A DNA stretch of 64,000 nucleotides from a bacterium (GCA_963692865.2 OY843592.1:3232001-3296000), one strand, 5' to 3'. Counted from the stretch's first letter, positions 1-64,000 are shown. Numbers and translations are program-made. The notes: generated from the letters alone by a model not told the origin.

Positions 1-284
1 TGCAGGTTGGAAAGCTTGTTATTTCGGATAGCTTGGTGTCAAAACTACGCAAGCATGTTAAACAAAAGTGGTATTGGGAGCCTGGAAAATATGAATTGAT
101 TTTTTCATGCACAGTGAAAGGCAGAAATTATGAAGTAGTTCATTCCTTAAAACTCTCGGAGGATGAGGTGTCAAAAATGAGGCGCATATCCAAATATTAT
201 GCATCTGGGTTTGGAATTTTTTATGGTTACCATTTAGCACCTATCATGGATGCGCAGCCAGCGTTCTATGCGAATAAAAAATGA
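1..284 (+). CDS. 3' part of a hypothetical protein (probably starts upstream of the window)
   Basis: AT-rich ORF 33..284 with protein-like composition; frame is open back to the window edge. Confidence 0.45.
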   Translation, partial: QVGKLVISDSLVSKLRKHVKQKWYWEPGKYELIFSCTVKGRNYEVVHSLKLSEDEVSKMRRISKYYASGFGIFYGYHLAPIMDAQPAFYANKK

Positions 285-588
285 ATACTTTGTATTACCT
301 CATATTCTAGGATAATAATTTCGTCGAATTTTATGAAAGTTGATTTGTATATAGAGAGTATTTTCGAGTTTCGGTCAAATCTGGTGTATGGCTTGGAGCA
401 GATAAACATTGACGGCCTGCATGCCCTTATACACCAGCTTCTATAACGGCTTACAATCTATCGATTACAACCCGAACGACCTAGGTCCCTGGACGAACCT
501 ATCCTCTCACCTGTGCGGCGACATAGAAGAAGTTGTTTTTGGCGCATTCTAGCGCAACGGTCTGATTCAGCCTTAGGCGCACGGCTCA

Positions 589-973
589 AGCCCGGAAACG
601 AATCTGGCGGAAAATCAGGCTCTGTCGTGAAGTGCAAGCTGGTCAGGGCGTTTGTTGGGCTTCACTTCCAAATCGGATTCGCTCGCCGGAGCAGCCGATT
701 TGACTATCAACCTCTCAACGCTCGCCAGCCGGATTGACTTTACTGGCCTTGAGCACTGGGGCGTGAATAACGTTCCCGGCCCTATCGGCTCGAAAACGAT
801 GTGGAATGACGGTGACTTACGCTATGGCGTCATTATCCGGGGTAATACGTTCAATCAATCTGGGTGGCGACGCTGGGGAGGTTACGGGCGCGTTCTTTGG
901 AGCACGGCACGAAGGAATGGGAGGTGTTGTCGAGAGAAGCGATATGTCTGCCGGATTTGGTGGAACGCGATAG
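589..973 (+). pseudogene. decayed transferrin-binding-protein-like beta-barrel lipoprotein C-terminal domain
   Basis: Reads PETNLAENQALS*SASWSGRLLGFTS...GNTFNQS, then after a one-base shift in GGG at 862-864 GGDAGEVTGAFFGARHEGMGGVVERSDMSAGFGGTR*. Premature TGA at 628-630. GAFFG..HE.MGG...FGG.R is a typical TbpB-like barrel ending. Confidence 0.55.
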
Positions 974-1879
974 TATAAGCAAGAATGATGGAATGGGGAC
1001 GGTCAGATATCAAGCTGATTTGTATCTTTTTCTCATTCTAATCAATGAGTCTGGATTTTGTCGACTCTTCCTAGTTATTCCTGAAGAATCACTCCCCTCG
1101 GTACTGCCTTCCGCCCGTTTAAAGACAGTGGGTTGTTTCCAGCAGTTGCGAGATTCCGGTATCCCGCTGATATCATTGAGAAAAACCAATTCTTCTCACT
1201 CTCGTTCGGGGTTCGCTTTCTGCAAGATGTAATCAAAACAGAAGCGGATGAATTCAAAGGCCTGCACAATCCGGCGAGTCTTTGTCGGGGTGATCATTAC
1301 ATGTCGTCGTGATAGCGGGACCGTAACAACGACGGTTCGGTTTCCTGTCCGAACGCGATCTGTCCGGCTCAGTGTTTTCGCCGCCTTCGGATGCTCCAGA
1401 ATGGTTAAGCAGTTCCAGTGAATAGCCAACATTCTCAACTTGGCCTTCATGTCTTTTAACCCGCCCTCATTTCTTGCTTTGACGGTACTTCTGTTCAGAA
1501 CCATCATGGCCCGCCGGAATGTTTGCTTGCAAGTACACTCAGTTCCACTCAGAATGTTGGTTGTAGACAGTTACGATACGATGACGAACTAACGATCATG
1601 CGGCGGAATGACTATGATGAATAGTACATCCATGAGAGCCGAGACCGAAGTTCAGTATATCTACACGCGGTGCATCGTAGAGTTCGGCTTGTTGGCAGGG
1701 CTTCGACGAGGAGTACGAGATATGTGGCTTTGAAGCAACCGAATTCACTGAAATGGAAATGATCGAATTCGAAATGTCTTTCCGCCTCAGCGATGAATTG
1801 TGGCTAATTGTCCATCCTTGGTGACTTTTCAACAACCGGTTATGTTGCATTGTACTCGATTGGAAAAGGAAGCTTGGTT

Positions 1880-2209
1880 ATGCCGCTAACAAGCGTTTGG
1901 GAAGTTTTTCTCGTAGGTACTCTCGGCGGCGTCTTTCTCGAGTTGATCCATTGGTGGAACTTGAGGCGCCGAAACCCACGTTTTCCAAATTACGTCAAGT
2001 CGGCCTTTTATTGGGTCGTGACGATTCTTATGGCTATCGCCGGCGGCGCTCTTGCAACATTTTACTTTGGCGGACAAGCTGAAGCTATTGTCGCACTCCA
2101 TGTCGGGATATCAGCCCCGCTTATATTCCAGAAACTCGCTACGACAATGGCGCAACCTGGCGCACGCTCCATGGATGGTCAGGGCATGATAGATTTTTTT
2201 AGCTGGTAG
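1880..2209 (+). CDS. small 3-TM membrane protein (109 aa), operonic with the caspase-like protease
   Basis: ATG at 1880 after AAGGA; three hydrophobic segments (VFLVGTLGGVFLELI, FYWVVTILMAIAGGALATFYF, AIVALHVGISAPLIF); 7 bp upstream of the next gene. Confidence 0.75.
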   Translation: MPLTSVWEVFLVGTLGGVFLELIHWWNLRRRNPRFPNYVKSAFYWVVTILMAIAGGALATFYFGGQAEAIVALHVGISAPLIFQKLATTMAQPGARSMDGQGMIDFFSW

Positions 2210-2216
2210 TCTCACC

Positions 2217-4814
2217 ATGCGCGTTGGAGCGGCGATCTTTGGCATATCAGAATATTCTGATATCAACCTAAATACAGGTGCAAATAAGTTACTTTATGCC
2301 AGCGAAGATGTCCTGTCCTTCGAAAGATACGTTCGAGCAGCTTGGTCAACTGCAACTCTTCTGACAATTGAATGCTGGACGGATCATTCAGCCACTTCGT
2401 CCGAATGGTCCTCTTCAATAGAGCGGCTGGCTGCCTTCAAACTCGACCTTTTTATTGTCTATCTCGCTGGACATGCCTTTCGTACTGAACAGGACAATGC
2501 TGTTTTCTGCTTGGCGGACGCTCATGGCAATGACGGTGTTCTCACTTCCGAGGAAATCGATCGAGCATTCGAATCCATAGGTGCGGGCACATCCGTGCTT
2601 TTTCTTGATTGCTGTCATGCAGAAGCTGTCGTCGCCGGAACGCGGTTCTTTCGTGTGTTGGACGGAAGCCGTGCGCGCCTCTTTTTATGCTCTGCGCGGT
2701 CGGAGCAAAGGGCTTGGGAGGACAGCACAATTCAGCACGGACTGTTTTCCAACGCCGTCATCCGCGGACTAGCCGACACCTCACCGCTCTCAAGCGTCGA
2801 CGGCTATGTCGACGTAGACGATCTTTTCATATTTGTTTGCGAGGATGTCTCGAAACGAGCCTTCGCTCAAAAAAACCAAGCGCGCCAAGAACCGGTCCGC
2901 GGAGGCATGAGCACCTCCCGGGTGCGAATGCCGACAGCGTCAGTCGCAGAGCTAGGAGATCAGATATCCACGTATCAAGCCCTCGCCACCACCTTTAGGC
3001 GCTGGTTGACTCGGGCTGCTGTGTTTTTGATCGCATTTATCGTAATTACCGACCTCTCCTACCAGCATCTTATGATCGACTCAGAGGGGGATATCGTCGC
3101 GCGTTCGGGCTTGCGAATCTTTGATCCGCTTCGGCGCATGCTTCCAGGTGGAATCATTGATACTGGTTTCGATCGTAGTGATCTCGACCAGAATCCAGAC
3201 GCAAACACAGGAGCCTTCAGTAAACTTGTGAATGGAAGTCTTTTGGCCAATCGTCTACGTTATTCAACCGCTTGGCCCACGAAGCTGGGCCCACTCTTGA
3301 AAACGGAGGCCCGGCAAAAGCTATCGATTTTCCTCCACGCTCGTTTGGACGACGGGGCTGACGGCTACAACTCGGCTGTTCATGGGCCACGAATTGAAGA
3401 GTTCCTTACTCTAAAAACACTTGATCAGACCATGGATGTCGATAGTGTCAAAAAGGCCTTCGCCTACGATCTGCCGAATATTGATCTGGGCTGCTGGGAG
3501 AATATCGTCAATAAAATCGATTTCACACTGTCAAACCCATCGACAACCCGATTTCTAAAAGAACTGGATTGGCACTTCTTGGTGACCGTTGATACTGATG
3601 ATCGCAATAAGAGCTTCGGCAAGTTGTTAAAGATTGTGGCATATCGTCATGTAGCCGATGCGCGGGAACGCGCTTCGGGCATCCGCAATTTGAAATATGA
3701 CGGTGTTCGCGAATTTGCTCGACTCGCTGATTGGGCACGCTCGCCCCGGTTCCGGTCAGTCATTTCTGAAATCAAGCACCCGAATTCTTGGTGTGCATTG
3801 TCAGAAGTCTTTGTCGTCGCTCTCACTGACGATGACAAAGCAGCGAGCAACGCCGAGGGAATTCTCCTGGCACAGCTCGAAACATACGATAAAGCCGAAA
3901 CAGGCGACGTGTTGAATAGCGGCGCTGCGATGGCTCTATCGTTGCTCGCCATCGTTGCCCGTCATCGTTATCTTGAAGAACGAACCGTAGACCGTGTTTC
4001 GCGCTTCTTGCGAACGGATGAACGCGGCCTTGATGGCCCACCAGAATTTGCAGAATGGCTCACAGCAATTGCTCCTCTCATGCCGTTCCCCAAAGACACG
4101 CGCGGGTTTCTGTTGGACACACTTTCGGCCCCCATGGAGGAACATGAATTCAAGCAGTTAACGGCCTTTGAAATTCTTGCTCGGAATGCTCAGCATTTGA
4201 GCGAGCAGGATCGCGCCGTCGTGGAGCGCTGGGCTCAGCAGAACCGTGAAAAGTTTGGCACCTTTGACTCCTATGTGAACGGCATTGCATATCTCGCCGC
4301 TTCCCTGCCAGACGGATTTGTACATGATTACCTGTCTTCGGTGATGGCTCGCACCAACTCGGCCCGTGCCATCGCGCCACCGCGGGAGTCGTGGCGTGGC
4401 GACATGCTGATTTCGCAGAGCGATGTTCCGGAATGGCTAGCAATTTCGCGGATCGCGCAGGGTATGCTGCTTCAGGACCATGTTGCAAACGAGCTTGTTG
4501 CCTTTGCCAGTGTCGCCTCCCCTGAAGAAACCCGAAGGGAAGCCCTTCTTGCCGTGGCTCATCAGTTAAAGGTCATCCGCACCAGTGATTGGCAAGGCTT
4601 GCGACGAACGCTCGCACGCTTCGCTGCCGATGGCCAGAAGCGCGATTTACTGGCCGAAGCGACGGGTTTGCACATTTGTGGTGAAACAACTGCCGAAAGG
4701 GAAGCCCATCTTAATGAGATCTTACGTATTTGGACTATGGAAAGGGTGCCGATTCTCCGGATCGGACTAGCCAAGACGCTAAAGCACGCGGCGCAATGCG
4801 CATTGACTAGATGA
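2217..4814 (+). CDS. caspase-family (peptidase C14) protease with TM anchor and long alpha-helical C-terminal domain
   Basis: N-terminal AAIFGISEY strand, YLAGHA (catalytic His), FLDCCHA (catalytic Cys), HGLFSNAVIRGL, QEP; TM AAVFLIAFIVITDL near residue 270; ~580 aa helical HEAT-like tail. Confidence 0.85.
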   Translation: MRVGAAIFGISEYSDINLNTGANKLLYASEDVLSFERYVRAAWSTATLLTIECWTDHSATSSEWSSSIERLAAFKLDLFIVYLAGHAFRTEQDNAVFCLADAHGNDGVLTSEEIDRAFESIGAGTSVLFLDCCHAEAVVAGTRFFRVLDGSRARLFLCSARSEQRAWEDSTIQHGLFSNAVIRGLADTSPLSSVDGYVDVDDLFIFVCEDVSKRAFAQKNQARQEPVRGGMSTSRVRMPTASVAELGDQISTYQALATTFRRWLTRAAVFLIAFIVITDLSYQHLMIDSEGDIVARSGLRIFDPLRRMLPGGIIDTGFDRSDLDQNPDANTGAFSKLVNGSLLANRLRYSTAWPTKLGPLLKTEARQKLSIFLHARLDDGADGYNSAVHGPRIEEFLTLKTLDQTMDVDSVKKAFAYDLPNIDLGCWENIVNKIDFTLSNPSTTRFLKELDWHFLVTVDTDDRNKSFGKLLKIVAYRHVADARERASGIRNLKYDGVREFARLADWARSPRFRSVISEIKHPNSWCALSEVFVVALTDDDKAASNAEGILLAQLETYDKAETGDVLNSGAAMALSLLAIVARHRYLEERTVDRVSRFLRTDERGLDGPPEFAEWLTAIAPLMPFPKDTRGFLLDTLSAPMEEHEFKQLTAFEILARNAQHLSEQDRAVVERWAQQNREKFGTFDSYVNGIAYLAASLPDGFVHDYLSSVMARTNSARAIAPPRESWRGDMLISQSDVPEWLAISRIAQGMLLQDHVANELVAFASVASPEETRREALLAVAHQLKVIRTSDWQGLRRTLARFAADGQKRDLLAEATGLHICGETTAEREAHLNEILRIWTMERVPILRIGLAKTLKHAAQCALTR

Positions 4815-5442
4815 ACAGATTCAGGCTCAGGCCAGTGGCATCGACCTCGGGACGACTACCCCAGAACTCGTTGACTGCCTATTCCGGTCACTCAAGGAAT
4901 CGTCGCCCCTTCGGCGAGCGGTGATTCCAAGACGAGTTCCGTCTCGATGATGAGCGCCGTGCGGTGCAGGGCCCCCGGCTCGAAACGACTGACAGATATA
5001 AGCAAACAAGTCTATTCTCGCTCATAATGTATATGTTGAGTTCATAGCCGGGATGAAGAAAGCTACTAAACAAATTTCTATCTGCCACCACGACTTACAC
5101 CAAATCTGCTATTCCACATCTAAAGCCTTCGCCCGTTTATGGAAATCAGGGGATATTCAAAGGAGGCGGAATCCTTGCAGATGGCTGAAATTGCTGTTTT
5201 TACGAATCCCGTCGGGGATTTGCCCGTCTGCAATAAGTAATCAAATCGAAAGCGGGTGAATTATAACCCCTGCGCATCCCTGCGAATCCGTGTCTCCAAA
5301 AGATGGGATGGACGCACTTCCCGAAAACATCTCACTGGGGCGAGGTGGGGTTGTTACCGCCCGGTACGCGAAATACCGAACCTGGTAAGATTTGCAAACT
5401 ATACGGCTTTGCTTTATATTCATCCCTCAAAGGAGATGAATT

Positions 5443-6033
5443 ATGCCTGTCACAGCCGATTTGACAATCAGGGAAACTGCTGCCCTCTCGGGAGTGGCCC
5501 GGACAACGATCGAAAAAGCCCTGGAAGCCCGCGTCTTGCAGGCCCTCTCCGGCCCGGCCCGTCTTCGCGGTGGCTCGATGCGCTACCTCCCGGTCCGGGC
5601 CGTGGTCTATTTTCATACCCTGAAAGCAGCCAATCTTACGGACCTGCCTTTGCGCCATAAACGGGCGATCTGGACGAATATGGTCCGGCTTGAACCCATG
5701 CAGCTTGAGACCATCGAATTCACTCCCGGTGCGATGCTGGATCTCAAGCGTCTCGCGGCGGACTCTCTACGTAACGCCGAACGATACCGAAAAGCCCGCG
5801 ATCGATACATCACATCGGATGAGGACATCCTCGGTGGTACACCGATCATAGCCGGAACACGGTTGACGGTTTACGCGATTCTCGGGCGGCTGCAGGACGG
5901 AGACAATATCGATGAGCTCGCAGAGGACTACCCGGAGATTCCGCGCGAAGCGTTCGAGGCCGCCGAGATCTACGCCAAATCCCATCCGCTCCGAGGACGC
6001 CCGTCCGGCAGACCCTGGCGAAACGCGGCTTAG
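5443..6033 (+). CDS. DUF433-domain antitoxin with N-terminal HTH (VapB45-like)
   Basis: LTIRETAALSGV HTH-like start; ILGGTPIIAGTRLTV...IDELAEDYPEI DUF433 signature; AAGGAG RBS. Confidence 0.85.
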   Translation: MPVTADLTIRETAALSGVARTTIEKALEARVLQALSGPARLRGGSMRYLPVRAVVYFHTLKAANLTDLPLRHKRAIWTNMVRLEPMQLETIEFTPGAMLDLKRLAADSLRNAERYRKARDRYITSDEDILGGTPIIAGTRLTVYAILGRLQDGDNIDELAEDYPEIPREAFEAAEIYAKSHPLRGRPSGRPWRNAA

Positions 6034-6053
6034 GTGACGGTTCCAGTAAGACG

Positions 6054-6440
6054 ATGCGGTTGTTTCTCGATGAGTGCCTGTCGCCTAAAATTGCCCAGGC
6101 TCTGAATGCCGAGGGGGTTCATGTTGCCCTGCATCCGCGCGACTTCGGTGGGCTGGGCGCGTCGGATCACCACGTCCTGGCCCGGTGTGTCGAGCAGGAC
6201 CTTGTACTCGTAACGGCCAACGCGCGTGATTTCTGCGCCCTCGTCGCCACAAAGGAAGTGCATCCCGGCCTCGTCATCCTGCCGAGCGTGGGCCGGGAAC
6301 GCTCGGAGTCACTGCTGCGGGACGCGATTGCTTTCCTGTCTGGGCACGGCGACCCGATGAACATCATGGTCAACCATGTTCTCGAAGTGTCGATAGAGGC
6401 GGAAATGACGCTTTCTATGTTACCGGAACAAGAGCAGTGA
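6054..6440 (+). CDS. DUF5615 PIN-like toxin (VapC45-like)
   Basis: MRLFLDECLS, GASDHHVL, VLVTANARDF, HPGLVIL motifs; directly downstream of the DUF433 gene. Confidence 0.85.
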   Translation: MRLFLDECLSPKIAQALNAEGVHVALHPRDFGGLGASDHHVLARCVEQDLVLVTANARDFCALVATKEVHPGLVILPSVGRERSESLLRDAIAFLSGHGDPMNIMVNHVLEVSIEAEMTLSMLPEQEQ

Positions 6441-6485
6441 GCACTCGACAACGGCCCTGTCATTCACTTCAATCCATATCGAGGA

Positions 6486-9400
6486 ACAGATTTCCGCACT
6501 CTCGACGGCGCGTCCGGGTGGAATCGCTTTGAGGTATTGCTCAACGCCTTTCGGCATCACAGATTTCCGCACCTGACAAGACTTTCAAACAGGTCCACGG
6601 CAAGAACAAGTGCTCAACGCCTTTCGGCATCACAGATTTCCGCACCCGGTTCGGTACGAACTGCTTGGGCTTCGTGGGCGAGTGCTCAACGCCTTTCGGC
6701 ATCACAGATTTCCGCACCCGTTCCTTCTTCCTTTCCGTTCATGATGTTGTAATGTGCTCAACGCCTTTCGGCATCACAGATTTCCGCACTTGGCCGATCC
6801 TCTCCTGGGGTTTCTTCATTCGAAGTGCTCAACGCCTTTCGGCATCACAGATTTCCGCACTTTGATTACGTAAATCCTTCTGTCTTTGCCTCCAGGTGCT
6901 CAACGCCTTTCGGCATCACAGATTTCCGCACTTTGATTACGTAAATCCTTCTGTCTTTGCCTCCAGGTGCTCAACGCCTTTCGGCATCACAGATTTCCGC
7001 ACCCCCGCGCATCGAGCCGGTCTTGATGTCGATGATGTGCTCAACGCCTTTCGGCATCACAGATTTCCGCACAGTTTCCCCATGACGTCGATTTCCGGTT
7101 CTTCCCCCTGTGCTCAACGCCTTTCGGCATCACAGATTTCCGCACCAGCCGGGAGCCGGGAGAGGGGGAGAATCCCTCCAGTGCTCAACGCCTTTCGGCA
7201 TCACAGATTTCCGCACACCCAGACGGAACCGAACCGCACGACCTGGACATAATGTGCTCAACGCCTTTCGGCATCACAGATTTCCGCACGTGTCGCGCTT
7301 TTTGCTTCTAGCGCAAATAGCCTAGGTGCTCAACGCCTTTCGGCATCACAGATTTCCGCACGCAAGCCATCGACTCTAGCTGCGACTTGCTCAATGTGCT
7401 CAACGCCTTTCGGCATCACAGATTTCCGCACTAATTTTGAAGGATTATTCTTTCCAGCCCATTTTCTTGTGCTCAACGCCTTTCGGCATCACAGATTTCC
7501 GCACACCGCAGCTACACTCAGAACACGTCGTTCTCGTTCAGTGCTCAACGCCTTTCGGCATCACAGATTTCCGCACCCGTCCATCCGATAGAGACTTGCC
7601 AGATTTCTTCGGTGCTCAACGCCTTTCGGCATCACAGATTTCCGCACTTCTTTCCCCAGGTGGTCCGCCACGTGGTCTCTGAGTGCTCAACGCCTTTCGG
7701 CATCACAGATTTCCGCACCTTGCGCTCGAAGTAAGGCGTTGACAAGGCCCCCTTTGTGCTCAACGCCTTTCGGCATCACAGATTTCCGCACGCGCCTGAA
7801 TCTCCTGCTCCCGCAATACGACGGATGTGCTCAACGCCTTTCGGCATCACAGATTTCCGCACCAAATACCAGGCGGAAGCGTGGCAACGATTTTTCAAAG
7901 TGCTCAACGCCTTTCGGCATCACAGATTTCCGCACGCGAAACGTGCCGGTGGTGTCGGTGCGGACGTATGGGTGCTCAACGCCTTTCGGCATCACAGATT
8001 TCCGCACTTCCTGCCCTTCGCCTTGTGCTTGATATGGTGCAAGTGCTCAACGCCTTTCGGCATCACAGATTTCCGCACAGGCTCCAGTCCGCCAGACAAC
8101 GAAAAGGCCGGTGTGTGCTCAACGCCTTTCGGCATCACAGATTTCCGCACTACCTTCTAGATACTCGAATCTTTGGGACTGTGATGTGCTCAACGCCTTT
8201 CGGCATCACAGATTTCCGCACGATAACCCTTACGATTTTTAGATACAGGGGATATCCAAGTGCTCAACGCCTTTCGGCATCACAGATTTCCGCACTGGCC
8301 GGCCTCCTCCCAGGCTACAAACAGGAGCCGTGCTCAACGCCTTTCGGCATCACAGATTTCCGCACCGTATTCACCCTTTCTCCGGTTTGAATTTCAAATG
8401 TGTGCTCAACGCCTTTCGGCATCACAGATTTCCGCACAACGTCGCCATCGAAGATCATTTGAATCCGATCCGGTGCTCAACGCCTTTCGGCATCACAGAT
8501 TTCCGCACGAACGTCCCCGGCCCGGACCATTGAATTGTGGATATGTGCTCAACGCCTTTCGGCATCACAGATTTCCGCACGATTTCTCGGCCGCGATCTT
8601 CGGCAGGGACATCAGGTGCTCAACGCCTTTCGGCATCACAGATTTCCGCACGATCGTCTTCATGCTCAGCTATCCCCCACAAGTCAGGTGCTCAACGCCT
8701 TTCGGCATCACAGATTTCCGCACACTTCCGAGATAGGGGAATCCCCCACCGATGCCAAGTGCTCAACGCCTTTCGGCATCACAGATTTCCGCACGCATCA
8801 GCCGTACAACTGGAAAAAGCAAGGACCTTGTGCTCAACGCCTTTCGGCATCACAGATTTCCGCACGCTATTATACTCTTTTCCACTATCTATAATTTCTA
8901 TTGTGCTCAACGCCTTTCGGCATCACAGATTTCCGCACTTTTCCAATACCCTGAACAATGGGATATCGATTTTGTGCTCAACGCCTTTCGGCATCACAGA
9001 TTTCCGCACGCGCGCGAGTTCCATCCGCTCGGCGAGGGATACGAAGTGCTCAACGCCTTTCGGCATCACAGATTTCCGCACGCTTTATTCTTTCGACCAA
9101 TCGCAAGAATTCAATGTGCTCAACGCCTTTCGGCATCACAGATTTCCGCACGTCCTTGGAGCGCTTTCGGAACTCGGGTATGGTCTGGGTGCTCAACGCC
9201 TTTCGGCATCACAGATTTCCGCACCTTGAGCAGGCCAGCGACGCGGATCAGCTGAAGATATGTGCTCAACGCCTTTCGGCATCACAGATTTCCGCACGCA
9301 AGCGACACGGCGGAAGAGGTTTGCGTTGCGTTGTGCTCAACGCCTTTCGGCATCACAGATTTCCGCACTTCGAATGAAGCGACGGCGGCATCATATAAAA

Positions 9401-9654
9401 CCTGTGCTCAACGCCTTTCGGCATCACAGATTTCCGCACCGCCCGATACGATCGGCCAAATCGTTCAATTCCCTGTGCTCAACGCCTTTCGGCATCACAG
9501 ATTTCCGCACCCGCATAGGTGAGAACCTGCGACGATCCGTCCCCATGTGCTCAACGCCTTTCGGCATCACAGATTTCCGCACCTTGATGAGCATATCGCA
9601 AACTTGATAAGGGTATTTGTGCTCAACGCCTTTCGGCATCACAGATTTCCGCAC
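6486..9654 (-). CRISPR. CRISPR array: 44 full 36-bp repeats (GTGCGGAAATCTGTGATGCCGAAAGGCGTTGAGCAC as transcribed) plus one 14-bp truncated terminal repeat, 44 spacers of 34-38 bp
   Basis: + strand repeat GTGCTCAACGCCTTTCGGCATCACAGATTTCCGCAC from 6537 to 9654. Degenerate end on the left (TTGCTC variant at 6537, partial ACAGATTTCCGCAC at 6486-6499) and leader on the cas2 side give minus orientation. GATGCCG..AGGCGTTGAGCAC is the Myxan/I-B repeat type. Confidence 0.98.
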
Positions 9655-9903
9655 ATTACATGTCTAACTGTTTGTTTCTGAAAAACAAGCGGTTCGGCAT
9701 GTCATGCATCTTCCTGAATTTGACATATACCATATCTCACCAGACTTCCCGGTATGAAAAATGCTGATATTTCCGGCACTTATGAGCGGCAAGCATCTCA
9801 CGGCATACAGCACCTGTCCAAGTCACTGAAATTACGTTTGATATCTGCATTCTTCGCTGTATCTCTTTCGTCCATCCGAAAGTGCTTGTTATCTGAAAAC
9901 ACA
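9655..9903 (-). promoter_or_regulatory. CRISPR leader
   Basis: AT-richer non-coding stretch between the cas2 stop and the first perfect repeat. Confidence 0.75.
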
Positions 9904-10188
9904 CTAAACGATATCGAAGCGCGGCGGCGGCTCCGCCCATGATCGCCTTTCAGTACGTTCTACGATCTGACAACGCGGGGAGAGCCGGATCACGAGCAGA
10001 TCGTCTTCCTCTTCCATCGCTTTCTCCAGTTCATGTCGCGCCTGTTCCATCTGCGCCTGCGTCAAGTGGCATCTGAACAGGGAATACTGCAACCGCTCCC
10101 CGTAGCCGGTCACGACTTTGTACACCTGCCGCCACCGCTTTGGGTCGCGGATATCATAACTGAAAAGATACCAGTGCCTCTCGCTCAT
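9904..10188 (-). CDS. cas2: CRISPR-associated endonuclease Cas2
   Basis: YLFSYDIRDPKRWRQVYK, YGERLQYSLFRC; ATGA overlap with the cas1 stop. Confidence 0.95.
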   Translation of the reverse strand: MSERHWYLFSYDIRDPKRWRQVYKVVTGYGERLQYSLFRCHLTQAQMEQARHELEKAMEEEDDLLVIRLSPRCQIVERTERRSWAEPPPRFDIV

Positions 10189-11846
10189 CCGCGCAGGCGC
10201 ATACGGGCGAACAGCCCTTCCTCGCCGCTCCATTCTTTTTCCAGCAACCGCGCTTCCAGTTCTATGGCCCGCGCATAGCTCAAGGAATATTCCAGCACCG
10301 GATGTTTCCAGGTTTCTTGTTTGCGCTGTTCGAAGAGGCCTACGGCCAAGCGCTTTCCTTCATCGGAAAGCCATACCTGTTTTTTGCTCACCGCGAGATG
10401 TTCCTCGCTCCATTGCCGCCGGTTGACGGACGCGACCAAGGGCATGTCCCACAAGGTAGTGCGAAACAACTCCATCAAATCCAGCGCCAGCGGGTGGGCG
10501 GCGGTGCGCGGCGCGTGGAAAAACCCGACCGTAGAGTCCAGCCCCACAGCAATGATCGCGGCCATTACTTCCCGGTAGAGCAAGCCATAGCCGAAAGAAA
10601 GGGCGGCGTTGAAACCGTCGCGTGGCGGACGACGGCTACGCCCGGAAAACGCCATGGATTTCTCATCCGGGTCCAGCAGCAAGGCGAGCGCTGAGAAATA
10701 ATTACGGGCCGCAATGCCCTCGCAGCCGCGCAAGACGTCTGTGTCCGCGCAACACCGCGCCTCCCGGAGTTGATTGCGCATGGCTTTCAAAAACTTCTCC
10801 ACCTTATCGCGCGCGTTGCGGGTGCGCGACTGGCGGGTGATAAAGCGCAACTGGTTTTCGATCTTGGCCTCCGACAGGCGCTGCGAGAGGCGTAGTCGCA
10901 AATCGGCGTCCTGCAATGCCTGGTATTGCCGTAAACGGCGCTGTACGCCCGCGGGCGGTGCCACGCCTCCGACGTACCAGCCGCCTCCGCTCATCCAGTG
11001 TACGGCAATGTCGTTGGCGACGGCGAATTGAATGGCCTGAGATGTGATTTGCGCGCTACCGTGAAGAACGACAGCACCGACATCCATGCCGGGAAATTTC
11101 TTCTCCTCCCCTTTGGAATTGCGCACGACGAGTTGCAGGCCGGAGCGCTTTACCTGGGCATCGCGGTTCACGACGTGCAAAACGCGGCGCGCATCGTCCT
11201 TCGGAAAGAGGCGGCGCGGTTTCGAGGCGGTGGCCGTATCGTCAGCCATGTCAATCGCGGCGGCGAGGCGCGATTCCTCGGGCAGGCACACGGGCGAGAG
11301 CGAGCACTTGGCGCACAGGTTTTCGTTGTCCGTCACCGGCGGACGCTCCAGGAAAAGCGACAATTCCCGCGCGCGGGCAACGGCGCGCCGCAATCGATCG
11401 AGGGCCGCGTCGTCTACGGTCACGCGCACCGTCTTGTTGTTGGCGTGATAGCGAACACGCCCTTCGGGAATCGGCCTGCCGAAGTGCTCGGAAAGGAGCG
11501 CGGCGTATGCGGAGACTTGGAGCTTGTCGCTATCCCAGGCGTCTTCTCCCTTGGAGCGGCCCTTCTTGTGCTCGATGGCAACGAGTCGCCCGTCGCGGTA
11601 ACGGGCGAAATCCACCTTTCCGCGAATACCCCATTCTTCGCTGGAAAGCTCCAGACTTTGCCACTCGCGATTTTTGTCTACTTCGGAGTTGTGCAAGGTG
11701 CGTCCAGCGTGGACGCGGTGGTCGGGCGTACTGATGTTTTCCACATGTTGCAGATAGTACAGTCGTTCACAATATGTCAGCGCGTGAAGGGCTGAGACAC
11801 GGATAACGTATGGATTTTCACTGAAGTCTGAATGGTTATCTGTCAT
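10185..11846 (-). CDS. cas1: Cas4-Cas1 fusion (type I-MYXAN)
   Basis: Cas4: YCERLYY, GKVD, EHKKG, CAKCSLSPVC (Fe-S cysteines). Cas1: LRGCEGIAARNYF, RRPPRDGFNAALSFGY, GFFH, LALDLMELFR. Confidence 0.95.
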   Translation of the reverse strand: MTDNHSDFSENPYVIRVSALHALTYCERLYYLQHVENISTPDHRVHAGRTLHNSEVDKNREWQSLELSSEEWGIRGKVDFARYRDGRLVAIEHKKGRSKGEDAWDSDKLQVSAYAALLSEHFGRPIPEGRVRYHANNKTVRVTVDDAALDRLRRAVARARELSLFLERPPVTDNENLCAKCSLSPVCLPEESRLAAAIDMADDTATASKPRRLFPKDDARRVLHVVNRDAQVKRSGLQLVVRNSKGEEKKFPGMDVGAVVLHGSAQITSQAIQFAVANDIAVHWMSGGGWYVGGVAPPAGVQRRLRQYQALQDADLRLRLSQRLSEAKIENQLRFITRQSRTRNARDKVEKFLKAMRNQLREARCCADTDVLRGCEGIAARNYFSALALLLDPDEKSMAFSGRSRRPPRDGFNAALSFGYGLLYREVMAAIIAVGLDSTVGFFHAPRTAAHPLALDLMELFRTTLWDMPLVASVNRRQWSEEHLAVSKKQVWLSDEGKRLAVGLFEQRKQETWKHPVLEYSLSYARAIELEARLLEKEWSGEEGLFARMRLRG

Positions 11847-11850
11847 AACT

Positions 11851-12609
11851 TCAAGAACGGGAGTAATTGATGGAAACCCAAGCGTTTTCTGGGACCACAT
11901 CTGTCATTTCAAGAACTGGACCGAAGAGCTTTGCGTATGTACGAGAAGAATTGGACCGGTCAATGGTTATAGTCAAACGGCCGACACTTGTGTGCGGTTT
12001 TTTGCTCTCGCCTGAGACGACTGGCACGAACCAATAGCACGGCGGCGGACCTTTCAACACCTCAATGCGATCCGGCAGAAAGTTGCTATCGCCGAGAAAC
12101 GGCAAACCGTACTCTCGCCGTGATTCACCTAGCAATCCGGCATGCGCCTGTTCGCCAATGTCATCTGGATTGCGACAATTGCGAAAACATGCAACTGCCC
12201 GAAGACCCGAAAGAAAAGACCGTTGGACGGGGGTGATATTATATTTGCTCCCCATCGTATGGGGCTTATGTTTACTTCCCTGCTGCCCAACAGGATAATT
12301 ATGTAACTGCTGATAAAGTTGCTGAGTGACAGGAAATATCGACGACTCACTTTTCGCAGGCGAACAACCCCATTTCCATGGCTTGTCGATGACAGGAGCA
12401 CCCAAAGCAATATCCATCTTTGGCAAACAACTTTTCTTAATTAACGTCATCGCCGATTTGCCGTCGTCCTCGCGCATTTCTATGCCAGCTAAATTCAGCA
12501 ACAGTCCGTAAGCTGCCGACGGCGTAATGAAAGGGGAGGTTGGTCGAAAACTGCCAGTGATGAATGGGCGGAAAGCCGCAAAACGCGATTCAATCAACAA
12601 GCAAAACAT
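11851..12609 (-). CDS. cas5: Cas5 (Cmx5/DevS)
   Basis: FAAFRPF..GSFRPT.PFITPSAAYGLLLNLAG; YGLPFLGDSNF; operon position. Confidence 0.9.
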   Translation of the reverse strand: MFCLLIESRFAAFRPFITGSFRPTSPFITPSAAYGLLLNLAGIEMREDDGKSAMTLIKKSCLPKMDIALGAPVIDKPWKWGCSPAKSESSIFPVTQQLYQQLHNYPVGQQGSKHKPHTMGSKYNITPVQRSFLSGLRAVACFRNCRNPDDIGEQAHAGLLGESRREYGLPFLGDSNFLPDRIEVLKGPPPCYWFVPVVSGESKKPHTSVGRLTITIDRSNSSRTYAKLFGPVLEMTDVVPENAWVSINYSRS

Positions 12610-12611
12610 GC

Positions 12612-13577
12612 TTATTCCTCTTTCTTGAACATATTGTCGGCAATTGTTTTCAACAACCGTTGCGGGCTGCGATCCATGTTAATCCCGGTCTCTGCCAGAG
12701 CGTCCCTCTTGTCCTGAGGCAAGTCCTTGACCAATTTTCCGCCCAGAAAGAATTCGCTTCCGGGAAAGTCGGGCGGGTCCTGCGTGAGCCCATCCACGAG
12801 CTCTGGCAAACAGTGGACGCCTTTACCTATGCCACCCGCCCCGGTGTCATGAATTTCGAAGCCATAAGTATCGTAGCCTGCGACTAACTGTTTTGTAAGG
12901 CGCACGACGATAGACGCGGGCGCCATCTCGAAATAACTTCTCGCGTGGTTGCCGGCAACACCGTTCAATTCACCAATCGCCTGCAACAAGGACTTCGTCC
13001 ACTCTTTCTGTTTATCAGTTTTACAATCCTCTAAATTGATGGCGAATGGATACTGGAATGCCGTCACCGCTGTTTCCCGGTGTAGCAGTTGGCTATGCTC
13101 TGCATTTTTCCAAGGGCTGTCCACCTGTTGCGGCGACTGCGTGAATACGGTCGAATGTCGAAACGGTTCCAGGGCCACGGCGAGATTCATTCGCAGGACG
13201 GAATCTCTTTTGAAAGTGAATTTCTCTGGGTCACGTCCTTTTTTCTTTAGTTCATCACGTGTTTTTTTGCGGTCAGCGCTCCCTTGCGCGACGAGCCATC
13301 CCATCAGAAAGTCGTCAGCGTACTTTTCCGCGTCGGGAAAGTCGGAAAACTTTACAGCCAGTTGCTCCTCGTCAGCGAGGCGCTCCCGGTTGCACTGCAC
13401 GTTGGGATAGCCGCGCAGAATTTCACGGATAGCGTTCCGCATCGCTTCCGGGCTGATAACCGGATATTCAAAACGTCCTATCGTGATTTTCTGCATTGCG
13501 GCAACATTTTCAAGCGATTCGCCGCGGTAATTGGCGCTGGGAGCGATATGAGTCAGTACGGTCGCAAACAGATTCAT
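12612..13577 (-). CDS. cas7: Cas7 (DevR)
   Basis: SANYRGE, ISPEAMRNAIRE, YADDFLMG, VAGNHARSYFEMAPASIV; start MNLFATV. Confidence 0.9.
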   Translation of the reverse strand: MNLFATVLTHIAPSANYRGESLENVAAMQKITIGRFEYPVISPEAMRNAIREILRGYPNVQCNRERLADEEQLAVKFSDFPDAEKYADDFLMGWLVAQGSADRKKTRDELKKKGRDPEKFTFKRDSVLRMNLAVALEPFRHSTVFTQSPQQVDSPWKNAEHSQLLHRETAVTAFQYPFAINLEDCKTDKQKEWTKSLLQAIGELNGVAGNHARSYFEMAPASIVVRLTKQLVAGYDTYGFEIHDTGAGGIGKGVHCLPELVDGLTQDPPDFPGSEFFLGGKLVKDLPQDKRDALAETGINMDRSPQRLLKTIADNMFKKEE

Positions 13578-13584
13578 TTTTGCC

Positions 13585-15327
13585 TCACTCTGGTTGGGGA
13601 GCGTTGTTCGATTCTTCCGTCTGGAAGCGTTGCCGCCAAGCGTGAGCACACAGAGCCAGCATCGCAAGGTTCTTCATCTCCGTCCGCTTGCTCTCGGATT
13701 CGTGAAGCGCATTAGAAAGGGCGATAAATCCTTGTTCAGGCGAAACACCTTTTGCTCCCAAGAACTGCGGCACGGCGCAGATGGACCCGACGAAATAATC
13801 GACGAACTCATCGGAATTCCGGCCTCGGATAGCGAGAAAAGCATCGGTTGCCACTTTTTCCCGCGCCTCAAGATAGCGATTCGTCTTTTCGTCGGGTTTG
13901 CTCCAATCCGTATTGCCGTCTTTTTGTGGCAGATCGTTTCGTTTGACGCCACTTCTCTTCTCGGCTCGCTGGGCGACGAATTCACCGACGATCTCGTATA
14001 TTTTACTCGCAATGTTGATTTGGTCGCTCATGTCGTTCCCCTCGTTTCTGAACTGTTCACTTGCAGACAGCCCGAAATTTTGTGCGAACCCCGGCGATTT
14101 ACCTGATTTGATGAATAGCTCGACCGGAAACCGGTTGAAAAGCGTATCCGCCGCTCGGGCGTACCACGGCAAACCGGCAAGTAGATTACGCAAGAGCAAC
14201 TGTTTGAAGTGGGCGTTTAATCGCGAACGGCTACGAATCCGGTCGAATTCTCTAAGTGCGCCAGCGGAGAGGCGAACGGATTCAGTGGTCAGCATTCGTA
14301 TGCTGTTACCTCTTTTAATTAGATGATATAATTCCACTTGTGAAACAACATCAAAAAATTCACCCTCTCCCATGTTTTCCAACCTGTCAATCGCAAGTGA
14401 ATGCAGAAAGATCATGCCGCCTTCAACAACTGCGTCGACCCGTGACTGCTGAGGGTATCGAGAACTGTTGTCGTCTGTGTGCTGTAACCGACGCCAGTGC
14501 ACATCAATGACGGATTCAAACTCGGTCAGATTGTTTACTTCCGGCACTGCCATAACAAAACCGTGAAATCTTCGCTTCCACTGTCCTTTTTCACGCTCGG
14601 AGACATTAGGAACGAAAACTGGTGACACAAACGGCCAGAAATGTAGGAGAAGATTCTGTGGTACCTCGCCCTTGAAATCCACTCGCTCGGCGTTCTTGCT
14701 TTCTGCGCCTATGAACATGGAAGTCGGCATGGGCCCGACTGCTCCACGACGTTTTGTAGCGGCAGTGACAAGCCCGCTCCACACTTTTTGGAGATCGCCG
14801 GATTTTTCCGTCGGGCTTTCTTGTTTTGGGGTAAATTCATATATCTTCTCTGTGTTGCCGCCCGCGCGTAGGACTCCACGCACGGCGTCGCGCCACAAGA
14901 CGACCCAAGAGTTTTCGCTATCGCCTCCCATCCAGTGAGCGATGAGTTCTGCTTTTGGGCGGACGGCTTCATACAGGAAAACCTTGATTTGTTTCTGCTG
15001 GTTGTTCTCCTCCACAGTTTTAGTCTTCTCCTTCGCTGGCATTCGCTGACGCCACTTCGTCCGGGATTCAACCAGATGTTTTTCTCCCGCGTAGACACTA
15101 TCCATGAGAGTTGTCAGAGATGCCTGGGTAAAGCGGACACTCAATCGCAAAGGGGATTTGGATTCGATAACCGGAAACGGCGCATTCTGAATAAAGCGGG
15201 GCATGAATTTCACATAGACGAAAAGCCCTGCCAGCCCCGCCTTGTGCTGAGCAGTCGGCAAGTCCGGAAGCGACCACGTCACCAGGACGCTATCGTCGTT
15301 TTCTCGGTATTCCAGAGTTTCATTCAT
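13585..15327 (-). CDS. cas8: Cas8 large subunit (Cmx8)
   Basis: LPDLPTAQHKAGLAGL, AESKNAERVDF, LLLHFWP, EAREKVATDAFLAIRGR..FVDYF; located between cas3 and cas7. Confidence 0.85.
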   Translation of the reverse strand: MNETLEYRENDDSVLVTWSLPDLPTAQHKAGLAGLFVYVKFMPRFIQNAPFPVIESKSPLRLSVRFTQASLTTLMDSVYAGEKHLVESRTKWRQRMPAKEKTKTVEENNQQKQIKVFLYEAVRPKAELIAHWMGGDSENSWVVLWRDAVRGVLRAGGNTEKIYEFTPKQESPTEKSGDLQKVWSGLVTAATKRRGAVGPMPTSMFIGAESKNAERVDFKGEVPQNLLLHFWPFVSPVFVPNVSEREKGQWKRRFHGFVMAVPEVNNLTEFESVIDVHWRRLQHTDDNSSRYPQQSRVDAVVEGGMIFLHSLAIDRLENMGEGEFFDVVSQVELYHLIKRGNSIRMLTTESVRLSAGALREFDRIRSRSRLNAHFKQLLLRNLLAGLPWYARAADTLFNRFPVELFIKSGKSPGFAQNFGLSASEQFRNEGNDMSDQINIASKIYEIVGEFVAQRAEKRSGVKRNDLPQKDGNTDWSKPDEKTNRYLEAREKVATDAFLAIRGRNSDEFVDYFVGSICAVPQFLGAKGVSPEQGFIALSNALHESESKRTEMKNLAMLALCAHAWRQRFQTEESNNAPQPE

Positions 15328-15332
15328 GTCAC

Positions 15333-17771
15333 TTATATAATTTCCACTTCCCGTCCTACAGGCTTGTCTAGCAGACCCCAGCAGGGAGAATAATGCGCCG
15401 ACTCTGCGAGGCGCACATAGTGGGGCAGGTGAAAAGCCCGCGCAACGTCCTTGTCAGCCGGTTGTGACAGAAACTTCGGACAAGACAAGATCAATCCGTC
15501 GACAGGTTCGCATGCCTCACGCAATGCTTTGTAGTCAGATAAGTCTCCTTTCAAAACTGCGGACACGTTCCAGCCGTCTTCGTCCATGAAGGAACCGCCG
15601 CCCTCCGACCAGAAGTAATTCTCAATGAACGCCTCCCACCCGGCCCCATCTAACGGAATGTGGAGAGAAAATTCTTCTAACAGGCACTCTAGGTGAGCTT
15701 GGGATGCTTCATTCATATCAGTCAGCTTCTCAACGAATTCCCACGCGATTTTCAATTCGTTCTCGCAATAAGGTTTTGCGCCAGTCGGCTTGTAGATAAC
15801 GACCTGCCCTTTATGACTACCACTTCTCTCATCTTGAGCACGTCGGTTGCACCGTCCCATTCGCTGGATTATCGACTGTATAGGAGCCAACTCGCTAATC
15901 AAAACGTCTGCATCCAAATCCAGAGACATTTCGCACACCTGCGTAGTGATCGCTAGGGCAGGTACAGACAATGCACTTTTACTTCGTTTGAACGCCGCAA
16001 CTACTCTTTTGTGCTGTACCGCACGATCCTTGTATCTGAAGCGACTATGATAACAGAGCGCCTCTGGAAATTCCCCGGAGAATCTTTGAGCGAGGTCTTG
16101 ACATCTCCCAACCTGATTGACCACCCATAATACGCGCTTGCCATTTTCGAGAGATTCTGCGGCGACGCGATACGCCTCATCCTCGACTACCATAATGGTA
16201 GTTTCATCAGATGATTCCGAGGCAACTTGCGGCGTAATGAGCTCTGTATGGTAGCGTAGTATTTCCGCTGATTGCGTGAACGCGGCGAATTTTTGTTCCT
16301 CTTGGGGGTAAATTTTCAAGCCCACTTCTTGCAATTCTTTACGGCGGTGGCACGTCAAACTCGCCGTCATACACAGGACAGGAAGCTCGAACTCATGCAA
16401 AAAGCTGACGAGAGCAGAGAACATTTTGGAATCGAAACTATGGACTTCGTCCACCACTACAACGCTATCCGCAAGCAATGGCAAGAGACAAATGCTACCG
16501 TAGTCCTGCTGCATAAAAGCGAGAAACTGATGCACGGTCGCGCTGAAAACACGCTTGTTCCAGTAACCGAGTTTGGCCATGCGGTCGTCCACTTCATAAT
16601 TTTTGAGTGAATCGTTCGGGTTGTAGCGAATGCCGTGCAACTCATGACGCAAGTCGTATTTCGCGGTACCGTGCAGCAAGGATGCATCTGATTCCGGCGC
16701 GTGTGACACATAGTCCCGGAAGCCCTCAACCGCTGTACCGCGAGTAGGATATAGAAACAAGACTCGCGACGCTTTCGCGTGTTTCAAAACCCCCTTAATC
16801 CACATCCAAGCCGCCAACGTTTTCCCTATTCCGCAAGGTGCTAGCATCAATACTCGACTCGTTTGTACTCCCAAGTCCTCTGCCGCCTGCTGGAATTCAT
16901 CGGGAACCGTTGCATCCGTTTTGCTTTGCTTAATTTCTTTGATGCGCGGGGTGATAACTTTTGATTCTATTTCTACAGGAGTGAGAATTTTCTCGTCTTT
17001 ATCATCTCTCGGGAATCGCTCGGTGACCCAGTCAGCGATTTTTCCATCTTTACGCGTCAGGGTCGCAGAACCAACCGAATCGGAGACGATCAGGGCTGTT
17101 TTGACGGCTCTCGTCATCTGCCACAAATCGGCTGAATCTTCGCGCTTTTTCATATTTTTCGCGCGGTTTAGCAGAGACTTTGCGCAAGCGTAGACCTGCT
17201 CCTCGTCGCATTGCCAAACACCCGTTACACCGTACGGTAACGAGTCGGACAATCCTGCTTTACGAACAGCGAGTTTCAGGACCGCAGAGTAATCGGCGTG
17301 GTCGGCGAGAATTCGCATGGCTTGGCCTTCAATGACAGGATTGTGAAGTCCTCGATAAGAGCCGTTTGCAGGATGCCCCCATGCGGCTTTGAGGTGGTGC
17401 CCCAGCACAGCGGAGACGATGACATCAGTATCAGCATCGCCGCTTTTCAACCATTGAGACAAATCTTCGTTGTTTAACAGAAAGGCACTCAAATGCTCGT
17501 GACGAATGAACTGTCTGCTATTGCGCTTCAATGCGTTCTGAAAAGAGTCATTTGCTTTCCCAAGGTCATGCAAAGCGCAAGCGATCACGCCATTAGTATA
17601 AAAACGCGGGAAAACTGCCTTATCTAGTTTGAAGAATCGCATCCACTGTTTGCCTAGGTAGGATGGTTCATCAACGCTTCCAAATAAGGCATCAAAAACT
17701 GCTACTACATTCTCGGAGTGTTGAAGTAGAGAGGGAGGGTTTTGTCCCGATTTAGCTAGTAAGTTCCTCAA
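15333..17771 (-). CDS. cas3: Cas3 HD nuclease-helicase
   Basis: LLQHS, LHDLGKAN, RHEHLS, GHH (HD domain); APCGIGKT, DEVH, MTAS, YHSRF, QRMGRCNR (SF2 helicase). Confidence 0.95.
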   Translation of the reverse strand: MRNLLAKSGQNPPSLLQHSENVVAVFDALFGSVDEPSYLGKQWMRFFKLDKAVFPRFYTNGVIACALHDLGKANDSFQNALKRNSRQFIRHEHLSAFLLNNEDLSQWLKSGDADTDVIVSAVLGHHLKAAWGHPANGSYRGLHNPVIEGQAMRILADHADYSAVLKLAVRKAGLSDSLPYGVTGVWQCDEEQVYACAKSLLNRAKNMKKREDSADLWQMTRAVKTALIVSDSVGSATLTRKDGKIADWVTERFPRDDKDEKILTPVEIESKVITPRIKEIKQSKTDATVPDEFQQAAEDLGVQTSRVLMLAPCGIGKTLAAWMWIKGVLKHAKASRVLFLYPTRGTAVEGFRDYVSHAPESDASLLHGTAKYDLRHELHGIRYNPNDSLKNYEVDDRMAKLGYWNKRVFSATVHQFLAFMQQDYGSICLLPLLADSVVVVDEVHSFDSKMFSALVSFLHEFELPVLCMTASLTCHRRKELQEVGLKIYPQEEQKFAAFTQSAEILRYHTELITPQVASESSDETTIMVVEDEAYRVAAESLENGKRVLWVVNQVGRCQDLAQRFSGEFPEALCYHSRFRYKDRAVQHKRVVAAFKRSKSALSVPALAITTQVCEMSLDLDADVLISELAPIQSIIQRMGRCNRRAQDERSGSHKGQVVIYKPTGAKPYCENELKIAWEFVEKLTDMNEASQAHLECLLEEFSLHIPLDGAGWEAFIENYFWSEGGGSFMDEDGWNVSAVLKGDLSDYKALREACEPVDGLILSCPKFLSQPADKDVARAFHLPHYVRLAESAHYSPCWGLLDKPVGREVEII

Positions 17772-17787
17772 GTTCTAATCCCGCTTT

Positions 17788-18411
17788 TTAAGTTCGGAAT
17801 GGCACAAAAACTCCGCAGCCCATCCTTCGCCGTCCGCCAAGGCCGCGTTCCTGCAATAAGATGGATTCCTCAGCAGTCAGTTCCGTCGCCAATACTGTGT
17901 AGCCGACGACCCGCTTGTTCTTTACACGGACGATGCGGCGGCTTGTATCTCGGCCATCATTTCGCCCGGAAAGATTCGGGACACGAAACAACTTGCCACG
18001 AATCCCGAGGGCGGCCGATTGACGAGCGATTTCAGCGTCAAAGCGGGTAGGGTCGTCACCGTTTTTGGTTGTTGCGATCCGACAGCGCAATGTCGCCGAC
18101 GGAGTCAGAGTGTGCGTCTCACCGACTCCGACGCGCAGCTTGCACCCGTCCAAATCGAGGCTTTTTCCCGCAAGTTTTAGGCAGCGCGGTAGCAGGTCAG
18201 ACGGCAAGCGCAGGCCAAGGCGGGCGTTCGAGCCGACGAGCAACTTGCCGTTGCCAGTGCGCACGCCACGAACTGTATGCAAACCGATATGCGGATTGCC
18301 GTGCATCCATTGATCCTCTCCGGTCTCGAGAATGCGGGAAAGCGCACCGTATAACGCGTAGCCGTGGTCGGCGGGTATCTCATTGCCGATGACACGAAAA
18401 AGAATGTCCAA
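17788..18411 (-). CDS. cas6: Cas6 (Cmx6) crRNA endoribonuclease
   Basis: IPADHGYALYGALS; C-terminal GLGGRRRMGCGVF glycine loop. Confidence 0.92.
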   Translation of the reverse strand: MDILFRVIGNEIPADHGYALYGALSRILETGEDQWMHGNPHIGLHTVRGVRTGNGKLLVGSNARLGLRLPSDLLPRCLKLAGKSLDLDGCKLRVGVGETHTLTPSATLRCRIATTKNGDDPTRFDAEIARQSAALGIRGKLFRVPNLSGRNDGRDTSRRIVRVKNKRVVGYTVLATELTAEESILLQERGLGGRRRMGCGVFVPFRT

Positions 18412-19607
18412 GGTGGGGTTGAAGACTCGAACCTCCTATTCATTAGTTTATGGTACAAAGACTCAGATATGAAGGCCATTATTCCAGTTGTGTGATTTAT
18501 TTTTCAAGCCTTTGTATGCACTTGATACGGGCCAATTCACAGGTTTCTATCTTACATTGTGTCCGGATATCAGCTCAGATATTGGTCTACCTTGAAATTT
18601 GTGTAGCGCTCATCTCGCCAATATTGATAGTTATACATAGCTAAATCCCGGGACTGGAGAGGTCGACTCACAGATCTTCACTCCCCGAATCCATCTAACC
18701 CCGGGGTTACTTCGCCGATTTATTCGGCAATTCCGGCGCGGCTTCGGAGATATTTCTGCTGATTTCTCCGCTCTCCTCATCGTGTCCGCCTTTTCCATGT
18801 ACTTCACGATGACTTGAGTGACGAGTTTCGCCGACCGCAAAAGGTGGATTTATGCTTCCGCTCGTGGCCATTCCCTGCCTTCAATTGACTCAAGCGCTAC
18901 CCAGATCATCAACCTGCTCGGGGAAATCCCCCTTTTATGAGCCTCTTTTTTGCTCCGTTTCAGTGATTTTCATCGACGCGGATGTGCTTGTTTATCGTGT
19001 TTCCCATGCCGTTTTCCTCGTTTTGTCCTTTGAAATGTCGTTCATTTGAGATTTTTCCGGCTCCCGCCAGCGCCTTTCGAGAGCCGAAACACCAGCCGCG
19101 CTCCAGATTCCCTGGTAGAATTACACGGGCCGATCACGGCTCTGCGCATCCGTGTCTTGCGTCGTTTTTTGCGACGCACTCGAAGAGAGTTCATATTCAC
19201 GCGCATTCTCGTCAGAGACCAATTTGGCATCAGCAGGAAAACCCTGATACCAGCCGTATTACAAATAGAATACGCCATTTTTTAAGTGCAGTGATTTCAA
19301 AAGGATACGAATGCCACCAAATTGCGACGCACTTTTCTCGGCATGACGAGGACGCGCGGGAGGGTGAACGATAAAAGCGAGGCGCAACGAATCGCGGTCA
19401 TTCGCAGCCTCCGCGACACCCGCATCGGCGATGCGTCAGGTGTGAAATCCGAAGCGCCGAAGGGCGGCCAGATACTGAATCCATGGGACAAGCGACAGGG
19501 GAATCGACGCCGGTGAGAGAGGCGAGCGGGAGCCGTAGCGGCGACTGAGCGGGAAGAGTCGGGAAGAGCAATACGGGGAGGCGAGTGCTGCGGCAAACGA
19601 AGGAGAG

Positions 19608-19642
19608 AAAAACGGGCCGCGCCGCCTAGCGACGCGACCCGT
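19608..19642 (-). terminator. intrinsic terminator after DUF2493 gene
   Basis: Minus strand ACGGGTCGCGTCGCTAGGCGGCGCGGCCCGT hairpin followed by TTTT. Confidence 0.65.
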
Positions 19643-19655
19643 CAGGTGCTTCACA

Positions 19656-20609
19656 TCAGGCAGCGACTTTCTGGACGGGGATGCCGAGGGTTTTCGCCTT
19701 GTCGACGAGGTTGTCGGTGATGCCCGAACCGGGGAAGGCGATCACGCCCTTGGGGAGGAGATTCAAGAGCTCGTCGTTGCGGCGGAAGGGAGCCGCCCTG
19801 CCATGGGCGTCCCAGTCGGGTTTGCAGACGATCTGGTGGACGCCGTTCCGCTCGGCCCATCCCGACGCGATCTTCTCCGCACCCGGGCCGCCGCCGTGGA
19901 CGAGAACGACGTCGGCGTACTTGGCCTTGACCTTGTCGAGATGCGCGATGATTTTGCCCGCGTCGGTCGACTCCTTTCCTCCCGCGACGGCGACGAGGGT
20001 TCCCTGGGGAAGATGGGCCGTGTTCGCGCGGTCCTTTTTCGCCCTCTGGAAGTCGCGCGCCTCGATGACGGCGGAGGTCAGCTTGCCGGTCTGCGAGACG
20101 TGTGATCCTCGCCTCGGCCGCCATACCTCGCCGGTCTCGACGCGGTAGGCCTCTGCGGCGGCGTCACGGAGCTGCTCGAAGGCGTCGCGGCGTTCCGTGA
20201 GGTTGTTTGCCCGGTCGGTCGCGAGTTCGAGTTCGCGGGATCGGATCTCCGATCCGTCCTGTTCGCGCTGCAGTTCGCGGATGCCGGGGATGAGCCTGTC
20301 GGCGGCGCGGTCGAGGCGCTGTGTCTGCGCGTCGAGGGTGTTGACGAAGCCCCACAGGAGGTTTCTTCGCTCATCCGCGAGTTGCGTTCCGTCGGGCGCG
20401 GCTTGGGCCAGGATACCGAAGGCCTTGAGGACGGCGTCGGTGGCCTCGCCTTCGTCCCACACGGGGCGGTTGTCGAACTCGTCCGGCCCGGGGGTCGCGC
20501 CGAAGAGTTCGGCCTGCTCGCATACCATGGCGGTGAAGGATTCGTTCTGCGCTTCGTGCTCCGCGTGCTCGTGCATGCTCATCTCCTTGTGTGTCGCGGT
20601 GGCGTTCAT
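19656..20609 (-). CDS. DUF2493 (YspA/SLOG-like) plasmid/ICE protein
   Basis: VAVAGG, VLVHGGGPGAEKIA..WA, PDWDAHGRAAPFRRND, VIAFPGSGIT; N-terminal coiled region. Confidence 0.85.
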   Translation of the reverse strand: MNATATHKEMSMHEHAEHEAQNESFTAMVCEQAELFGATPGPDEFDNRPVWDEGEATDAVLKAFGILAQAAPDGTQLADERRNLLWGFVNTLDAQTQRLDRAADRLIPGIRELQREQDGSEIRSRELELATDRANNLTERRDAFEQLRDAAAEAYRVETGEVWRPRRGSHVSQTGKLTSAVIEARDFQRAKKDRANTAHLPQGTLVAVAGGKESTDAGKIIAHLDKVKAKYADVVLVHGGGPGAEKIASGWAERNGVHQIVCKPDWDAHGRAAPFRRNDELLNLLPKGVIAFPGSGITDNLVDKAKTLGIPVQKVAA

Positions 20610-20659
20610 CGTTCACTCCTTTCAGTGATTGGGTTTTCCAGTCGGTGGTTCGGTTGCCC

Positions 20660-21034
20660 TCAAGCGAGGGGATGGTTGAATTCAGGAAGAGCGTAGCCGC
20701 GCTCGTTGCGCCCCACTTCCCTGGGCATCCCGTCGAGATACCCGGCCGCCCATTCGGCGGCGCGGGCGAGGACGTCGCCGTGACACGGGAGGGGATGGCA
20801 GTGGCAGCCGAGATCGCAGCCCTGAAGGTCGGCGAGTTGGTAGAGGTCCACCTCCTCATTCCGGATTTTTTCCCACAGCCATCGCCGGTATTTCTCGATG
20901 ACGGCGTCGCGGTCGCCGTCTGTGCCGATCCGGAAGGGGTTTCCCCACTTCGTCATGCGGTCGATCCTCACCAGCAAGCCGCCTCCGAACTGGGGTGCAA
21001 CGTAGTCGTTCAAATTCACCACGGTGGTATCCAT
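20660..21034 (-). CDS. DUF4326 domain protein
   Basis: RIDRMTKWGNPF, YRRWL, LGCHCHPLPCHGDVL; AAGGAG RBS. Confidence 0.85.
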   Translation of the reverse strand: MDTTVVNLNDYVAPQFGGGLLVRIDRMTKWGNPFRIGTDGDRDAVIEKYRRWLWEKIRNEEVDLYQLADLQGCDLGCHCHPLPCHGDVLARAAEWAAGYLDGMPREVGRNERGYALPEFNHPLA

Positions 21035-21071
21035 GCCTTTCTCCTTCGCAGAGGGTTAACGGATGCGCTTC

Positions 21072-21268
21072 TTGGCGTCCCATTTTCAGCACGTAAGGGC
21101 ATCGGGCGACGTTTCCGATGCCCGTAGGCGGGCGAATCAAGGGCCTGTCATTTTCCGGGGGGTTCCCGAAAAACACGCCTCATCGTTTTTTGGGGGGTAC
21201 CGGCAAATGATGGCCGCCTGCGGCCACCCTTTTTTCGCCTGCCGTTCGTGCTAAAATGGGGACGCTAA
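21072..21268. promoter_or_regulatory. long branched fold-back, candidate Frpo/ssi-type single-stranded DNA promoter
   Basis: Outer arms TTGGCGTCCCATTTTCAGCACG (21072-21093) / CGTGCTAAAATGGGGACGCTAA (21247-21268); further arm pairs inside; extended -10 TGCTAAAAT on one arm. Confidence 0.6.
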
Positions 21269-21563
21269 GAGAGAGAAGGTAGTGTCGCCACCGGGATACA
21301 GGAGCCTTTGGGTTTCACGATGAAGGCGAAGCTCATCGGGAAACAGTCTCTCATGCTGCGGAAAGGGTCATTCCGGGCCGTCCTTTCCGGCCCGGAATTC
21401 CCGCAGCGGGGGGTAGACTGAGCCACCCTTCTGGGTATGGAGTGGTTGCAGGCGCAGGCCGATCTTCCGGGAACACGGTTCATCGTTCGCGGAACAGGAG
21501 ATTTACCGGGTGTTCCCGGTAGACGGGAGGGGCCAGCCGGACGACTTCCTCTGGATAACGAGC

Positions 21564-21600
21564 AAAGAAAAAGGGCCGACGCGCGAGGGCGCCGGCCCTT
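21564..21600 (-). terminator. intrinsic terminator after ssb
   Basis: Minus strand AAGGGCCGGCGC...GCGTCGGCCCTT hairpin followed by TTTCTTT. Confidence 0.65.
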
Positions 21601-21607
21601 GAAGCAC

Positions 21608-22054
21608 TCAAAACGGGATGTCTTCGCCTACTACGCCTGCGGGAACAGCCACGTCAGCCGTCTCGGCGTGCGCGCCGTTACCGTTGACATTGCCGTTCCC
21701 GTTCACCTTGTCGAGGAACTGCACGCGTCCGCCCGGCGCGATGAGGATCTCGGTCGAGAACCGATCCGAGTCTTCCTCGTCCTTCTTCCAGCGGCGGGTC
21801 TGGAGCTTGCCCGCCACGTAGACCAGGCGGCCCTTCTTCGCGTGCTTTTCGAACATATCCACCAGGCCCGGCTGGAAGGTGACGACCCGGTGCCACTCGG
21901 TCTTCTCCACCCGGTCACCCGACTGCTTGTCGACGTAGCCCTCGTCCGTGGCGATGGACAGGTTCGCGACGCGTCCGCCGCTCGCGAGATGGTTGATGGT
22001 GACGTCGGCGCCGAGACGCCCGATCAGTTCCGCCCTGTTGAGTCCGAATGCCAT
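21608..22054 (-). CDS. ssb: single-stranded DNA-binding protein (mobile-element copy)
   Basis: LNRAELIGRLGAD, TEWHRVV, KGRLVYVAGKLQTRRW, acidic tail EDIPF. Confidence 0.95.
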   Translation of the reverse strand: MAFGLNRAELIGRLGADVTINHLASGGRVANLSIATDEGYVDKQSGDRVEKTEWHRVVTFQPGLVDMFEKHAKKGRLVYVAGKLQTRRWKKDEEDSDRFSTEILIAPGGRVQFLDKVNGNGNVNGNGAHAETADVAVPAGVVGEDIPF

Positions 22055-22131
22055 TGTAGTACTCCTTCGTGGTGAGAGTGTGAAAAACTGAAGGGAGGGA
22101 GAGAGCCTTTCTCTACGCCCCCCGGTTCGCC

Positions 22132-22266
22132 CTAAACGCTGCAGAACTCCTCCGCCTCGCCTTGCGCCTCGTCACGCAGCTTGCGGATCGTGTACGCGTC
22201 GAGTCCGAGTTCTGCGAGCAGTTCGTCCGCGGTGGGAACGTCGACGTCGTAGTCGTTCTCGTACAT
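22132..22266 (-). CDS. 44-aa acidic hypothetical protein
   Basis: GAGAGGAGG RBS then MYENDYDVDVPTADELLAELGLDAYTIRKLRDEAQGEAEEFCSV, immediately upstream of ssb. Confidence 0.55.
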   Translation of the reverse strand: MYENDYDVDVPTADELLAELGLDAYTIRKLRDEAQGEAEEFCSV

Positions 22267-22942
22267 GGCCAGCCTCCTCTCGGGGTTGTCGCCGGCGTCG
22301 GGGCCGGGAGACCGTCTCCCTCTCCCCTGCCGGGCCTTTGCCCGGCTCCCCGCTTCGCTCCACCTCTCCCCGGGGAAGTACTCATCCCGTGAGGGACTGC
22401 CCACGGAGCGCGAACGGCCTCGGCCCCCGCCGGGGCGAACCGTAGGCGGGCGCGTCTCGATGCCCGCCCGTGCGCGCGGCCGATTCAGGATTCGGATGGA
22501 GGAGGCACGGGAGAAAGGAGACGCATCGGGTGCTGTGGAGTTCGGGAGGGGCGCTCATGTTGCCGCAGGCAGGATTCTTCGCAGGCCCGGTTCGCGTCGT
22601 CCGGGCCGCACCGTGCCGTATTCAGTCGCGGGAGGGGCGGCCTGTTGCCGGCTCACCGGGGCCGCCTGCGGCCGTGGCGGCGCCTCAAGCGGGACGGCCT
22701 GAATGGACTGCGACAGTACCCCCCCGGCGCGGATCCCCCCGCGTCCGGACGGCGGTCGTCAAACCCTCCCTCCCGGTCGGGTCCGGGCCCCGTTCCTGGC
22801 GAGACAGGGACGGACGTCCCAGGGCCGGCAATACGTATCCGGCGGTCGGCAGGCCGGCGGCGCAGGTCCCCCCGCTTCGCTCGGGCTGTCCCCCCGCCGG
22901 CGGGTTGCCGGCGGCACGTGCCCGGCGAACCGGCGCAAGTGT

Positions 22943-23752
22943 CTACCAACTGGCATACCTGGCCATCACCGGAGTATCTTCGACGATTTCCACATCCTTG
23001 CGGGAGAGTTTCGTGAAGGCGAGGCACATCGCGACCTCCTCCCAGGAGTCGAGGGGGCCGTGCTCCTCGCCCGTGGCGAGCTCGACCACCGTGTAGCGCG
23101 GCGGATGGACGGGCATTCCCTTGTGCTCGCCCGAGGAGTGATACGACCGGCGCGCGCAGCTCGCGCATCTCACCCCTGCGTCCGCATCGGCGCCGCAGTC
23201 AACACATGCTCCGCGGGCGCGCCTGCCGTGATAGCGCGCCCGGCTCGCTGCGTTCTTGCGCGGACGGCGTTTCACGTCCCTTGCGGCGCACGAGGCGCAC
23301 GTCGAAGCCTTGTCGATGACTTCCGCACTGCACCGGCCGCATCGCCCGGCGGCCCGCCGCCTGGCGTAGAGTTCCCTCTCTTCAGCGCGCCTTGCCTCCC
23401 GGCAGGCCTCGCAGACGGCGCCTCCTTCGACAGGTGGAACTTTTCCGCAACCGGTGCAGAGGCCCGCCTCGCGTCGTTCGCGCCTGCGTTTTTTGTTTCT
23501 CTCCCGCGCCATGCGCCGGCGGCTTTCGGGGCAACGGCCTCCGTATGCTGCACCCTCCCGCCTGGCCCTGTCGTAGCGGGCGCGTTGGGCTTCCCGGTTC
23601 CTCTCCAGGCATGTAGCGCAAAGACTTCGCTCGGGAGCGGGCCGGTGTTTGCCGCACTTGGGGCACATGCCCCGCGCGCGGCGTTCCGCCACCCGCTTCC
23701 TGTGGCGTTCGCGCTCGAACCTGCGCCTGGCTTCCGGGTCTTTATATGGCAT
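22943..23752 (-). CDS. Arg-rich protein with four CxxC-x(n)-CxxC zinc-finger repeats
   Basis: CPKC/CATC, CTGC/CEAC, CGRC/CASC, CVDC/CASC, each preceded by an RRxxG helix; GGAGG RBS before MPYKD. Confidence 0.75.
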   Translation of the reverse strand: MPYKDPEARRRFERERHRKRVAERRARGMCPKCGKHRPAPERSLCATCLERNREAQRARYDRARREGAAYGGRCPESRRRMARERNKKRRRERREAGLCTGCGKVPPVEGGAVCEACREARRAEERELYARRRAAGRCGRCSAEVIDKASTCASCAARDVKRRPRKNAASRARYHGRRARGACVDCGADADAGVRCASCARRSYHSSGEHKGMPVHPPRYTVVELATGEEHGPLDSWEEVAMCLAFTKLSRKDVEIVEDTPVMARYASW

Positions 23753-24240
23753 CGTGCGGTCTCCTCCCCCGCGTGTCTGGAATCCGTCCGGCGCCGGGCC
23801 GGCAAGACGTCTTGCGGCATACCTCACCGGCACAGCATCTTGCCCCACACGAGGTGTTCTCCCCACAGTTGCAGGCCGCTGCCGGGAACCTTGAGCCCCG
23901 TGCAGACGATGAGTTCATCGCGCGCGGGCCGCATCTCGCGGACCGCACGCCGCGATGCCGTCACGCGCTTCCTCCTGCGCCCGCCCTTCTCGCCTGCGGG
24001 CAGGGGCTTGAGCTCACCCCCGCCCGAGGATTTGTAGCGCCGTACCTCGTATCGCTCGTCCGCCAGGCCACGGCTGAGGAGATGGGTGAGGAAGGTTCGT
24101 GCTTCGGGTCCGGGTTTCCGCATCGCGCGCCTCCTTGGGTGGGTGGATGATGGCGGCGGAGAACGCCCTCTCCCGGACGCCCGGCCGCGCCTCCTCCCGG
24201 CCAGGCTCCGCCTCTCGGTGGCGCAGGGCGCTGCGGTCTT

Positions 24241-24582
24241 CTACGCGAACCAGGACCCCGGGTCGTGACCGTGGAGTTCCTGCTCCTCGATCTCCCTGCG
24301 CCAGGCGTAACGGCCCGTGCGCGTCGCCCAGTCGAAACGCTCGCCGCGCCCGCCGGGGAGCCGGTAGCGGGTGAAGGCCGTCCAGTCCCCGCCCCGGAAC
24401 CCCCGCCACAGGACGCACGAGAGCGCTGTGAGAAGGCACCAGAGAACCGCACAGAACCAGACGGCCCCCAGGAGGCGGAGACCGCTCCCGGCCGCGAGAG
24501 AGCAGATTGTGGCGAGGAGTGCGAGGCCAGGTCCCGCCAGGACGAGGGACCGGGTGTACGGGGATGGATTCTTGTCGCTCAT
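24241..24582 (-). CDS. small 2-TM membrane protein
   Basis: GGAGG RBS; MSDKNPSPY, two hydrophobic segments, FDWATRTGRYAW tail. Confidence 0.55.
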   Translation of the reverse strand: MSDKNPSPYTRSLVLAGPGLALLATICSLAAGSGLRLLGAVWFCAVLWCLLTALSCVLWRGFRGGDWTAFTRYRLPGGRGERFDWATRTGRYAWRREIEEQELHGHDPGSWFA

Positions 24583-25357
24583 GGGTCGCGCCTCCGGGAT
24601 TGCGGGTGAGGGGAATGCGGGCGCCGCCCGGCCTCTCCGGCCCGGACCCGCGCCCCCTCCCGGCCCGGCTCGTCCTCTTCGGGGCGCAATGCGCACCCGG
24701 GGAGCACGGTGGAGACCGCCGACGCCGAAAAAAACGCATCCGGATGCCTGTCATTACGAAAACAAAATGAATTGAACCCGAAACAATGCGTTAAATTCAC
24801 ACTGCTTCGTTTATTCCTGGATGCGATCCTGAGAGAATAGCGGGAAATTCCGCCGCTTCGGGTCGTTCCTTTCGTGGCGCGTTGATGGACTGCCCCGGGG
24901 AGAGCGGCGGGCCGCCCCTTGCGGTACCCTGCTCCGTGGCGGACGTGCCGCGCGTCAGGCTTGAGGCTCTCGCCGGCGCCTTGGCCGACCGGAAGGGGTG
25001 GCGGCTTTTGCCGAAAAGGCCGTTCAGGGGAAAACGGGTTGCGGTGACCCTGGGTCGTGCCCCCTTGAACCGGCCAGCCGCCCCTCCCATACGGATATTT
25101 CCCGTATCCGGGGAGGGGTGGCGCTTTCGGGCGGCGGTGCTGTTCCTCTTCGGCAATTCCCGGGAGTTGCTCGCGCGCGGAGGATGAGCGGCGCGTGCAT
25201 CCCGTCGATTGCCGCGAAGCGATGCCGATCGCGCGACTGCCATGACGTATTGTCGATAGCCATATGTTTTGCAACCCCGCCGGAAACGCCATAGAATGGC
25301 CCCTGGTTCGGCACCGCCCGGTTGCGATGCAATTACGGAACGTACGAGGTGGGCTCC

Positions 25358-25570
25358 ATGAACCGGGAGGGCAAGCACGGACACGCCAGGCGGACCGTCG
25401 ACGCGCTGCCGCCCGCCTCGGGCGGCGCCGTCTTCCGGGACCGCGGCCTGCCCGGGTTCGGGGCCCACGCCTCGGGCCGCCAGGTATGCGTCGTCCGGAC
25501 GAGGGGGCCGGACGGCGGTCCGGGGCGCGTCTCCATCGGCCGTCACGGCGAGACGTCCGCGGTGATATGA
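25358..25570 (+). pseudogene. truncated integrase arm-DNA-binding domain remnant
   Basis: RRTVDAL..GAVFRDRGLPGFG..HASGRQVCVVRTRGP..PGRVSIGRHGE aligns with the N-termini of both full integrases; no catalytic domain follows. Confidence 0.7.
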
Positions 25571-26739
25571 TGCGTTACTTGTACATGATCGGCCCTCTCG
25601 CGGGCCTCCTGCTGCTCTTCGCGTGGGCCGGCCCCGCCGCCGCGGACGGCAACTTCTCGCAGCGCCCCGGGTTCGCCGCGTATTTCGCGGCCAACCCTCC
25701 GGCCGGCGCCGCCGGTCCGGCCGATCGGGCCCTGGCCCGCCGCCACGCGCCGCGCTTCCACCTGCCCGCCGGCCACGAAGGTCCCATCGACTTCTACCGC
25801 GACTACATCGCCCACGGCTACCTGATAACGGGCGAGGGCGTTCGCATCGACGGCCCCACCGCCGGTGACCTGAACCGCTACCGCGACGACGCCCGCGCCG
25901 AGTTCACGCACGCGCCGGGAGGCGCCGCGCCCCGGCCCGTCGTCTACGCCGCGGTGGAGCGTACCGGCCTGTGGGGGCCGGAGGAGCCGGACCGGCCGGC
26001 CGGGGAATTCACCGTCCTCACCTACCACCTGGCGTTCCGGGTGAGCGGCCTTCCGGCGGGGTTGTCCCCGGTCGCGGCCATCCCGCTCCGGCTGGTGGCG
26101 GACCTCGACGACTGGCACCAGCTCGACCACTACACCGCCGCGTTCGTGGTCCTGGCCGCGGACGGGCGTCCCGTCGCCCTGACCCTGCAGCAGCACAACT
26201 ACCTGCGCACCTACCTGGTCGGCGAGTCGGTGGAGCCCGGGCCCGACGGGCGCTTCGAGGTCGACGTGGCCATCCGCTCGAACGAGCTTTACCCCCACGC
26301 TGCGGGACGGACGGTGCGCCGGGCGGTGCGGTTCATGGACCATGACGCCCAGGCCTTCATGATGGGTTTCGGCGAGCGCCCGATGATGTCGGCGGACGAC
26401 GTCACCGAGCCTGTGCGCACCGTCGACTACGAGCTCGCCTTCCTCCCCGGTTCCGACGCCTTCTACTCGTTCCAGGGCTTCCTGGGCGAGCGCCGCAGTT
26501 TGCCCGGCCGCGACGGCCCGCCCGGGGCCCGCTACAACACCCTGCCCGAGCTCAAGCCCCTGCCCGCGCAGATTTTAGATGGCTACTGGCGCGCGGGGAA
26601 CGAGGGCGACTGGGCGCGGTACCGGGACAGCCGGGAGGACGGCTCCGGCCCGGCCGGCTTCGCGCGGGCGCAGGCGGGGGTGTTCCACCAAAACCTCGGC
26701 TGCCTGCGCCGGGAGCGCAAAGGCTGCGAGCTGCAGTAG
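25567..26739 (+). CDS. secreted hypothetical protein (~390 aa)
   Basis: Signal peptide MMRYLYMIGPLAGLLLLFAWAGPAAA; GC3-biased coding; DDWHQLDHY and QQHNY motifs. Confidence 0.75.
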   Translation: MMRYLYMIGPLAGLLLLFAWAGPAAADGNFSQRPGFAAYFAANPPAGAAGPADRALARRHAPRFHLPAGHEGPIDFYRDYIAHGYLITGEGVRIDGPTAGDLNRYRDDARAEFTHAPGGAAPRPVVYAAVERTGLWGPEEPDRPAGEFTVLTYHLAFRVSGLPAGLSPVAAIPLRLVADLDDWHQLDHYTAAFVVLAADGRPVALTLQQHNYLRTYLVGESVEPGPDGRFEVDVAIRSNELYPHAAGRTVRRAVRFMDHDAQAFMMGFGERPMMSADDVTEPVRTVDYELAFLPGSDAFYSFQGFLGERRSLPGRDGPPGARYNTLPELKPLPAQILDGYWRAGNEGDWARYRDSREDGSGPAGFARAQAGVFHQNLGCLRRERKGCELQ

Positions 26740-26799
26740 CGGCGCGGGCGACCCTCCCCCGAGCCTTCCTGCGCCCCTGTCGCCGTCCCCGCCGCCCGG

Positions 26800-27984
26800 C
26801 TAGAGGGCGGCGCCCTGCAGCAAGTCTCCGGCGATGCTCTCCGCGACGCGCCCGGCCGCCTCCTGGGCCGAATCGCGAGCGAGGTGCGCGTAGCGCGCCG
26901 TCGTTTCCAGGCGGCTGTGGCCCAGGAGCTTCCCGATGACGGGGAGCGGCTCGCCGAGCGCAAGCGCCCGCGAGGCGTACGAGTGCCTGAGATCGTGCAG
27001 CCTTACGCCCTCGAGGCCCGCGCGCTCCCTGATCGCCCGCCAGGCCTCGTCGACGTTCGCAAGGCGCGTCCCGGGCTTCCTGCCCGGGATGACCCAGGGG
27101 CCGTCGTGGGCGCTGAGGAGACCCGTAAGGAGTTCGACGGCCTCCGGCGGGAGCGGGACGGCCCGCGCGCCCGTCTTGGAGTCGGGCAGCCTCACTTCGG
27201 CCTCCTCAATGTCCACGTCCTCGCGGCGCAGCTTCAGTATCTCGCTCCTCCTGCACCCGGTCAGCGCCAGGAGCCGGATAGCCGCCACAGCGGACGCGGA
27301 GGCGCCGCCCCGGGCCTCCGCCTCGTCGAGCGCCTCTCCCAGGCGGGTGAACTCCGAATCCGTCAGGAACCGCTCGCGCCTGCGCTCGGGGTATTTCACC
27401 AGGGCGCGGCAGGGGTTCGATGCTCCCTCGGGAACCATGCCCCAGCCCGCGGCCTGCTCGTACATCGCGGACAGGACGCGGAGCGCCGTGTTCGCCACCG
27501 CGGGCGTCTCGTAGAGGTTTTCATGGAATTCCGCCACCCGCGCGCGGGAAAGCGCGGCCAGCGGCGCCCTGCCCAGGACGGGCAGGACGTGGCGGTCGAT
27601 CACCGAGCGGTAGAGCGCGGCTGTGCCCGGCTTGCACCGCACCGAGACGTATTCGGTGAGGTAGCGCGCGCACAGTTCTGCCACCGTGGGGCCGGCCTTG
27701 GGGCTAAGCGGCTCAGGCACCGCCTCCTCGCCCGCCTTGATACGCGCGATGATGCGGGCGGCGCGCTTCCTCGCCTCATCGGCGTTGATCACCCCGTGGC
27801 GGCCCACCGCCACCCTCCTGGGACCTTCGGGCCCCCGCGCCTGGGCGACGTAGACTTTCGAGCCGGTGGGATACACCCTCACCCCGAAGCCCGTGAGTTC
27901 CCGATCCCAGAAGACCGTGTCCTTTTTCACCGCGAGTTTCCCGACCGCTCGGTTCGACAGCGTCCCGTGTTCAGTTTTCGCCAT
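26800..27984 (-). CDS. tyrosine recombinase/integrase with arm-binding domain (copy 2)
   Basis: FWDRELTGFGVRV; LTGCRRSE, HDLRHS, LLGH, TARYAH catalytic set; start MAKTEH. Confidence 0.93.
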   Translation of the reverse strand: MAKTEHGTLSNRAVGKLAVKKDTVFWDRELTGFGVRVYPTGSKVYVAQARGPEGPRRVAVGRHGVINADEARKRAARIIARIKAGEEAVPEPLSPKAGPTVAELCARYLTEYVSVRCKPGTAALYRSVIDRHVLPVLGRAPLAALSRARVAEFHENLYETPAVANTALRVLSAMYEQAAGWGMVPEGASNPCRALVKYPERRRERFLTDSEFTRLGEALDEAEARGGASASAVAAIRLLALTGCRRSEILKLRREDVDIEEAEVRLPDSKTGARAVPLPPEAVELLTGLLSAHDGPWVIPGRKPGTRLANVDEAWRAIRERAGLEGVRLHDLRHSYASRALALGEPLPVIGKLLGHSRLETTARYAHLARDSAQEAAGRVAESIAGDLLQGAAL

Positions 27985-27986
27985 CT

Positions 27987-29165
27987 TCACCCGGCCCTCC
28001 CGTTCGCGATGTGGGCGCCGATGCTCCCGCCCACCCGAACCGCCGCCTCCCTCTCGGCCTCTCGCATCAGGTGCGCGTAACGCGCGCTCGTCGCGACGCT
28101 TGCGTGGCCGAGCAGTTTCCCGATGGTGTAGAGGCTCTCGCCGAGCGCCAGCGCACGCGACGCGTAGGAATGCCTCAAGTCGTGAAGTCTCACGTCTGCG
28201 AGCCCCGCCCGCTCCCTTATCGGCCGCCAGTAGTGGTGCAGGCCCGTCAGGCGTTTTCCCGGTCTCTGGCCCGCGATCACCCAGGGGTTGTCGCCGGAGC
28301 GGGGGATGGCGTCCAGTATCCCGAGCACGGGCTTCGTCAGGGGAACCATGCGGGGACCCGCCTTGGCGTCCCTGAGTCTCAGATCCCCCGCCGTGCGGTC
28401 CACGTCGTCCCACCTGAGATTCAGTATCTCGCCCCTGCGGCACCCGGTCAGGACGAGCAGCCGGATGGCCGCGGTCGCGGGCGGCCATATCCCGTCTTCG
28501 GCCTCGGCCTGCCTGAGCGCACGGCCCAGCCTCCGGTATTCCGCAGGCGTCAGGAACCGCTCGCGCAGCTGAGTCCTGTAGCGGCGAAGCGCCTTGCAGG
28601 GGTTCCGCCCGGGCGGTACCAGCTCCCACGCTTCCGCCAGGGTGTACATCCGCGAGAGGAGGTGGACCGCCCGGTTCGCCAGGACCGGCGTATCGCGCAG
28701 GCCGTGATGGAGTTCCGCGGCTTGCGCCCCGCCGACTTCTCCCAGTCCCATACCGCCCAGGGCGGGCAGGACGTGCTTGTCGAGCACCGTGCGGTACGCG
28801 GCGACGCTTGCGGGTTTGAGGTGTCTCTCCACGTGGGTGCGCATGAAGCGCTCGGCGAGTACCGCCACGGTGGGTTCCACCTCGGGCGGTTCGGCTGCCG
28901 GCTCCTCACCGCGCTTGATGCGGTCGATAACGAGGGCGGCCTTCTTCCTGGCCTCGTCGACGGCCATCTCCCCGTGGCGGCCGAGCGTCACGCGCTTGGG
29001 CCCCGATGGTCCCCGGGACTGCACAACGTAGGTTTTTCTGCCCGTGGCGTGGACGCGCACCCCGAAACCCGCCAGCTCCCGGTCCCAGAAAACCGCGTCA
29101 TTCCCGTCGACCTCGAGCGCGTCGACGGTGCGCTTGGTTAGTTTCAGATCGCTTCGCTTGGGCAT
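27987..29165 (-). CDS. tyrosine recombinase/integrase with arm-binding domain (copy 1)
   Basis: FWDRELAGFGVRV; LTGCRRGE, HDLRHS, LLGH, SARYAH. Confidence 0.93.
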   Translation of the reverse strand: MPKRSDLKLTKRTVDALEVDGNDAVFWDRELAGFGVRVHATGRKTYVVQSRGPSGPKRVTLGRHGEMAVDEARKKAALVIDRIKRGEEPAAEPPEVEPTVAVLAERFMRTHVERHLKPASVAAYRTVLDKHVLPALGGMGLGEVGGAQAAELHHGLRDTPVLANRAVHLLSRMYTLAEAWELVPPGRNPCKALRRYRTQLRERFLTPAEYRRLGRALRQAEAEDGIWPPATAAIRLLVLTGCRRGEILNLRWDDVDRTAGDLRLRDAKAGPRMVPLTKPVLGILDAIPRSGDNPWVIAGQRPGKRLTGLHHYWRPIRERAGLADVRLHDLRHSYASRALALGESLYTIGKLLGHASVATSARYAHLMREAEREAAVRVGGSIGAHIANGRAG

Positions 29166-29765
29166 CCCGTTTCCTCAAATATGTAATCAAAACGCATACA
29201 TTCGGCATCAAGCTGGAGGGTATTCAAGCATATGTGTGGCGAAAACGCAAGGGGAAACGGGGTGGGGAGTAACGGAAATATGGTATTATAAACAATCGTT
29301 TATCGTATATATACGAGGTCAATCGCACTATTGCGCGGCCAAGAGGTTCATGACAATGATTTATCGAATTGTTCAGGAATTCTTCGGGACTCCGAAGAGG
29401 TCGATTCCGGACGGGGAGCCGCCGGCCGCGCCCTGGCCGGAGGCGCGGACGCGCGGCCCCTGCGAACCGGGCCCGGCCGGTACGGAAGACCGCCCGCCGT
29501 GGACGAGCGAGCGGTTGCGCTTTCCCTCCCGAACCGTCCTTCCCATTCCCTCCTCCTCGCCTCGACGGAAACGGCGATCCCTCTCCACCCGGTCGGGACC
29601 GGTTCCCCGCGCGGGAGTATCGCCTACGCCGGCGAAAACCCCATGACGGCAAATGCGGGGAAATGCGCGGTTTGAAATTCACTCCACTTTTGAGAGTCAA
29701 TCCCGGCCTTAACGCGAAATATCGGTGGCGTATCGTGGAATAGGCGGGGCAAATCCAACCGATAA

Positions 29766-29968
29766 GGGCGTGTTGAAAAAGTCCGGGTTTCGTGATTCGG
29801 CGTATGGAGCCGACCGGGGAGGGGGCCTGTAGGGACAACCCCCTGTGGTTGTCCCTTGCAGAACAGGGCATCGGACAGGCACGGGGCCTGTCCCTACAAC
29901 CCTTGCGGCTTTGTTCGTCATCCCGGCGGTGGTCAATTCCGGCCGAAGAGGTCTTCTTCAACTACCCC
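29766..29968. mobile_element. MITE-like element containing a GTAG-type REP pair
   Basis: Ends GGGCGTGTTGAAAAA / TTCTTCAACTACCCC; inside GTAGGGACAACCCCCTGTGGTTGTCCC and GGACAGGCACGGGGCCTGTCCCTAC. Confidence 0.6.
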
Positions 29969-30191
29969 CCACACGCGGCCCATGACCGGGAGGCGAAAAC
30001 AGGCGGGGCCGCAGGGAGCGATTGCCCGCGCGCGCGGCTTCGCCCGTCGCGCCGGAATCCGTTTCCGTCTTTTCGCTCTGCCGTACGGACGGCCTCCCCC
30101 GCCGGGGCGGATTTGACGAAACGCCCGTTCTCTTTCTATATTCATGATCGTCCAATGCGGGGAGAGGACCCTTTCCCAGGGGAGAGCGCGC

Positions 30192-30653
30192 ATGACGACG
30201 TATGAACACCTGAGCCTCGCCATCGGTTTCCTCAACCTCCTCGCCTCCTACGGCGGTCTGGCCCTCATCTACTACGGCATCCGCGTCATGGATCGCAACG
30301 CGGGGCAGCGCGCGGCGGATTCGGAGCGCAAGCACACGGAAACGATGACCGAATCGGGGCGCAGGTACGACGAAGCGATAACCGAATCCGAGCGCAGGCA
30401 TGACGAAGTGATGGCGGAGTCCAAACGCAGGCACGACGAAGTGATGGCGAAGTCCGAACGCAGGCATGAGGAGGCGATGGCCGAATCCCGGCGCAGGGAG
30501 GAAGACTCGGTCCGCAGGCACGAGGAGTCGATGGCCTCCCTGCGCGCACTCATCGACGGGCAGGCGGAAAGCCGGGCCTCGCTGCGCGAGTTGATCGCCG
30601 GGCAGGAAGAGAGCCGCATGGCCCTGCGCGAACTCATCGAACGAACCAGGTAA
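30192..30653 (+). CDS. membrane-anchored coiled-coil protein with 11-aa and 14-aa tandem repeats
   Basis: N-terminal TM; about six ESxRRH(D/E)ExMA-type units (33 bp) then ASLR(A/E)LIxGQxESR-type units (42 bp). Confidence 0.75.
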   Translation: MTTYEHLSLAIGFLNLLASYGGLALIYYGIRVMDRNAGQRAADSERKHTETMTESGRRYDEAITESERRHDEVMAESKRRHDEVMAKSERRHEEAMAESRRREEDSVRRHEESMASLRALIDGQAESRASLRELIAGQEESRMALRELIERTR

Positions 30654-30860
30654 TCCATTCCGGCCGATGCGGGAAGGGTTGCGCCTTCCCTTCTCTCTTG
30701 ATACGGCCCTCGCCGCGCTCGCGTCTGCTCGGGATGAGGCGAGTCGTTGCGCGCCGCCGGACTGATTCGGAACGAAGGGGGCTGTTCTCCTCACCCTGAG
30801 CAGCCGCCGCGCTCTCCTCTTCACCCTGAATAGCGGCGGAAGATCAAACGCGACCGAGAA

Positions 30861-31110
30861 GGGATTGTTGAAAAAGTCCACCTCGCTCGGAATCGACCAC
30901 CGCCGTTATTCCGGCGAAAGCCGGAATCCATTCTCAAGCAGAATGGCAATACCCTGGCTTTTCATCTCTTCACCATTGGCGGGGATCAATCAGAAAATAA
31001 AAAAACAAAGGCAAAACAAATGGATTCCGGCTTTCGCCGGAATGACGATCAAAACCGAACCGCCTCGAAAGGAGAGATCGCGACTTCGGAAAGGCTAAAG
31101 GGCCTGTCCG
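30861..31110. repeat. composite repeat: TIR-like end plus inverted CGTCATTCCGGCGAAAGCCGGAATCCA REP pair
   Basis: GGGATTGTTGAAAAAGTCC at 30861; REP pair ~30903-31047; AT-rich spacer homologous (inverted) to 46930-47030. Confidence 0.65.
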
Positions 31111-31126
31111 CTACGCACCCCCTCCC

Positions 31127-32257
31127 CTAAAGCAGACCGGCCGCCCGCTCCAGTTCTTCTTCGGTGTTGTAGAAATGCGGCGCGAAGCGGAGGGCGTTGC
31201 CCCGCGCGCTGGCGATGACCCTCCTCTCGCGCAGGCGCGCCGCCGCCTTCTGCGGGTCGGGCGACGCGACGCTCACGATGGCGGCGCGCTCCTCCCAGGG
31301 CCGCGGCGTCAGAATCCTCTCGCCCCGCCCCTCCAGCAGTTCCATCAGATACGTCGTCAACTCCCGCACGCGCGCCTCGACGCGCGCAAGCCCCACCCTG
31401 CCGAGGAACTCGACCGAGCGGCCGAGCACCCACAATCCCAGGTAGTTGTGATTCCCGATCTCGAAGCGGCGGGCGTCCGGGGCGAGATCGACCTCCATCC
31501 GGGGGCGCGCGTCAGGAACCATGCCCGCGCGGGCGTAGAAAGGGGGCTTCATCCCGGGGATCAGGTCTTCGCGGCAATAGAGAAAGCCCGTGCCGGGCAG
31601 GCCGAGCAGGCCCTTGTGCCCGCCGCAGACCACGATGTCCGCCCCGAGGCTCGGCAAAGATGCCGAGAGGATTCCGACGCCCTGAATCGCATCCGTCATC
31701 AATATGATCCCCCGCTCGCGGCAGACCGCGCCCAGGGCGGGCAGGTCCACCCGGCAGCCCGTCCCGAAAGTCACGTAGGAGACCGCCGCGACGCGCGTCC
31801 GCCCGTCCATCGCCTCAATGAACGCCTCGGTCGGGAAGCGGCCGTCCCGGCTCCGCGCCCACCGCAGTTCGACGCCCCTCTCCTCCAGGCGTTTCAGGGC
31901 GTAGACCTGGTTCGGGTGGTCGGTTTCCGCCTGGACGACGTTGTCTCCCGCCCGGAGGTCCAGGGCGTGGACGGCGATGTTCAGACCCTCGGAAGTATTC
32001 TTGACGAACGCGAGCGTCCCCGGCGCGACGCCCAGCAGCGACGCCAGCGAGGCGCGGATCTCCTCCACGCGCAGCCTGGAGAAGGCCTCCCGGCCGCCGC
32101 GCTCGTTCATCTCCCGCAGGAAATCGGGGATGGCGTCCTGGGCGCACTGCGGGAGGGGCGCCTTGTTGGCGAGGTCGAGGTAGGTCCAGCTCCGCGTGAC
32201 GGGAAACTCGTCTCTCAAAGCCGCGAAATCCGGCGCAACCGCCCGTTCTTCATTCAT
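31127..32257 (-). CDS. class V PLP-dependent aminotransferase (cysteine desulfurase-like fold)
   Basis: YLDLANKAP, FVKNTSEGLN, DAIQGVG, GGHKGLLG (PLP Lys), LRFAPHFYNT. Confidence 0.9.
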   Translation of the reverse strand: MNEERAVAPDFAALRDEFPVTRSWTYLDLANKAPLPQCAQDAIPDFLREMNERGGREAFSRLRVEEIRASLASLLGVAPGTLAFVKNTSEGLNIAVHALDLRAGDNVVQAETDHPNQVYALKRLEERGVELRWARSRDGRFPTEAFIEAMDGRTRVAAVSYVTFGTGCRVDLPALGAVCRERGIILMTDAIQGVGILSASLPSLGADIVVCGGHKGLLGLPGTGFLYCREDLIPGMKPPFYARAGMVPDARPRMEVDLAPDARRFEIGNHNYLGLWVLGRSVEFLGRVGLARVEARVRELTTYLMELLEGRGERILTPRPWEERAAIVSVASPDPQKAAARLRERRVIASARGNALRFAPHFYNTEEELERAAGLL

Positions 32258-32326
32258 CCGTTATTCTCCCGCCGCAGAAGCCGGTAAACCCTTATCCAAA
32301 GAATTATATACAATCCCGCCCGAAGA

Positions 32327-32505
32327 GGGTTGTGGAAAAAGCCCTGGTTTCGTGATTTGTCGTATGGAGATGAGGGAATGACGATCAAAACCGCACCGCC
32401 TCATCCTGAGTAGCGGCGAAGCCGCATATCGAAGGCCAAACGCGATTGATGAATGAGTGTTTACTCTCGCCACGGCGCGAGCCTCTCGCCCTTCGATACG
32501 CCGCC
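32327..32505. repeat. partial MITE-like element with CCTCATCCTGAG REP pair
   Basis: GGGTTGTGGAAAAAGCC end; CCTCATCCTGAGTAGCGGCGAAGCCGCATATCGAAGG ... CCCTTCGATACGCCGCC. Confidence 0.6.
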
Positions 32506-32674
32506 GTTCGGATTTGCGCTGTTTTACATGAAGGGCGTGGCCTCACCCCAGGTCAAGATCCAGCAGATCTGCACCGGAATCATTCCGTTCGTGCTTCTGC
32601 AACTGACCGGACTGGCGCTTATAATGGCATTTCCGGAAATCGCCATGTGGCTGCCGAGACAGCTGCTCAATTGA
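32498..32674 (+). pseudogene. C-terminal remnant of TRAP transporter large permease (DctM)
   Basis: TPPFGFALFYMKGVA...GIIPFVLLQL..LALIMAFPEIAMWLP is the canonical DctM C-terminus; the rest of the gene is absent. Confidence 0.75.
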
Positions 32675-34091
32675 GCCATTCCTGGGCCGGTGCGGCCAGA
32701 TCGGGCCTTCGGTCGACCCACGGTCTGGCGGCCTCGAATGCGGCGGCGGCGCGGAAGATGTCTTCCTCGTGCAGGATACTCGAAACCATCTGCATGCCCA
32801 CGGGCAGGCCGTCCCGGGTCCATCCCGCCGGCACCGAGGCGGCCGGCTGGCCCGTCAGGTTGAACGGATAGGTGTAGTAAACCCAGGATACGATGTTGCG
32901 GTCGGGCAGCTCCGGGGGCGCGTTGCAGTTCACGTCGAAAGCCGAGACGGGAAGCGTCGGCGTCAAGAGCAGATCGTAGTCCTCGAAGAAGAGGCGCATC
33001 TTCTCGCGAAAGTCGTAGCGCCGGAAAACCTTGTCGTAATACCCCTCCAGTTCCTGATCGAGGGCGCCGGCGAGCACGTCGGCAACCGCCGGGTCGAGCA
33101 GGTCCGGCTTGTTGGCGAGCACATCCTTGAGCCGGGTTCCGACGCCGGCGTAGAACTCGGCCATCCAAATGGGGAGCGGGTCCTCTTCCATGACCTGTTC
33201 GACCAGGTCCACGGTGCAGCCGAGATCCTCGAACACCCTGACGGCCTCCTCAACGATCCGGACCACCTCGCCGGTCGGCTGCGCGTAGCCGAGCGTCGGG
33301 CTCCAGGCCAGGCGCATGCCCTCGACCGGACGCTCGCAGGCGGCCAAGAAGTCGGGCACGGGCTGCGCGACGCCGAAGGGATCCCGGCGGTCGTGCCCGG
33401 CGACGGCGTTCAGCAGGAGCGCCCCGTCGCGCACGGTGCGGGTGAGCGGGCCGACATGGGCGAGCGTCGGCGTGGCGCTCGCCGGGAAGACCCCGACGCG
33501 CGCGAACTGCGCCTTGATGCCGAAAAGGCCGCTGAGCGAACTCGGGATGCGGACGGACCCGCCGCCGTCGGTTCCGAGCGCGAACGGTGTGACCCCGGCG
33601 GCAACGCTGGTCGCGGCGCCGCAGCTCGATCCGCCCGGCGTCTTGGCGAGATTCCAGGCGTTCGGCGTCACCCCGGTCAGCGGGCTGTCGCCGACCGCCT
33701 TGCAGCCAAACTCGCTGGTCGTCGACTTACCGACGATGCAGCCGCCCTGCCGCCGCACCCGGTCCACCGAGGGCGCGTCGACAGCCGCGACATTGTCCGC
33801 CATCGCCCGAGAGCCGAAGGTCAGCTTCAGGCCGTCCACGGCGATCAGGTCCTTCACCGAGATGGGTAGGCCGTGCAGCAGTCCGAGCTCTTCGCCGGAC
33901 ATGACGGCCTTTTCGGCCTGCCGCGCCGCTTCGAGGGCGAGGTCGGGCGAGGTCTGGACGAAACAGTTGAGCGTCGGCTCCAGCCCGTCCATGCGCTCCA
34001 GGGACGACCCGACGAGTTCGACCGGCGAGATGTCGCCGCGCGCGATCAGGTCCTTCAACTCGATTGCCGTCATGAACGCGAAATCGCTCAT
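32667..34091 (-). CDS. amidase-signature (GatA-like) family amidase
   Basis: LHGLPISVKDL, PGGSSCG, GTDGGGSVRIPS, PFNLTGQPA. Confidence 0.92.
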   Translation of the reverse strand: MSDFAFMTAIELKDLIARGDISPVELVGSSLERMDGLEPTLNCFVQTSPDLALEAARQAEKAVMSGEELGLLHGLPISVKDLIAVDGLKLTFGSRAMADNVAAVDAPSVDRVRRQGGCIVGKSTTSEFGCKAVGDSPLTGVTPNAWNLAKTPGGSSCGAATSVAAGVTPFALGTDGGGSVRIPSSLSGLFGIKAQFARVGVFPASATPTLAHVGPLTRTVRDGALLLNAVAGHDRRDPFGVAQPVPDFLAACERPVEGMRLAWSPTLGYAQPTGEVVRIVEEAVRVFEDLGCTVDLVEQVMEEDPLPIWMAEFYAGVGTRLKDVLANKPDLLDPAVADVLAGALDQELEGYYDKVFRRYDFREKMRLFFEDYDLLLTPTLPVSAFDVNCNAPPELPDRNIVSWVYYTYPFNLTGQPAASVPAGWTRDGLPVGMQMVSSILHEEDIFRAAAAFEAARPWVDRRPDLAAPAQEWLN

Positions 34092-34264
34092 CGTTCCTGT
34101 CCGTCGAGCCACCCGCCAAGCGTCTCGAGCGTCATCGTAAACCGCTCGATTTCATCCACGTCTATCGCGCTGAAGGTCCGGAATAGATCCTGTCCGATGT
34201 CCTTGTGGATCCTGTCGAGCAGCGCCGTAAAACCCGGAGCCACCGCTCCCTGTTGTTCGTTCAT
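34088..34264 (-). pseudogene. 58-aa chimeric ORF: aminotransferase-like start fused to an unrelated helical (possibly MarR-like) C-terminal remnant
   Basis: MNEQQGAVAPGFTALLD resembles MNEERAVAPDFAALRD; upstream ~85 bp duplicates 32247-32331; stop overlaps the amidase ATG. Confidence 0.5.
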
Positions 34265-34332
34265 CCGTTTTCTCCCGTTGGGTAAGTCGGCAAAATCCTT
34301 GTTCGGAGAATTATATACAATCCTGCCCGAAG

Positions 34333-34389
34333 GGGGTTGTTAAGAAAGTCCACTGAAGTAGCGTTTGCGTCTTTTGTAGTAACAGCCCC
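34333..34389. mobile_element. minimal (empty) degenerate MITE-like element
   Basis: GGGGTTGTTAAGAAAG ... CTTTTGTAGTAACAGCCCC, 57 bp, no REP cargo. Confidence 0.45.
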
Positions 34390-34408
34390 TCTTGAGTCCG
34401 ACTCGCGT

Positions 34409-35462
34409 TCAGTCGGTGAAGGAAAAATCCATCCTGCGCGTCACGCTGTGCGTGTTCCCGAACGTCGGGATGACGAGGCTGTGCTTCCCGAGGCCCCCCG
34501 CGACGAACAGGCAGATGCTGTCCTCATCGGCGACGACGGGAACGCTCCCGAGGTCTTCCCGGGCCAGAAGGTCGTCCCGGCGTCCCCGTGCGCGTTCGAG
34601 GTTCGCCGGCGCGAACATAGACGTCGGCACCCTGCCCCGCTCGTACAGGAAGGCCTTGATTCGCGGCGGATCCCAGCCGTCGCGCACGAGCATGTCGACG
34701 TGTTCGGGGCCGAGGACGACCGCCATCTCCCCGCCGAAGAGCGCGTTGTTGCTCCCCGCCTGCATCATCGAAGAAGCGATGGACTGAAGCACGCCCTCGC
34801 CATCCGTGCTGGCCGCGTCGTTGACCATGATGTGCGGGTCGACGGCGATGACCGTCACGGCGCTCTCCGAACGCTCCAGGCCGCGCTCGACGTGGAGCGG
34901 CGGCCACGGGCTCGCTTCCTCATTTTCGCCGATGCAGCTCGAGAACTTGCCCTGGTGGCCGAAGGTGCTGCGATCGGTATCGCCCGGTTTGGCGCCCCCG
35001 ATGTTCTGGAGGATGAACCGGAACGCCCTGCCGATGGTGGCGTTGGCCCGCCAGCCCTGGCCGAAGAGGTTCTCCTTGCAATTGACTCCCAGCACATGTC
35101 GGGCGGGGCCGTGGACGACGATGAGCTGCGCGATGCAGTTCGTCGTCCCCTGTACTCCCGGCAGGTTGTATGCGGGGTCGAAGATGGCGTCGACGGCGGT
35201 AACGAGCACCGGCATGTACTCGGGCTTACAGCCCGCCATGGCGGCGTTGACGGCGATCTTCTCGATCGTGGCGTCGCCGAACAGATGGGGGATGCGTCCG
35301 CGGGATTCCTCGGGCGGACGACCCGATGCCTCCACCATGCCCGCCACCCGCTCTTCGGTCGGCGGGATGACGGGCAGCCCGTCCCCCCAGCCTTGTTCCA
35401 TCACGTACTCGAAACTCCAGGGGGGATTCCGCCACCTCGTGGCGCGCGGAGGCCAGCTTCAT
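34409..35462 (-). CDS. UGSC-associated partner protein (GWGDGLP family); apparent one-base frameshift near the 5' end
   Basis: EQGWGDGLPVIPPTEERV, ATIEKIAVNAAMAGCKPEY, RANATIGRA, ENEEASPWPP; coupled ATG at 35462 is out of frame by one base (C6 tract at 35420-35425); the in-frame part is 34409..35404. Confidence 0.75.
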
Positions 35463-36013
35463 CCTTCGTCTTCCGGGGGCGTATGCGTGAGGGACGCCGC
35501 CACGCTCTCAAAAATCCCGTCCGCGTGGTCATGCACCGTATCGAGCGGTATTCCGGTGATGGGATGGGGGATCGAGACGAGCGGCAGGCCCGCGAAGCCC
35601 AGCGCCCGCGCCTTCTTGCGGCCGAAGGCCTCGAACATGTCCGTGATGACGGTGAGCGTGGGGAGCCCGCGCTGCTCCAGCTCGATCGCGTCGTGGATAC
35701 TCCACGGCGTGCAGGAGCCTCAGTCGGGCACGGCGTTCACCACGAAGTCGCACTCCTCGGCCATCCGGTCGATCAGGTCCTCCTCCAGCGGGAGCGCGCT
35801 GCCGCTCTTGCGGTAGTGCGTGAACGAGCCGATGGGATATTTCCCGCTCAAGCGCTCCTCCAGGCGGCGCAGCAGCTTGTCGGAGTTTGGCTTCGTGTTG
35901 TCGAGAAGGCCCAGGCGAATTCCCTCGTGGGAGGCGGGGCGCGCGGCAGGGCGCACCTTCGGGATCGGAGGGGGTATTCCCGAGGGATCGAGGATCACCA
36001 GAGTCTTCCCCAT
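35459..36013 (-). CDS. UGSC-family selenoprotein (Sec at UGA 35720-35722)
   Basis: LLDNTKPNS...NAVPD-UGA-GSCTPWSIHDAIELEQRGLPT...IPHPI; frame stays open 86 codons past the UGA; U-G-S-C (UxxC) motif. Confidence 0.88.
35690..35708 (-). promoter_or_regulatory. bacterial SECIS-like hairpin
   Basis: 11 nt after the UGA: GCCGTGGA-GTA-TCCACGAC stem-loop with GU in the apical loop. Confidence 0.65.
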
Positions 36014-36169
36014 AGCGGACGCCTCTCCATGATGGTGAGACCGGTGATGCTATCATCGATGGGCGAGGGCCTCAACAAACCCTTGACTCGCCTCCCATGA
36101 CATGCAATCAAAACGGACGCGGATTCGTTGAAACTCCCGCGCGGCGCGGACGGCGGGCGGGTTCCGTCT

Positions 36170-37303
36170 TTACTCCTCGTTTCCGGCTTGCGGCTGGACC
36201 CGCCACACCTCGATGATCGAGCCGACGATGCCCCTGGGCGCCAGCAGAATCGTGATGATGAAGAACAGGCCGATGATCAGGATCGCCCGCTCGGTGTATT
36301 CACCCAGAAAATCGTTCAGGTAATGGACGAAGCTCGCCCCGACGAAGGGGCCGATGAGCGTTCCGAGTCCGCCGACGACCGACCAGATGACGATCTCTCC
36401 CGAATGCAGCACGTCCATCTGCTCGGTGCCGATGATGCCGTTTTTCAGCAGCACCAACACCCCCGCCAACGAGGTGAAGAATCCCGAAACGGCCGTGTTG
36501 AATATCTTGTAAGCGTTCACGTTGTAGCCGAGATAGGCGGCCCGCCGCTCGTTCTCGCGGATGCCCATGAACACGAGCCCGACGGGCGAGCGGAGGAAGG
36601 CCCGCAAACAAATGTAGGATGCGAACACGACGCCGAACGTCAGGTACCAGAAATGCGAGAACTCTCCGGTCTCGACCCCGAACAGCCCGAAAAACCCGAG
36701 TGTGGGCAAATCGATCGTCATGCCGTCCTCGCCGTTCGTCATCGAGACCCACGAATTCGCGACGATGAACGCCACGCTGCCGAAAACCAGCGTGATGATG
36801 CCGAAATAGATGTCGCGGACGCGGACGGAGAACGCGCCCATGCAGGTCGTGAGCGCCGTTCCCAGGAAGACGGCGAAGCCTATCGCCGCCCAGGGACTCC
36901 AGCCATATTTGGTCAGCATGATCGCGGCGCCGTAGGCCCCGACGCCCGCGAGCGCCGCGTGCGCGAAACTGGCGAGTCCGACGAAGCCCATCATCACGTC
37001 GAGGCTCATCGCCAGAAGGCCCAGAATGAGCATCTCGCTGTAGAAGCGCAATTCGAAATCGCCGGCCCAAAACGGCAGGCTCAAGCCCACCAGGAATATG
37101 ACGGGGGCGGCGTACCTGACGCCGAAAAAAGGCTGGAGGCCGAGCTTCACCCGCTCGGGCAATCTCGACAACAGCCATACGACGAGCGGCAGCAAGGCGA
37201 GCAAGGCGAGCAATTCCACCGCCGCCAGGACGGGCAACAGCCAGAACGTCACCCCGACCAGGACGATGACGGGAACGCCGATGCGAAGCGAGAGATCGAT
37301 CAT
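36170..37303 (-). CDS. livM: branched-chain amino acid-type ABC permease (LivM-like)
   Basis: GLASFAHAA, TNGEDG, IRENERRAAYLGYN, VVGGLGTLIGP. Confidence 0.88.
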   Translation of the reverse strand: MIDLSLRIGVPVIVLVGVTFWLLPVLAAVELLALLALLPLVVWLLSRLPERVKLGLQPFFGVRYAAPVIFLVGLSLPFWAGDFELRFYSEMLILGLLAMSLDVMMGFVGLASFAHAALAGVGAYGAAIMLTKYGWSPWAAIGFAVFLGTALTTCMGAFSVRVRDIYFGIITLVFGSVAFIVANSWVSMTNGEDGMTIDLPTLGFFGLFGVETGEFSHFWYLTFGVVFASYICLRAFLRSPVGLVFMGIRENERRAAYLGYNVNAYKIFNTAVSGFFTSLAGVLVLLKNGIIGTEQMDVLHSGEIVIWSVVGGLGTLIGPFVGASFVHYLNDFLGEYTERAILIIGLFFIITILLAPRGIVGSIIEVWRVQPQAGNEE

Positions 37304-38184
37304 TCGAGACCCCTGTCACCCATCAGGCCGTTGGGCCGGAAAACGAGGAATACCAGAAGCACGAGCAGGCTCAGAATCTGCGGCTGGGAGCCTTCCAGGA
37401 AAATAGAGCCGATGGCCTCCAACTCGCCTATCAGGAGCGCTGCGAGCATCGTCCCCGGCAGACTGCCCAGACCGCCGACGACAACGACGATGAACGCGGC
37501 GACGATGATGTCCGACCCCATCGAATAGTCGACGCTGAATATCGGGGCGACCAGGACACCGCTCATCGCGGCGAGCCCGCATCCGACCGCAAAGACCAAC
37601 TGGTACACCCGGGGCACGGGCACGCCCATGCAGGCGGCCATTTCGCGGTTCTGGATGGTCGCCTGAATCCACACCCCCCACTTCGTTCGCGTGACGAACA
37701 GCCAGAGCAGGAGCATAATGAGCGCGGCCACTCCCATGATGACGATCCGGTAGAGGGGGAATTCCAGGTCGAAAAAGGGAACCGAAGCCTTGATCGGCGG
37801 AGCCATGAATTTGCCGATGGTGCCGAAAATCGTCAGGGCCGCCTGCTGGAGCACGAGCGCCAGCCCGAAAGACACCAGGAGGGGAATGAACGGATTTCCC
37901 CCGTGCGTCGTCCGGAACAGGCTGCGCTCTATGGCGTAACCGAAGGCGGCGACCACGACGCCCGCGATCACCACCGCGCCCCAGAAACCGACGACCGCGG
38001 AGCCGAATTTCAGCGCGAGCCAACCGGCGAACGCGCCCGCCATGTAGAATTCCCCGTGCGCGAAATTGACGATATTCATCACGCCCAGGATGAGGGTGAA
38101 GCCCGCGGCGACCAGGGCCAGCACGAGTCCGTTCTGGAGTCCCATGACGGATTCGATGACAAGGCGTTCTAGGAATTGCTCCAT
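37300..38184 (-). CDS. livH: branched-chain amino acid-type ABC permease (LivH-like)
   Basis: GVMNIVNFAHGEFYM, VVVGGLGS, FRPNGL. Confidence 0.9.
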   Translation of the reverse strand: MEQFLERLVIESVMGLQNGLVLALVAAGFTLILGVMNIVNFAHGEFYMAGAFAGWLALKFGSAVVGFWGAVVIAGVVVAAFGYAIERSLFRTTHGGNPFIPLLVSFGLALVLQQAALTIFGTIGKFMAPPIKASVPFFDLEFPLYRIVIMGVAALIMLLLWLFVTRTKWGVWIQATIQNREMAACMGVPVPRVYQLVFAVGCGLAAMSGVLVAPIFSVDYSMGSDIIVAAFIVVVVGGLGSLPGTMLAALLIGELEAIGSIFLEGSQPQILSLLVLLVFLVFRPNGLMGDRGLE

Positions 38185-38897
38185 CAGGCGACTCCCAGAT
38201 GCTCGTGGAGAGTCTCCGAATCGGCCAGGACGTCAGCCGACTCGCCGCCATGGACGATTCGCCCCTTGGCCATGATGTAGCCCCGCGCGCTCGCCCGCAG
38301 GGCCAGCCTGTAATCCTGCTCGACGAGGAGGATGGCGATCTTGAGTTCCTCGCTCATCCACCGGATGATCTGCTCAATCTCGTTGACCATGGCCGGCATC
38401 AGGCCCTCGGTGGGTTCATCGAGCAGTATGAGTTTCGGTTGGGTGACGATCGCCCGCGCGAGGGCCAGCATCTGCTGCTCGCCGCCGGAAAGGGTGGAGC
38501 CGACCTGATCGGCCCGCTCCTTCAGGCGGGGAAACGACTCATAGACGGCGTCCAGATTTTTTTGTTTCTCCCCTTCGCTCAACTTCTGCAGATCGAGGCC
38601 GATGCGCAGGTTCTGCATGACGGAGAGTCTCGGGAATACCTGGCGGTTCTCTGGAACATAACCGATGCCGAGCGTCGCCATTTTGTAGGGAGGTACGCCC
38701 GTGACGTCGCTTTCGCCAAAAAAAATCCGGCCGCGGCGCGGTGGATTGAGACCCATGATGGTCCGCATGGTGGTCGATTTTCCCACGCCGTTCCGCCCCA
38801 GCAGCGAGACGGTCTCGCCTTCGGCGACCTCGAGGCTCACCCCCTGGAGGATGTGGCTTTTTTCATAATAAGAATGGACGGCTTCAAGCCGCAGCAT
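38184..38897 (-). CDS. livF: ABC ATPase (LivF-like)
   Basis: GRNGVGKST, LSGGEQQML, LLDEPTEGL. Confidence 0.9.
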   Translation of the reverse strand: MLRLEAVHSYYEKSHILQGVSLEVAEGETVSLLGRNGVGKSTTMRTIMGLNPPRRGRIFFGESDVTGVPPYKMATLGIGYVPENRQVFPRLSVMQNLRIGLDLQKLSEGEKQKNLDAVYESFPRLKERADQVGSTLSGGEQQMLALARAIVTQPKLILLDEPTEGLMPAMVNEIEQIIRWMSEELKIAILLVEQDYRLALRASARGYIMAKGRIVHGGESADVLADSETLHEHLGVA

Positions 38898-39639
38898 CGG
38901 AACTTCTCAGATATACGCGCTGCACGTCGTCGTCGTTTTTTATCTCATCGGGAGTACCTTCCGCGATGATCTCCCCGTGGTGAAACACGCTAATCTGCTC
39001 GGCGATCGACATGACGACTTCCATGTCGTGTTCCACGAGAACGATGCTCAGTCTTTCGGAGAGGCGCTTGATCAGGGCGGCCGTCTCCTGAGTTTCCACC
39101 GCGCTCATGCCGGCGGTCGGCTCGTCGAGAAGCAGCAACTCGGGCGACAAGGCCAGGGCAAGGCCGATCTCCAGATATTTCTGTTCCCCGTGCGCCAGGT
39201 TGGAAGCAAGCTCCACCCGCTTCGCGGACATTCCGATCTCTTCGAGCACTTCGTCCACACTGGTCTCGACGTTTTGATGACTGGCGGCATTGCGGAACGG
39301 ATGAAAGCTCATGGCGCGGTTCTGCGCGGCGAGGCGCAAATTCTCTTCCACCGTGAGGTTCGGAAAGATATTCGTGATCTGAAAAGCGAGGCTGACCCCG
39401 AGCCGGCTGATTTTATGGGGCGGCATTCGGGAGGTATCGACTCCGTTGATCCGGATCTCGCCGCTCGAAGGCCGCTGCACACCCATCAGCATGCTGAAAA
39501 AGGTGCTCTTGCCCGCTCCGTTCGGACCGATGATGGCCCGCAACTGGTCTTTCGGGAGCTGGAAATCGACGTGGTCGACCGCAACCAGGGCGCCGAACGC
39601 CTTGGTCAGAGCCTTCGTCTCCAGAATGAAATCGGACAC
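38884..39639 (-). CDS. livG: ABC ATPase (LivG-like)
   Basis: GPNGAGKST, LLLDEPTAGM, VEHDM; GTG start inferred. Confidence 0.88.
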   Translation of the reverse strand: MSDFILETKALTKAFGALVAVDHVDFQLPKDQLRAIIGPNGAGKSTFFSMLMGVQRPSSGEIRINGVDTSRMPPHKISRLGVSLAFQITNIFPNLTVEENLRLAAQNRAMSFHPFRNAASHQNVETSVDEVLEEIGMSAKRVELASNLAHGEQKYLEIGLALALSPELLLLDEPTAGMSAVETQETAALIKRLSERLSIVLVEHDMEVVMSIAEQISVFHHGEIIAEGTPDEIKNDDDVQRVYLRSSDAAA

Positions 39640-39721
39640 TCCGAACCTTCCCGGTGGGCGCGACGGCCGCCCCCTGCCCGTTGGAAACCGGGCGGGGGGC
39701 GGACTTCGCCGTGCCATGAAA

Positions 39722-41011
39722 TCAGGCGCAAGTGCTGAACTTTGCGTCGTAGAGCGTCGTCTTCATCGGCACCTTGTCACCGATGATCTTGAAGTGAAGG
39801 TTATCGTCCACGGTCGTCATGTAGAAATCGACGAAACCCTGGTGGTCGGTGCTGCGCAGGTAGATGTCGCCTTGCGGGAAGTCGCTGCCCTGGGAGAACA
39901 TCCGGCCCGGCCCCATCGGCGTCTTGCCGCCTTCGAGCCACTTGACCATCCTGTCCGTATCTTCCTTCCTGTCCTTGAACTTGACGGCCTGCATCGCCTG
40001 CTTGATGACGTTCATGCCGGTAAACTGCGCCTGGGCGAATCCGCTCGGCAGCACGCCCTTGCTCAGCTTCATGAACTCACCGCGGAACGCGTGGTTCGGG
40101 GCGTTGTCGAACGGCGAGCCCTTGAGATCGTTGACCGGCGAGTAGCGGTGCAGATAGAACCCGCCGACCGCGCTCTTGCCCTGCTGGGTAATGGTGTTCA
40201 CGTCGCACACCGACGCCGGCCCGATGACTTTCGCCTTTTTCGTAAGACCCACATCGCCCAGGGCGAGCATCGATTTAATGGCGGCGCCGCCCGACATCCC
40301 CATCACGATCGCGTCGGCATCCTGCGAAAGACGGTTCACGTAGGCGATGTAATCCGCCGTCTTGAGAGGAACGGGCACCGGGTCGATCCACTTGCCGCCG
40401 AGGCGCTTGAACTCGTCGCGGAAATCGAACGCCACGGACTGGCCCCATGCGAAGTCCATGTAGAGCCCCGTCGCGGTCTTGACGCCGTTCTTGATCGCCC
40501 ATGGCGCCATGGCGATGGCCTGGCTCTTCGTGGTGTTGTAGGGCCTGAAAACATATTTCGGGCAGGCGGGCGCCTTGCCGCCTGTCAGGTTGGTCGTCTC
40601 GCAACCCGTGCCCAGGACGTAGAGCATCTTGTAGCGTTTCGCCACCGGTGCGAGCTGGACGCAGATGCCGCTGCTGGAAGTACCCGTCAACGCGTCGATT
40701 TTTTCTTTCAGGATCAGCTTCTCGACCTCGCGCACGGCCTGGGCGGGCTTGAAGGCGTCGTCGCGCTCGATGACCTGGATCTTGCGCCCGTTGATGCCGC
40801 CGGCGTTGTTGATCCGGTTGACGGCGACCGTCAGTCCCCAGCGCCCCTGCTCACCGAGTGCGGCAAGCGGCCCGCTGAACGTGTTGACGTGGCCGATCTT
40901 GATGGGGGCTGCGGCCCACGCCTTTCTGAGAAAAAACGGCCCTGCGCTTGCGGTCACGGCGCCGACTGCTGCGAGCTTCAAGAAGTCACGTCTCGAGTTT
41001 CTTGCGGCCAT
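39722..41011 (-). CDS. Tat-exported ABC substrate-binding protein (LivK/LivJ family)
   Basis: SRRDFLK Tat motif; IKIG...SGPLA, INNAGGINGRKI, RDD. Confidence 0.88.
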   Translation of the reverse strand: MAARNSRRDFLKLAAVGAVTASAGPFFLRKAWAAAPIKIGHVNTFSGPLAALGEQGRWGLTVAVNRINNAGGINGRKIQVIERDDAFKPAQAVREVEKLILKEKIDALTGTSSSGICVQLAPVAKRYKMLYVLGTGCETTNLTGGKAPACPKYVFRPYNTTKSQAIAMAPWAIKNGVKTATGLYMDFAWGQSVAFDFRDEFKRLGGKWIDPVPVPLKTADYIAYVNRLSQDADAIVMGMSGGAAIKSMLALGDVGLTKKAKVIGPASVCDVNTITQQGKSAVGGFYLHRYSPVNDLKGSPFDNAPNHAFRGEFMKLSKGVLPSGFAQAQFTGMNVIKQAMQAVKFKDRKEDTDRMVKWLEGGKTPMGPGRMFSQGSDFPQGDIYLRSTDHQGFVDFYMTTVDDNLHFKIIGDKVPMKTTLYDAKFSTCA

Positions 41012-41275
41012 GCGGTATCTCCTTACGGTGTATGAATAGAAAAACTCCCCTTCCCTTCTCCGGTCGGAAACTTTCGTAGTTCGACTTTCCGTTTTGCCGC
41101 TTCTTATTTTATTGATTGCCAATTCAAGAGTTTTGCCCCATTACACCAAGAGCGCAGCACGCTGTCAAAGACGCAAAAATACGAGGCCCGCACGCGCTGA
41201 AACTTCTCCCGCAAATGCGGACGGATGCGCGGACTCTCGCGCGAGCCTCTCGTAACGCCTCGCGCGAGCCCGCCC

Positions 41276-41713
41276 CTACTTGCCGGGCAGCACCTTGATC
41301 GAGATGGTCGCCGCCCACCTCTTCCCGTAGGAGCGGTGCAGGCCGTCGGCGAACTGCATCGTGAGCTTGTAATCCCCGGGCGCGAGCTTGAGAGACGCTT
41401 CCGTCTGTCCCTTGCCGTAGTGCGGGTGCATGGCGTCGGTGGGTATCACCAAGCCTTTGCGCATGGAGCCTCCGTTGATGATAATGTGGTGATGCCCCGT
41501 CCCCTTCACCACCTTGCCCGAGGGCTTGATGGTCATGCCCTTCATGCCCATCACGACCTTGACGGGGCTTTTCACCTGCGCCCCGTCCTTGGGCTCGATG
41601 AACCAGACGCCGTCTTTCATCTCCTTCTTCTCGGCTCCTTGCGCATGACCCGCGAACGCCAGAAACGCAGCCAGTCCCAAAGCGAACAACCCGAAAACGC
41701 CTCGTCTGCCCAT
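41276..41713 (-). CDS. secreted DUF4399 domain protein
   Basis: Signal peptide; FIEPKDG, GTGHHHII, HYGKGQTE, LTMQFADGLH. Confidence 0.82.
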   Translation of the reverse strand: MGRRGVFGLFALGLAAFLAFAGHAQGAEKKEMKDGVWFIEPKDGAQVKSPVKVVMGMKGMTIKPSGKVVKGTGHHHIIINGGSMRKGLVIPTDAMHPHYGKGQTEASLKLAPGDYKLTMQFADGLHRSYGKRWAATISIKVLPGK

Positions 41714-41891
41714 TTCAGACTCCTTTCCGGCTCCCGCTCCGGGAACCTGCAAGCGATACGCGAAGGGCGCGACGCCCGGATGTGATTCGAACAATTCCGC
41801 ATCAGTATATCGCAAAGGGGGTTCGAGTCCACGAAAAACGCGCATCGCTGCGATCTTGGAATCAAAACCGGCCGGGGCATTGCGGCTTTTG

Positions 41892-42306
41892 GCCGTCATT
41901 CCGGCGCATGCCGGAATCCAGCGACTTTTCTTTTGTTTTACGCCTTCATTTATACCCAATGATGGAGGAGAGAAAACGCCGCAAAGCGTCCACTTCATCG
42001 GTTCTGGATTCCGGCATGCGCCGGAATGACGGCGGTGGTCAATTCCGACCGAAGGAGGACTTTTTTAGGGGGTAGGGGGGGTGCCTTTATGGGGTTTCCC
42101 CTTCAAGGGAGTTGCCTTTACCCTGTCAGGGCGTTTTTCAACAACCTCGGGGCGGGGGGTAGGGACAGGCCTCCGTGCCTGTCCTCATTGTCGCCGTCCT
42201 GTAAAAGGACAACCACGGAGGGTTGTCCCTACGCAAGTCGTTCGAGTGGCGGTGCAGGGATCATCACGTCGCCGACCGGGGGATGCATGGACTTTTTCAA
42301 CAACCC
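41892..42306. repeat. composite REP/MITE region (CGTCATTCCGGC pair, GTAG pair, two TIR-like ends)
   Basis: CGTCATTCCGGCGCATGCCGGAATCCA / TGGATTCCGGCATGCGCCGGAATGACG; GTAGGGACAGGC...TTGTCCCTAC; TTTTTCAACAACC at ~42134 and ~42293. Confidence 0.65.
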
Positions 42307-42365
42307 AATATGCGATCCTTACAGTGAATATAACTTCATGCGCCCCGACATTGGAAAATGAATCC

Positions 42366-43136
42366 TCACTCCTTGGCGCCGCGGGCTTTCAGGGCCTCGA
42401 TCACTTGATGAAACGGCGCCTTGTTCGAGCCTGGCGCCTTTATGCGGAACCGCGCCGCTCTCAGGGGCGTCTGCCCGCGAGCGTCTTTCGCGTTCACGTC
42501 CGCCCCCGCGTCGAGCAGCGCCCGGGCGGCCTCCGCACTTCCTCCAAAAACCGCCCAGTGAAGCGGGGTCTTCCAGTGTTTCTTGTCTTTCGCCTCTATC
42601 TGCGCTCCGCCTTTGAGGAGAATCTTCACCGCCTTCGCGCGCCCGTTTCCGGCCGCCACGTGAAGCGGCGTCAACCCGTTCGAGGCCTTCGCGTTCACGT
42701 CCGCCCCGCCTTGGAGCAGGGCCTCGATGCCCGCAGCGCTTCCCTTCATCGCGGCGCCGTGGAGCGCGGTCAGGCCCGCCTTGTCCCTGGCATCGGGCTT
42801 TGCGCCCGCGCGGATCAGCGCCGCAACCGCCGCCCCGTGTCCCCGGAACGCCGCCCAGTCGAGCGGGGCCTTTCCTATCTTGTCCCTCGCGTTTAAGTCC
42901 GCCCCGCCTGCGGCGAGAACCTCGATTCCCCCCGCGCTCCCCTTGATGGCCGCATAAAAAATCGGCGTCATGCCCAGGCGGTCCCGCTCGTCGGCGTCCG
43001 CCCCGCCCTTGAGCAGCGCCTTGATCCGCGCCGCGTCGCCCTTGAGCGCCGCGTCGTGAAGCGGGGCGGCCATGGCGGGCGAGGCGCACAGGCAAACCGC
43101 AAGAACCGTGAACATCCATCGGCGGAGCATCATCAT
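42366..43136 (-). CDS. secreted ankyrin-repeat protein
   Basis: Signal peptide; about six G.TPLH.AA..G....LL..GAD.NA.D repeats. Confidence 0.93.
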   Translation of the reverse strand: MMMLRRWMFTVLAVCLCASPAMAAPLHDAALKGDAARIKALLKGGADADERDRLGMTPIFYAAIKGSAGGIEVLAAGGADLNARDKIGKAPLDWAAFRGHGAAVAALIRAGAKPDARDKAGLTALHGAAMKGSAAGIEALLQGGADVNAKASNGLTPLHVAAGNGRAKAVKILLKGGAQIEAKDKKHWKTPLHWAVFGGSAEAARALLDAGADVNAKDARGQTPLRAARFRIKAPGSNKAPFHQVIEALKARGAKE

Positions 43137-43259
43137 CTTCCCTTTTCAAGAAGCCGTACAAGACGGGAGGAGGCGGCTATGCGACACGATACGTTTTTTC
43201 GGCGCCTTCATTCGATGTTGCGCCGCCCGGCCCGGCCCGCGCCCCGGATGCGCCCGTGA

Positions 43260-44321
43260 TTACGGGGAGCCGCTGGTAACGGGGTCGTCGGGATTGCCGG
43301 GCGCCGCCGTCGCGCCCGAGACCGCGCTGAACGCGCCCAGGAGCGAGACGCTCCCGTCGGTCGCGGCGAAGCCGAACGTCCCGCCCATCGTCCAGCCCTT
43401 GCCGTCGGACCAGCGCGCGCCCCACTTGCCGCCGCCCGCGATGTCGCCGCCTGCGCCAGAGGCCGTCGTCTCCCCCTCGAACGGAGCGCCCTGCGGCGAG
43501 AACCCGGTTTCGCCGAGCTTCACCGAAAGGCCCTCGAACGCCTCCCCGGCGAAGGAGCGGAACTTCTCCACCCTGCCGCTCACCGTGCGGGCGCTGAAGT
43601 CGGCGACCATCTCCACGTCGGCCACGAACTTCGCCGCCGCTCCGCCCGAGGCGCGGAGACCCACCGCGTCGCCCTCGTAGGTGGCCGCGCCGATCGGGGA
43701 CGCGGCGTCGAAAGCCGCCGCCGGCGCCTCCGGGCTCCGGCTCCAGAACGCGCCGGCCTCCTCCGCCGTGGCCCACACGCCGAGCAGGTCGTGGGGATAG
43801 CTCGACAGGTCCGGCTCAATGCCCGGGAGCATATCGGTGAACAGGGCGAGGCGGAAGTCCTGATTCGGCGGTCCGGGGGCGTGCGCCATAATGCGGGCGC
43901 CGTCCGTAACCTCGTACGACAGGTTCCCGTCGTCGTCGCGAACCACGCGCACCGACATCTCGTCCGCCGTCCGCCCGTTCTCGACCGCAGAGGATTGCGA
44001 GGCGCCGTTCGGGACAGCCCGCGCCGCGCGGGCCAACGCTTCGGCGACCTCCGGGCCGAAGTCGGCTTCCGCTCCCAAAATCGGCGAAAGGTCGGACGAC
44101 CCCACGCGCGGGCCGCGCACCGGCGCGCTGCCCGATCCCGTATTATCGCCGGGCGACGGGTCGCCGCCGGGATCCGGACTGCCGCCGGGCGTCGACCCGC
44201 CGCCGGACGCGGGAGGCATCGACTCCGTGTGGGCGCTCTTTCCTCCCCCGCTGCAGCCGGACAGCGCCAGGGCGGCCGACAAGGCCATTGCGAGCGCCGC
44301 GATCCGAACGTTCATGCCCAT
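43260..44321 (-). CDS. lipoprotein with transferrin-binding-protein-like beta-barrel C-terminus
   Basis: Lipobox LSGC, Gly/Ser/Pro linker, ATYEGDAVG..ADF...VSG...MGGTFGF..LLGAF. Confidence 0.7.
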   Translation of the reverse strand: MGMNVRIAALAMALSAALALSGCSGGGKSAHTESMPPASGGGSTPGGSPDPGGDPSPGDNTGSGSAPVRGPRVGSSDLSPILGAEADFGPEVAEALARAARAVPNGASQSSAVENGRTADEMSVRVVRDDDGNLSYEVTDGARIMAHAPGPPNQDFRLALFTDMLPGIEPDLSSYPHDLLGVWATAEEAGAFWSRSPEAPAAAFDAASPIGAATYEGDAVGLRASGGAAAKFVADVEMVADFSARTVSGRVEKFRSFAGEAFEGLSVKLGETGFSPQGAPFEGETTASGAGGDIAGGGKWGARWSDGKGWTMGGTFGFAATDGSVSLLGAFSAVSGATAAPGNPDDPVTSGSP

Positions 44322-44457
44322 TTTCCGTCTCCTTCTCTCGATATTCTATTCCTGACAAGCTCCGGCGAACGGGCGCCGCGCCAACCGCCGGGTTCGCGTC
44401 CACGGACTTCTTCGGAATTTTACAGGCCCGTCATCCAAAACGCCATTTTTTTTAACG

Positions 44458-44637
44458 CCGCCCCCCCGGAACGCCGCCCAATCGAGCGGGGAATCTACCG
44501 AATCTTGTCTCTCTCGTTCACGTCCGCTCCGCCTTTCAGCAGGGCCTTGATCTGCGCCGCATCGTGAAGGGGGCCGCCGGCGCGTGTGGGGTCCACAGGC
44601 AAATCGCAAGAACTATGAAAATCATTCGGCGGAGTAT
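44458..44637 (-). pseudogene. degraded paralog of the ankyrin gene
   Basis: GGAGG RBS, ATA in place of a start, LRRMIFIVLAICLW, HDAA, IKALLKGGADVNERDK, PLDWAAFRG with frameshifts and deletions. Confidence 0.7.
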
Positions 44638-44752
44638 GGGGTGTCCTCCACAACAAGGGAACAAACAACGGATGCGCGCTTCATGCTGTACCCCAAAAAG
44701 CTTCGGAATAATACTCAAAAGATTTTGAGAAACGCGAGAGAGCAATCTCTCT

Positions 44753-45700
44753 TCATACCCTAACGTCTTGTGCATCGTCGCTTTTTACTACGGAATCAAC
44801 CGGCCACAGATCCGTCAATTTACGCGCTGAGAGAAGCTTGGCGAGCGTCGTATAACGTGGGCTTTGCACCGACCAAGGTGGGAGGTCTCGGGATATCGGC
44901 TCGATAGCCTTGGCCTTCTCCGAAAAGATGAGCTTATATTTACCTTCTTCACCGTAAGACTCAATACGTGCGACAGGCGCATAATGCGTGATCGCAGAAA
45001 CAGGTGTGCTCTGATAACCTGCAACGTACTTGATGCTGTCGAACTTGCTGTCAGAAATCCGAATGGGGTACCAACAATCATCATCAAGAAAAGTCTCTTT
45101 GAATCCTTCTTGGCGAGCTGGAACAACGATCGTATCCGGCTCGTTGCCTTTCATCGGATCGTCCTTCGGCGGAGTAATGGATCTTGGAATCTTGAAAACT
45201 CGCAACCCTACCAGAGGCAGGATTTGAAAGATTTCCTTCAAGAAGGCGCGGGTGTCAGCCTTCTCGGCTTCGCTAAGCGGCGGCTCTTGCGGTGCATTTC
45301 CATTAACCAAGTGGCAACGCTTCGCTTTGTTTGCCTGAGCAATGAGCGAGTATTCCAACCACGTCACATGAGCACTGTTCAAATTATTTCCTGTCGAAAC
45401 GAACATCACACCCCGATCCCAAAAATCCTTACGGTATGTCCCGGTATAGTGGGATTGAATCCGCTTTGATACATCGTCTGTGTGTCCGATATAGACGGTC
45501 GGAAGATCGTCATCCTGTTCCGTGTACCCAATGAGGATGTATACTCCTGGGCGTTGTGATTCGGGACGACGCTTTACTTCATCCCATTTGTTACGAGGAA
45601 AGACCAATCCAAGGCCAGTCCAGTTCATACGGTCAATTACCCGAACGCCTTCCGGGTCTCCATCAGGGACGAAAATACGGATGATGAATGGATCGGGCAT
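44753..45700 (-). CDS. GIY-YIG nuclease fused to a C-terminal putative PUA/EVE-like domain
   Basis: PGVYILIG...VYIGHT...RIQSH, LEYSLI, NGN; second domain DTIVVPA..GF...WYPIRI...YVAGYQSTPVSAITHYA; lower GC than flanks. Confidence 0.8.
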   Translation of the reverse strand: MPDPFIIRIFVPDGDPEGVRVIDRMNWTGLGLVFPRNKWDEVKRRPESQRPGVYILIGYTEQDDDLPTVYIGHTDDVSKRIQSHYTGTYRKDFWDRGVMFVSTGNNLNSAHVTWLEYSLIAQANKAKRCHLVNGNAPQEPPLSEAEKADTRAFLKEIFQILPLVGLRVFKIPRSITPPKDDPMKGNEPDTIVVPARQEGFKETFLDDDCWYPIRISDSKFDSIKYVAGYQSTPVSAITHYAPVARIESYGEEGKYKLIFSEKAKAIEPISRDLPPWSVQSPRYTTLAKLLSARKLTDLWPVDSVVKSDDAQDVRV

Positions 45701-45877
45701 TTATGAACTCCGTCTATTAAGCAATTGGATTCGCTTCTGGTTTTAGCGCATTTTTAGATATAGGTTTGAAGTTCTAAAATACGAAAATACAAAGCGAGAG
45801 CGGGATTTGCAAATTATCCACTCCACCTATCTCACCTCTTCTTCACCATACAGCGAACACAACGCAGATTAGCAAAT

Positions 45878-46024
45878 CACTCCCCCCTTGAGGGGGAGTC
45901 GATGAGGTGAGGGTGTAAACCCGAAACCGAATCGGTGGGGGGAGTTTTTCCTGTGGCTTGTCCCCCCACCGCATCCGCCTTCGCCAAGGCTCGGCTTCTG
46001 CGACTCCCCCTCAAGGGGGGAGTG
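45878..46024. repeat. inverted REP-like pair ACTCCCCCCTTGAGGGGGAGT
   Basis: CACTCCCCCCTTGAGGGGGAGTC at 45878 and its reverse complement at 46002. Confidence 0.7.
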
Positions 46025-46070
46025 AAAAAACCTTCTTCTCCCGCGACAAATCACACGCATCCCCTCCCCA

Positions 46071-46445
46071 TCACACCGGAATATACGCCCCGCGGAACTC
46101 CAGCAGGTCGTCGCGCCGGGGGCTGAATATCTGGAGGTCCTGGGAGCCGTCTTCCAGCGCCTTCAGCCAGTGCTCGACGTTCGATTTACAGACAACCACT
46201 TCGCCCGCGCCCACTTCACGCTCCTCCTCGCCCTCGACGCGGAACAGGAAGCGCCCGCGCTGGATGAAGGACATCTGCTCGTGGGGGTGTTTGTGGGCGG
46301 CGACCTCGGAGCCTTCCGAGAACGTCCAGAGCGCCAGCGTCTGGTTCTCGCCGACGATCATCTGGAGTTCGATGACGCTCTCGGGCGGGATGTTCTCGTG
46401 GATGATGCGCATCCTGGGAATCTCGTCCCATCGCTGGAAGATCAT
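46071..46445 (-). CDS. cupin domain protein
   Basis: HKHPHEQ...G...F; VGAGEVV...NVEH. Confidence 0.85.
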   Translation of the reverse strand: MIFQRWDEIPRMRIIHENIPPESVIELQMIVGENQTLALWTFSEGSEVAAHKHPHEQMSFIQRGRFLFRVEGEEEREVGAGEVVVCKSNVEHWLKALEDGSQDLQIFSPRRDDLLEFRGAYIPV

Positions 46446-46526
46446 GGCTCCCTCCTTCGGGGTGAGCGGGGCCGAAAGCCGTTTGGCGGCTGGCTGCGGG
46501 GGCGGACGGGAAGGTCCGCTGTTTGC

Positions 46527-46706
46527 TTATGTCTTCTCCTCATCCTCATCATCCGGTTCAAGCGGGCGGTAGCCGTAGCGGACGCGCGGCGGCAACACGA
46601 CCCCGTGCTCAGGGCCGAAATGCCGCCTGAACGCCTCGGAGGGCTTGGCGCGGGAGTCGGCTTTATCCCCTTCGTCCATGTCGTGAATGGTAGTCTCGTC
46701 GCTCAC
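46527..46706 (-). CDS. small hypothetical protein (weak resemblance to FitA-like antitoxin C-terminus)
   Basis: GGAGG RBS plus GTG; FRRHFGPEHGVVLPPR. Confidence 0.35.
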   Translation of the reverse strand: MSDETTIHDMDEGDKADSRAKPSEAFRRHFGPEHGVVLPPRVRYGYRPLEPDDEDEEKT

Positions 46707-46881
46707 CGGATTACCTCCTCTTGTCTTGTTCACTCGAAAATTGACCGGATGATACGCCGGTTCGTCGCCAGAGAAAACCAAGGGCGCTCAGCCCCCCCCT
46801 TACAGGGTCAATACCATCCAAAGAGGGAGAATATGACGACTAATGGACCAGGAAATTACTCTCCCCCAATCGAGAGCGCGC

Positions 46882-47135
46882 ACCGTCATTCCGGTGTCAG
46901 ACCCGACCAATGCGGGAGGGTTTGACGGAATCCATTTGGCTTGCCTTTGATTTTTATTTTCTGATTGCTTCCCGCTAATAACGAGGAAATGAGAATCTGG
47001 CGTATTGTCATTCTGCTTTAGAATTAGAATGGATTCCGGCTTTCGCCGGAATGACGAACAAAACCGCAATGTCTGTAGGGACAGGCCCCCGTGCCTGTCC
47101 GATGTCTCGTTCTGCAAGGGACAACCACAGGAAGC
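46882..47135. repeat. composite REP region, inverted homolog of modules at 29840-29925 and 30925-31047
   Basis: ATGGATTCCGGCTTTCGCCGGAATGACGAACAAAACCGC-GTAGGGACAGGCCCCCGTGCCTGTCC-CTGCAAGGGACAACCAC. Confidence 0.7.
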
Positions 47136-47213
47136 AGGGCGGGCGCAGTCGAGCTTCTCTTTCTCAGGAAGCTCGACGCCCCTACAGGCCCCTCTCCCTC
47201 ATTCGGGTTTGAC

Positions 47214-48419
47214 CTACCGCACCCCCTCCCCCGCCATGAAGCGCGCCACTTCCTCCTCCGGCCAGCCGAGCCACTCCCTGAGCACCTCCGCCGTGTGCTG
47301 GCCGAGCAGGGGCGGCGGCTTCGGGTCCGCCTGCGCGCCGCTCATGATCCACGGCGCGCCCACCACGCGAATCTCCCCCGAGACGGGGTGCTCGACCTTT
47401 TTGATCAAGCCCCGGTGCGCTATCTGGGGGTCTGAGAGAGCGCGCGCGTAATCGTTCACCACGGCGAAGCCCACGCGCTCGGCTTCCAGGCGCTCTTCCC
47501 ACTCGGCCATCGTGCGCGAGGCGAAAATCTTCGACGCCCGCTCGTTGATGACGCCTCGGTTCGCCACGCGCGCCCGCGCGGTGGAGAAACGCTCGTCCTC
47601 CAGCCAGTCCTCCACCCCCAGCGCGCGGCAAAAGCCCGGCCAGAAGCCGTCGTGCTGCACGATGACGGTCACGTACTCCCCGTCGCTCGTGCGGTAGGTG
47701 TTCGCGGGCACGCGCATGGGGTTCTCGTTGCCGTGCCGGCCCGGAGAGACGCCCGCCTGGAGCGTCTCGCCCATGCGCGGCCCCAGCGCGGCCACCATGG
47801 CGTCCTGCATGCTCACGTCGATATGGCGGCCCTCGCCCTCTCTCCTCACCGCATGGAGCGCGCTCACTATCGCGTAAGCAGAAAACATGCCCGCCAGCAC
47901 GTCGGCGAGCGGCGCTCCTATCTGGGTGGGGTCCTCGTCGCCCGTAACGCTCATGACGCCCGATACGGCCTGGAGGATCGGGTCGAGCCCCACCCGGTCG
48001 CGGTAGGGGCCGCTCTGCCCGAAGCCCGAGAGCGAGCAGTAGACGATTTTGGGATTCATCGCGCGCGCGTCCTCAAAGCCGAGGCCAAGTTCGGCCAGCT
48101 TGCCGGGCGCCATGTTCTCGATGAGCGCGTCGGCCTCCCCCGCCAGTGCGCGCACGGCGTCCCGGCCCGCGTCCGTCTTCATGTTGACGGCGACGCTCTT
48201 TTTCGAGCGGTTGTTCGCGTAGAAATAATCCTCGTGTTCTTCGCGGTCCTTGTAGCGGGTGATGCGGCGCGTGTCGTCCCCGAAGCCGGGGCGCTCCACC
48301 TTCACCACCTCGGCCCCCATGTCGGCCAGCATGGCGGCGCAGAAAGGCCCCGCGACGACCTGGGTGAAATCCAGCACCCGGAACCCGCTCAAGGGCGCTG
48401 CTCCCTGCGATTCGGACAT
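47214..48419 (-). CDS. CoA transferase family III (CaiB/BaiF)
   Basis: PLSGFRVLDFTQVVAGP, LADMGAEVVKVERP..GDD, NRSKKS, SGFGQSGP, PPLLGQHT. Confidence 0.93.
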   Translation of the reverse strand: MSESQGAAPLSGFRVLDFTQVVAGPFCAAMLADMGAEVVKVERPGFGDDTRRITRYKDREEHEDYFYANNRSKKSVAVNMKTDAGRDAVRALAGEADALIENMAPGKLAELGLGFEDARAMNPKIVYCSLSGFGQSGPYRDRVGLDPILQAVSGVMSVTGDEDPTQIGAPLADVLAGMFSAYAIVSALHAVRREGEGRHIDVSMQDAMVAALGPRMGETLQAGVSPGRHGNENPMRVPANTYRTSDGEYVTVIVQHDGFWPGFCRALGVEDWLEDERFSTARARVANRGVINERASKIFASRTMAEWEERLEAERVGFAVVNDYARALSDPQIAHRGLIKKVEHPVSGEIRVVGAPWIMSGAQADPKPPPLLGQHTAEVLREWLGWPEEEVARFMAGEGVR

Positions 48420-48835
48420 CTCTCCCCCAACGGATGGCGCCGGCGCGGCGAAGAATGAGAAACCTCACCGCCCCGGCCTTCAAAACGACGGAAAACGTGA
48501 AGACTATATCGGTAAGCAAGCGCGCGTGCAGCGATGCCTTATCTCAAGCCGCATGATTTCATATAACAACGAAACGGCGGTAATCTCAAACCACCTTCAA
48601 CGTCTTTGAAACCCGGCGGCGATACAGGACGTTACCCGTCCGGCCCGGCGGACGGCGCCCGCTACGCAGAAAGGACTTTTTCACCTACAATGCGGGCTGC
48701 GGCGAGACGCTCGACACCATGGCGACCGACGCGGTCCACCGCGGGGCGCGCCCGCGTGCGGAAGGGGCGGCCCGGCGTCTCCCGAACCTCGATCATTTCG
48801 CCGAACCCGGCCTGAAACTTCATGGAGAGTGACAG

Positions 48836-50350
48836 ATGCAAACGAGACCGAACGTCCTCCTGATCAATACCGACCACTGGTCCTCGCCCCTCATGGGGGC
48901 GGCAGGCCACCCCGCCATCCTGACCTCGACGCTCGACACCTTCTGCAAGAACGGCGTGCGCTTCACGAACGCCTACTCCGAGCACCCGTTCTGCATACCG
49001 GCGAGGCGGACGCTCATGACCGGCGCGAGCGCCCGCGCCCACGGCGACCGCGTGTTCAGCCCGACGATGCTCATGCCCGACCACCTGCCCACGATGGCGC
49101 AGACCTTCCGCAACGCGGGCTATCAGGCCTGCGCGGTGGGGAAGATCCACGTCTACCCCCAGCGCGACCGCATCGGTTTCGACGACGTCATCCTGGACGA
49201 CGAGGGCCGCTCGATCTACAACGTCGCCGACGACTACGATATCTACCTGGGCGACATCGGCCACACGGGCCGCCAGTTCGACCACGGGATGGGGAACAAC
49301 CAGTACACCTACCGGGCGTGGCACCTGCCCGAGGCGACGCACCCCACGAACTGGACCACCCGCATGATGGCGCGGACCATCAAGCGGCGCGACCCGAGAA
49401 GGCCCGCCTTCTGGTATCTCTCCTACCGTCATCCGCATCCGCCGCTCGTGCCGCTGCAGGCCTACCTGGACATCTACCGCGACCTCCCCATCGACGAGCC
49501 GTTCGTGGGCGAGTGGGCGCGCGAGCGCGGCGAGCTGCCCTACAACGCGCAGGCCACCCAGGCGCGCGGCGACCTCTACGGCGCGGGGGAGATCATCGAC
49601 GCGCGCCGGGCGTTCTACGCGCTTTGCACCCACATCGACCACCAGATACGGATCATCATCGGCACCCTGCGCGAGGAAAGCCTCACGAACGACACCATCA
49701 TCTGCTTCACCTCGGACCACGGCGACATGCTGGGCAACCACGGCATGTGGGCCAAGCGCGTCTTCTACGAGTATTCCGCCGGAATCCCGATGATCCTGGT
49801 GGGCCTGCCGGATGATGAACGCGTCGGCTACGGCCGGACGGACGACCGCCTCGTCGGTTTACAGGACGTGATGCCCACCCTGCTCGATTTGTGCGGCATC
49901 GAGGTCCCGGACACCGTGGAGGGCCTTTCGATGGTCGGCGAGGCGAGGCGGGAATTCCTCTTCGGCGAGGCGGGCGAGGACGCGCATTCCTCGCGCATGG
50001 TCCACGACGGACGCCACAAGCTCATCTACTACCCGGCCGGGCACTACTTCCAGCTCTTCGATTTACAAGCTGACCCGCATGAGATGGCGGATCTCTTCGC
50101 GGACCCCGCCTACGCCGATGTCCTCTCCGGGTTGACCGAAATCCTCGCGGGACAGATGTACGGGAGCGACGAGAAATGGCTGGAGGACGGAAAACTCGTC
50201 GGCGAGCCGGCCCGGGCGTTCCAGCCCGGCCCCGACCGCACGCTCTCCGCCATGCGCGGGGACCAATGGCCTTTCCCGCCCGCCACCGAGGGCGGCTTCC
50301 TGGAGTGGTTCCCGGAGGCGAAGGGCGAACCGGCCGACGACGCCGGTTGA
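48836..50350 (+). CDS. Cys-type sulfatase (choline-sulfatase-like)
   Basis: RPNVLLINTD, CIPAR (CxPxR), GKIH, HPHPP, TSDHGDMLG. Confidence 0.92.
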   Translation: MQTRPNVLLINTDHWSSPLMGAAGHPAILTSTLDTFCKNGVRFTNAYSEHPFCIPARRTLMTGASARAHGDRVFSPTMLMPDHLPTMAQTFRNAGYQACAVGKIHVYPQRDRIGFDDVILDDEGRSIYNVADDYDIYLGDIGHTGRQFDHGMGNNQYTYRAWHLPEATHPTNWTTRMMARTIKRRDPRRPAFWYLSYRHPHPPLVPLQAYLDIYRDLPIDEPFVGEWARERGELPYNAQATQARGDLYGAGEIIDARRAFYALCTHIDHQIRIIIGTLREESLTNDTIICFTSDHGDMLGNHGMWAKRVFYEYSAGIPMILVGLPDDERVGYGRTDDRLVGLQDVMPTLLDLCGIEVPDTVEGLSMVGEARREFLFGEAGEDAHSSRMVHDGRHKLIYYPAGHYFQLFDLQADPHEMADLFADPAYADVLSGLTEILAGQMYGSDEKWLEDGKLVGEPARAFQPGPDRTLSAMRGDQWPFPPATEGGFLEWFPEAKGEPADDAG

Positions 50351-50463
50351 GCGCGCGGAGCGGGCCCCGCCCCTGCAGGCCGAACGGAAAACGCCGGGGT
50401 AAGAAAACCCCTTTCTTCGGGAGGATTCGGCGGATATCCGCAAAAACGCGGGAAGAGCCGTTC

Positions 50464-50549
50464 TGGTGCCCGGGGCCGGACTCGAACCGGCACGGCCTCT
50501 CGGCCAAGGGATTTTAAGTCCCTGGTGTCTACCATTCCACCACCCGGGC
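50464..50549 (-). tRNA. tRNA-Leu (anticodon TAA)
   Basis: GCCCGGGTGGTGGAATGGTAGACACCAGGGAC-TTAAAA-TCCCT, long variable arm, GGTTCGAGTCC, CCA end. Confidence 0.95.
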
Positions 50550-50609
50550 AGGTGCGGGGAGAATACCCCACCCGGCGGCGTTTCCGCCACATTGATATTT
50601 CTTGAGGGG

Positions 50610-50937
50610 GGGGTTGTTGAAAAAATCGTCCTCGGTCGCGATTGGCCACCGCCGTCATTCCGGCGAAAGCCGGAATGACGAACAAAAATCACACCCCCTG
50701 GAACCGAAAGGGCCGTTCGCGAACGGCCCCTACGGCCCCCTGATCCGAGACGACGCAACCCACCCCCCTCATCCTGAGTAGCCCCGAGCTTGCGAGGGGC
50801 GTATCGAAGGACGAGGGGAGCCGACCCCCCCCCGCCGCGGCGAAAGGCAATCGCTCCCGCATTGGTCGCGATTGACCTTCGGTACGCGGCTTCGCCGCTA
50901 CTCAGGATGAGGCGGAGAAGGCTTTTTCAACAGCCCC
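50610..50937. mobile_element. MITE-like element carrying several REP modules
   Basis: GGGGTTGTTGAAAAA ... TTTTTCAACAGCCCC; inside CGTCATTCCGGCGAAAGCCGGAATGACG, GGGCCGTTCGCGAACGGCCCCTAC and a CCTCATCCTGAG pair. Confidence 0.75.
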
Positions 50938-50980
50938 ATATCGCCTGCCAGGAGCACCGCCGGGCAGGCCATTATGAAAC

Positions 50981-52255
50981 CTAGCCAGTGTACTCCATGA
51001 TGTGGAGGCCCAGCCCCCAGCGGTCGGCCATGTAGATGAGGCCGGTGTCCTTGTCCACCTGCACGTCGTTGCTCTGCGGGCAGCAGCGCTCCTTCGTGCC
51101 CGCGGGGATGTAGTAGCCCACCTCCTTGGGACGGAAGGGATTCGACCAGTCCACCACGCGAAGCCCTGCGTTGAACCAGGTGATGTACATGAGATCGTCC
51201 TTCGTCATGTCGAGCCAGATGTTGTGCGCGCCGTGTCGCGAGCCCGTCTTGTTCCATTTCTCGTCCAGCGGCCGCATCTCGACCGGGTCGATCTCGTAGG
51301 GCATGAACGTGCTCACCGGCAGCGGCTCGTGGATGTTCCTCAAGTCGTAGAAGGTCACGAACGCAGGGGGATGATCGCAGTTCACCGTGGTGGTCTCCTG
51401 CGTCACGATGCCGAACTCCGACCCCTCCGGCACCAGGAAGCTGTGGTAGCACCCCGCCCAGCCGTGCGTCTCGTGCGGGTTGTGGCGCCACATGAGTTCG
51501 GGCTTGGTGGGGTCGGTCAGGTCGAAGAGCGCGATGCCTGCGTCCCAGTAGCCCGCCGTCACGTAGTTCCCCCAGGGATTCCCCTCATGAATCCACGCGC
51601 CGTCGCCCACGATTTCGGGGTCCCAGGAGGGTTCTTCGCCGTCTTTCTGGCCGGGAACGTGGCCCATGCCGATGAACTCGGGCGCCCAGGGGTCCTTCAT
51701 GTCGTGGACGAGGAGCACCTTGCCCGCATAGCCGTCCTTGAAGCCCGAGCTGTAGAGGAGTTGGCGCTTCCGGTCATAGATCGGCCGGTGGACGCCGAAC
51801 CCGTCCACCTCCACGTAGTTCACGAACTTCGGGTTGAACGGGTCGCGGTTGTCGAAAATGCGCAGGCCGCCGACGGCGTCGGGGTATTGAGCGCGCAGGG
51901 AGGGCCTGAGCTCCGAGTTCGTGAGCAGCACCTCGTCGTTGATGCGCAGCACCTTGTGCGTGCGCGCCGCGGGGCTGTCGACGAGCTGGTTGATGATCCT
52001 GGGGTTCGCCGGGTCGGTGACGTCGAGAATCGTCATGCCGTCGTGGCCGTTCACGCCCGAGGCCGCGACGTAGCAGATGCCGCCGCCCACCTGAATCTGG
52101 AAGGCGTCGCCCCAGCCGTTCAGGTCCGAATGGGCGACGAGGCGGACGTTGTGCGCCTCCTCCTCCCAGGGTTCGGTGAGCACGTGGTCCACGCCGGTGT
52201 AGGCGTCGTTGCCGCCGCCGCGAATGGGGTTTGGATGATACCAGGGTCTGGGCAT
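50981..52255 (-). CDS. LVIVD-repeat (beta-propeller) protein
   Basis: GMTILDVTDPANP, GLRIFD..DP.NP, GIALFDLTDP..P, AGLRVVDWSNPFRPKEVGYY. Confidence 0.85.
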   Translation of the reverse strand: MPRPWYHPNPIRGGGNDAYTGVDHVLTEPWEEEAHNVRLVAHSDLNGWGDAFQIQVGGGICYVAASGVNGHDGMTILDVTDPANPRIINQLVDSPAARTHKVLRINDEVLLTNSELRPSLRAQYPDAVGGLRIFDNRDPFNPKFVNYVEVDGFGVHRPIYDRKRQLLYSSGFKDGYAGKVLLVHDMKDPWAPEFIGMGHVPGQKDGEEPSWDPEIVGDGAWIHEGNPWGNYVTAGYWDAGIALFDLTDPTKPELMWRHNPHETHGWAGCYHSFLVPEGSEFGIVTQETTTVNCDHPPAFVTFYDLRNIHEPLPVSTFMPYEIDPVEMRPLDEKWNKTGSRHGAHNIWLDMTKDDLMYITWFNAGLRVVDWSNPFRPKEVGYYIPAGTKERCCPQSNDVQVDKDTGLIYMADRWGLGLHIMEYTG

Positions 52256-52409
52256 GTTTCCTCCGTCTGAAATGGATGATGTCGAAAAACGGATTGTCGA
52301 AATTCGCCGGGTATTCTAGGGGAAGTGGGCGGGCCGGGAAAAGCGCTCGCGGGAGATTTTTCCCGAAACCGGGGGTGCGGACCGGGGGGCCGAAAAGCCC
52401 CCCTGACAA

Positions 52410-52745
52410 GGGCTCGTTGCAAAACCCCTTCCGCCCGGAATCGGCCACTGCCGTCATTCCAGCGAAAGCCGGAATCCATTTTCGCCTCTCGTCTTTGATT
52501 GTTCTCCCGGCGTCAGCCAGGATCAAGACACGGGAGAGCATACGGAGTCCGGGGCCGAAGAGGGCGGATGCGTTCCGGCGTTTTATTTCGTATTCGCCCG
52601 CGCATCAATCCATCCGAAAAGCGAAAAATCAAAATGGATTCCGGCTTTCGCCGGAATGACGAACAAAACCGCACCGCCTTTTGTAGCCGGACAGGCGCTG
52701 GGGCCTGTCCGGGGACCTGCGTGTCCCCCCCTGCGAAACCCTCTC
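52410..52745. repeat. composite REP region with degenerate TIR
   Basis: GGGCTCGTTGCAAAA end; CGTCATTCCAGCGAAAGCCGGAATCCA ... TGGATTCCGGCTTTCGCCGGAATGACGAACAAAACCGC; GTAG-type remnants. Confidence 0.6.
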
Positions 52746-52768
52746 CTCTCTTTCCTGAAGGGCCTCCC

Positions 52769-53890
52769 TCACTCCTCGCGGAACAGGCGGATGAAATCCT
52801 CGAATGGCGCGGGCGGCGACTTGGCGACTTCCATGTTCTCGGCGACGTGGGCCACTTGGCGCATCCCCACCAGGGCGACGGCCACGCCGGGCGCGCTGCG
52901 CGTGAACTGGATGGCGCGCTGCCCGTCGGTGGAAAAGCCCGGAAACACCTCCCCGATTACGGGGGGAAGCCCCTGGGCGGCGCGTCCCTGGAGGATGGAG
53001 CCGCTCGTCATGACGGTGACGCCGCTTTTGGCGGCCGCGGCGAGAAAACACGTCGTCTCCCCGCCCAGCGTCTGGTTGGGTTTGGAGAACGCCTCGGGCA
53101 TGCCCAGATTGAGCGGCAGTTGAACGACCCGGAAGTGGTGGTCCTCCCCGCCCGCGGCGCGCGCCGCGCCCAGGACTTCCTCCAGCGATAAATACTCCCC
53201 CTCGCCCGGCGACATGCGGTAGCCGTTCCAGGTGGCCGTGCCGTAGCTCCTGATCTTCCCCTCCGCGACGGCTTCTTCGAGCGTCTCGAAGGCGTCGCGC
53301 AGGCGGGCCAGGAACGCCTCGCGCGAGACCTCCTGAAGCTGCGTCTCGGGGTTGTGCACGTAGTAGACGTCGACCGTCTCCAGCCCCAGGTTCTCAAGGC
53401 TCGCGTCGAGTTCGCGCCGGATGTATGCGGGCGTCATGCAGTGGCAGTTCGCGACGATGTCCTGAGGAGCGCAGACCCCGGGATCGAAATAGGTTTTCCG
53501 CATGTAGTCGGTGAAATCCGCCTGCCCGGCCGGCGGATGGGCGTCGAAGGGGATGAACCCGCCCTTGGTGGATATGACGAGCGCCTCTCTGCCGACTTCA
53601 CCGCTCGCGAACAAGTCATCGAGCGCGGCGCGGATGCTCCTCTCGCTGCGCTGGAAGCGGTAGTTCACCGCCGTGTCGATGACGTTGCATCCGCCCCGCA
53701 CGGCGGCGGCTACCGAATCGCGGTAGGCGGCGTCGGTCGCCTCGTCCGCCTCTCCGAGATAGGTGCCGATACCGACCGAAGAGAGCCAAAGGCCGTTCAA
53801 ACGCCTGTAATGTTCGGGGTGGCAGACCGACGAATGGGTCTGCGCATAGCCTTGCGTGCCTTCCGTGGTGGCGAAACCTGCGTGGGCCAT
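52769..53890 (-). CDS. aldo/keto reductase
   Basis: [46 protein letters not shown]. Confidence 0.9.
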
Positions 53891-54136
53891 TTTGACATCC
53901 TGTTGAAAGGGCAAGATGAGCCATCCTACACGCATTTGGGGCGGAAGGCGATGCGGCGGTTCGAAACACTCCGGCTCCTCAACCCAAAAATTCCCTTCTT
54001 GACACGGCCCCGCCGCATCATCAATAATGTTTTCACTCAGTCATTTCATGGAGGAACACCATTCTTCGGTGATGAAGACACTCCCCGTTGCGGGGATATG
54101 CTTCGTTCTTTTTTCATTCGTGGGGGCCCGAAGACC

Positions 54137-54601
54137 TTGGAAATCAACATCGGCATCAACGGCGAGAACCGGACGTTCGACGTGGAACCCAGAACCCTCC
54201 TTGTCCACCTGCTGCGCGATGACGCGGGCCTGACGGGCACGCACGTCGCGTGCGAAACCTCGATTTGCGGCGCTTGCACCGTTCTCGTTGACGGTCAGGC
54301 GGTGAAAAGCTGCACGGTCCTCGCCGCGCAGGCGCAAGGCTGCGAGGTGACGACCATCGAGGGGCTGGCCAACGGGGATCAACTTCATCCCTTGCAAGAG
54401 CAGTTCTGGGAGAAGCACGGACTGCAGTGCGGCTTCTGCACGCCGGGCATGATCCTGACGGCGAACCAGCTCATTGCGTCCAACCCCGATCCGACGGACG
54501 AGGAAATCAGGCACGGCATCGAAGGCAACATATGCCGCTGCACGGGTTATCAAAACATCGTCGACGCCATATCCGCGGCGGCGGCTCAGGTGAGGGAATA
54601 A
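54137..54601 (+). CDS. coxS: CoxS-like [2Fe-2S] subunit
   Basis: [31 protein letters not shown]; TTG start inferred. Confidence 0.9.
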
Positions 54602-54604
54602 GAG

Positions 54605-56932
54605 ATGGCCCAGGCACCCAAATTCATAGGCGCGCCCATCAAAAGACGAGACGATCCACGTCTCATCCAGGGCCTCGCCCACTACGTAGACGATTTCAAT
54701 CCACCAGGCACACTTCACATGGCATTGGCGAGAAGCCCATACGGCAAAGCCAACATACGCTCGGTCGACGTCTCGAAGGCGGCCGCGGCGGAAGGCGTCG
54801 TCGCCATATACACGCACGAGGAGACGAAGGGCATCGGCCCCGTTCCCGTGGGCGGCTTGGTACCCGACGCCAAGGTCCCCGTACAGCCGATTCTGGCCGA
54901 CAAGCAGGTTCTGTTCGCGGGCGAACCCGTCGTCGCGGTAGTCGCCGAGACACGTTACGGCGCGAGCGACGCAGCGGCGCTCGTAGAGATTGACTACGAG
55001 CCGCTGGACGCAGTCGTGGACCTCGAAGCCGCTCTCGAACCCGGATCCACAAAAGTGCACGACGACTATGAAAGCAACGAGGCGTTCAAGTGGGGGATCG
55101 CAGGCGGCGACGTGGAAGCCGGCATGCAGGAAGCCGACGTCATCGTCAAGGAGAAGATGACCAACGCCCGCGTCGCCCCGCTGGCTCTCGAACCCAGGGG
55201 CGTTCTGGCGCACTACCTCCCCGGCGAGGACAAGATGACGCTATGGACCTCCACCCAGGTGCCCCACAAGGTGCGCACGCTGGTGGCGCTCCAGATCGAC
55301 ATGCCGGAGAACCGCATGCGCGTCATCGCGCCCGAGGTGGGCGGCGGATTCGGCAGCAAGCTCAACATCTACCGCGAAGAGGCGCTCGCCGCTTTCGTTT
55401 CGCGCGAACTCGGCGTGCCGATCAAGTGGGTGGAAAGCCGTTCCGAGAACTTCCTGACCACCATCCACGGGCGCGGCCAGGTGGGCGAGATCGAGATGGG
55501 CCTCAAGAACGACGGCACAATCACCGCGTTCCGCTACAACGTGCTGGCCGACTGCGGGGCTTACTACCAGTTGCTCACCGTCGCCATCTTCACGCTGACG
55601 GGCCTCATGCTTCCCGGCCCCTACAAGATCGCGAACATCGAGATGAACGCCACCGGCGTGTTCACCAACAAGGTGGCGACCGACGCCTACCGGGGCGCGG
55701 GCCGTCCCGAGGCGACTTACATATTAGAGCGCATGATGGACATCGCGGCGAAAGAACTGGGTATGGACCCCGTGGAGATCAGGCGAAAGAACTTCCCGGA
55801 TAAATCCGAGTTCCCCTTCAGCACCTCCGCCGGCCTCAGCTACGACAGCGGGGACTACCACCTGGCGCTCGACCGCGCGCTCGAGGCGGCGGACTACCCC
55901 GCCATGCGCGCCCAGCAGGAAGAGGCCAGGAAAGACGGCAGGTATCTGGGAATCGGCTTTTCCACCTACGTCGAGATTTGCGGCATGGGGCCCTCAGCCG
56001 CCTTGGGCGGCCAGGGATGGGAGAGCGCGCGCGTCCGCGTGGAGCCCACGGGCAAGGCCACCGTGTTCTCGGGCGCGTCGCCCCACGGACAGGGCCAGCA
56101 GACCTCCTTCGCGCAGATCGTGGCGGACGGCCTCGGCATCGACGCGAACGACGTGACCGTCGTCCACGGAGATACGGACGTGGTTCCCTACGGCGTGGGC
56201 ACATTCGGCAGCCGGGGCACCGTGGTGGGCGGCTCTGCCGTCGTCTACGCGCGCGACAAGGTGCGCGCCAAGATGGCCAAGTTCGCGGCGATGGAATTCG
56301 AGGCGGACGCAAACGACATCGAGTTCGAGGACGGCAAGGTATTCGTCAGGGGCGCGCCCGAGAAATCGGCCGGCTTCGCCGACGTCGCGATGATGGCTTA
56401 CAGCGCCATCGCGCTTCCCGAAGACACCGAGCCGGGTCTTGAGGAGACGCATTTCTTCGAGCCGAGCAACTTCACCTTCCCCTTCGGGACGCACATCGTC
56501 CTGGCAGAGGTGGACCCGGAGACGGGCGACGTGGAAATTCTCCGCTACGTGGCGGTGGACGACGTGGGCAACATGATCAACCCGCTGCTCGTTCACGGGC
56601 AGATCCACGGCGGCATCGCCCAGGGGACGGGACAGGCCCTGGAGGAGGAGATGCTCTACGGCGAGGGAGGCCAGCCGCTGAACGCGTCGTTCATGCACTA
56701 CGCCTTGCCCAAGGCGAACCGCCTGCCCCGCTTCGAGCTTCTGCACACCACCACGCCGACGGACGTGAACCCGCTGGGCGCCAAAGGCGTGGGCGAGGCC
56801 GGCACCATCGGCTCCACGCCCGCGGTGGTGAACGCCGTGATCGACGCGCTTTCGCCGTTCGGCATCACGCACATCGATATGCCACTGCGCCCCGAGAGAG
56901 TGTGGCGCGCCATCGCCGAGAAGAGGGCCTAA
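54605..56932 (+). CDS. coxL: form II CoxL-like molybdopterin large subunit (xanthine dehydrogenase family)
   Basis: VGGGFGSK, AYRGAGRPE active-site motif (form II), HGQG, GTFGSR, KGVGEAG. Confidence 0.9.
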   Translation: MAQAPKFIGAPIKRRDDPRLIQGLAHYVDDFNPPGTLHMALARSPYGKANIRSVDVSKAAAAEGVVAIYTHEETKGIGPVPVGGLVPDAKVPVQPILADKQVLFAGEPVVAVVAETRYGASDAAALVEIDYEPLDAVVDLEAALEPGSTKVHDDYESNEAFKWGIAGGDVEAGMQEADVIVKEKMTNARVAPLALEPRGVLAHYLPGEDKMTLWTSTQVPHKVRTLVALQIDMPENRMRVIAPEVGGGFGSKLNIYREEALAAFVSRELGVPIKWVESRSENFLTTIHGRGQVGEIEMGLKNDGTITAFRYNVLADCGAYYQLLTVAIFTLTGLMLPGPYKIANIEMNATGVFTNKVATDAYRGAGRPEATYILERMMDIAAKELGMDPVEIRRKNFPDKSEFPFSTSAGLSYDSGDYHLALDRALEAADYPAMRAQQEEARKDGRYLGIGFSTYVEICGMGPSAALGGQGWESARVRVEPTGKATVFSGASPHGQGQQTSFAQIVADGLGIDANDVTVVHGDTDVVPYGVGTFGSRGTVVGGSAVVYARDKVRAKMAKFAAMEFEADANDIEFEDGKVFVRGAPEKSAGFADVAMMAYSAIALPEDTEPGLEETHFFEPSNFTFPFGTHIVLAEVDPETGDVEILRYVAVDDVGNMINPLLVHGQIHGGIAQGTGQALEEEMLYGEGGQPLNASFMHYALPKANRLPRFELLHTTTPTDVNPLGAKGVGEAGTIGSTPAVVNAVIDALSPFGITHIDMPLRPERVWRAIAEKRA

Positions 56933-56934
56933 GA

Positions 56935-57807
56935 ATGATTCCAGCTTCTTTCGACTACGTTCGACCACAATCGCTAGAAGACGCTCTCGCCAGGCTCGGG
57001 GAGCATGGAGAAGACGCGCGAGTCCTCGCCGGAGGCCATAGCCTCCTGCCCGTGATGAAGGCGCGGCTCGCCGACCCGGGCGTCCTCGTGGACATCGCGC
57101 ACATCGAGGGCCTCTCGGGCATCAGTGAAACAGAAGGCGGATTCACAATCGGCGCGATGACGACCCACGCCGAAATCGAGGCGTCCGCCCTGGTGCAGGA
57201 GAGATGCCGCGCCCTCGCCGAGGCGGCGGGATCGATCGGCGACGTACAGGTCAGAAACCGGGGCACGATAGGCGGCTCCCTCGCCCATGCCGACCCCGCC
57301 GCCGACTACCCGGCGGCCGTGCTGGCCGCGGGCGCGGAAATCACCGTCGCCGGCCCGGGTGGCGAGCGCGTCATCGGCGCGGATGACTTCTTCACCGGAA
57401 CGTACGAGACGGCCCTGGGCGCGGGCGAGATTCTCACCTCCGTCCGCATACGGGCTTCGGCCGCGCAAGGCTCAAGCGCGTATCTCAAGGCGGCGCAGCA
57501 GGCCAGCGGTTTTGCGGTTTGCGGCGTGGCGGCCCGACTCGCGCTGGGCGGAAACGGGGCCGTCGAGTCCATCCGCGTGGGCGTGACGGGCGTAGCCGCA
57601 ACGGCGTATCGGGCCACGAGCGTCGAAGACGCCCTCATGGGCAGCGCGCCGAGCGCGGAATCGATCCGCAAGGCGGCTGCGGGGGCCGGAGAAGGCGTCG
57701 ATGCGCTCGATGACTTCTACGCCGGGGCGGACTTCAGACGCCACCTGGCCGGCGTATACGCCGCGCGCGCCATCGGCAAGGCCTGGGTCCGCGCCTCGGG
57801 CAAATAA
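56935..57807 (+). CDS. coxM: CoxM-like FAD subunit
   Basis: MIPASFDY, LAGGHSL, QVRNRGTIGGS, ADPAAD. Confidence 0.9.
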   Translation: MIPASFDYVRPQSLEDALARLGEHGEDARVLAGGHSLLPVMKARLADPGVLVDIAHIEGLSGISETEGGFTIGAMTTHAEIEASALVQERCRALAEAAGSIGDVQVRNRGTIGGSLAHADPAADYPAAVLAAGAEITVAGPGGERVIGADDFFTGTYETALGAGEILTSVRIRASAAQGSSAYLKAAQQASGFAVCGVAARLALGGNGAVESIRVGVTGVAATAYRATSVEDALMGSAPSAESIRKAAAGAGEGVDALDDFYAGADFRRHLAGVYAARAIGKAWVRASGK

Positions 57808-57900
57808 CGCCTAAACTTCAGGCGTGCACGATTTCCAGGCAAGTGAGTTTTTCTTACATCGCCCCCACGCATTGGGGGCGATTTTCACGTCCGCAGTGTT

Positions 57901-58731
57901 TTGAAATTGAATAACTCCCCTCTCCTCCCCTCGATCCCCTGGCTCGCGCGCGAGAACGCGCGCTTCATCGCGCAGCTTCGCTCGCTCTCGGACGCCGACT
58001 GGACGAAACCCACCTTTTGCCCCGAATGGAACGCGGCCCAACTCGTCGGCCACATGACGGGCGGGGCCGTCTCCTACGCCGAGCGCATCCGGGCGGCGCG
58101 GCGGGGCGAGGTCATCATCTCGCTCGGCGCCGGGACGCCCGAGGAATTCCAGGCCGCGCGCGATGAAATCACGCGCAAATCCATCGCCATGTCTCCGGCG
58201 GAGCGCATCGAATGGATTGAGAGGAGCCAGGACGACCTCCAGGCCGAGATCGAACGCCTGGAACCCGGCGATCTGGACCGAGACCTCTGGCACCGGAAGG
58301 GGAACACGAAAGCGCGCACTTTTCCCGCTCAACGGCTCTACGAGGTGGCGCTCCACGGCTGGGATCTGGCCAACGACCCGAGTGCGCCGCTTGAGACCGA
58401 TTCGCTGGGCGCGCTCGTCGAGATTCTCGAATCGAGGCTTCCCCTCTACTTCAACCGCTCGGGCGCAACCGGACCAGCGGGCGTATTCCGCTTCGAGACG
58501 AGTCAGCCTGATGCGACATGGGAGATGGCGATTGCAGATGGCGTAGCGTCGGCGCTTGAAGGCCCCTCCGCCTCCCCCGACGCCGCTCTCTCCGCACCTG
58601 CGAGCGACATGGTGCTCCTGTGCGCGGGCCGGGCGGGTCGCGCGCAGAAAATCAAAAATGCCTCCCTCCGTATCGAAGGGGACGCGCAAAGGGCGGCCGC
58701 GCTCATGGACGTCCTCTTCCGGCCCTTTTAA
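57901..58731 (+). CDS. maleylpyruvate isomerase (MDMPI/DinB-like) family protein with SCP2-like C-terminus
   Basis: DW..PT.CPEW....LVGH, EVALHGWDL, LRIEGD. Confidence 0.8.
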   Translation: MKLNNSPLLPSIPWLARENARFIAQLRSLSDADWTKPTFCPEWNAAQLVGHMTGGAVSYAERIRAARRGEVIISLGAGTPEEFQAARDEITRKSIAMSPAERIEWIERSQDDLQAEIERLEPGDLDRDLWHRKGNTKARTFPAQRLYEVALHGWDLANDPSAPLETDSLGALVEILESRLPLYFNRSGATGPAGVFRFETSQPDATWEMAIADGVASALEGPSASPDAALSAPASDMVLLCAGRAGRAQKIKNASLRIEGDAQRAAALMDVLFRPF

Positions 58732-58751
58732 GGAGGCTCCGGGGATAAGGC

Positions 58752-59267
58752 ATGCGCATCGTCGTTGACGGATACAACCTCATCCCCGCCATCCCCGAGC
58801 TCAGGCGCGTTCTCCATCAGGATCTGGAAGCCGGGCGCGAGGGCCTCATCGAGATGCTCCAGAGCTACCGGAGAAATTCCAGCGGAAATCCCCGGATCAC
58901 CGTCGTATTCGACGGCAAATCCCACCACGACCACGGAGGCGGGAAAAGCGCGGGCGGGGTCGAGGTGCTCTTCTCCCGGCACGAAATCGCCGACGCGCTC
59001 ATCCTGCGCCTCCTGAAGGAGCGCTACAGGGGGGCCGTTCTCGTCACCTCGGACAGGGCGCTCGGCGAGGCGGCTGCGCCCTTCGCCTCGGCCGTTGTGA
59101 AAACGGGCGAGTTTCGCGACCGCCTCCAGCAGGCGGCCTTCATGGAGGAAGATTCTCCCGAGGATGAGCCACTCAAAACACCCAGACGGGACACGAAGAA
59201 GAAGGGAAACCCCAGGCGCGCCTCCAAGAAAGAGCGCAGGCGCAACCGGCAACTCAAGAATCTTTGA
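58752..59267 (+). CDS. YacP-like NYN domain protein
   Basis: IVVDGYNL, VVFDG, ADALI, LVTSDR, basic C-terminal tail. Confidence 0.85.
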   Translation: MRIVVDGYNLIPAIPELRRVLHQDLEAGREGLIEMLQSYRRNSSGNPRITVVFDGKSHHDHGGGKSAGGVEVLFSRHEIADALILRLLKERYRGAVLVTSDRALGEAAAPFASAVVKTGEFRDRLQQAAFMEEDSPEDEPLKTPRRDTKKKGNPRRASKKERRRNRQLKNL

Positions 59268-59327
59268 GGCGGCGCAGGGGCGGTTCGCGGACCCATGAGC
59301 GCCCTTCGATACAAACGCTCCTTTCTC

Positions 59328-59778
59328 GGGGTCGTTGAAAAAGCCTTCCCGAAGCTGTGGGGATACGATGGTTTTGTAGGGGCGGACCTGCGTGTCCGCC
59401 CGCCTTCGGGTATCCATCTCATAACGACAACGCAACGGTAAAACAGGGCGAACGCATGGGGCGGACACACAGGTCCGCCCCTACGGGAAACTTTCTTTTG
59501 GAGAGAGCGCAACGCCCGTCATTCCGGCGCAAGCCGGAATGACGGCAACCTTGTGTTTGGCCTGTTACGGACTCGGAACCCGGAGGGACAGGCCTCCGTG
59601 CCTGTCCTGACGAAAGACAACCACGGAGGGCAGGACAGGTCGCGACCTGTGGGACAGCCCCGAGGAGGGGCTGTCACTACGAAACCATCGCACCCACCCG
59701 CGCCGCTCGGAATTCCTCTCGGCAGCCGCTTGACCCTCCATGCCGCATGGAGCCGAAACGGACTTTTTCAATAACCCC
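59328..59778. mobile_element. MITE-like element carrying multiple REP modules
   Basis: GGGGTCGTTGAAAAA ... TTTTTCAATAACCCC; GTAGGGGCGGACCTGCGTGTCCGCCC pair, CGTCATTCCGGCGCAAGCCGGAATGACG, GGGACAGGCCTCCGTGCCTGTCC. Confidence 0.75.
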
Positions 59779-59915
59779 TCAAGGGGTAAGTGAGAAAAAC
59801 TCAAGCATGGGAGAGTGGTTTCGGGGAGGGAATGATGAATTTAACTGCCGGATTCTTTATGAATTGACCAACAAGAAGAAGCCGTCAATTCAGGCATATA
59901 ATTTCCCCTAACAAA

Positions 59916-60818
59916 CTATTCCGAGCGCAGCCTGGGGTCGAGCGTGTCGCGCACGGCGTCGCCGAAGAGGTTGAAGGCGAAAACGGCGGCTGTGATGGCG
60001 AGTCCCGGGAAAACGGGGATCCACGGAGCGCTTTCCGCGTATTCCTCAGCGCCCCCCTGAAGCATCAGCCCCCAGGCGGGCGTGGGTTCCTGAACGCCCA
60101 GGCCCAGGTAGGAGAGCGAGGCTTCGAGCAGGATCGCCTGGCCCAGGAAAGCAGTGAGCATGATGAGATAAGGCGCCATGACGTTGGGGATCATGTGCCG
60201 GAAGATGATGCGAATATGCGCGAACCCGAGCGCTCGCGCGGCGTCCACGTAGGGAATCTCGCGAATCGCGAGCGCGCTCGAGCGCACCACGCGGGCGCAT
60301 CTGGGAATCAGGGGAATCGTGATGGCCAGAATCACGTTCTGCGTTCCGGTACCGAAGATGGAAACCACCGAGAGCGCCATGATGATGAGCGGAAACGAGA
60401 TGAATATATCCATGAAACGCTGGAAGATCAGGTCGAATCGACCGCCGAAATAGGCGCTGCCCACGCCCAGGATGAGGCCGGCGGTGGAACCCAGGATGGA
60501 GGCCGAGAATCCCACGAACAACGCCGTTCTGGCCCCGAAAACGATGCGCGTGAAGATGTCGCGCCCGAACTGATCCGTTCCGAACCAGTGCGCAGCGCCC
60601 GGGGCGACGTGCATGCTGTCGAAGGCGTTCTGCACCGGGTCGTAAAAGGTGATGATGTTCGCCAAAGCAGCCAGCAGGATCATCACGATGACGGCGCATG
60701 CGCTCACCGCGCCCAGCGGCTTTTTCCTCGCCGTAACCTTGATCCTATCGACCCATGAGCGCTCGGAAAGCGCGTCGAAATCCATCTCGGAGACGGCGAG
60801 GTCACCCGGGGACGCCAT
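59916..60818 (-). CDS. peptide/nickel ABC permease (DppC/OppC family)
   Basis: HWFGTDQFGRD, YVDAARALG, HMIPN, EASLSYLGLG, LFGDAVRDTLDPR. Confidence 0.9.
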   Translation of the reverse strand: MASPGDLAVSEMDFDALSERSWVDRIKVTARKKPLGAVSACAVIVMILLAALANIITFYDPVQNAFDSMHVAPGAAHWFGTDQFGRDIFTRIVFGARTALFVGFSASILGSTAGLILGVGSAYFGGRFDLIFQRFMDIFISFPLIIMALSVVSIFGTGTQNVILAITIPLIPRCARVVRSSALAIREIPYVDAARALGFAHIRIIFRHMIPNVMAPYLIMLTAFLGQAILLEASLSYLGLGVQEPTPAWGLMLQGGAEEYAESAPWIPVFPGLAITAAVFAFNLFGDAVRDTLDPRLRSE

Positions 60819-60828
60819 GGCGGAACTC

Positions 60829-61800
60829 CTAGCTGTACCGAATGCGCGGGTCGAGCCACGCATAGAGGATGTCGATGAACAGGTTCGTCAGGATGAATAC
60901 GACGGCCACGAGCATCACGAGCGATTGCGTCATGGTGTAGTCGTGGTTCGTCACCGACTCGACGAAGAGTTTCCCCAAACCGTTCAGGTTGAAGACCTGC
61001 TCGGTCACCACCAGCCCGCCCATCAGGAAGGCGAATTCCAGCCCGATAATCGTCGCCACGGGCAGGAGCGAGTTCTTGAGCGCGTGGCGGTTGATGATGA
61101 GCTTCTCAAGCAGCCCCTTGGCGCGGGCGGTGCGCACGTAATCCTCCCGCAGCACCTCCAGCAGGGCCGAGCGCGTCATGCGCGTGGCGACGGCCGAATA
61201 GCGGTAGCCCGTCGCGACGGCCGGCCAGATGAGTTGCGATATGTTGGCCACCGGGTCCTCCCATATCGGGGTGTAGTGAATCGGCGGCATCCAGGGATTT
61301 CCGAAGAATTTCTGCGTCATGATCAAGAGGCCGAGAATAATCAGGATGCCCAGCCAGAAGGAAGGCATGGCGATGCCTGCGATGCTGAACGTTCGTACGA
61401 CGTAGTCGATCCAGGTGTCCTGCTTGATGGCGGAGATCGTCCCCAGCGGAATGGCGATGATGGTGGCCGTGAGCGTCGCCATGATGGCGACCTGAAGCGA
61501 GAGTTCGAAGCGCAGGCCGATCTCATGCAGTATCGGCTTGCCCGTCCACATGGATTTTCCCAGGTCGAACGTGAAGAACCCGGTGATGAAGTCGACGAAC
61601 TGCACGTAGATGGGCGCGTCGATGCCCAAATTCTGCTGGCACGTCGCTATCGCTTCCTTGTCCACGTACATGCCCGTGCCCGCCATGCGGAGTTCACACA
61701 CGTCGCCGGGAATCAGTCGAAGCATGAAGAACACCAGCACCGCCGCTCCCAGGAGCGTGGGGAACATCAGCAGGATTCTCTTGATCGTGTATTTGTACAC
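60829..61800 (-). CDS. peptide/nickel ABC permease (DppB/OppB family)
   Basis: DLGKS, EDYVRTARAKGL, HALKNS, EQVFNLNGLG, LDPRI. Confidence 0.9.
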   Translation of the reverse strand: MYKYTIKRILLMFPTLLGAAVLVFFMLRLIPGDVCELRMAGTGMYVDKEAIATCQQNLGIDAPIYVQFVDFITGFFTFDLGKSMWTGKPILHEIGLRFELSLQVAIMATLTATIIAIPLGTISAIKQDTWIDYVVRTFSIAGIAMPSFWLGILIILGLLIMTQKFFGNPWMPPIHYTPIWEDPVANISQLIWPAVATGYRYSAVATRMTRSALLEVLREDYVRTARAKGLLEKLIINRHALKNSLLPVATIIGLEFAFLMGGLVVTEQVFNLNGLGKLFVESVTNHDYTMTQSLVMLVAVVFILTNLFIDILYAWLDPRIRYS

Positions 61801-61827
61801 TGCATGCGCCTTAGCGTTTTACTTTAT

Positions 61828-62056
61828 GGGGTTGTTGAAAAAACCCTCTCTGCCTCATCCTGAGTAGCGGCGAAGCCGCGTATCGAAGGTCAATCGCAAC
61901 CAATGCGAGAGCGATTGCCGCTCCCCCCGACGCGTTCGACTCCCCTCGCCCTTCGATACGCCGCCTCCGGCGGCTACTCAGGGTGAGGGCGATACGGCGG
62001 CGAGGCGGGGCGAGAGGAACGACCCCACTCCCAAAACCGGGTTTTTCAACAGCCCC
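61828..62056. mobile_element. intact MITE with 15-bp TIRs and TTAT target-site duplication, carrying a CCTCATCCTGAG REP pair
   Basis: TTAT|GGGGTTGTTGAAAAA ... TTTTTCAACAGCCCC|TTAT (flanks 61824-61827 and 62057-62060). Confidence 0.82.
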
Positions 62057-62121
62057 TTATACGCGGTCCGCCCGCCCTTCCCCGCCGCCCGGCGACCCGG
62101 TCGGCGGGGAGGAGATGCGGC

Positions 62122-63744
62122 CTATTTGTCGATCCAGACGTTGTCCAGATGCTGGTTCAGATAGTGGCTCGGCGCTATCTTCCAGCCCTTCACGTAGCTG
62201 CGATGGGGGTTGATCTTGTACCACCAGAGCGTCACGAACTGGTGCGCCATCTCATCGAGCGCGCGCTTTTCATACTTGCGCATGATGGCGCGCTGCTTCT
62301 TCACGTCGGGTTCGCGGTTCATCTCCTCGAACCACTTGTCGAGCTTGCGATCCTGATACTGCGCGTACTGGTTGCCCGCCCTGTCGTCGGAGATGAACTT
62401 CGACACGTCGACCAGCGGATTGATGACCGACTGGCAGTTGAAGTCGATCGACACGTCGAAGTTCTTCTTCTTGCGCAGCGTGGCGTAGAAGGGACCTGAG
62501 GGCTGCACCCACTGCTTGACCTTGAGGCCGATCTTCCGCCACTGGTCGATGACCCAGGTGCCCACGACCTTGTAGGGCTGGTCCACGCCCCGGTTGTGCA
62601 GGGTGAACTCGAAGCCGCCCGGATAGCCGGCTTCCTTGAGCAGCCTCTTGGCCTCGGCGCGGGATTTGTTGATGTCCGGCCAGTAGCCTGCAATCTTCGT
62701 CAACTCCTCTTTCGTGGCCGCCAGGGGGTGTTTGGGGAAAACCACGCCGCCGACGGTCTTCACGATGGCGATGCGCGAGAGGTACTTCGAGCCGCCCCAG
62801 CGGTCGATCGCCAGCGTCAGCGCCCTGCGCACGCGCGCATCGTCGAAGGGCTTGCGCTTGTGGTTCGGCGTCACCATGAGGTTGCAGTTCCAGTCGCTCT
62901 CCTGGACGGTGAGCTTGTCCCCCAGCGCCTTCTTGAGGTCGTCACGCGCCTTGGGCGGGAATCCGCGGAATTCGATGGCCGCGCGGTCGCCGCGTATGGC
63001 CTGGAGGCGGATTGCCATCTTGGGAGCGGAGATCGCCCGGTAGCCGTCGAGATAGGGCTTGCCCTTGTGGTGGTATTTCTCATACCGCTTGCCCTCGACG
63101 AACGCGCCCGGCTGGTGCTGCACGAACTTGAAGGCGCCGGTGCCGTTCACGTTCTTCTGGTGCCACTTGTAGCCGTGCTTGTCGAGGTCGGCCTTCGAGT
63201 AGATGAAGTTGTAGGGCAGCGCCAGCGCGGGCACGAAGGCGCCCGTGGGATATTTCAGCTTGAAGACGAGCGTCTCGGCGTCCGGCGCGGTGACGGATTT
63301 CACCATGCTGAAAAACGCCTTGCGGTTGCTCTCGATGCCCTTGGGCGGGGTGATGATCTTGTCGTAAGTCGCCTTCACGTCCGCCGAGGTGAGTTTCTGG
63401 CCGTTGTGGAACGTGATGTCCTTGCGGATTTTGAAAGTGTACTTCGTGTGTCCTTCGGTCGGCTTCGGCACGCTCCCCTCGCACACGTCGCAGATGAAAT
63501 CGGTCGGCGAGGCGGGGTTGTCCGGATTCACGCGAATCAGCAGGCTGTAGAAGGGCCGAATCGGGTGAATCATCCCGAAGGTGGATTCGATGTGGCCGTC
63601 GTAGGATGGAATCTTGCTGCCGACGACGAACTTGAGCGTGCCGCCCTTCTTGGGGGCCGCCTCGGCGGGCGGAGCAAAGCTCCATGCCGCCAGAGCGAGC
63701 AGCGCCGCCCCTACAACCAGGGATTTAAGACGAGTGTTCCACAT
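62122..63744 (-). CDS. ABC substrate-binding protein family 5 (DppA/OppA-like)
   Basis: Signal peptide, KKGGTL, FHNG..LTSADVKAT, GTGAFKF, PFDDARVRRAL..AIDR. Confidence 0.9.
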   Translation of the reverse strand: MWNTRLKSLVVGAALLALAAWSFAPPAEAAPKKGGTLKFVVGSKIPSYDGHIESTFGMIHPIRPFYSLLIRVNPDNPASPTDFICDVCEGSVPKPTEGHTKYTFKIRKDITFHNGQKLTSADVKATYDKIITPPKGIESNRKAFFSMVKSVTAPDAETLVFKLKYPTGAFVPALALPYNFIYSKADLDKHGYKWHQKNVNGTGAFKFVQHQPGAFVEGKRYEKYHHKGKPYLDGYRAISAPKMAIRLQAIRGDRAAIEFRGFPPKARDDLKKALGDKLTVQESDWNCNLMVTPNHKRKPFDDARVRRALTLAIDRWGGSKYLSRIAIVKTVGGVVFPKHPLAATKEELTKIAGYWPDINKSRAEAKRLLKEAGYPGGFEFTLHNRGVDQPYKVVGTWVIDQWRKIGLKVKQWVQPSGPFYATLRKKKNFDVSIDFNCQSVINPLVDVSKFISDDRAGNQYAQYQDRKLDKWFEEMNREPDVKKQRAIMRKYEKRALDEMAHQFVTLWWYKINPHRSYVKGWKIAPSHYLNQHLDNVWIDK

Positions 63745-63819
63745 AAGGTCTCTCCTTTTGGTGCTCGGTTGAAATGAATACATCGCAAATCGCTGAATAA
63801 AACAGCGTATTCAAGAATT

Positions 63820-64000
63820 TCAGACTTCCGTACAGGCCACCCAATGGCCTGGTTTTATCTCCCGCAAAACGGGAACTTCCCTCGAACAATTCTCTACGGC
63901 GATCGGGCATCGGGGGTGGAACACGCAGCCCGGCGGCGGATTTATCGGGCTGGGCACCTCACCCGTGACAATTCTGATGTCGCGTCCCTGCTCGACCTCC
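63820..64000 (-). CDS. C-terminus of oligopeptide ABC ATPase (partial)
   Basis: [20 protein letters not shown]...C...P.LREI..GHWVAC. Confidence 0.85.

Follow-up and report, generated by a model that had tools for sequence, protein, structure and literature searches.

A small three-helix membrane protein encoded beside a membrane-anchored caspase-fold protease: a candidate protease-gated pair of the EACC1-caspase kind

What is the function of a 109-residue membrane protein whose gene lies directly ahead of one for a membrane-anchored, caspase-like protease? The question is raised by two genes in a 64,000-nucleotide stretch of bacterial DNA (hereafter the window), which an earlier note had proposed, from sequence alone, as an undescribed defence or signalling pair. 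Modules that combine a protease with a small effector are turning out to be a dominant principle of bacterial immunity, directly paralleling caspase-gasdermin signalling in animals, and few effector families of such modules have been described. The small protein (P0001), the protease (P0002), their homologues and their genomic surroundings are described here, and the features of the locus are collected in Table 1.

Table 1. Features of the gene pair and its surroundings, in window coordinates
Feature	Coordinates	Strand	Basis
Shine-Dalgarno-like AAGGAAG, 7 nt 5' of the small-gene ATG	1866..1872	+	sequence reading
P0001 gene, 109-aa three-helix membrane protein	1880..2209	+	ORF, homologues, AF2
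Tail coding region, residues 91-109	2150..2206	+	alignment: variable linker between two conserved motifs
G94-A95-R96 codons, candidate protease site	2159..2167	+	motif conserved; cleavage role putative
C-terminal D-F-F-S-W codons	2192..2206	+	conserved motif
Spacer between small gene and caspase gene, 7 bases	2210..2216	+	sequence
P0002 gene, 865-aa membrane-anchored caspase-fold protein	2217..4814	+	ORF, Pfam, AF2
Caspase domain (Peptidase C14, clan CD), residues 1-240	2217..2936	+	PF00656, structure matches
His86 codon; Cys133 codon	2472-2474; 2613-2615	+	P0002 sequence
Hydrophobic helix, residues about 263-281, predicted single span	3003..3059	+	hydropathy
Beta-rich subdomain, residues 282-345	3060..3251	+	AF2 secondary structure
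All-helical ARM/HEAT-like solenoid, residues 353-861	3273..4799	+	AF2
DUF433 (5443-6033) and DUF5615/PIN-like (6054-6440) pair, context	5443..6440	+	Pfam
CRISPR array, 44 repeats of 36 nt, context	6537..9654	+	repeat search
cas operon: cas2, cas4-cas1, cas5, unassigned 351-aa ORF (12612-13667), cas8b, cas3, cas6, context	9904..18411	-	Pfam

The small open reading frame extends from an ATG at 1880 to a TAG at 2207-2209. It is a real gene, since it has 20 homologous clusters at 61-82% identity and since a comparison of two homologues gave a dN of 0.033 against a dS of 0.303, indicative of purifying selection. A longer form beginning at a TTG at 1808 is unsupported because 20 of 20 homologues open with M-P/S-L-T, and a scan for promoters and terminators returned nothing decisive. 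The description of the product as a protein with three predicted membrane helices agrees with the reading frame, with the three hydrophobic segments of the hydropathy profile and with the AF2 model (pLDDT 88.6), which places helices at residues 6-31, 42-63 and 69-90. Glu21 is invariant and further polar residues lie within the helices, one of which also carries a glycine-rich patch. P0001 has no match in Pfam (none at E<0.07), NCBIfam or PADLOC, and Pfam is said to include Trypco models. Foldseek returned no structural analogue at E<=0.001, the best VIA match (Z 5.7) was not meaningful, the ESM Atlas gave matches to unnamed clusters only, and tblastn against phage and plasmid collections gave no match. 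The opinion that the small protein is not gasdermin-like is upheld by this lack of a Pfam match and by the all-helical, membrane-embedded AF2 model. The CATASP domain was reportedly defined by Burroughs and Aravind in J Bacteriol in 2020. As an identity for P0001 it was set aside on indirect textual evidence: the accessible part of a 2026 preprint places CATASP among ParA-fused ligand-binding domains.

The partner P0002 is matched by PF00656 over residues 5-222 (score 29.4 bits, threshold 21.4; E 8.3e-7). Its AF2 model (pLDDT 88.5) delimits a domain at residues 1-240 with a predicted fold of caspase/hemoglobinase type that is caspase-, metacaspase- or MALT1-like. Foldseek matched it to MALT1 (E 9.3e-8) and caspase-9, and VIA to metacaspase-4 (Z 21.4, rmsd 2.8, 213 aligned), the Z-scores of VIA being of a kind that does not discriminate metacaspases from Asp-specific caspases. 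A caspase-family profile found no match among PDB sequences at E<=0.01, and the sole PADLOC match of P0002 was to the generic 'caspase' model at E 0.024. The His/Cys dyad that had been read in YLAGH (residues 82-86) and LDCCH (130-134) is indeed intact, and H86, C133, D31 and D131 are invariant in 30 homologous sequences. By analogy with metacaspases and MALT1, D31 and D131 presumably form an acidic S1 pocket. Such a pocket, with an Asp two residues before the Cys, confers specificity for Arg or Lys, and the analogy suggests that P0002 may likewise prefer Arg or Lys at P1.

Beyond the caspase domain the earlier note had described one membrane span followed directly by helical repeats. The predicted main span and the helices stand, but the beta-rich subdomain between them had been missed. 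The span lies inside a long AF2 helix (252-281) and is hydrophobic in 30 of 30 homologues, with RRWLxR preceding it and acidic residues following; a second hydropathy peak, at about 562-583, falls within the helical domain. This solenoid is the least conserved part of P0002, with C426 and C526 nearly invariant in the 30 sequences. In VIA it aligned with importins and designed armadillo proteins (Z about 10-11.6), an unspecific result, and the ESM Atlas gave weak HEAT-like leads only (<=0.85). Mean identity is higher for the small protein (69%) than for the caspase domain (59%), and lowest for the helical domain (43%, to P0002). Because loop 1 of P0001 is positively charged and the RRWLxR motif flanks the span of P0002, the P0001 tail and the caspase domain are predicted to be cytoplasmic and the solenoid extracytoplasmic.

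The small protein and the caspase are a conserved, tightly spaced unit. Both reading frames and the 7-bp gap between them were confirmed in the window, and at seven other loci the spacer is between 1 and 9 nt long, while the coordinates abut at an eighth (L007). A search of genomes with the small protein yielded 16 loci, of which 12 have a P0002 homologue directly downstream, and the neighbourhood search that had been suggested as a check found the pair in all 12 genome loci, the window not counted, whose small protein belongs to the long-tail branch described below. These pair loci span four phyla (Proteobacteria, Acidobacteriota, Chloroflexota and the small phylum of the window), and within the last of these the gene is carried by one of 51 sampled genomes and is absent from the other 50. 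The caspase gene is disrupted in 5 of the 12 loci, and there is a disruption at L011 as well. In the 12 genome loci the pair has no conserved neighbour that would be a further candidate effector gene, a sigma factor or a regulator. Fused forms of the three-helix module were absent among proteins of 287-2000 aa, which is weak evidence.

The description of the surroundings as a defence-rich island applies to one side only: the DUF433 and DUF5615/PIN-like genes, the CRISPR array and the cas genes lie downstream, and the 15 kb upstream of the pair contain no defence genes. The DUF433 and DUF5615/PIN-like pair itself has no PADLOC match. In the window the gene pair is situated 1.7 kb from the CRISPR array. 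Control of the pair by CRISPR ('crlRNA'-type) was considered and rejected, there being no stray repeat-like sequence near the pair or its promoter; the sole extra partial repeat (6483-6499) is at the end of the array. Several of the homologous loci adjoin defence or mobile genes, in agreement with the expected defence neighbourhood. Gabija (GajA E 8.7e-228, GajB 5.2e-231) and an HNH protein lie directly upstream at L010, a Ppl/AriA-like ATPase is near the pair at L009, and PDC-S73 (a STAND protein) and HipA are near it at L003. Integrases or a transposase are found near the pair at four loci (L004, L005, L008, L012) and conjugation genes at L001. Four of the 12 caspase-linked genome loci (L002, L006, L007, L013) contain no defence or mobile marker.

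These four loci are among the observations that would fit a role in envelope signalling or quality control and not in immunity. The extracytoplasmic helical domain would then be a sensor, and proteolysis of the small partner would be regulated, for example in stress signalling or in the control of neighbouring genes, loosely in the manner of DdvA. DdvA is a transmembrane TPR-CHAT anti-sigma factor of Myxococcus xanthus that, in the part of the source available, regulates a CBASS-CRISPR-Cas island (PMC11506125). As described there, it resembles P0002 in crossing the membrane once, in combining a caspase-fold domain with helical repeats and in being encoded by a CRISPR-Cas defence island, and it is among the VIA matches of the P0002 caspase fold (8rot_B, Z 12.1, rmsd 3.2, 169 aligned). 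The predicted architecture, in which one span leads to a large outer domain, and the closeness of the window's pair to a CRISPR array are in keeping with such a role. However, the caspase-fold domain of DdvA is reported in that material to be periplasmic, with an incomplete active site and an ECF sigma factor as partner, whereas that of P0002 is N-terminal, predicted to be inside, and has an intact dyad and a three-helix membrane partner. The lack of a conserved sigma factor or regulator, and of a stray CRISPR repeat near the promoter, also speaks against signalling of this type, and the patchy spread and frequent disruption of the pair argue for an accessory function with fast turnover. We consider a signalling role unlikely.

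The C-terminal tail of P0001 bears on how the two proteins may interact. AF2 leaves residues 91-97 unstructured and models 98-107 as a helix at a pLDDT of about 60. Among 33 caspase-linked tails, G-[AGSE]-[KR] is kept in 31 and the terminal F-[FLI]-x-W-COOH in 32, with 11-13 or 16 residues between the two. The latter aligns with an F-L-A-G-R type of ending in the wider long-tail family, in which many tails finish ...A-G-R-COOH. The Arg of GARS, singled out beforehand as a candidate site, falls in the first of these conserved motifs, and from the alignment we infer that the Arg96 motif may be where the protease cuts.

The protease probably cuts the tail of the small protein or docks on it. The reading that we favour, at a probability of roughly 0.4, is that the pair is a protease-gated membrane effector analogous to EACC1-caspase. 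The two genes would then be a mobile membrane module in which a protease is combined with a small, latent effector. A trigger sensed by the outer domain or by the membrane part would activate the protease, which would cut after Arg96 and remove the last 13 residues of the tail. The freed three-helix core could then assemble and damage or depolarise the membrane, aborting the phage infection. Activation by the loss of an inhibitory piece would have parallels in EACC1, Pepco and gasdermin. Conservation of the pair, purifying selection on the small gene, the invariant dyad, the two tail motifs, the defence or mobile neighbours, the rarity of the gene within the window's phylum and the precedent of EACC1 and Pepco were counted in favour of this protease-effector reading, as was the finding that long-tail members elsewhere adjoin clan-CD peptidases of three families. 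Counted against it were the absence of a PADLOC model, the four marker-free loci and the lack of a match in the phage and plasmid collections, as well as two observations on the family as a whole.

This family is large: a profile search found 739 representative clusters at 50% identity, without a Pfam match. When 111 members were compared with Pfam at E<=0.01, ten families appeared, each with at most four members and none of them a small protease partner. Metagenomes were scanned with the narrower alignment (A3), the broad one (A2) being too diverse, and two branches were distinguished. Long-tail members have a conserved C-terminal motif that is common to the partners of C14, CHAT and C25 proteases with various accessory domains, and 14 of 40 long-tail metagenome loci have an immediate clan-CD neighbour (C14, CHAT or C25), compared with 0 of 35 short-tail loci. 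The other 26 long-tail loci are without a clan-CD neighbour, which counts against the effector reading; many of those contigs are short, and four (L042, L044, L065, L071) have no such neighbour despite more than 5 kb on both sides. Short-tail members retain the same three-helix core, lack the tail motif and follow a small winged-helix-like gene in 34 of 35 loci; they often occur in several copies per genome, near ordinary metabolic genes. The concern raised in the earlier note, that three-helix homologues might not be linked to caspases, is therefore true of the short-tail subfamily only, and the long-tail branch is linked. Because the subfamily that lacks the motif pairs with a winged-helix-like gene, the comparison points to the tail as the protease-related portion of the small protein. 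Because the short-tail homologues keep the core without proteases, the core is not obviously a toxin, and the idea that it is intrinsically toxic is weakened; this is the second of the two observations against the effector reading.

The pairing of the same core with an unrelated cytoplasmic winged-helix-like protein is consistent with a general module for docking or sensing at the membrane, and the small membrane protein could accordingly be an anchor, a sensor or an inhibitor of the protease. Its C-terminal motif would dock on the protease, possibly as a pseudo-substrate within the active site, and hold it inactive at the membrane until a membrane perturbation or an outside signal freed it to cut cellular or phage proteins or itself. 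A motif common to the partners of C14, CHAT and C25 proteases is what would be expected of a docking peptide, the endings in A-G-R-COOH resemble the product of an Arg-specific cut, and the invariant Glu21 and the other polar residues within the helices are also in line with this explanation. A sensor role of this sort was proposed earlier for EACC1, as far as the available text of that study goes (Kaur et al. 2020, PMC7159879). On the other hand, the internal basic site, conserved in 31 of 33 tails at a set distance from the C-terminus, is easier to understand as a cleavage site, the pair lacks any other conserved neighbour that could be the effector, and the portion available of a later report gives the effector role as the experimental outcome for EACC1 (Evans et al. 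2025, 10.1101/2025.11.14.688446). We regard the anchor or sensor explanation as somewhat less likely than the effector reading.

If the effector reading is extended to the family as a whole, the long-tail proteins would be new alpha-helical, membrane-embedded death effectors, licensed through the shared tail motif by clan-CD proteases of at least three families (C14, CHAT and C25), and hence helical equivalents of gasdermin, Pepco and EACC1. The short-tail proteins with their winged-helix-like partners would form a second, unrelated two-gene module of the same large, undescribed three-helix family, of which P0001 would be the founding member. We put forward this joint reading tentatively. If the effector reading of the pair is true, the known partners would be joined by a widespread family of all-helical integral membrane proteins that has no Pfam match and offers a simple candidate site (G-A-R96) and a C-terminal motif common to three protease families. 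The predicted architecture of P0002, with a cytoplasmic caspase domain, one span and a large outer solenoid, is rare and could show how an outside signal reaches a caspase. If instead the small protein is a sensor or anchor, it would still reveal a new means by which clan-CD proteases are tethered and controlled.

Among the known systems, bacterial gasdermins consist of a membrane-attacking protein from which an adjacent caspase-fold protease removes a C-terminal inhibitory peptide. P0001 differs in having no gasdermin match or fold, in being, by prediction, already embedded in the membrane and in comprising only 109 aa. In the portion available of the study by Evans et al. (2025, bioRxiv 10.1101/2025.11.14.688446), bacterial gasdermin is named, and EACC1 and Pepco are described as small proteins that are converted to pore formers through cleavage by an adjacent protease. 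The Pepco (Trypco)-protease system, as presented there, follows the logic that we propose: loss of a short C-terminal tail activates a small non-enzymatic protein whose gene adjoins that of a serine or cysteine protease. Pepco is described as a pre-assembled beta-barrel (Evans 2025, 10.1101/2025.11.14.688446), whereas the model of P0001 is all-helical and integral to the membrane.

The closest parallel is EACC1-caspase. As in our pair, the available descriptions have a membrane-associated protein of about 110 aa encoded immediately 5' of a protein with an N-terminal caspase domain and a variable C-terminal region, and about a third of the EACC1-linked caspases contain membrane helices, with a binding domain outside the cell in some of them (PMC7159879; 10.1101/2025.11.14.688446). 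P0002 is likewise predicted to be membrane-anchored. It is conceivable that the pair is itself a diverged EACC1-caspase system, P0001 being an EACC1 homologue beyond sequence recognition. The best NCBIfam match of P0002 is NF047832 ('caspase, EACC1-associated type'; E 6.2e-17), the gene order agrees, the size of P0001 (109 aa) is close to that of the 107-position model, and P0001 shares with EACC1, as described in those sources, a membrane helix that carries a glycine-rich patch. However, the NF047832 match reaches only 61.8 bits, under the cut-off of 140, and the EACC1 family PF19953 was absent from P0001 (E<=1), from 111 members of its family (E<=0.01) and from the whole genome (E<=1). A search for PF19953 in 401 genomes gave no match in any genome, the controls included, and therefore carries no weight with regard to EACC1. 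The model of P0001 has three long helices, whereas EACC1 is described, in the text available, as having one membrane helix, alpha+beta extensions and a beta-sheet N-terminal domain (PMC7159879; 10.1101/2025.11.14.688446). Such a distant homology is thus very unlikely.

Further differences concern the site of the cut and the hosts. According to the same partial text, cleavage by the partner caspase turns EACC1 into a fragment that forms pores (Evans et al. 2025, bioRxiv 10.1101/2025.11.14.688446), the cut being made in the middle of the protein (Asp49), whereas the candidate site of P0001 is near the C-terminus and its use would remove 13 residues. EACC1 is found mainly in actinobacteria, and the P0001 pair in Proteobacteria, Acidobacteriota, Chloroflexota and the window's small phylum. 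The pair is distinct from EACC1, from gasdermin and from every PADLOC model, and the suggestion that it is not a named system holds insofar as there is no PADLOC, Pfam or NCBIfam system match; the general kind, however, has already been described. Since small-protein/caspase modules such as EACC1-caspase already exist, as set out in the available part of the original description (Kaur et al. 2020, eLife, PMC7159879), the pair is best regarded as a variant of an established arrangement and not as a new logic.

The genes for P0001, a small three-helix membrane protein, and P0002, a protease of the caspase fold, lie 7 bases apart, and the coordinates, lengths and gap that we read agree with those claimed in the earlier note, as does the His/Cys dyad of the protease (YLAGH86 and LDCC133H), which passes the Pfam Peptidase_C14 threshold (29.4 bits, cut-off 21.4). 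An AAGGAAG stretch is found 7 nt upstream of the first ATG of P0001. A longer P0001 starting at TTG 1808 is a possible reading, but it is not supported, as the M-P/S-L-T start is common to 20/20 homologous clusters. Two homologues of the small gene (L001 and L002) differ by dN 0.033 and dS 0.303, a ratio which indicates that the small ORF evolves under purifying selection; against the window copy synonymous sites are saturated (pS ~0.8, pN ~0.17-0.20).

Coordinates of the features of the window, of predicted protein regions and of homologous loci
Feature	Located in	Coordinates	Strand	Basis or remark
P0001 gene, 109 aa	window	1880-2209	+	ORF reading
P0002 gene, 865 aa	window	2217-4814	+	ORF reading
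Short overlapping ORFs only (~1.6 kb)	window	285-1879		none with a Pfam match; no Rfam family
Partial repeat-like stretch	window	6483-6499		38 nt before terminal CRISPR repeat
Terminal CRISPR repeat, one mismatch	window	6537-6572		array end adjoining PIN-like gene
Adjacent repeat-spacer units	window	6820-6961		97% identical over 71 nt; same spacer twice running
ORF with YAcAr (YspA/SLOG-related) domain	window	19656-20609	-	just past cas6
Long helices	P0001	6-31, 42-63, 69-90		AF2; hydropathy agrees
Flexible stretch	P0001	91-97		AF2
Short terminal helix	P0001	98-107		AF2, pLDDT ~60
Caspase domain	P0002	1-240		AF2
Single long helix	P0002	252-281		AF2
Beta-rich subdomain	P0002	282-345		AF2
All-helical region (solenoid)	P0002	353-861		AF2
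Complete Gabija and HNH endonuclease	L010	2868-7667		directly upstream of pair
Long-tail small gene, then 533-aa protein	L021	1256-2857		11-nt gap
Long-tail small gene, then 533-aa protein	L022	3245-4576		11-nt gap
Several peptidase genes	L037	2-4405		long-tail locus
Several peptidase genes	L072	1821-4505		long-tail locus
Several peptidase genes	L076	6326-10766		C25-like, papain C1, CHAT/C25, in this order
Long-tail gene without peptidase	L042	1-7434		between RHS/PT-HINT polymorphic-toxin-like gene with phage tail-collar protein, and integrase
Short-tail pair (example)	L061	649-966 with 971-1270

The pair recurs in other genomes. Word-based searches returned P0001 homologues in 20 clusters (61-82% identity) and P0002 homologues in 28 other clusters, 26 of them with identities of 44-64% and two with 26-28%; several come from contigs of equal length, and no cluster name on record is more specific than 'hypothetical protein'. 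Scanning one genome per species gave 16 loci of the small gene, from Anaerolineae, Alpha- and Gammaproteobacteria, Acidobacteriota and other Chloroflexota, while within the window's phylum only the window's own genome, one of 51 sampled, has it. By tblastn a P0002 homologue lies directly downstream at 12 of the 16 loci; those without the protease have either a small gene that is itself broken after about residue 82 (L011) or a 93-aa form of the small protein with a short C-terminal tail (L014-L016). Thus the co-occurrence that the earlier note had proposed to look for was found at all 12 genome loci where the long tail is kept, in addition to the window. The spacer is 1-9 nt in seven of the 12, and in L007 the protease match starts at the end of the small ORF. 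Full-length protease genes are present at seven loci (L001, L004, L005, L007, L008, L010, L012) and frameshifted or truncated ones at five (L002, L003, L006, L009, L013). These five, together with the L011 small gene, reflect either frequent decay or assembly error, which may contribute to the broken protease genes since some loci come from metagenome-assembled genomes.

When a profile of the small protein was searched against 1.84 billion representatives, 739 proteins matched at E<=0.001 and 200 at E<=1e-10, with lengths of 78-227 aa among the best 150 of the 739; a comparison of 111 members with Pfam gave nothing convincing (best E 0.00079, at most four members per family). Two tail classes can be told apart. 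Long tails have a variable linker, often rich in Pro, Ala and Ser, and then a terminal S-[VIL]-x-x-F-[LF]-x-[GW]-[R] (as in NFLAGR or DFLSWR, and DFFSW in the caspase-linked subfamily), while short tails end in P..PG[RK][IV]D. A 24-sequence sub-alignment used to scan metagenomes found 242 relatives; 80 loci were kept, and the small ORF could be called in 75 (40 long-tail, 35 short-tail; the other five were left out of the counts). Neighbours were typed by Pfam on the 115 immediate-neighbour ORFs of the 75 loci and 37 more around long-tail loci, and by BLAST of neighbours against each other. An immediate clan-CD peptidase neighbour was found at 14/40 long-tail loci, a lower bound because many contigs are 1-2 kb, versus 0/35 short-tail loci (Fisher p 4.6e-5, which overstates the evidence, as the loci share ancestry and include near-duplicates). 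These neighbours are C14 peptidases (L037, on both sides, L048, L049, L055), CHAT or TPR-CHAT proteins (L028, L030, L038, L041, L051) and C25-like peptidases (L033, L040, L043, L072, L076), and trypsin (L026), M23 (L036, L044) and papain C1 (L072, L076) peptidases also occur near long-tail genes. Counting against a peptidase link are L042, L044, L065 and L071, which have over 5 kb of flank on either side of the small gene and no clan-CD gene there; the long-tail gene of L042 has the company listed in the table. In L021 and L022 the 533-aa neighbour carries a HESTH (HExxH-like) motif near its N-terminus, has no Pfam or PDB match and may be an unrecognised metallopeptidase partner. Loci with several peptidase genes are hints of protease cascades.

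Short-tail genes are almost always accompanied by a different gene, located upstream. An HMM built from 30 of these neighbours matched 41 ORFs, at 34 of 35 short-tail loci (the sole exception, L097, begins at a contig edge), at L014-L016 and at four unclassified loci, and did not match at any of the 40 long-tail loci, at any of L001-L013 or anywhere in window 1-7000. In one Chloroflexota genome (G052, L104-L106) the gene is beside all three paralogous small genes. The encoded protein, ~90-120 aa with the motif DP.ER.V.EAL.DP.WDFRT, has no Pfam match and looks by eye like a winged helix; some copies have N-terminal HEAT (L073) or GAF (L092) domains. The two genes make up a second two-gene module, which is apparently undescribed. 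Homologues of the small protein that are not linked to caspases, which the earlier note would have taken as evidence against its proposal, therefore exist in the short-tail branch (0/35 with clan-CD peptidases) and not in the caspase-linked long-tail subfamily (12/12). The three-helix core is a common membrane module of two different two-gene units, which favours the tail as the part that relates to proteases and is evidence against the core being intrinsically toxic. Second in our ranking, as a tentative alternative, is a small protein that serves as anchor, sensor or pseudo-substrate and regulates a protease that has other targets.

The tails of the caspase-linked subfamily (n=33; 21 from the protein search and 12 from the genome loci) have G-[AGSE]-[KR] in 31 cases and end in F-[FLI]-x-W in 32, with 11-13 or 16 residues between the motifs; the first motif is missing in L005, which has His instead, and in P0019, whose tail is apparently frameshifted. 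Only the residues between the two motifs vary in the small protein. A conserved basic residue that follows small residues and precedes a variable linker and a conserved terminal motif is the arrangement to be expected of a processing site plus a peptide for docking or inhibition.

In the AF2 model of P0001 (alignment of 111 family members, pLDDT 88.6) loop 1 is strongly basic, LRRRNPRFPNYVK, and if this loop is taken as inside, the N-terminus would be outside, and the tail and the caspase domain would share the inner side. Among the positions that are invariant or almost so in the wide family are G16, G17, E21, Y44, W45, G55, G56, G76 and P80, that is, glycine patches and a buried Glu. Foldseek found no structural analogue at E<=0.001, and the best VIA match reached only Z 5.7.

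P0002 was modelled from an alignment of 30 homologues (mean pLDDT 88.5). Residues 1-240 match MALT1, caspase-9 and GSU0716 in Foldseek (E down to 9.3e-8), and in VIA-align metacaspase-4 (Z 21.4, rmsd 2.8, 213 aligned), GSU0716 (20.9), metacaspase-9 (20.8), MALT1 (20.6), legumain (20.4) and caspase-3 (20.0), scores so nearly tied that the fold does not assign a subfamily. The family profile had no match among PDB sequences. H86, C133, D31 and D131 are invariant; D131, two residues before the catalytic Cys, and D31 suggest an S1 pocket that is acidic, as in MALT1 and Arg/Lys-specific metacaspases. Residues ~263-281 are hydrophobic in 30/30 sequences, though the residues vary, with RRWLxR before them and acidic residues after them. 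The basic flank of a membrane helix marks the cytoplasmic side (positive-inside rule), so the caspase domain is predicted inside and the solenoid outside; the almost invariant C426 and C526 would fit such an outer part. For the helical region, VIA gives matches to importins and designed armadillo proteins (Z ~10-11.6, unspecific for repeats), no Pfam family or Atlas cluster names it, and mean identity to P0002 across 22 close homologues is 59% for the caspase domain, 54% for the helix and beta part and 43% for the solenoid.

We consider a protease-gated membrane effector the most likely reading of the pair, with a probability of about 0.4. A signal from outside or from the membrane would activate the inside-facing caspase domain, which would cut P0001 after R96, the Arg of its G94-A95-R96 tail, and the core, having lost its last 13 residues, could then disrupt the membrane.

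The 'defence-rich island' of the earlier note holds on the downstream side, where a DUF433 and DUF5615/PIN-like pair is followed by a CRISPR array of 44 repeats and by cas2, cas4-cas1, cas5, cas8b, cas3 and cas6, but not on the upstream side, where 1.6 kb without a convincing ORF precede genes without a defence signature. This 1.6 kb could represent decayed genes, a long regulatory scar or an insertion scar. The array end beside the PIN-like gene is the old, trailer end, a 351-aa ORF between cas5 and cas8b has no Pfam match, and the YAcAr domain is related to the SLOG type, whose members often sense nucleotides in defence settings. For the flanks of the 12 genome loci we compared 69 ORFs with Pfam, and 45 of these plus seven near the window with PADLOC. 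Gabija in L010 (Bosea sp. Root483D1) scores E 8.7e-228 for GajA and 5.2e-231 for GajB, the flanks of L009 encode a Ppl/AriA-like ATPase together with an LmuA/MBL-like protein, and L003 has PDC-S73 (nSTAND3) and HipA with an HTH protein. Integrases flank the pair in L004, L008 and L012, a transposase in L005 and conjugative-transfer genes in L001; L002, L006, L007 and L013 had no such marker by Pfam or PADLOC. These neighbours are suggestive of a defence role, through guilt by association and not a tested enrichment, and non-immune envelope signalling seems to us a rather improbable function.

The closest known arrangement is the EACC1 system, in which, as Kaur et al. (2020, PMC7159879) describe it, a small membrane-associated protein is encoded upstream of a caspase whose C-terminal domains vary widely; about one third of these caspases have membrane helices, and some have extracellular domains. 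According to Evans et al. (2025, bioRxiv 10.1101/2025.11.14.688446), the caspase cuts EACC1 and the C-terminal fragment forms pores, while Pepco is activated by loss of its C-terminal tail; the ten protease-associated families listed there (MBL, alpha/beta-hydrolase, Pepco, EACC1, PCaspase, bGSDM, CATASP, MPE, CalpT, Csx30) include no three-helix membrane protein. We found no description of the three-helix protein in the article texts that we searched. The best NCBIfam match of P0002 is the EACC1-associated caspase subtype, but at 61.8 bits it is under the cut-off of 140, the EACC1 Pfam model matches neither P0001, its 111 relatives nor anything in the whole genome, and the predicted three long helices are unlike EACC1. 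For these reasons the pair was not filed as EACC1, and a diverged EACC1 is very unlikely. The pair is best called a variant on the logic of the EACC1 class, and by analogy would work like that class.
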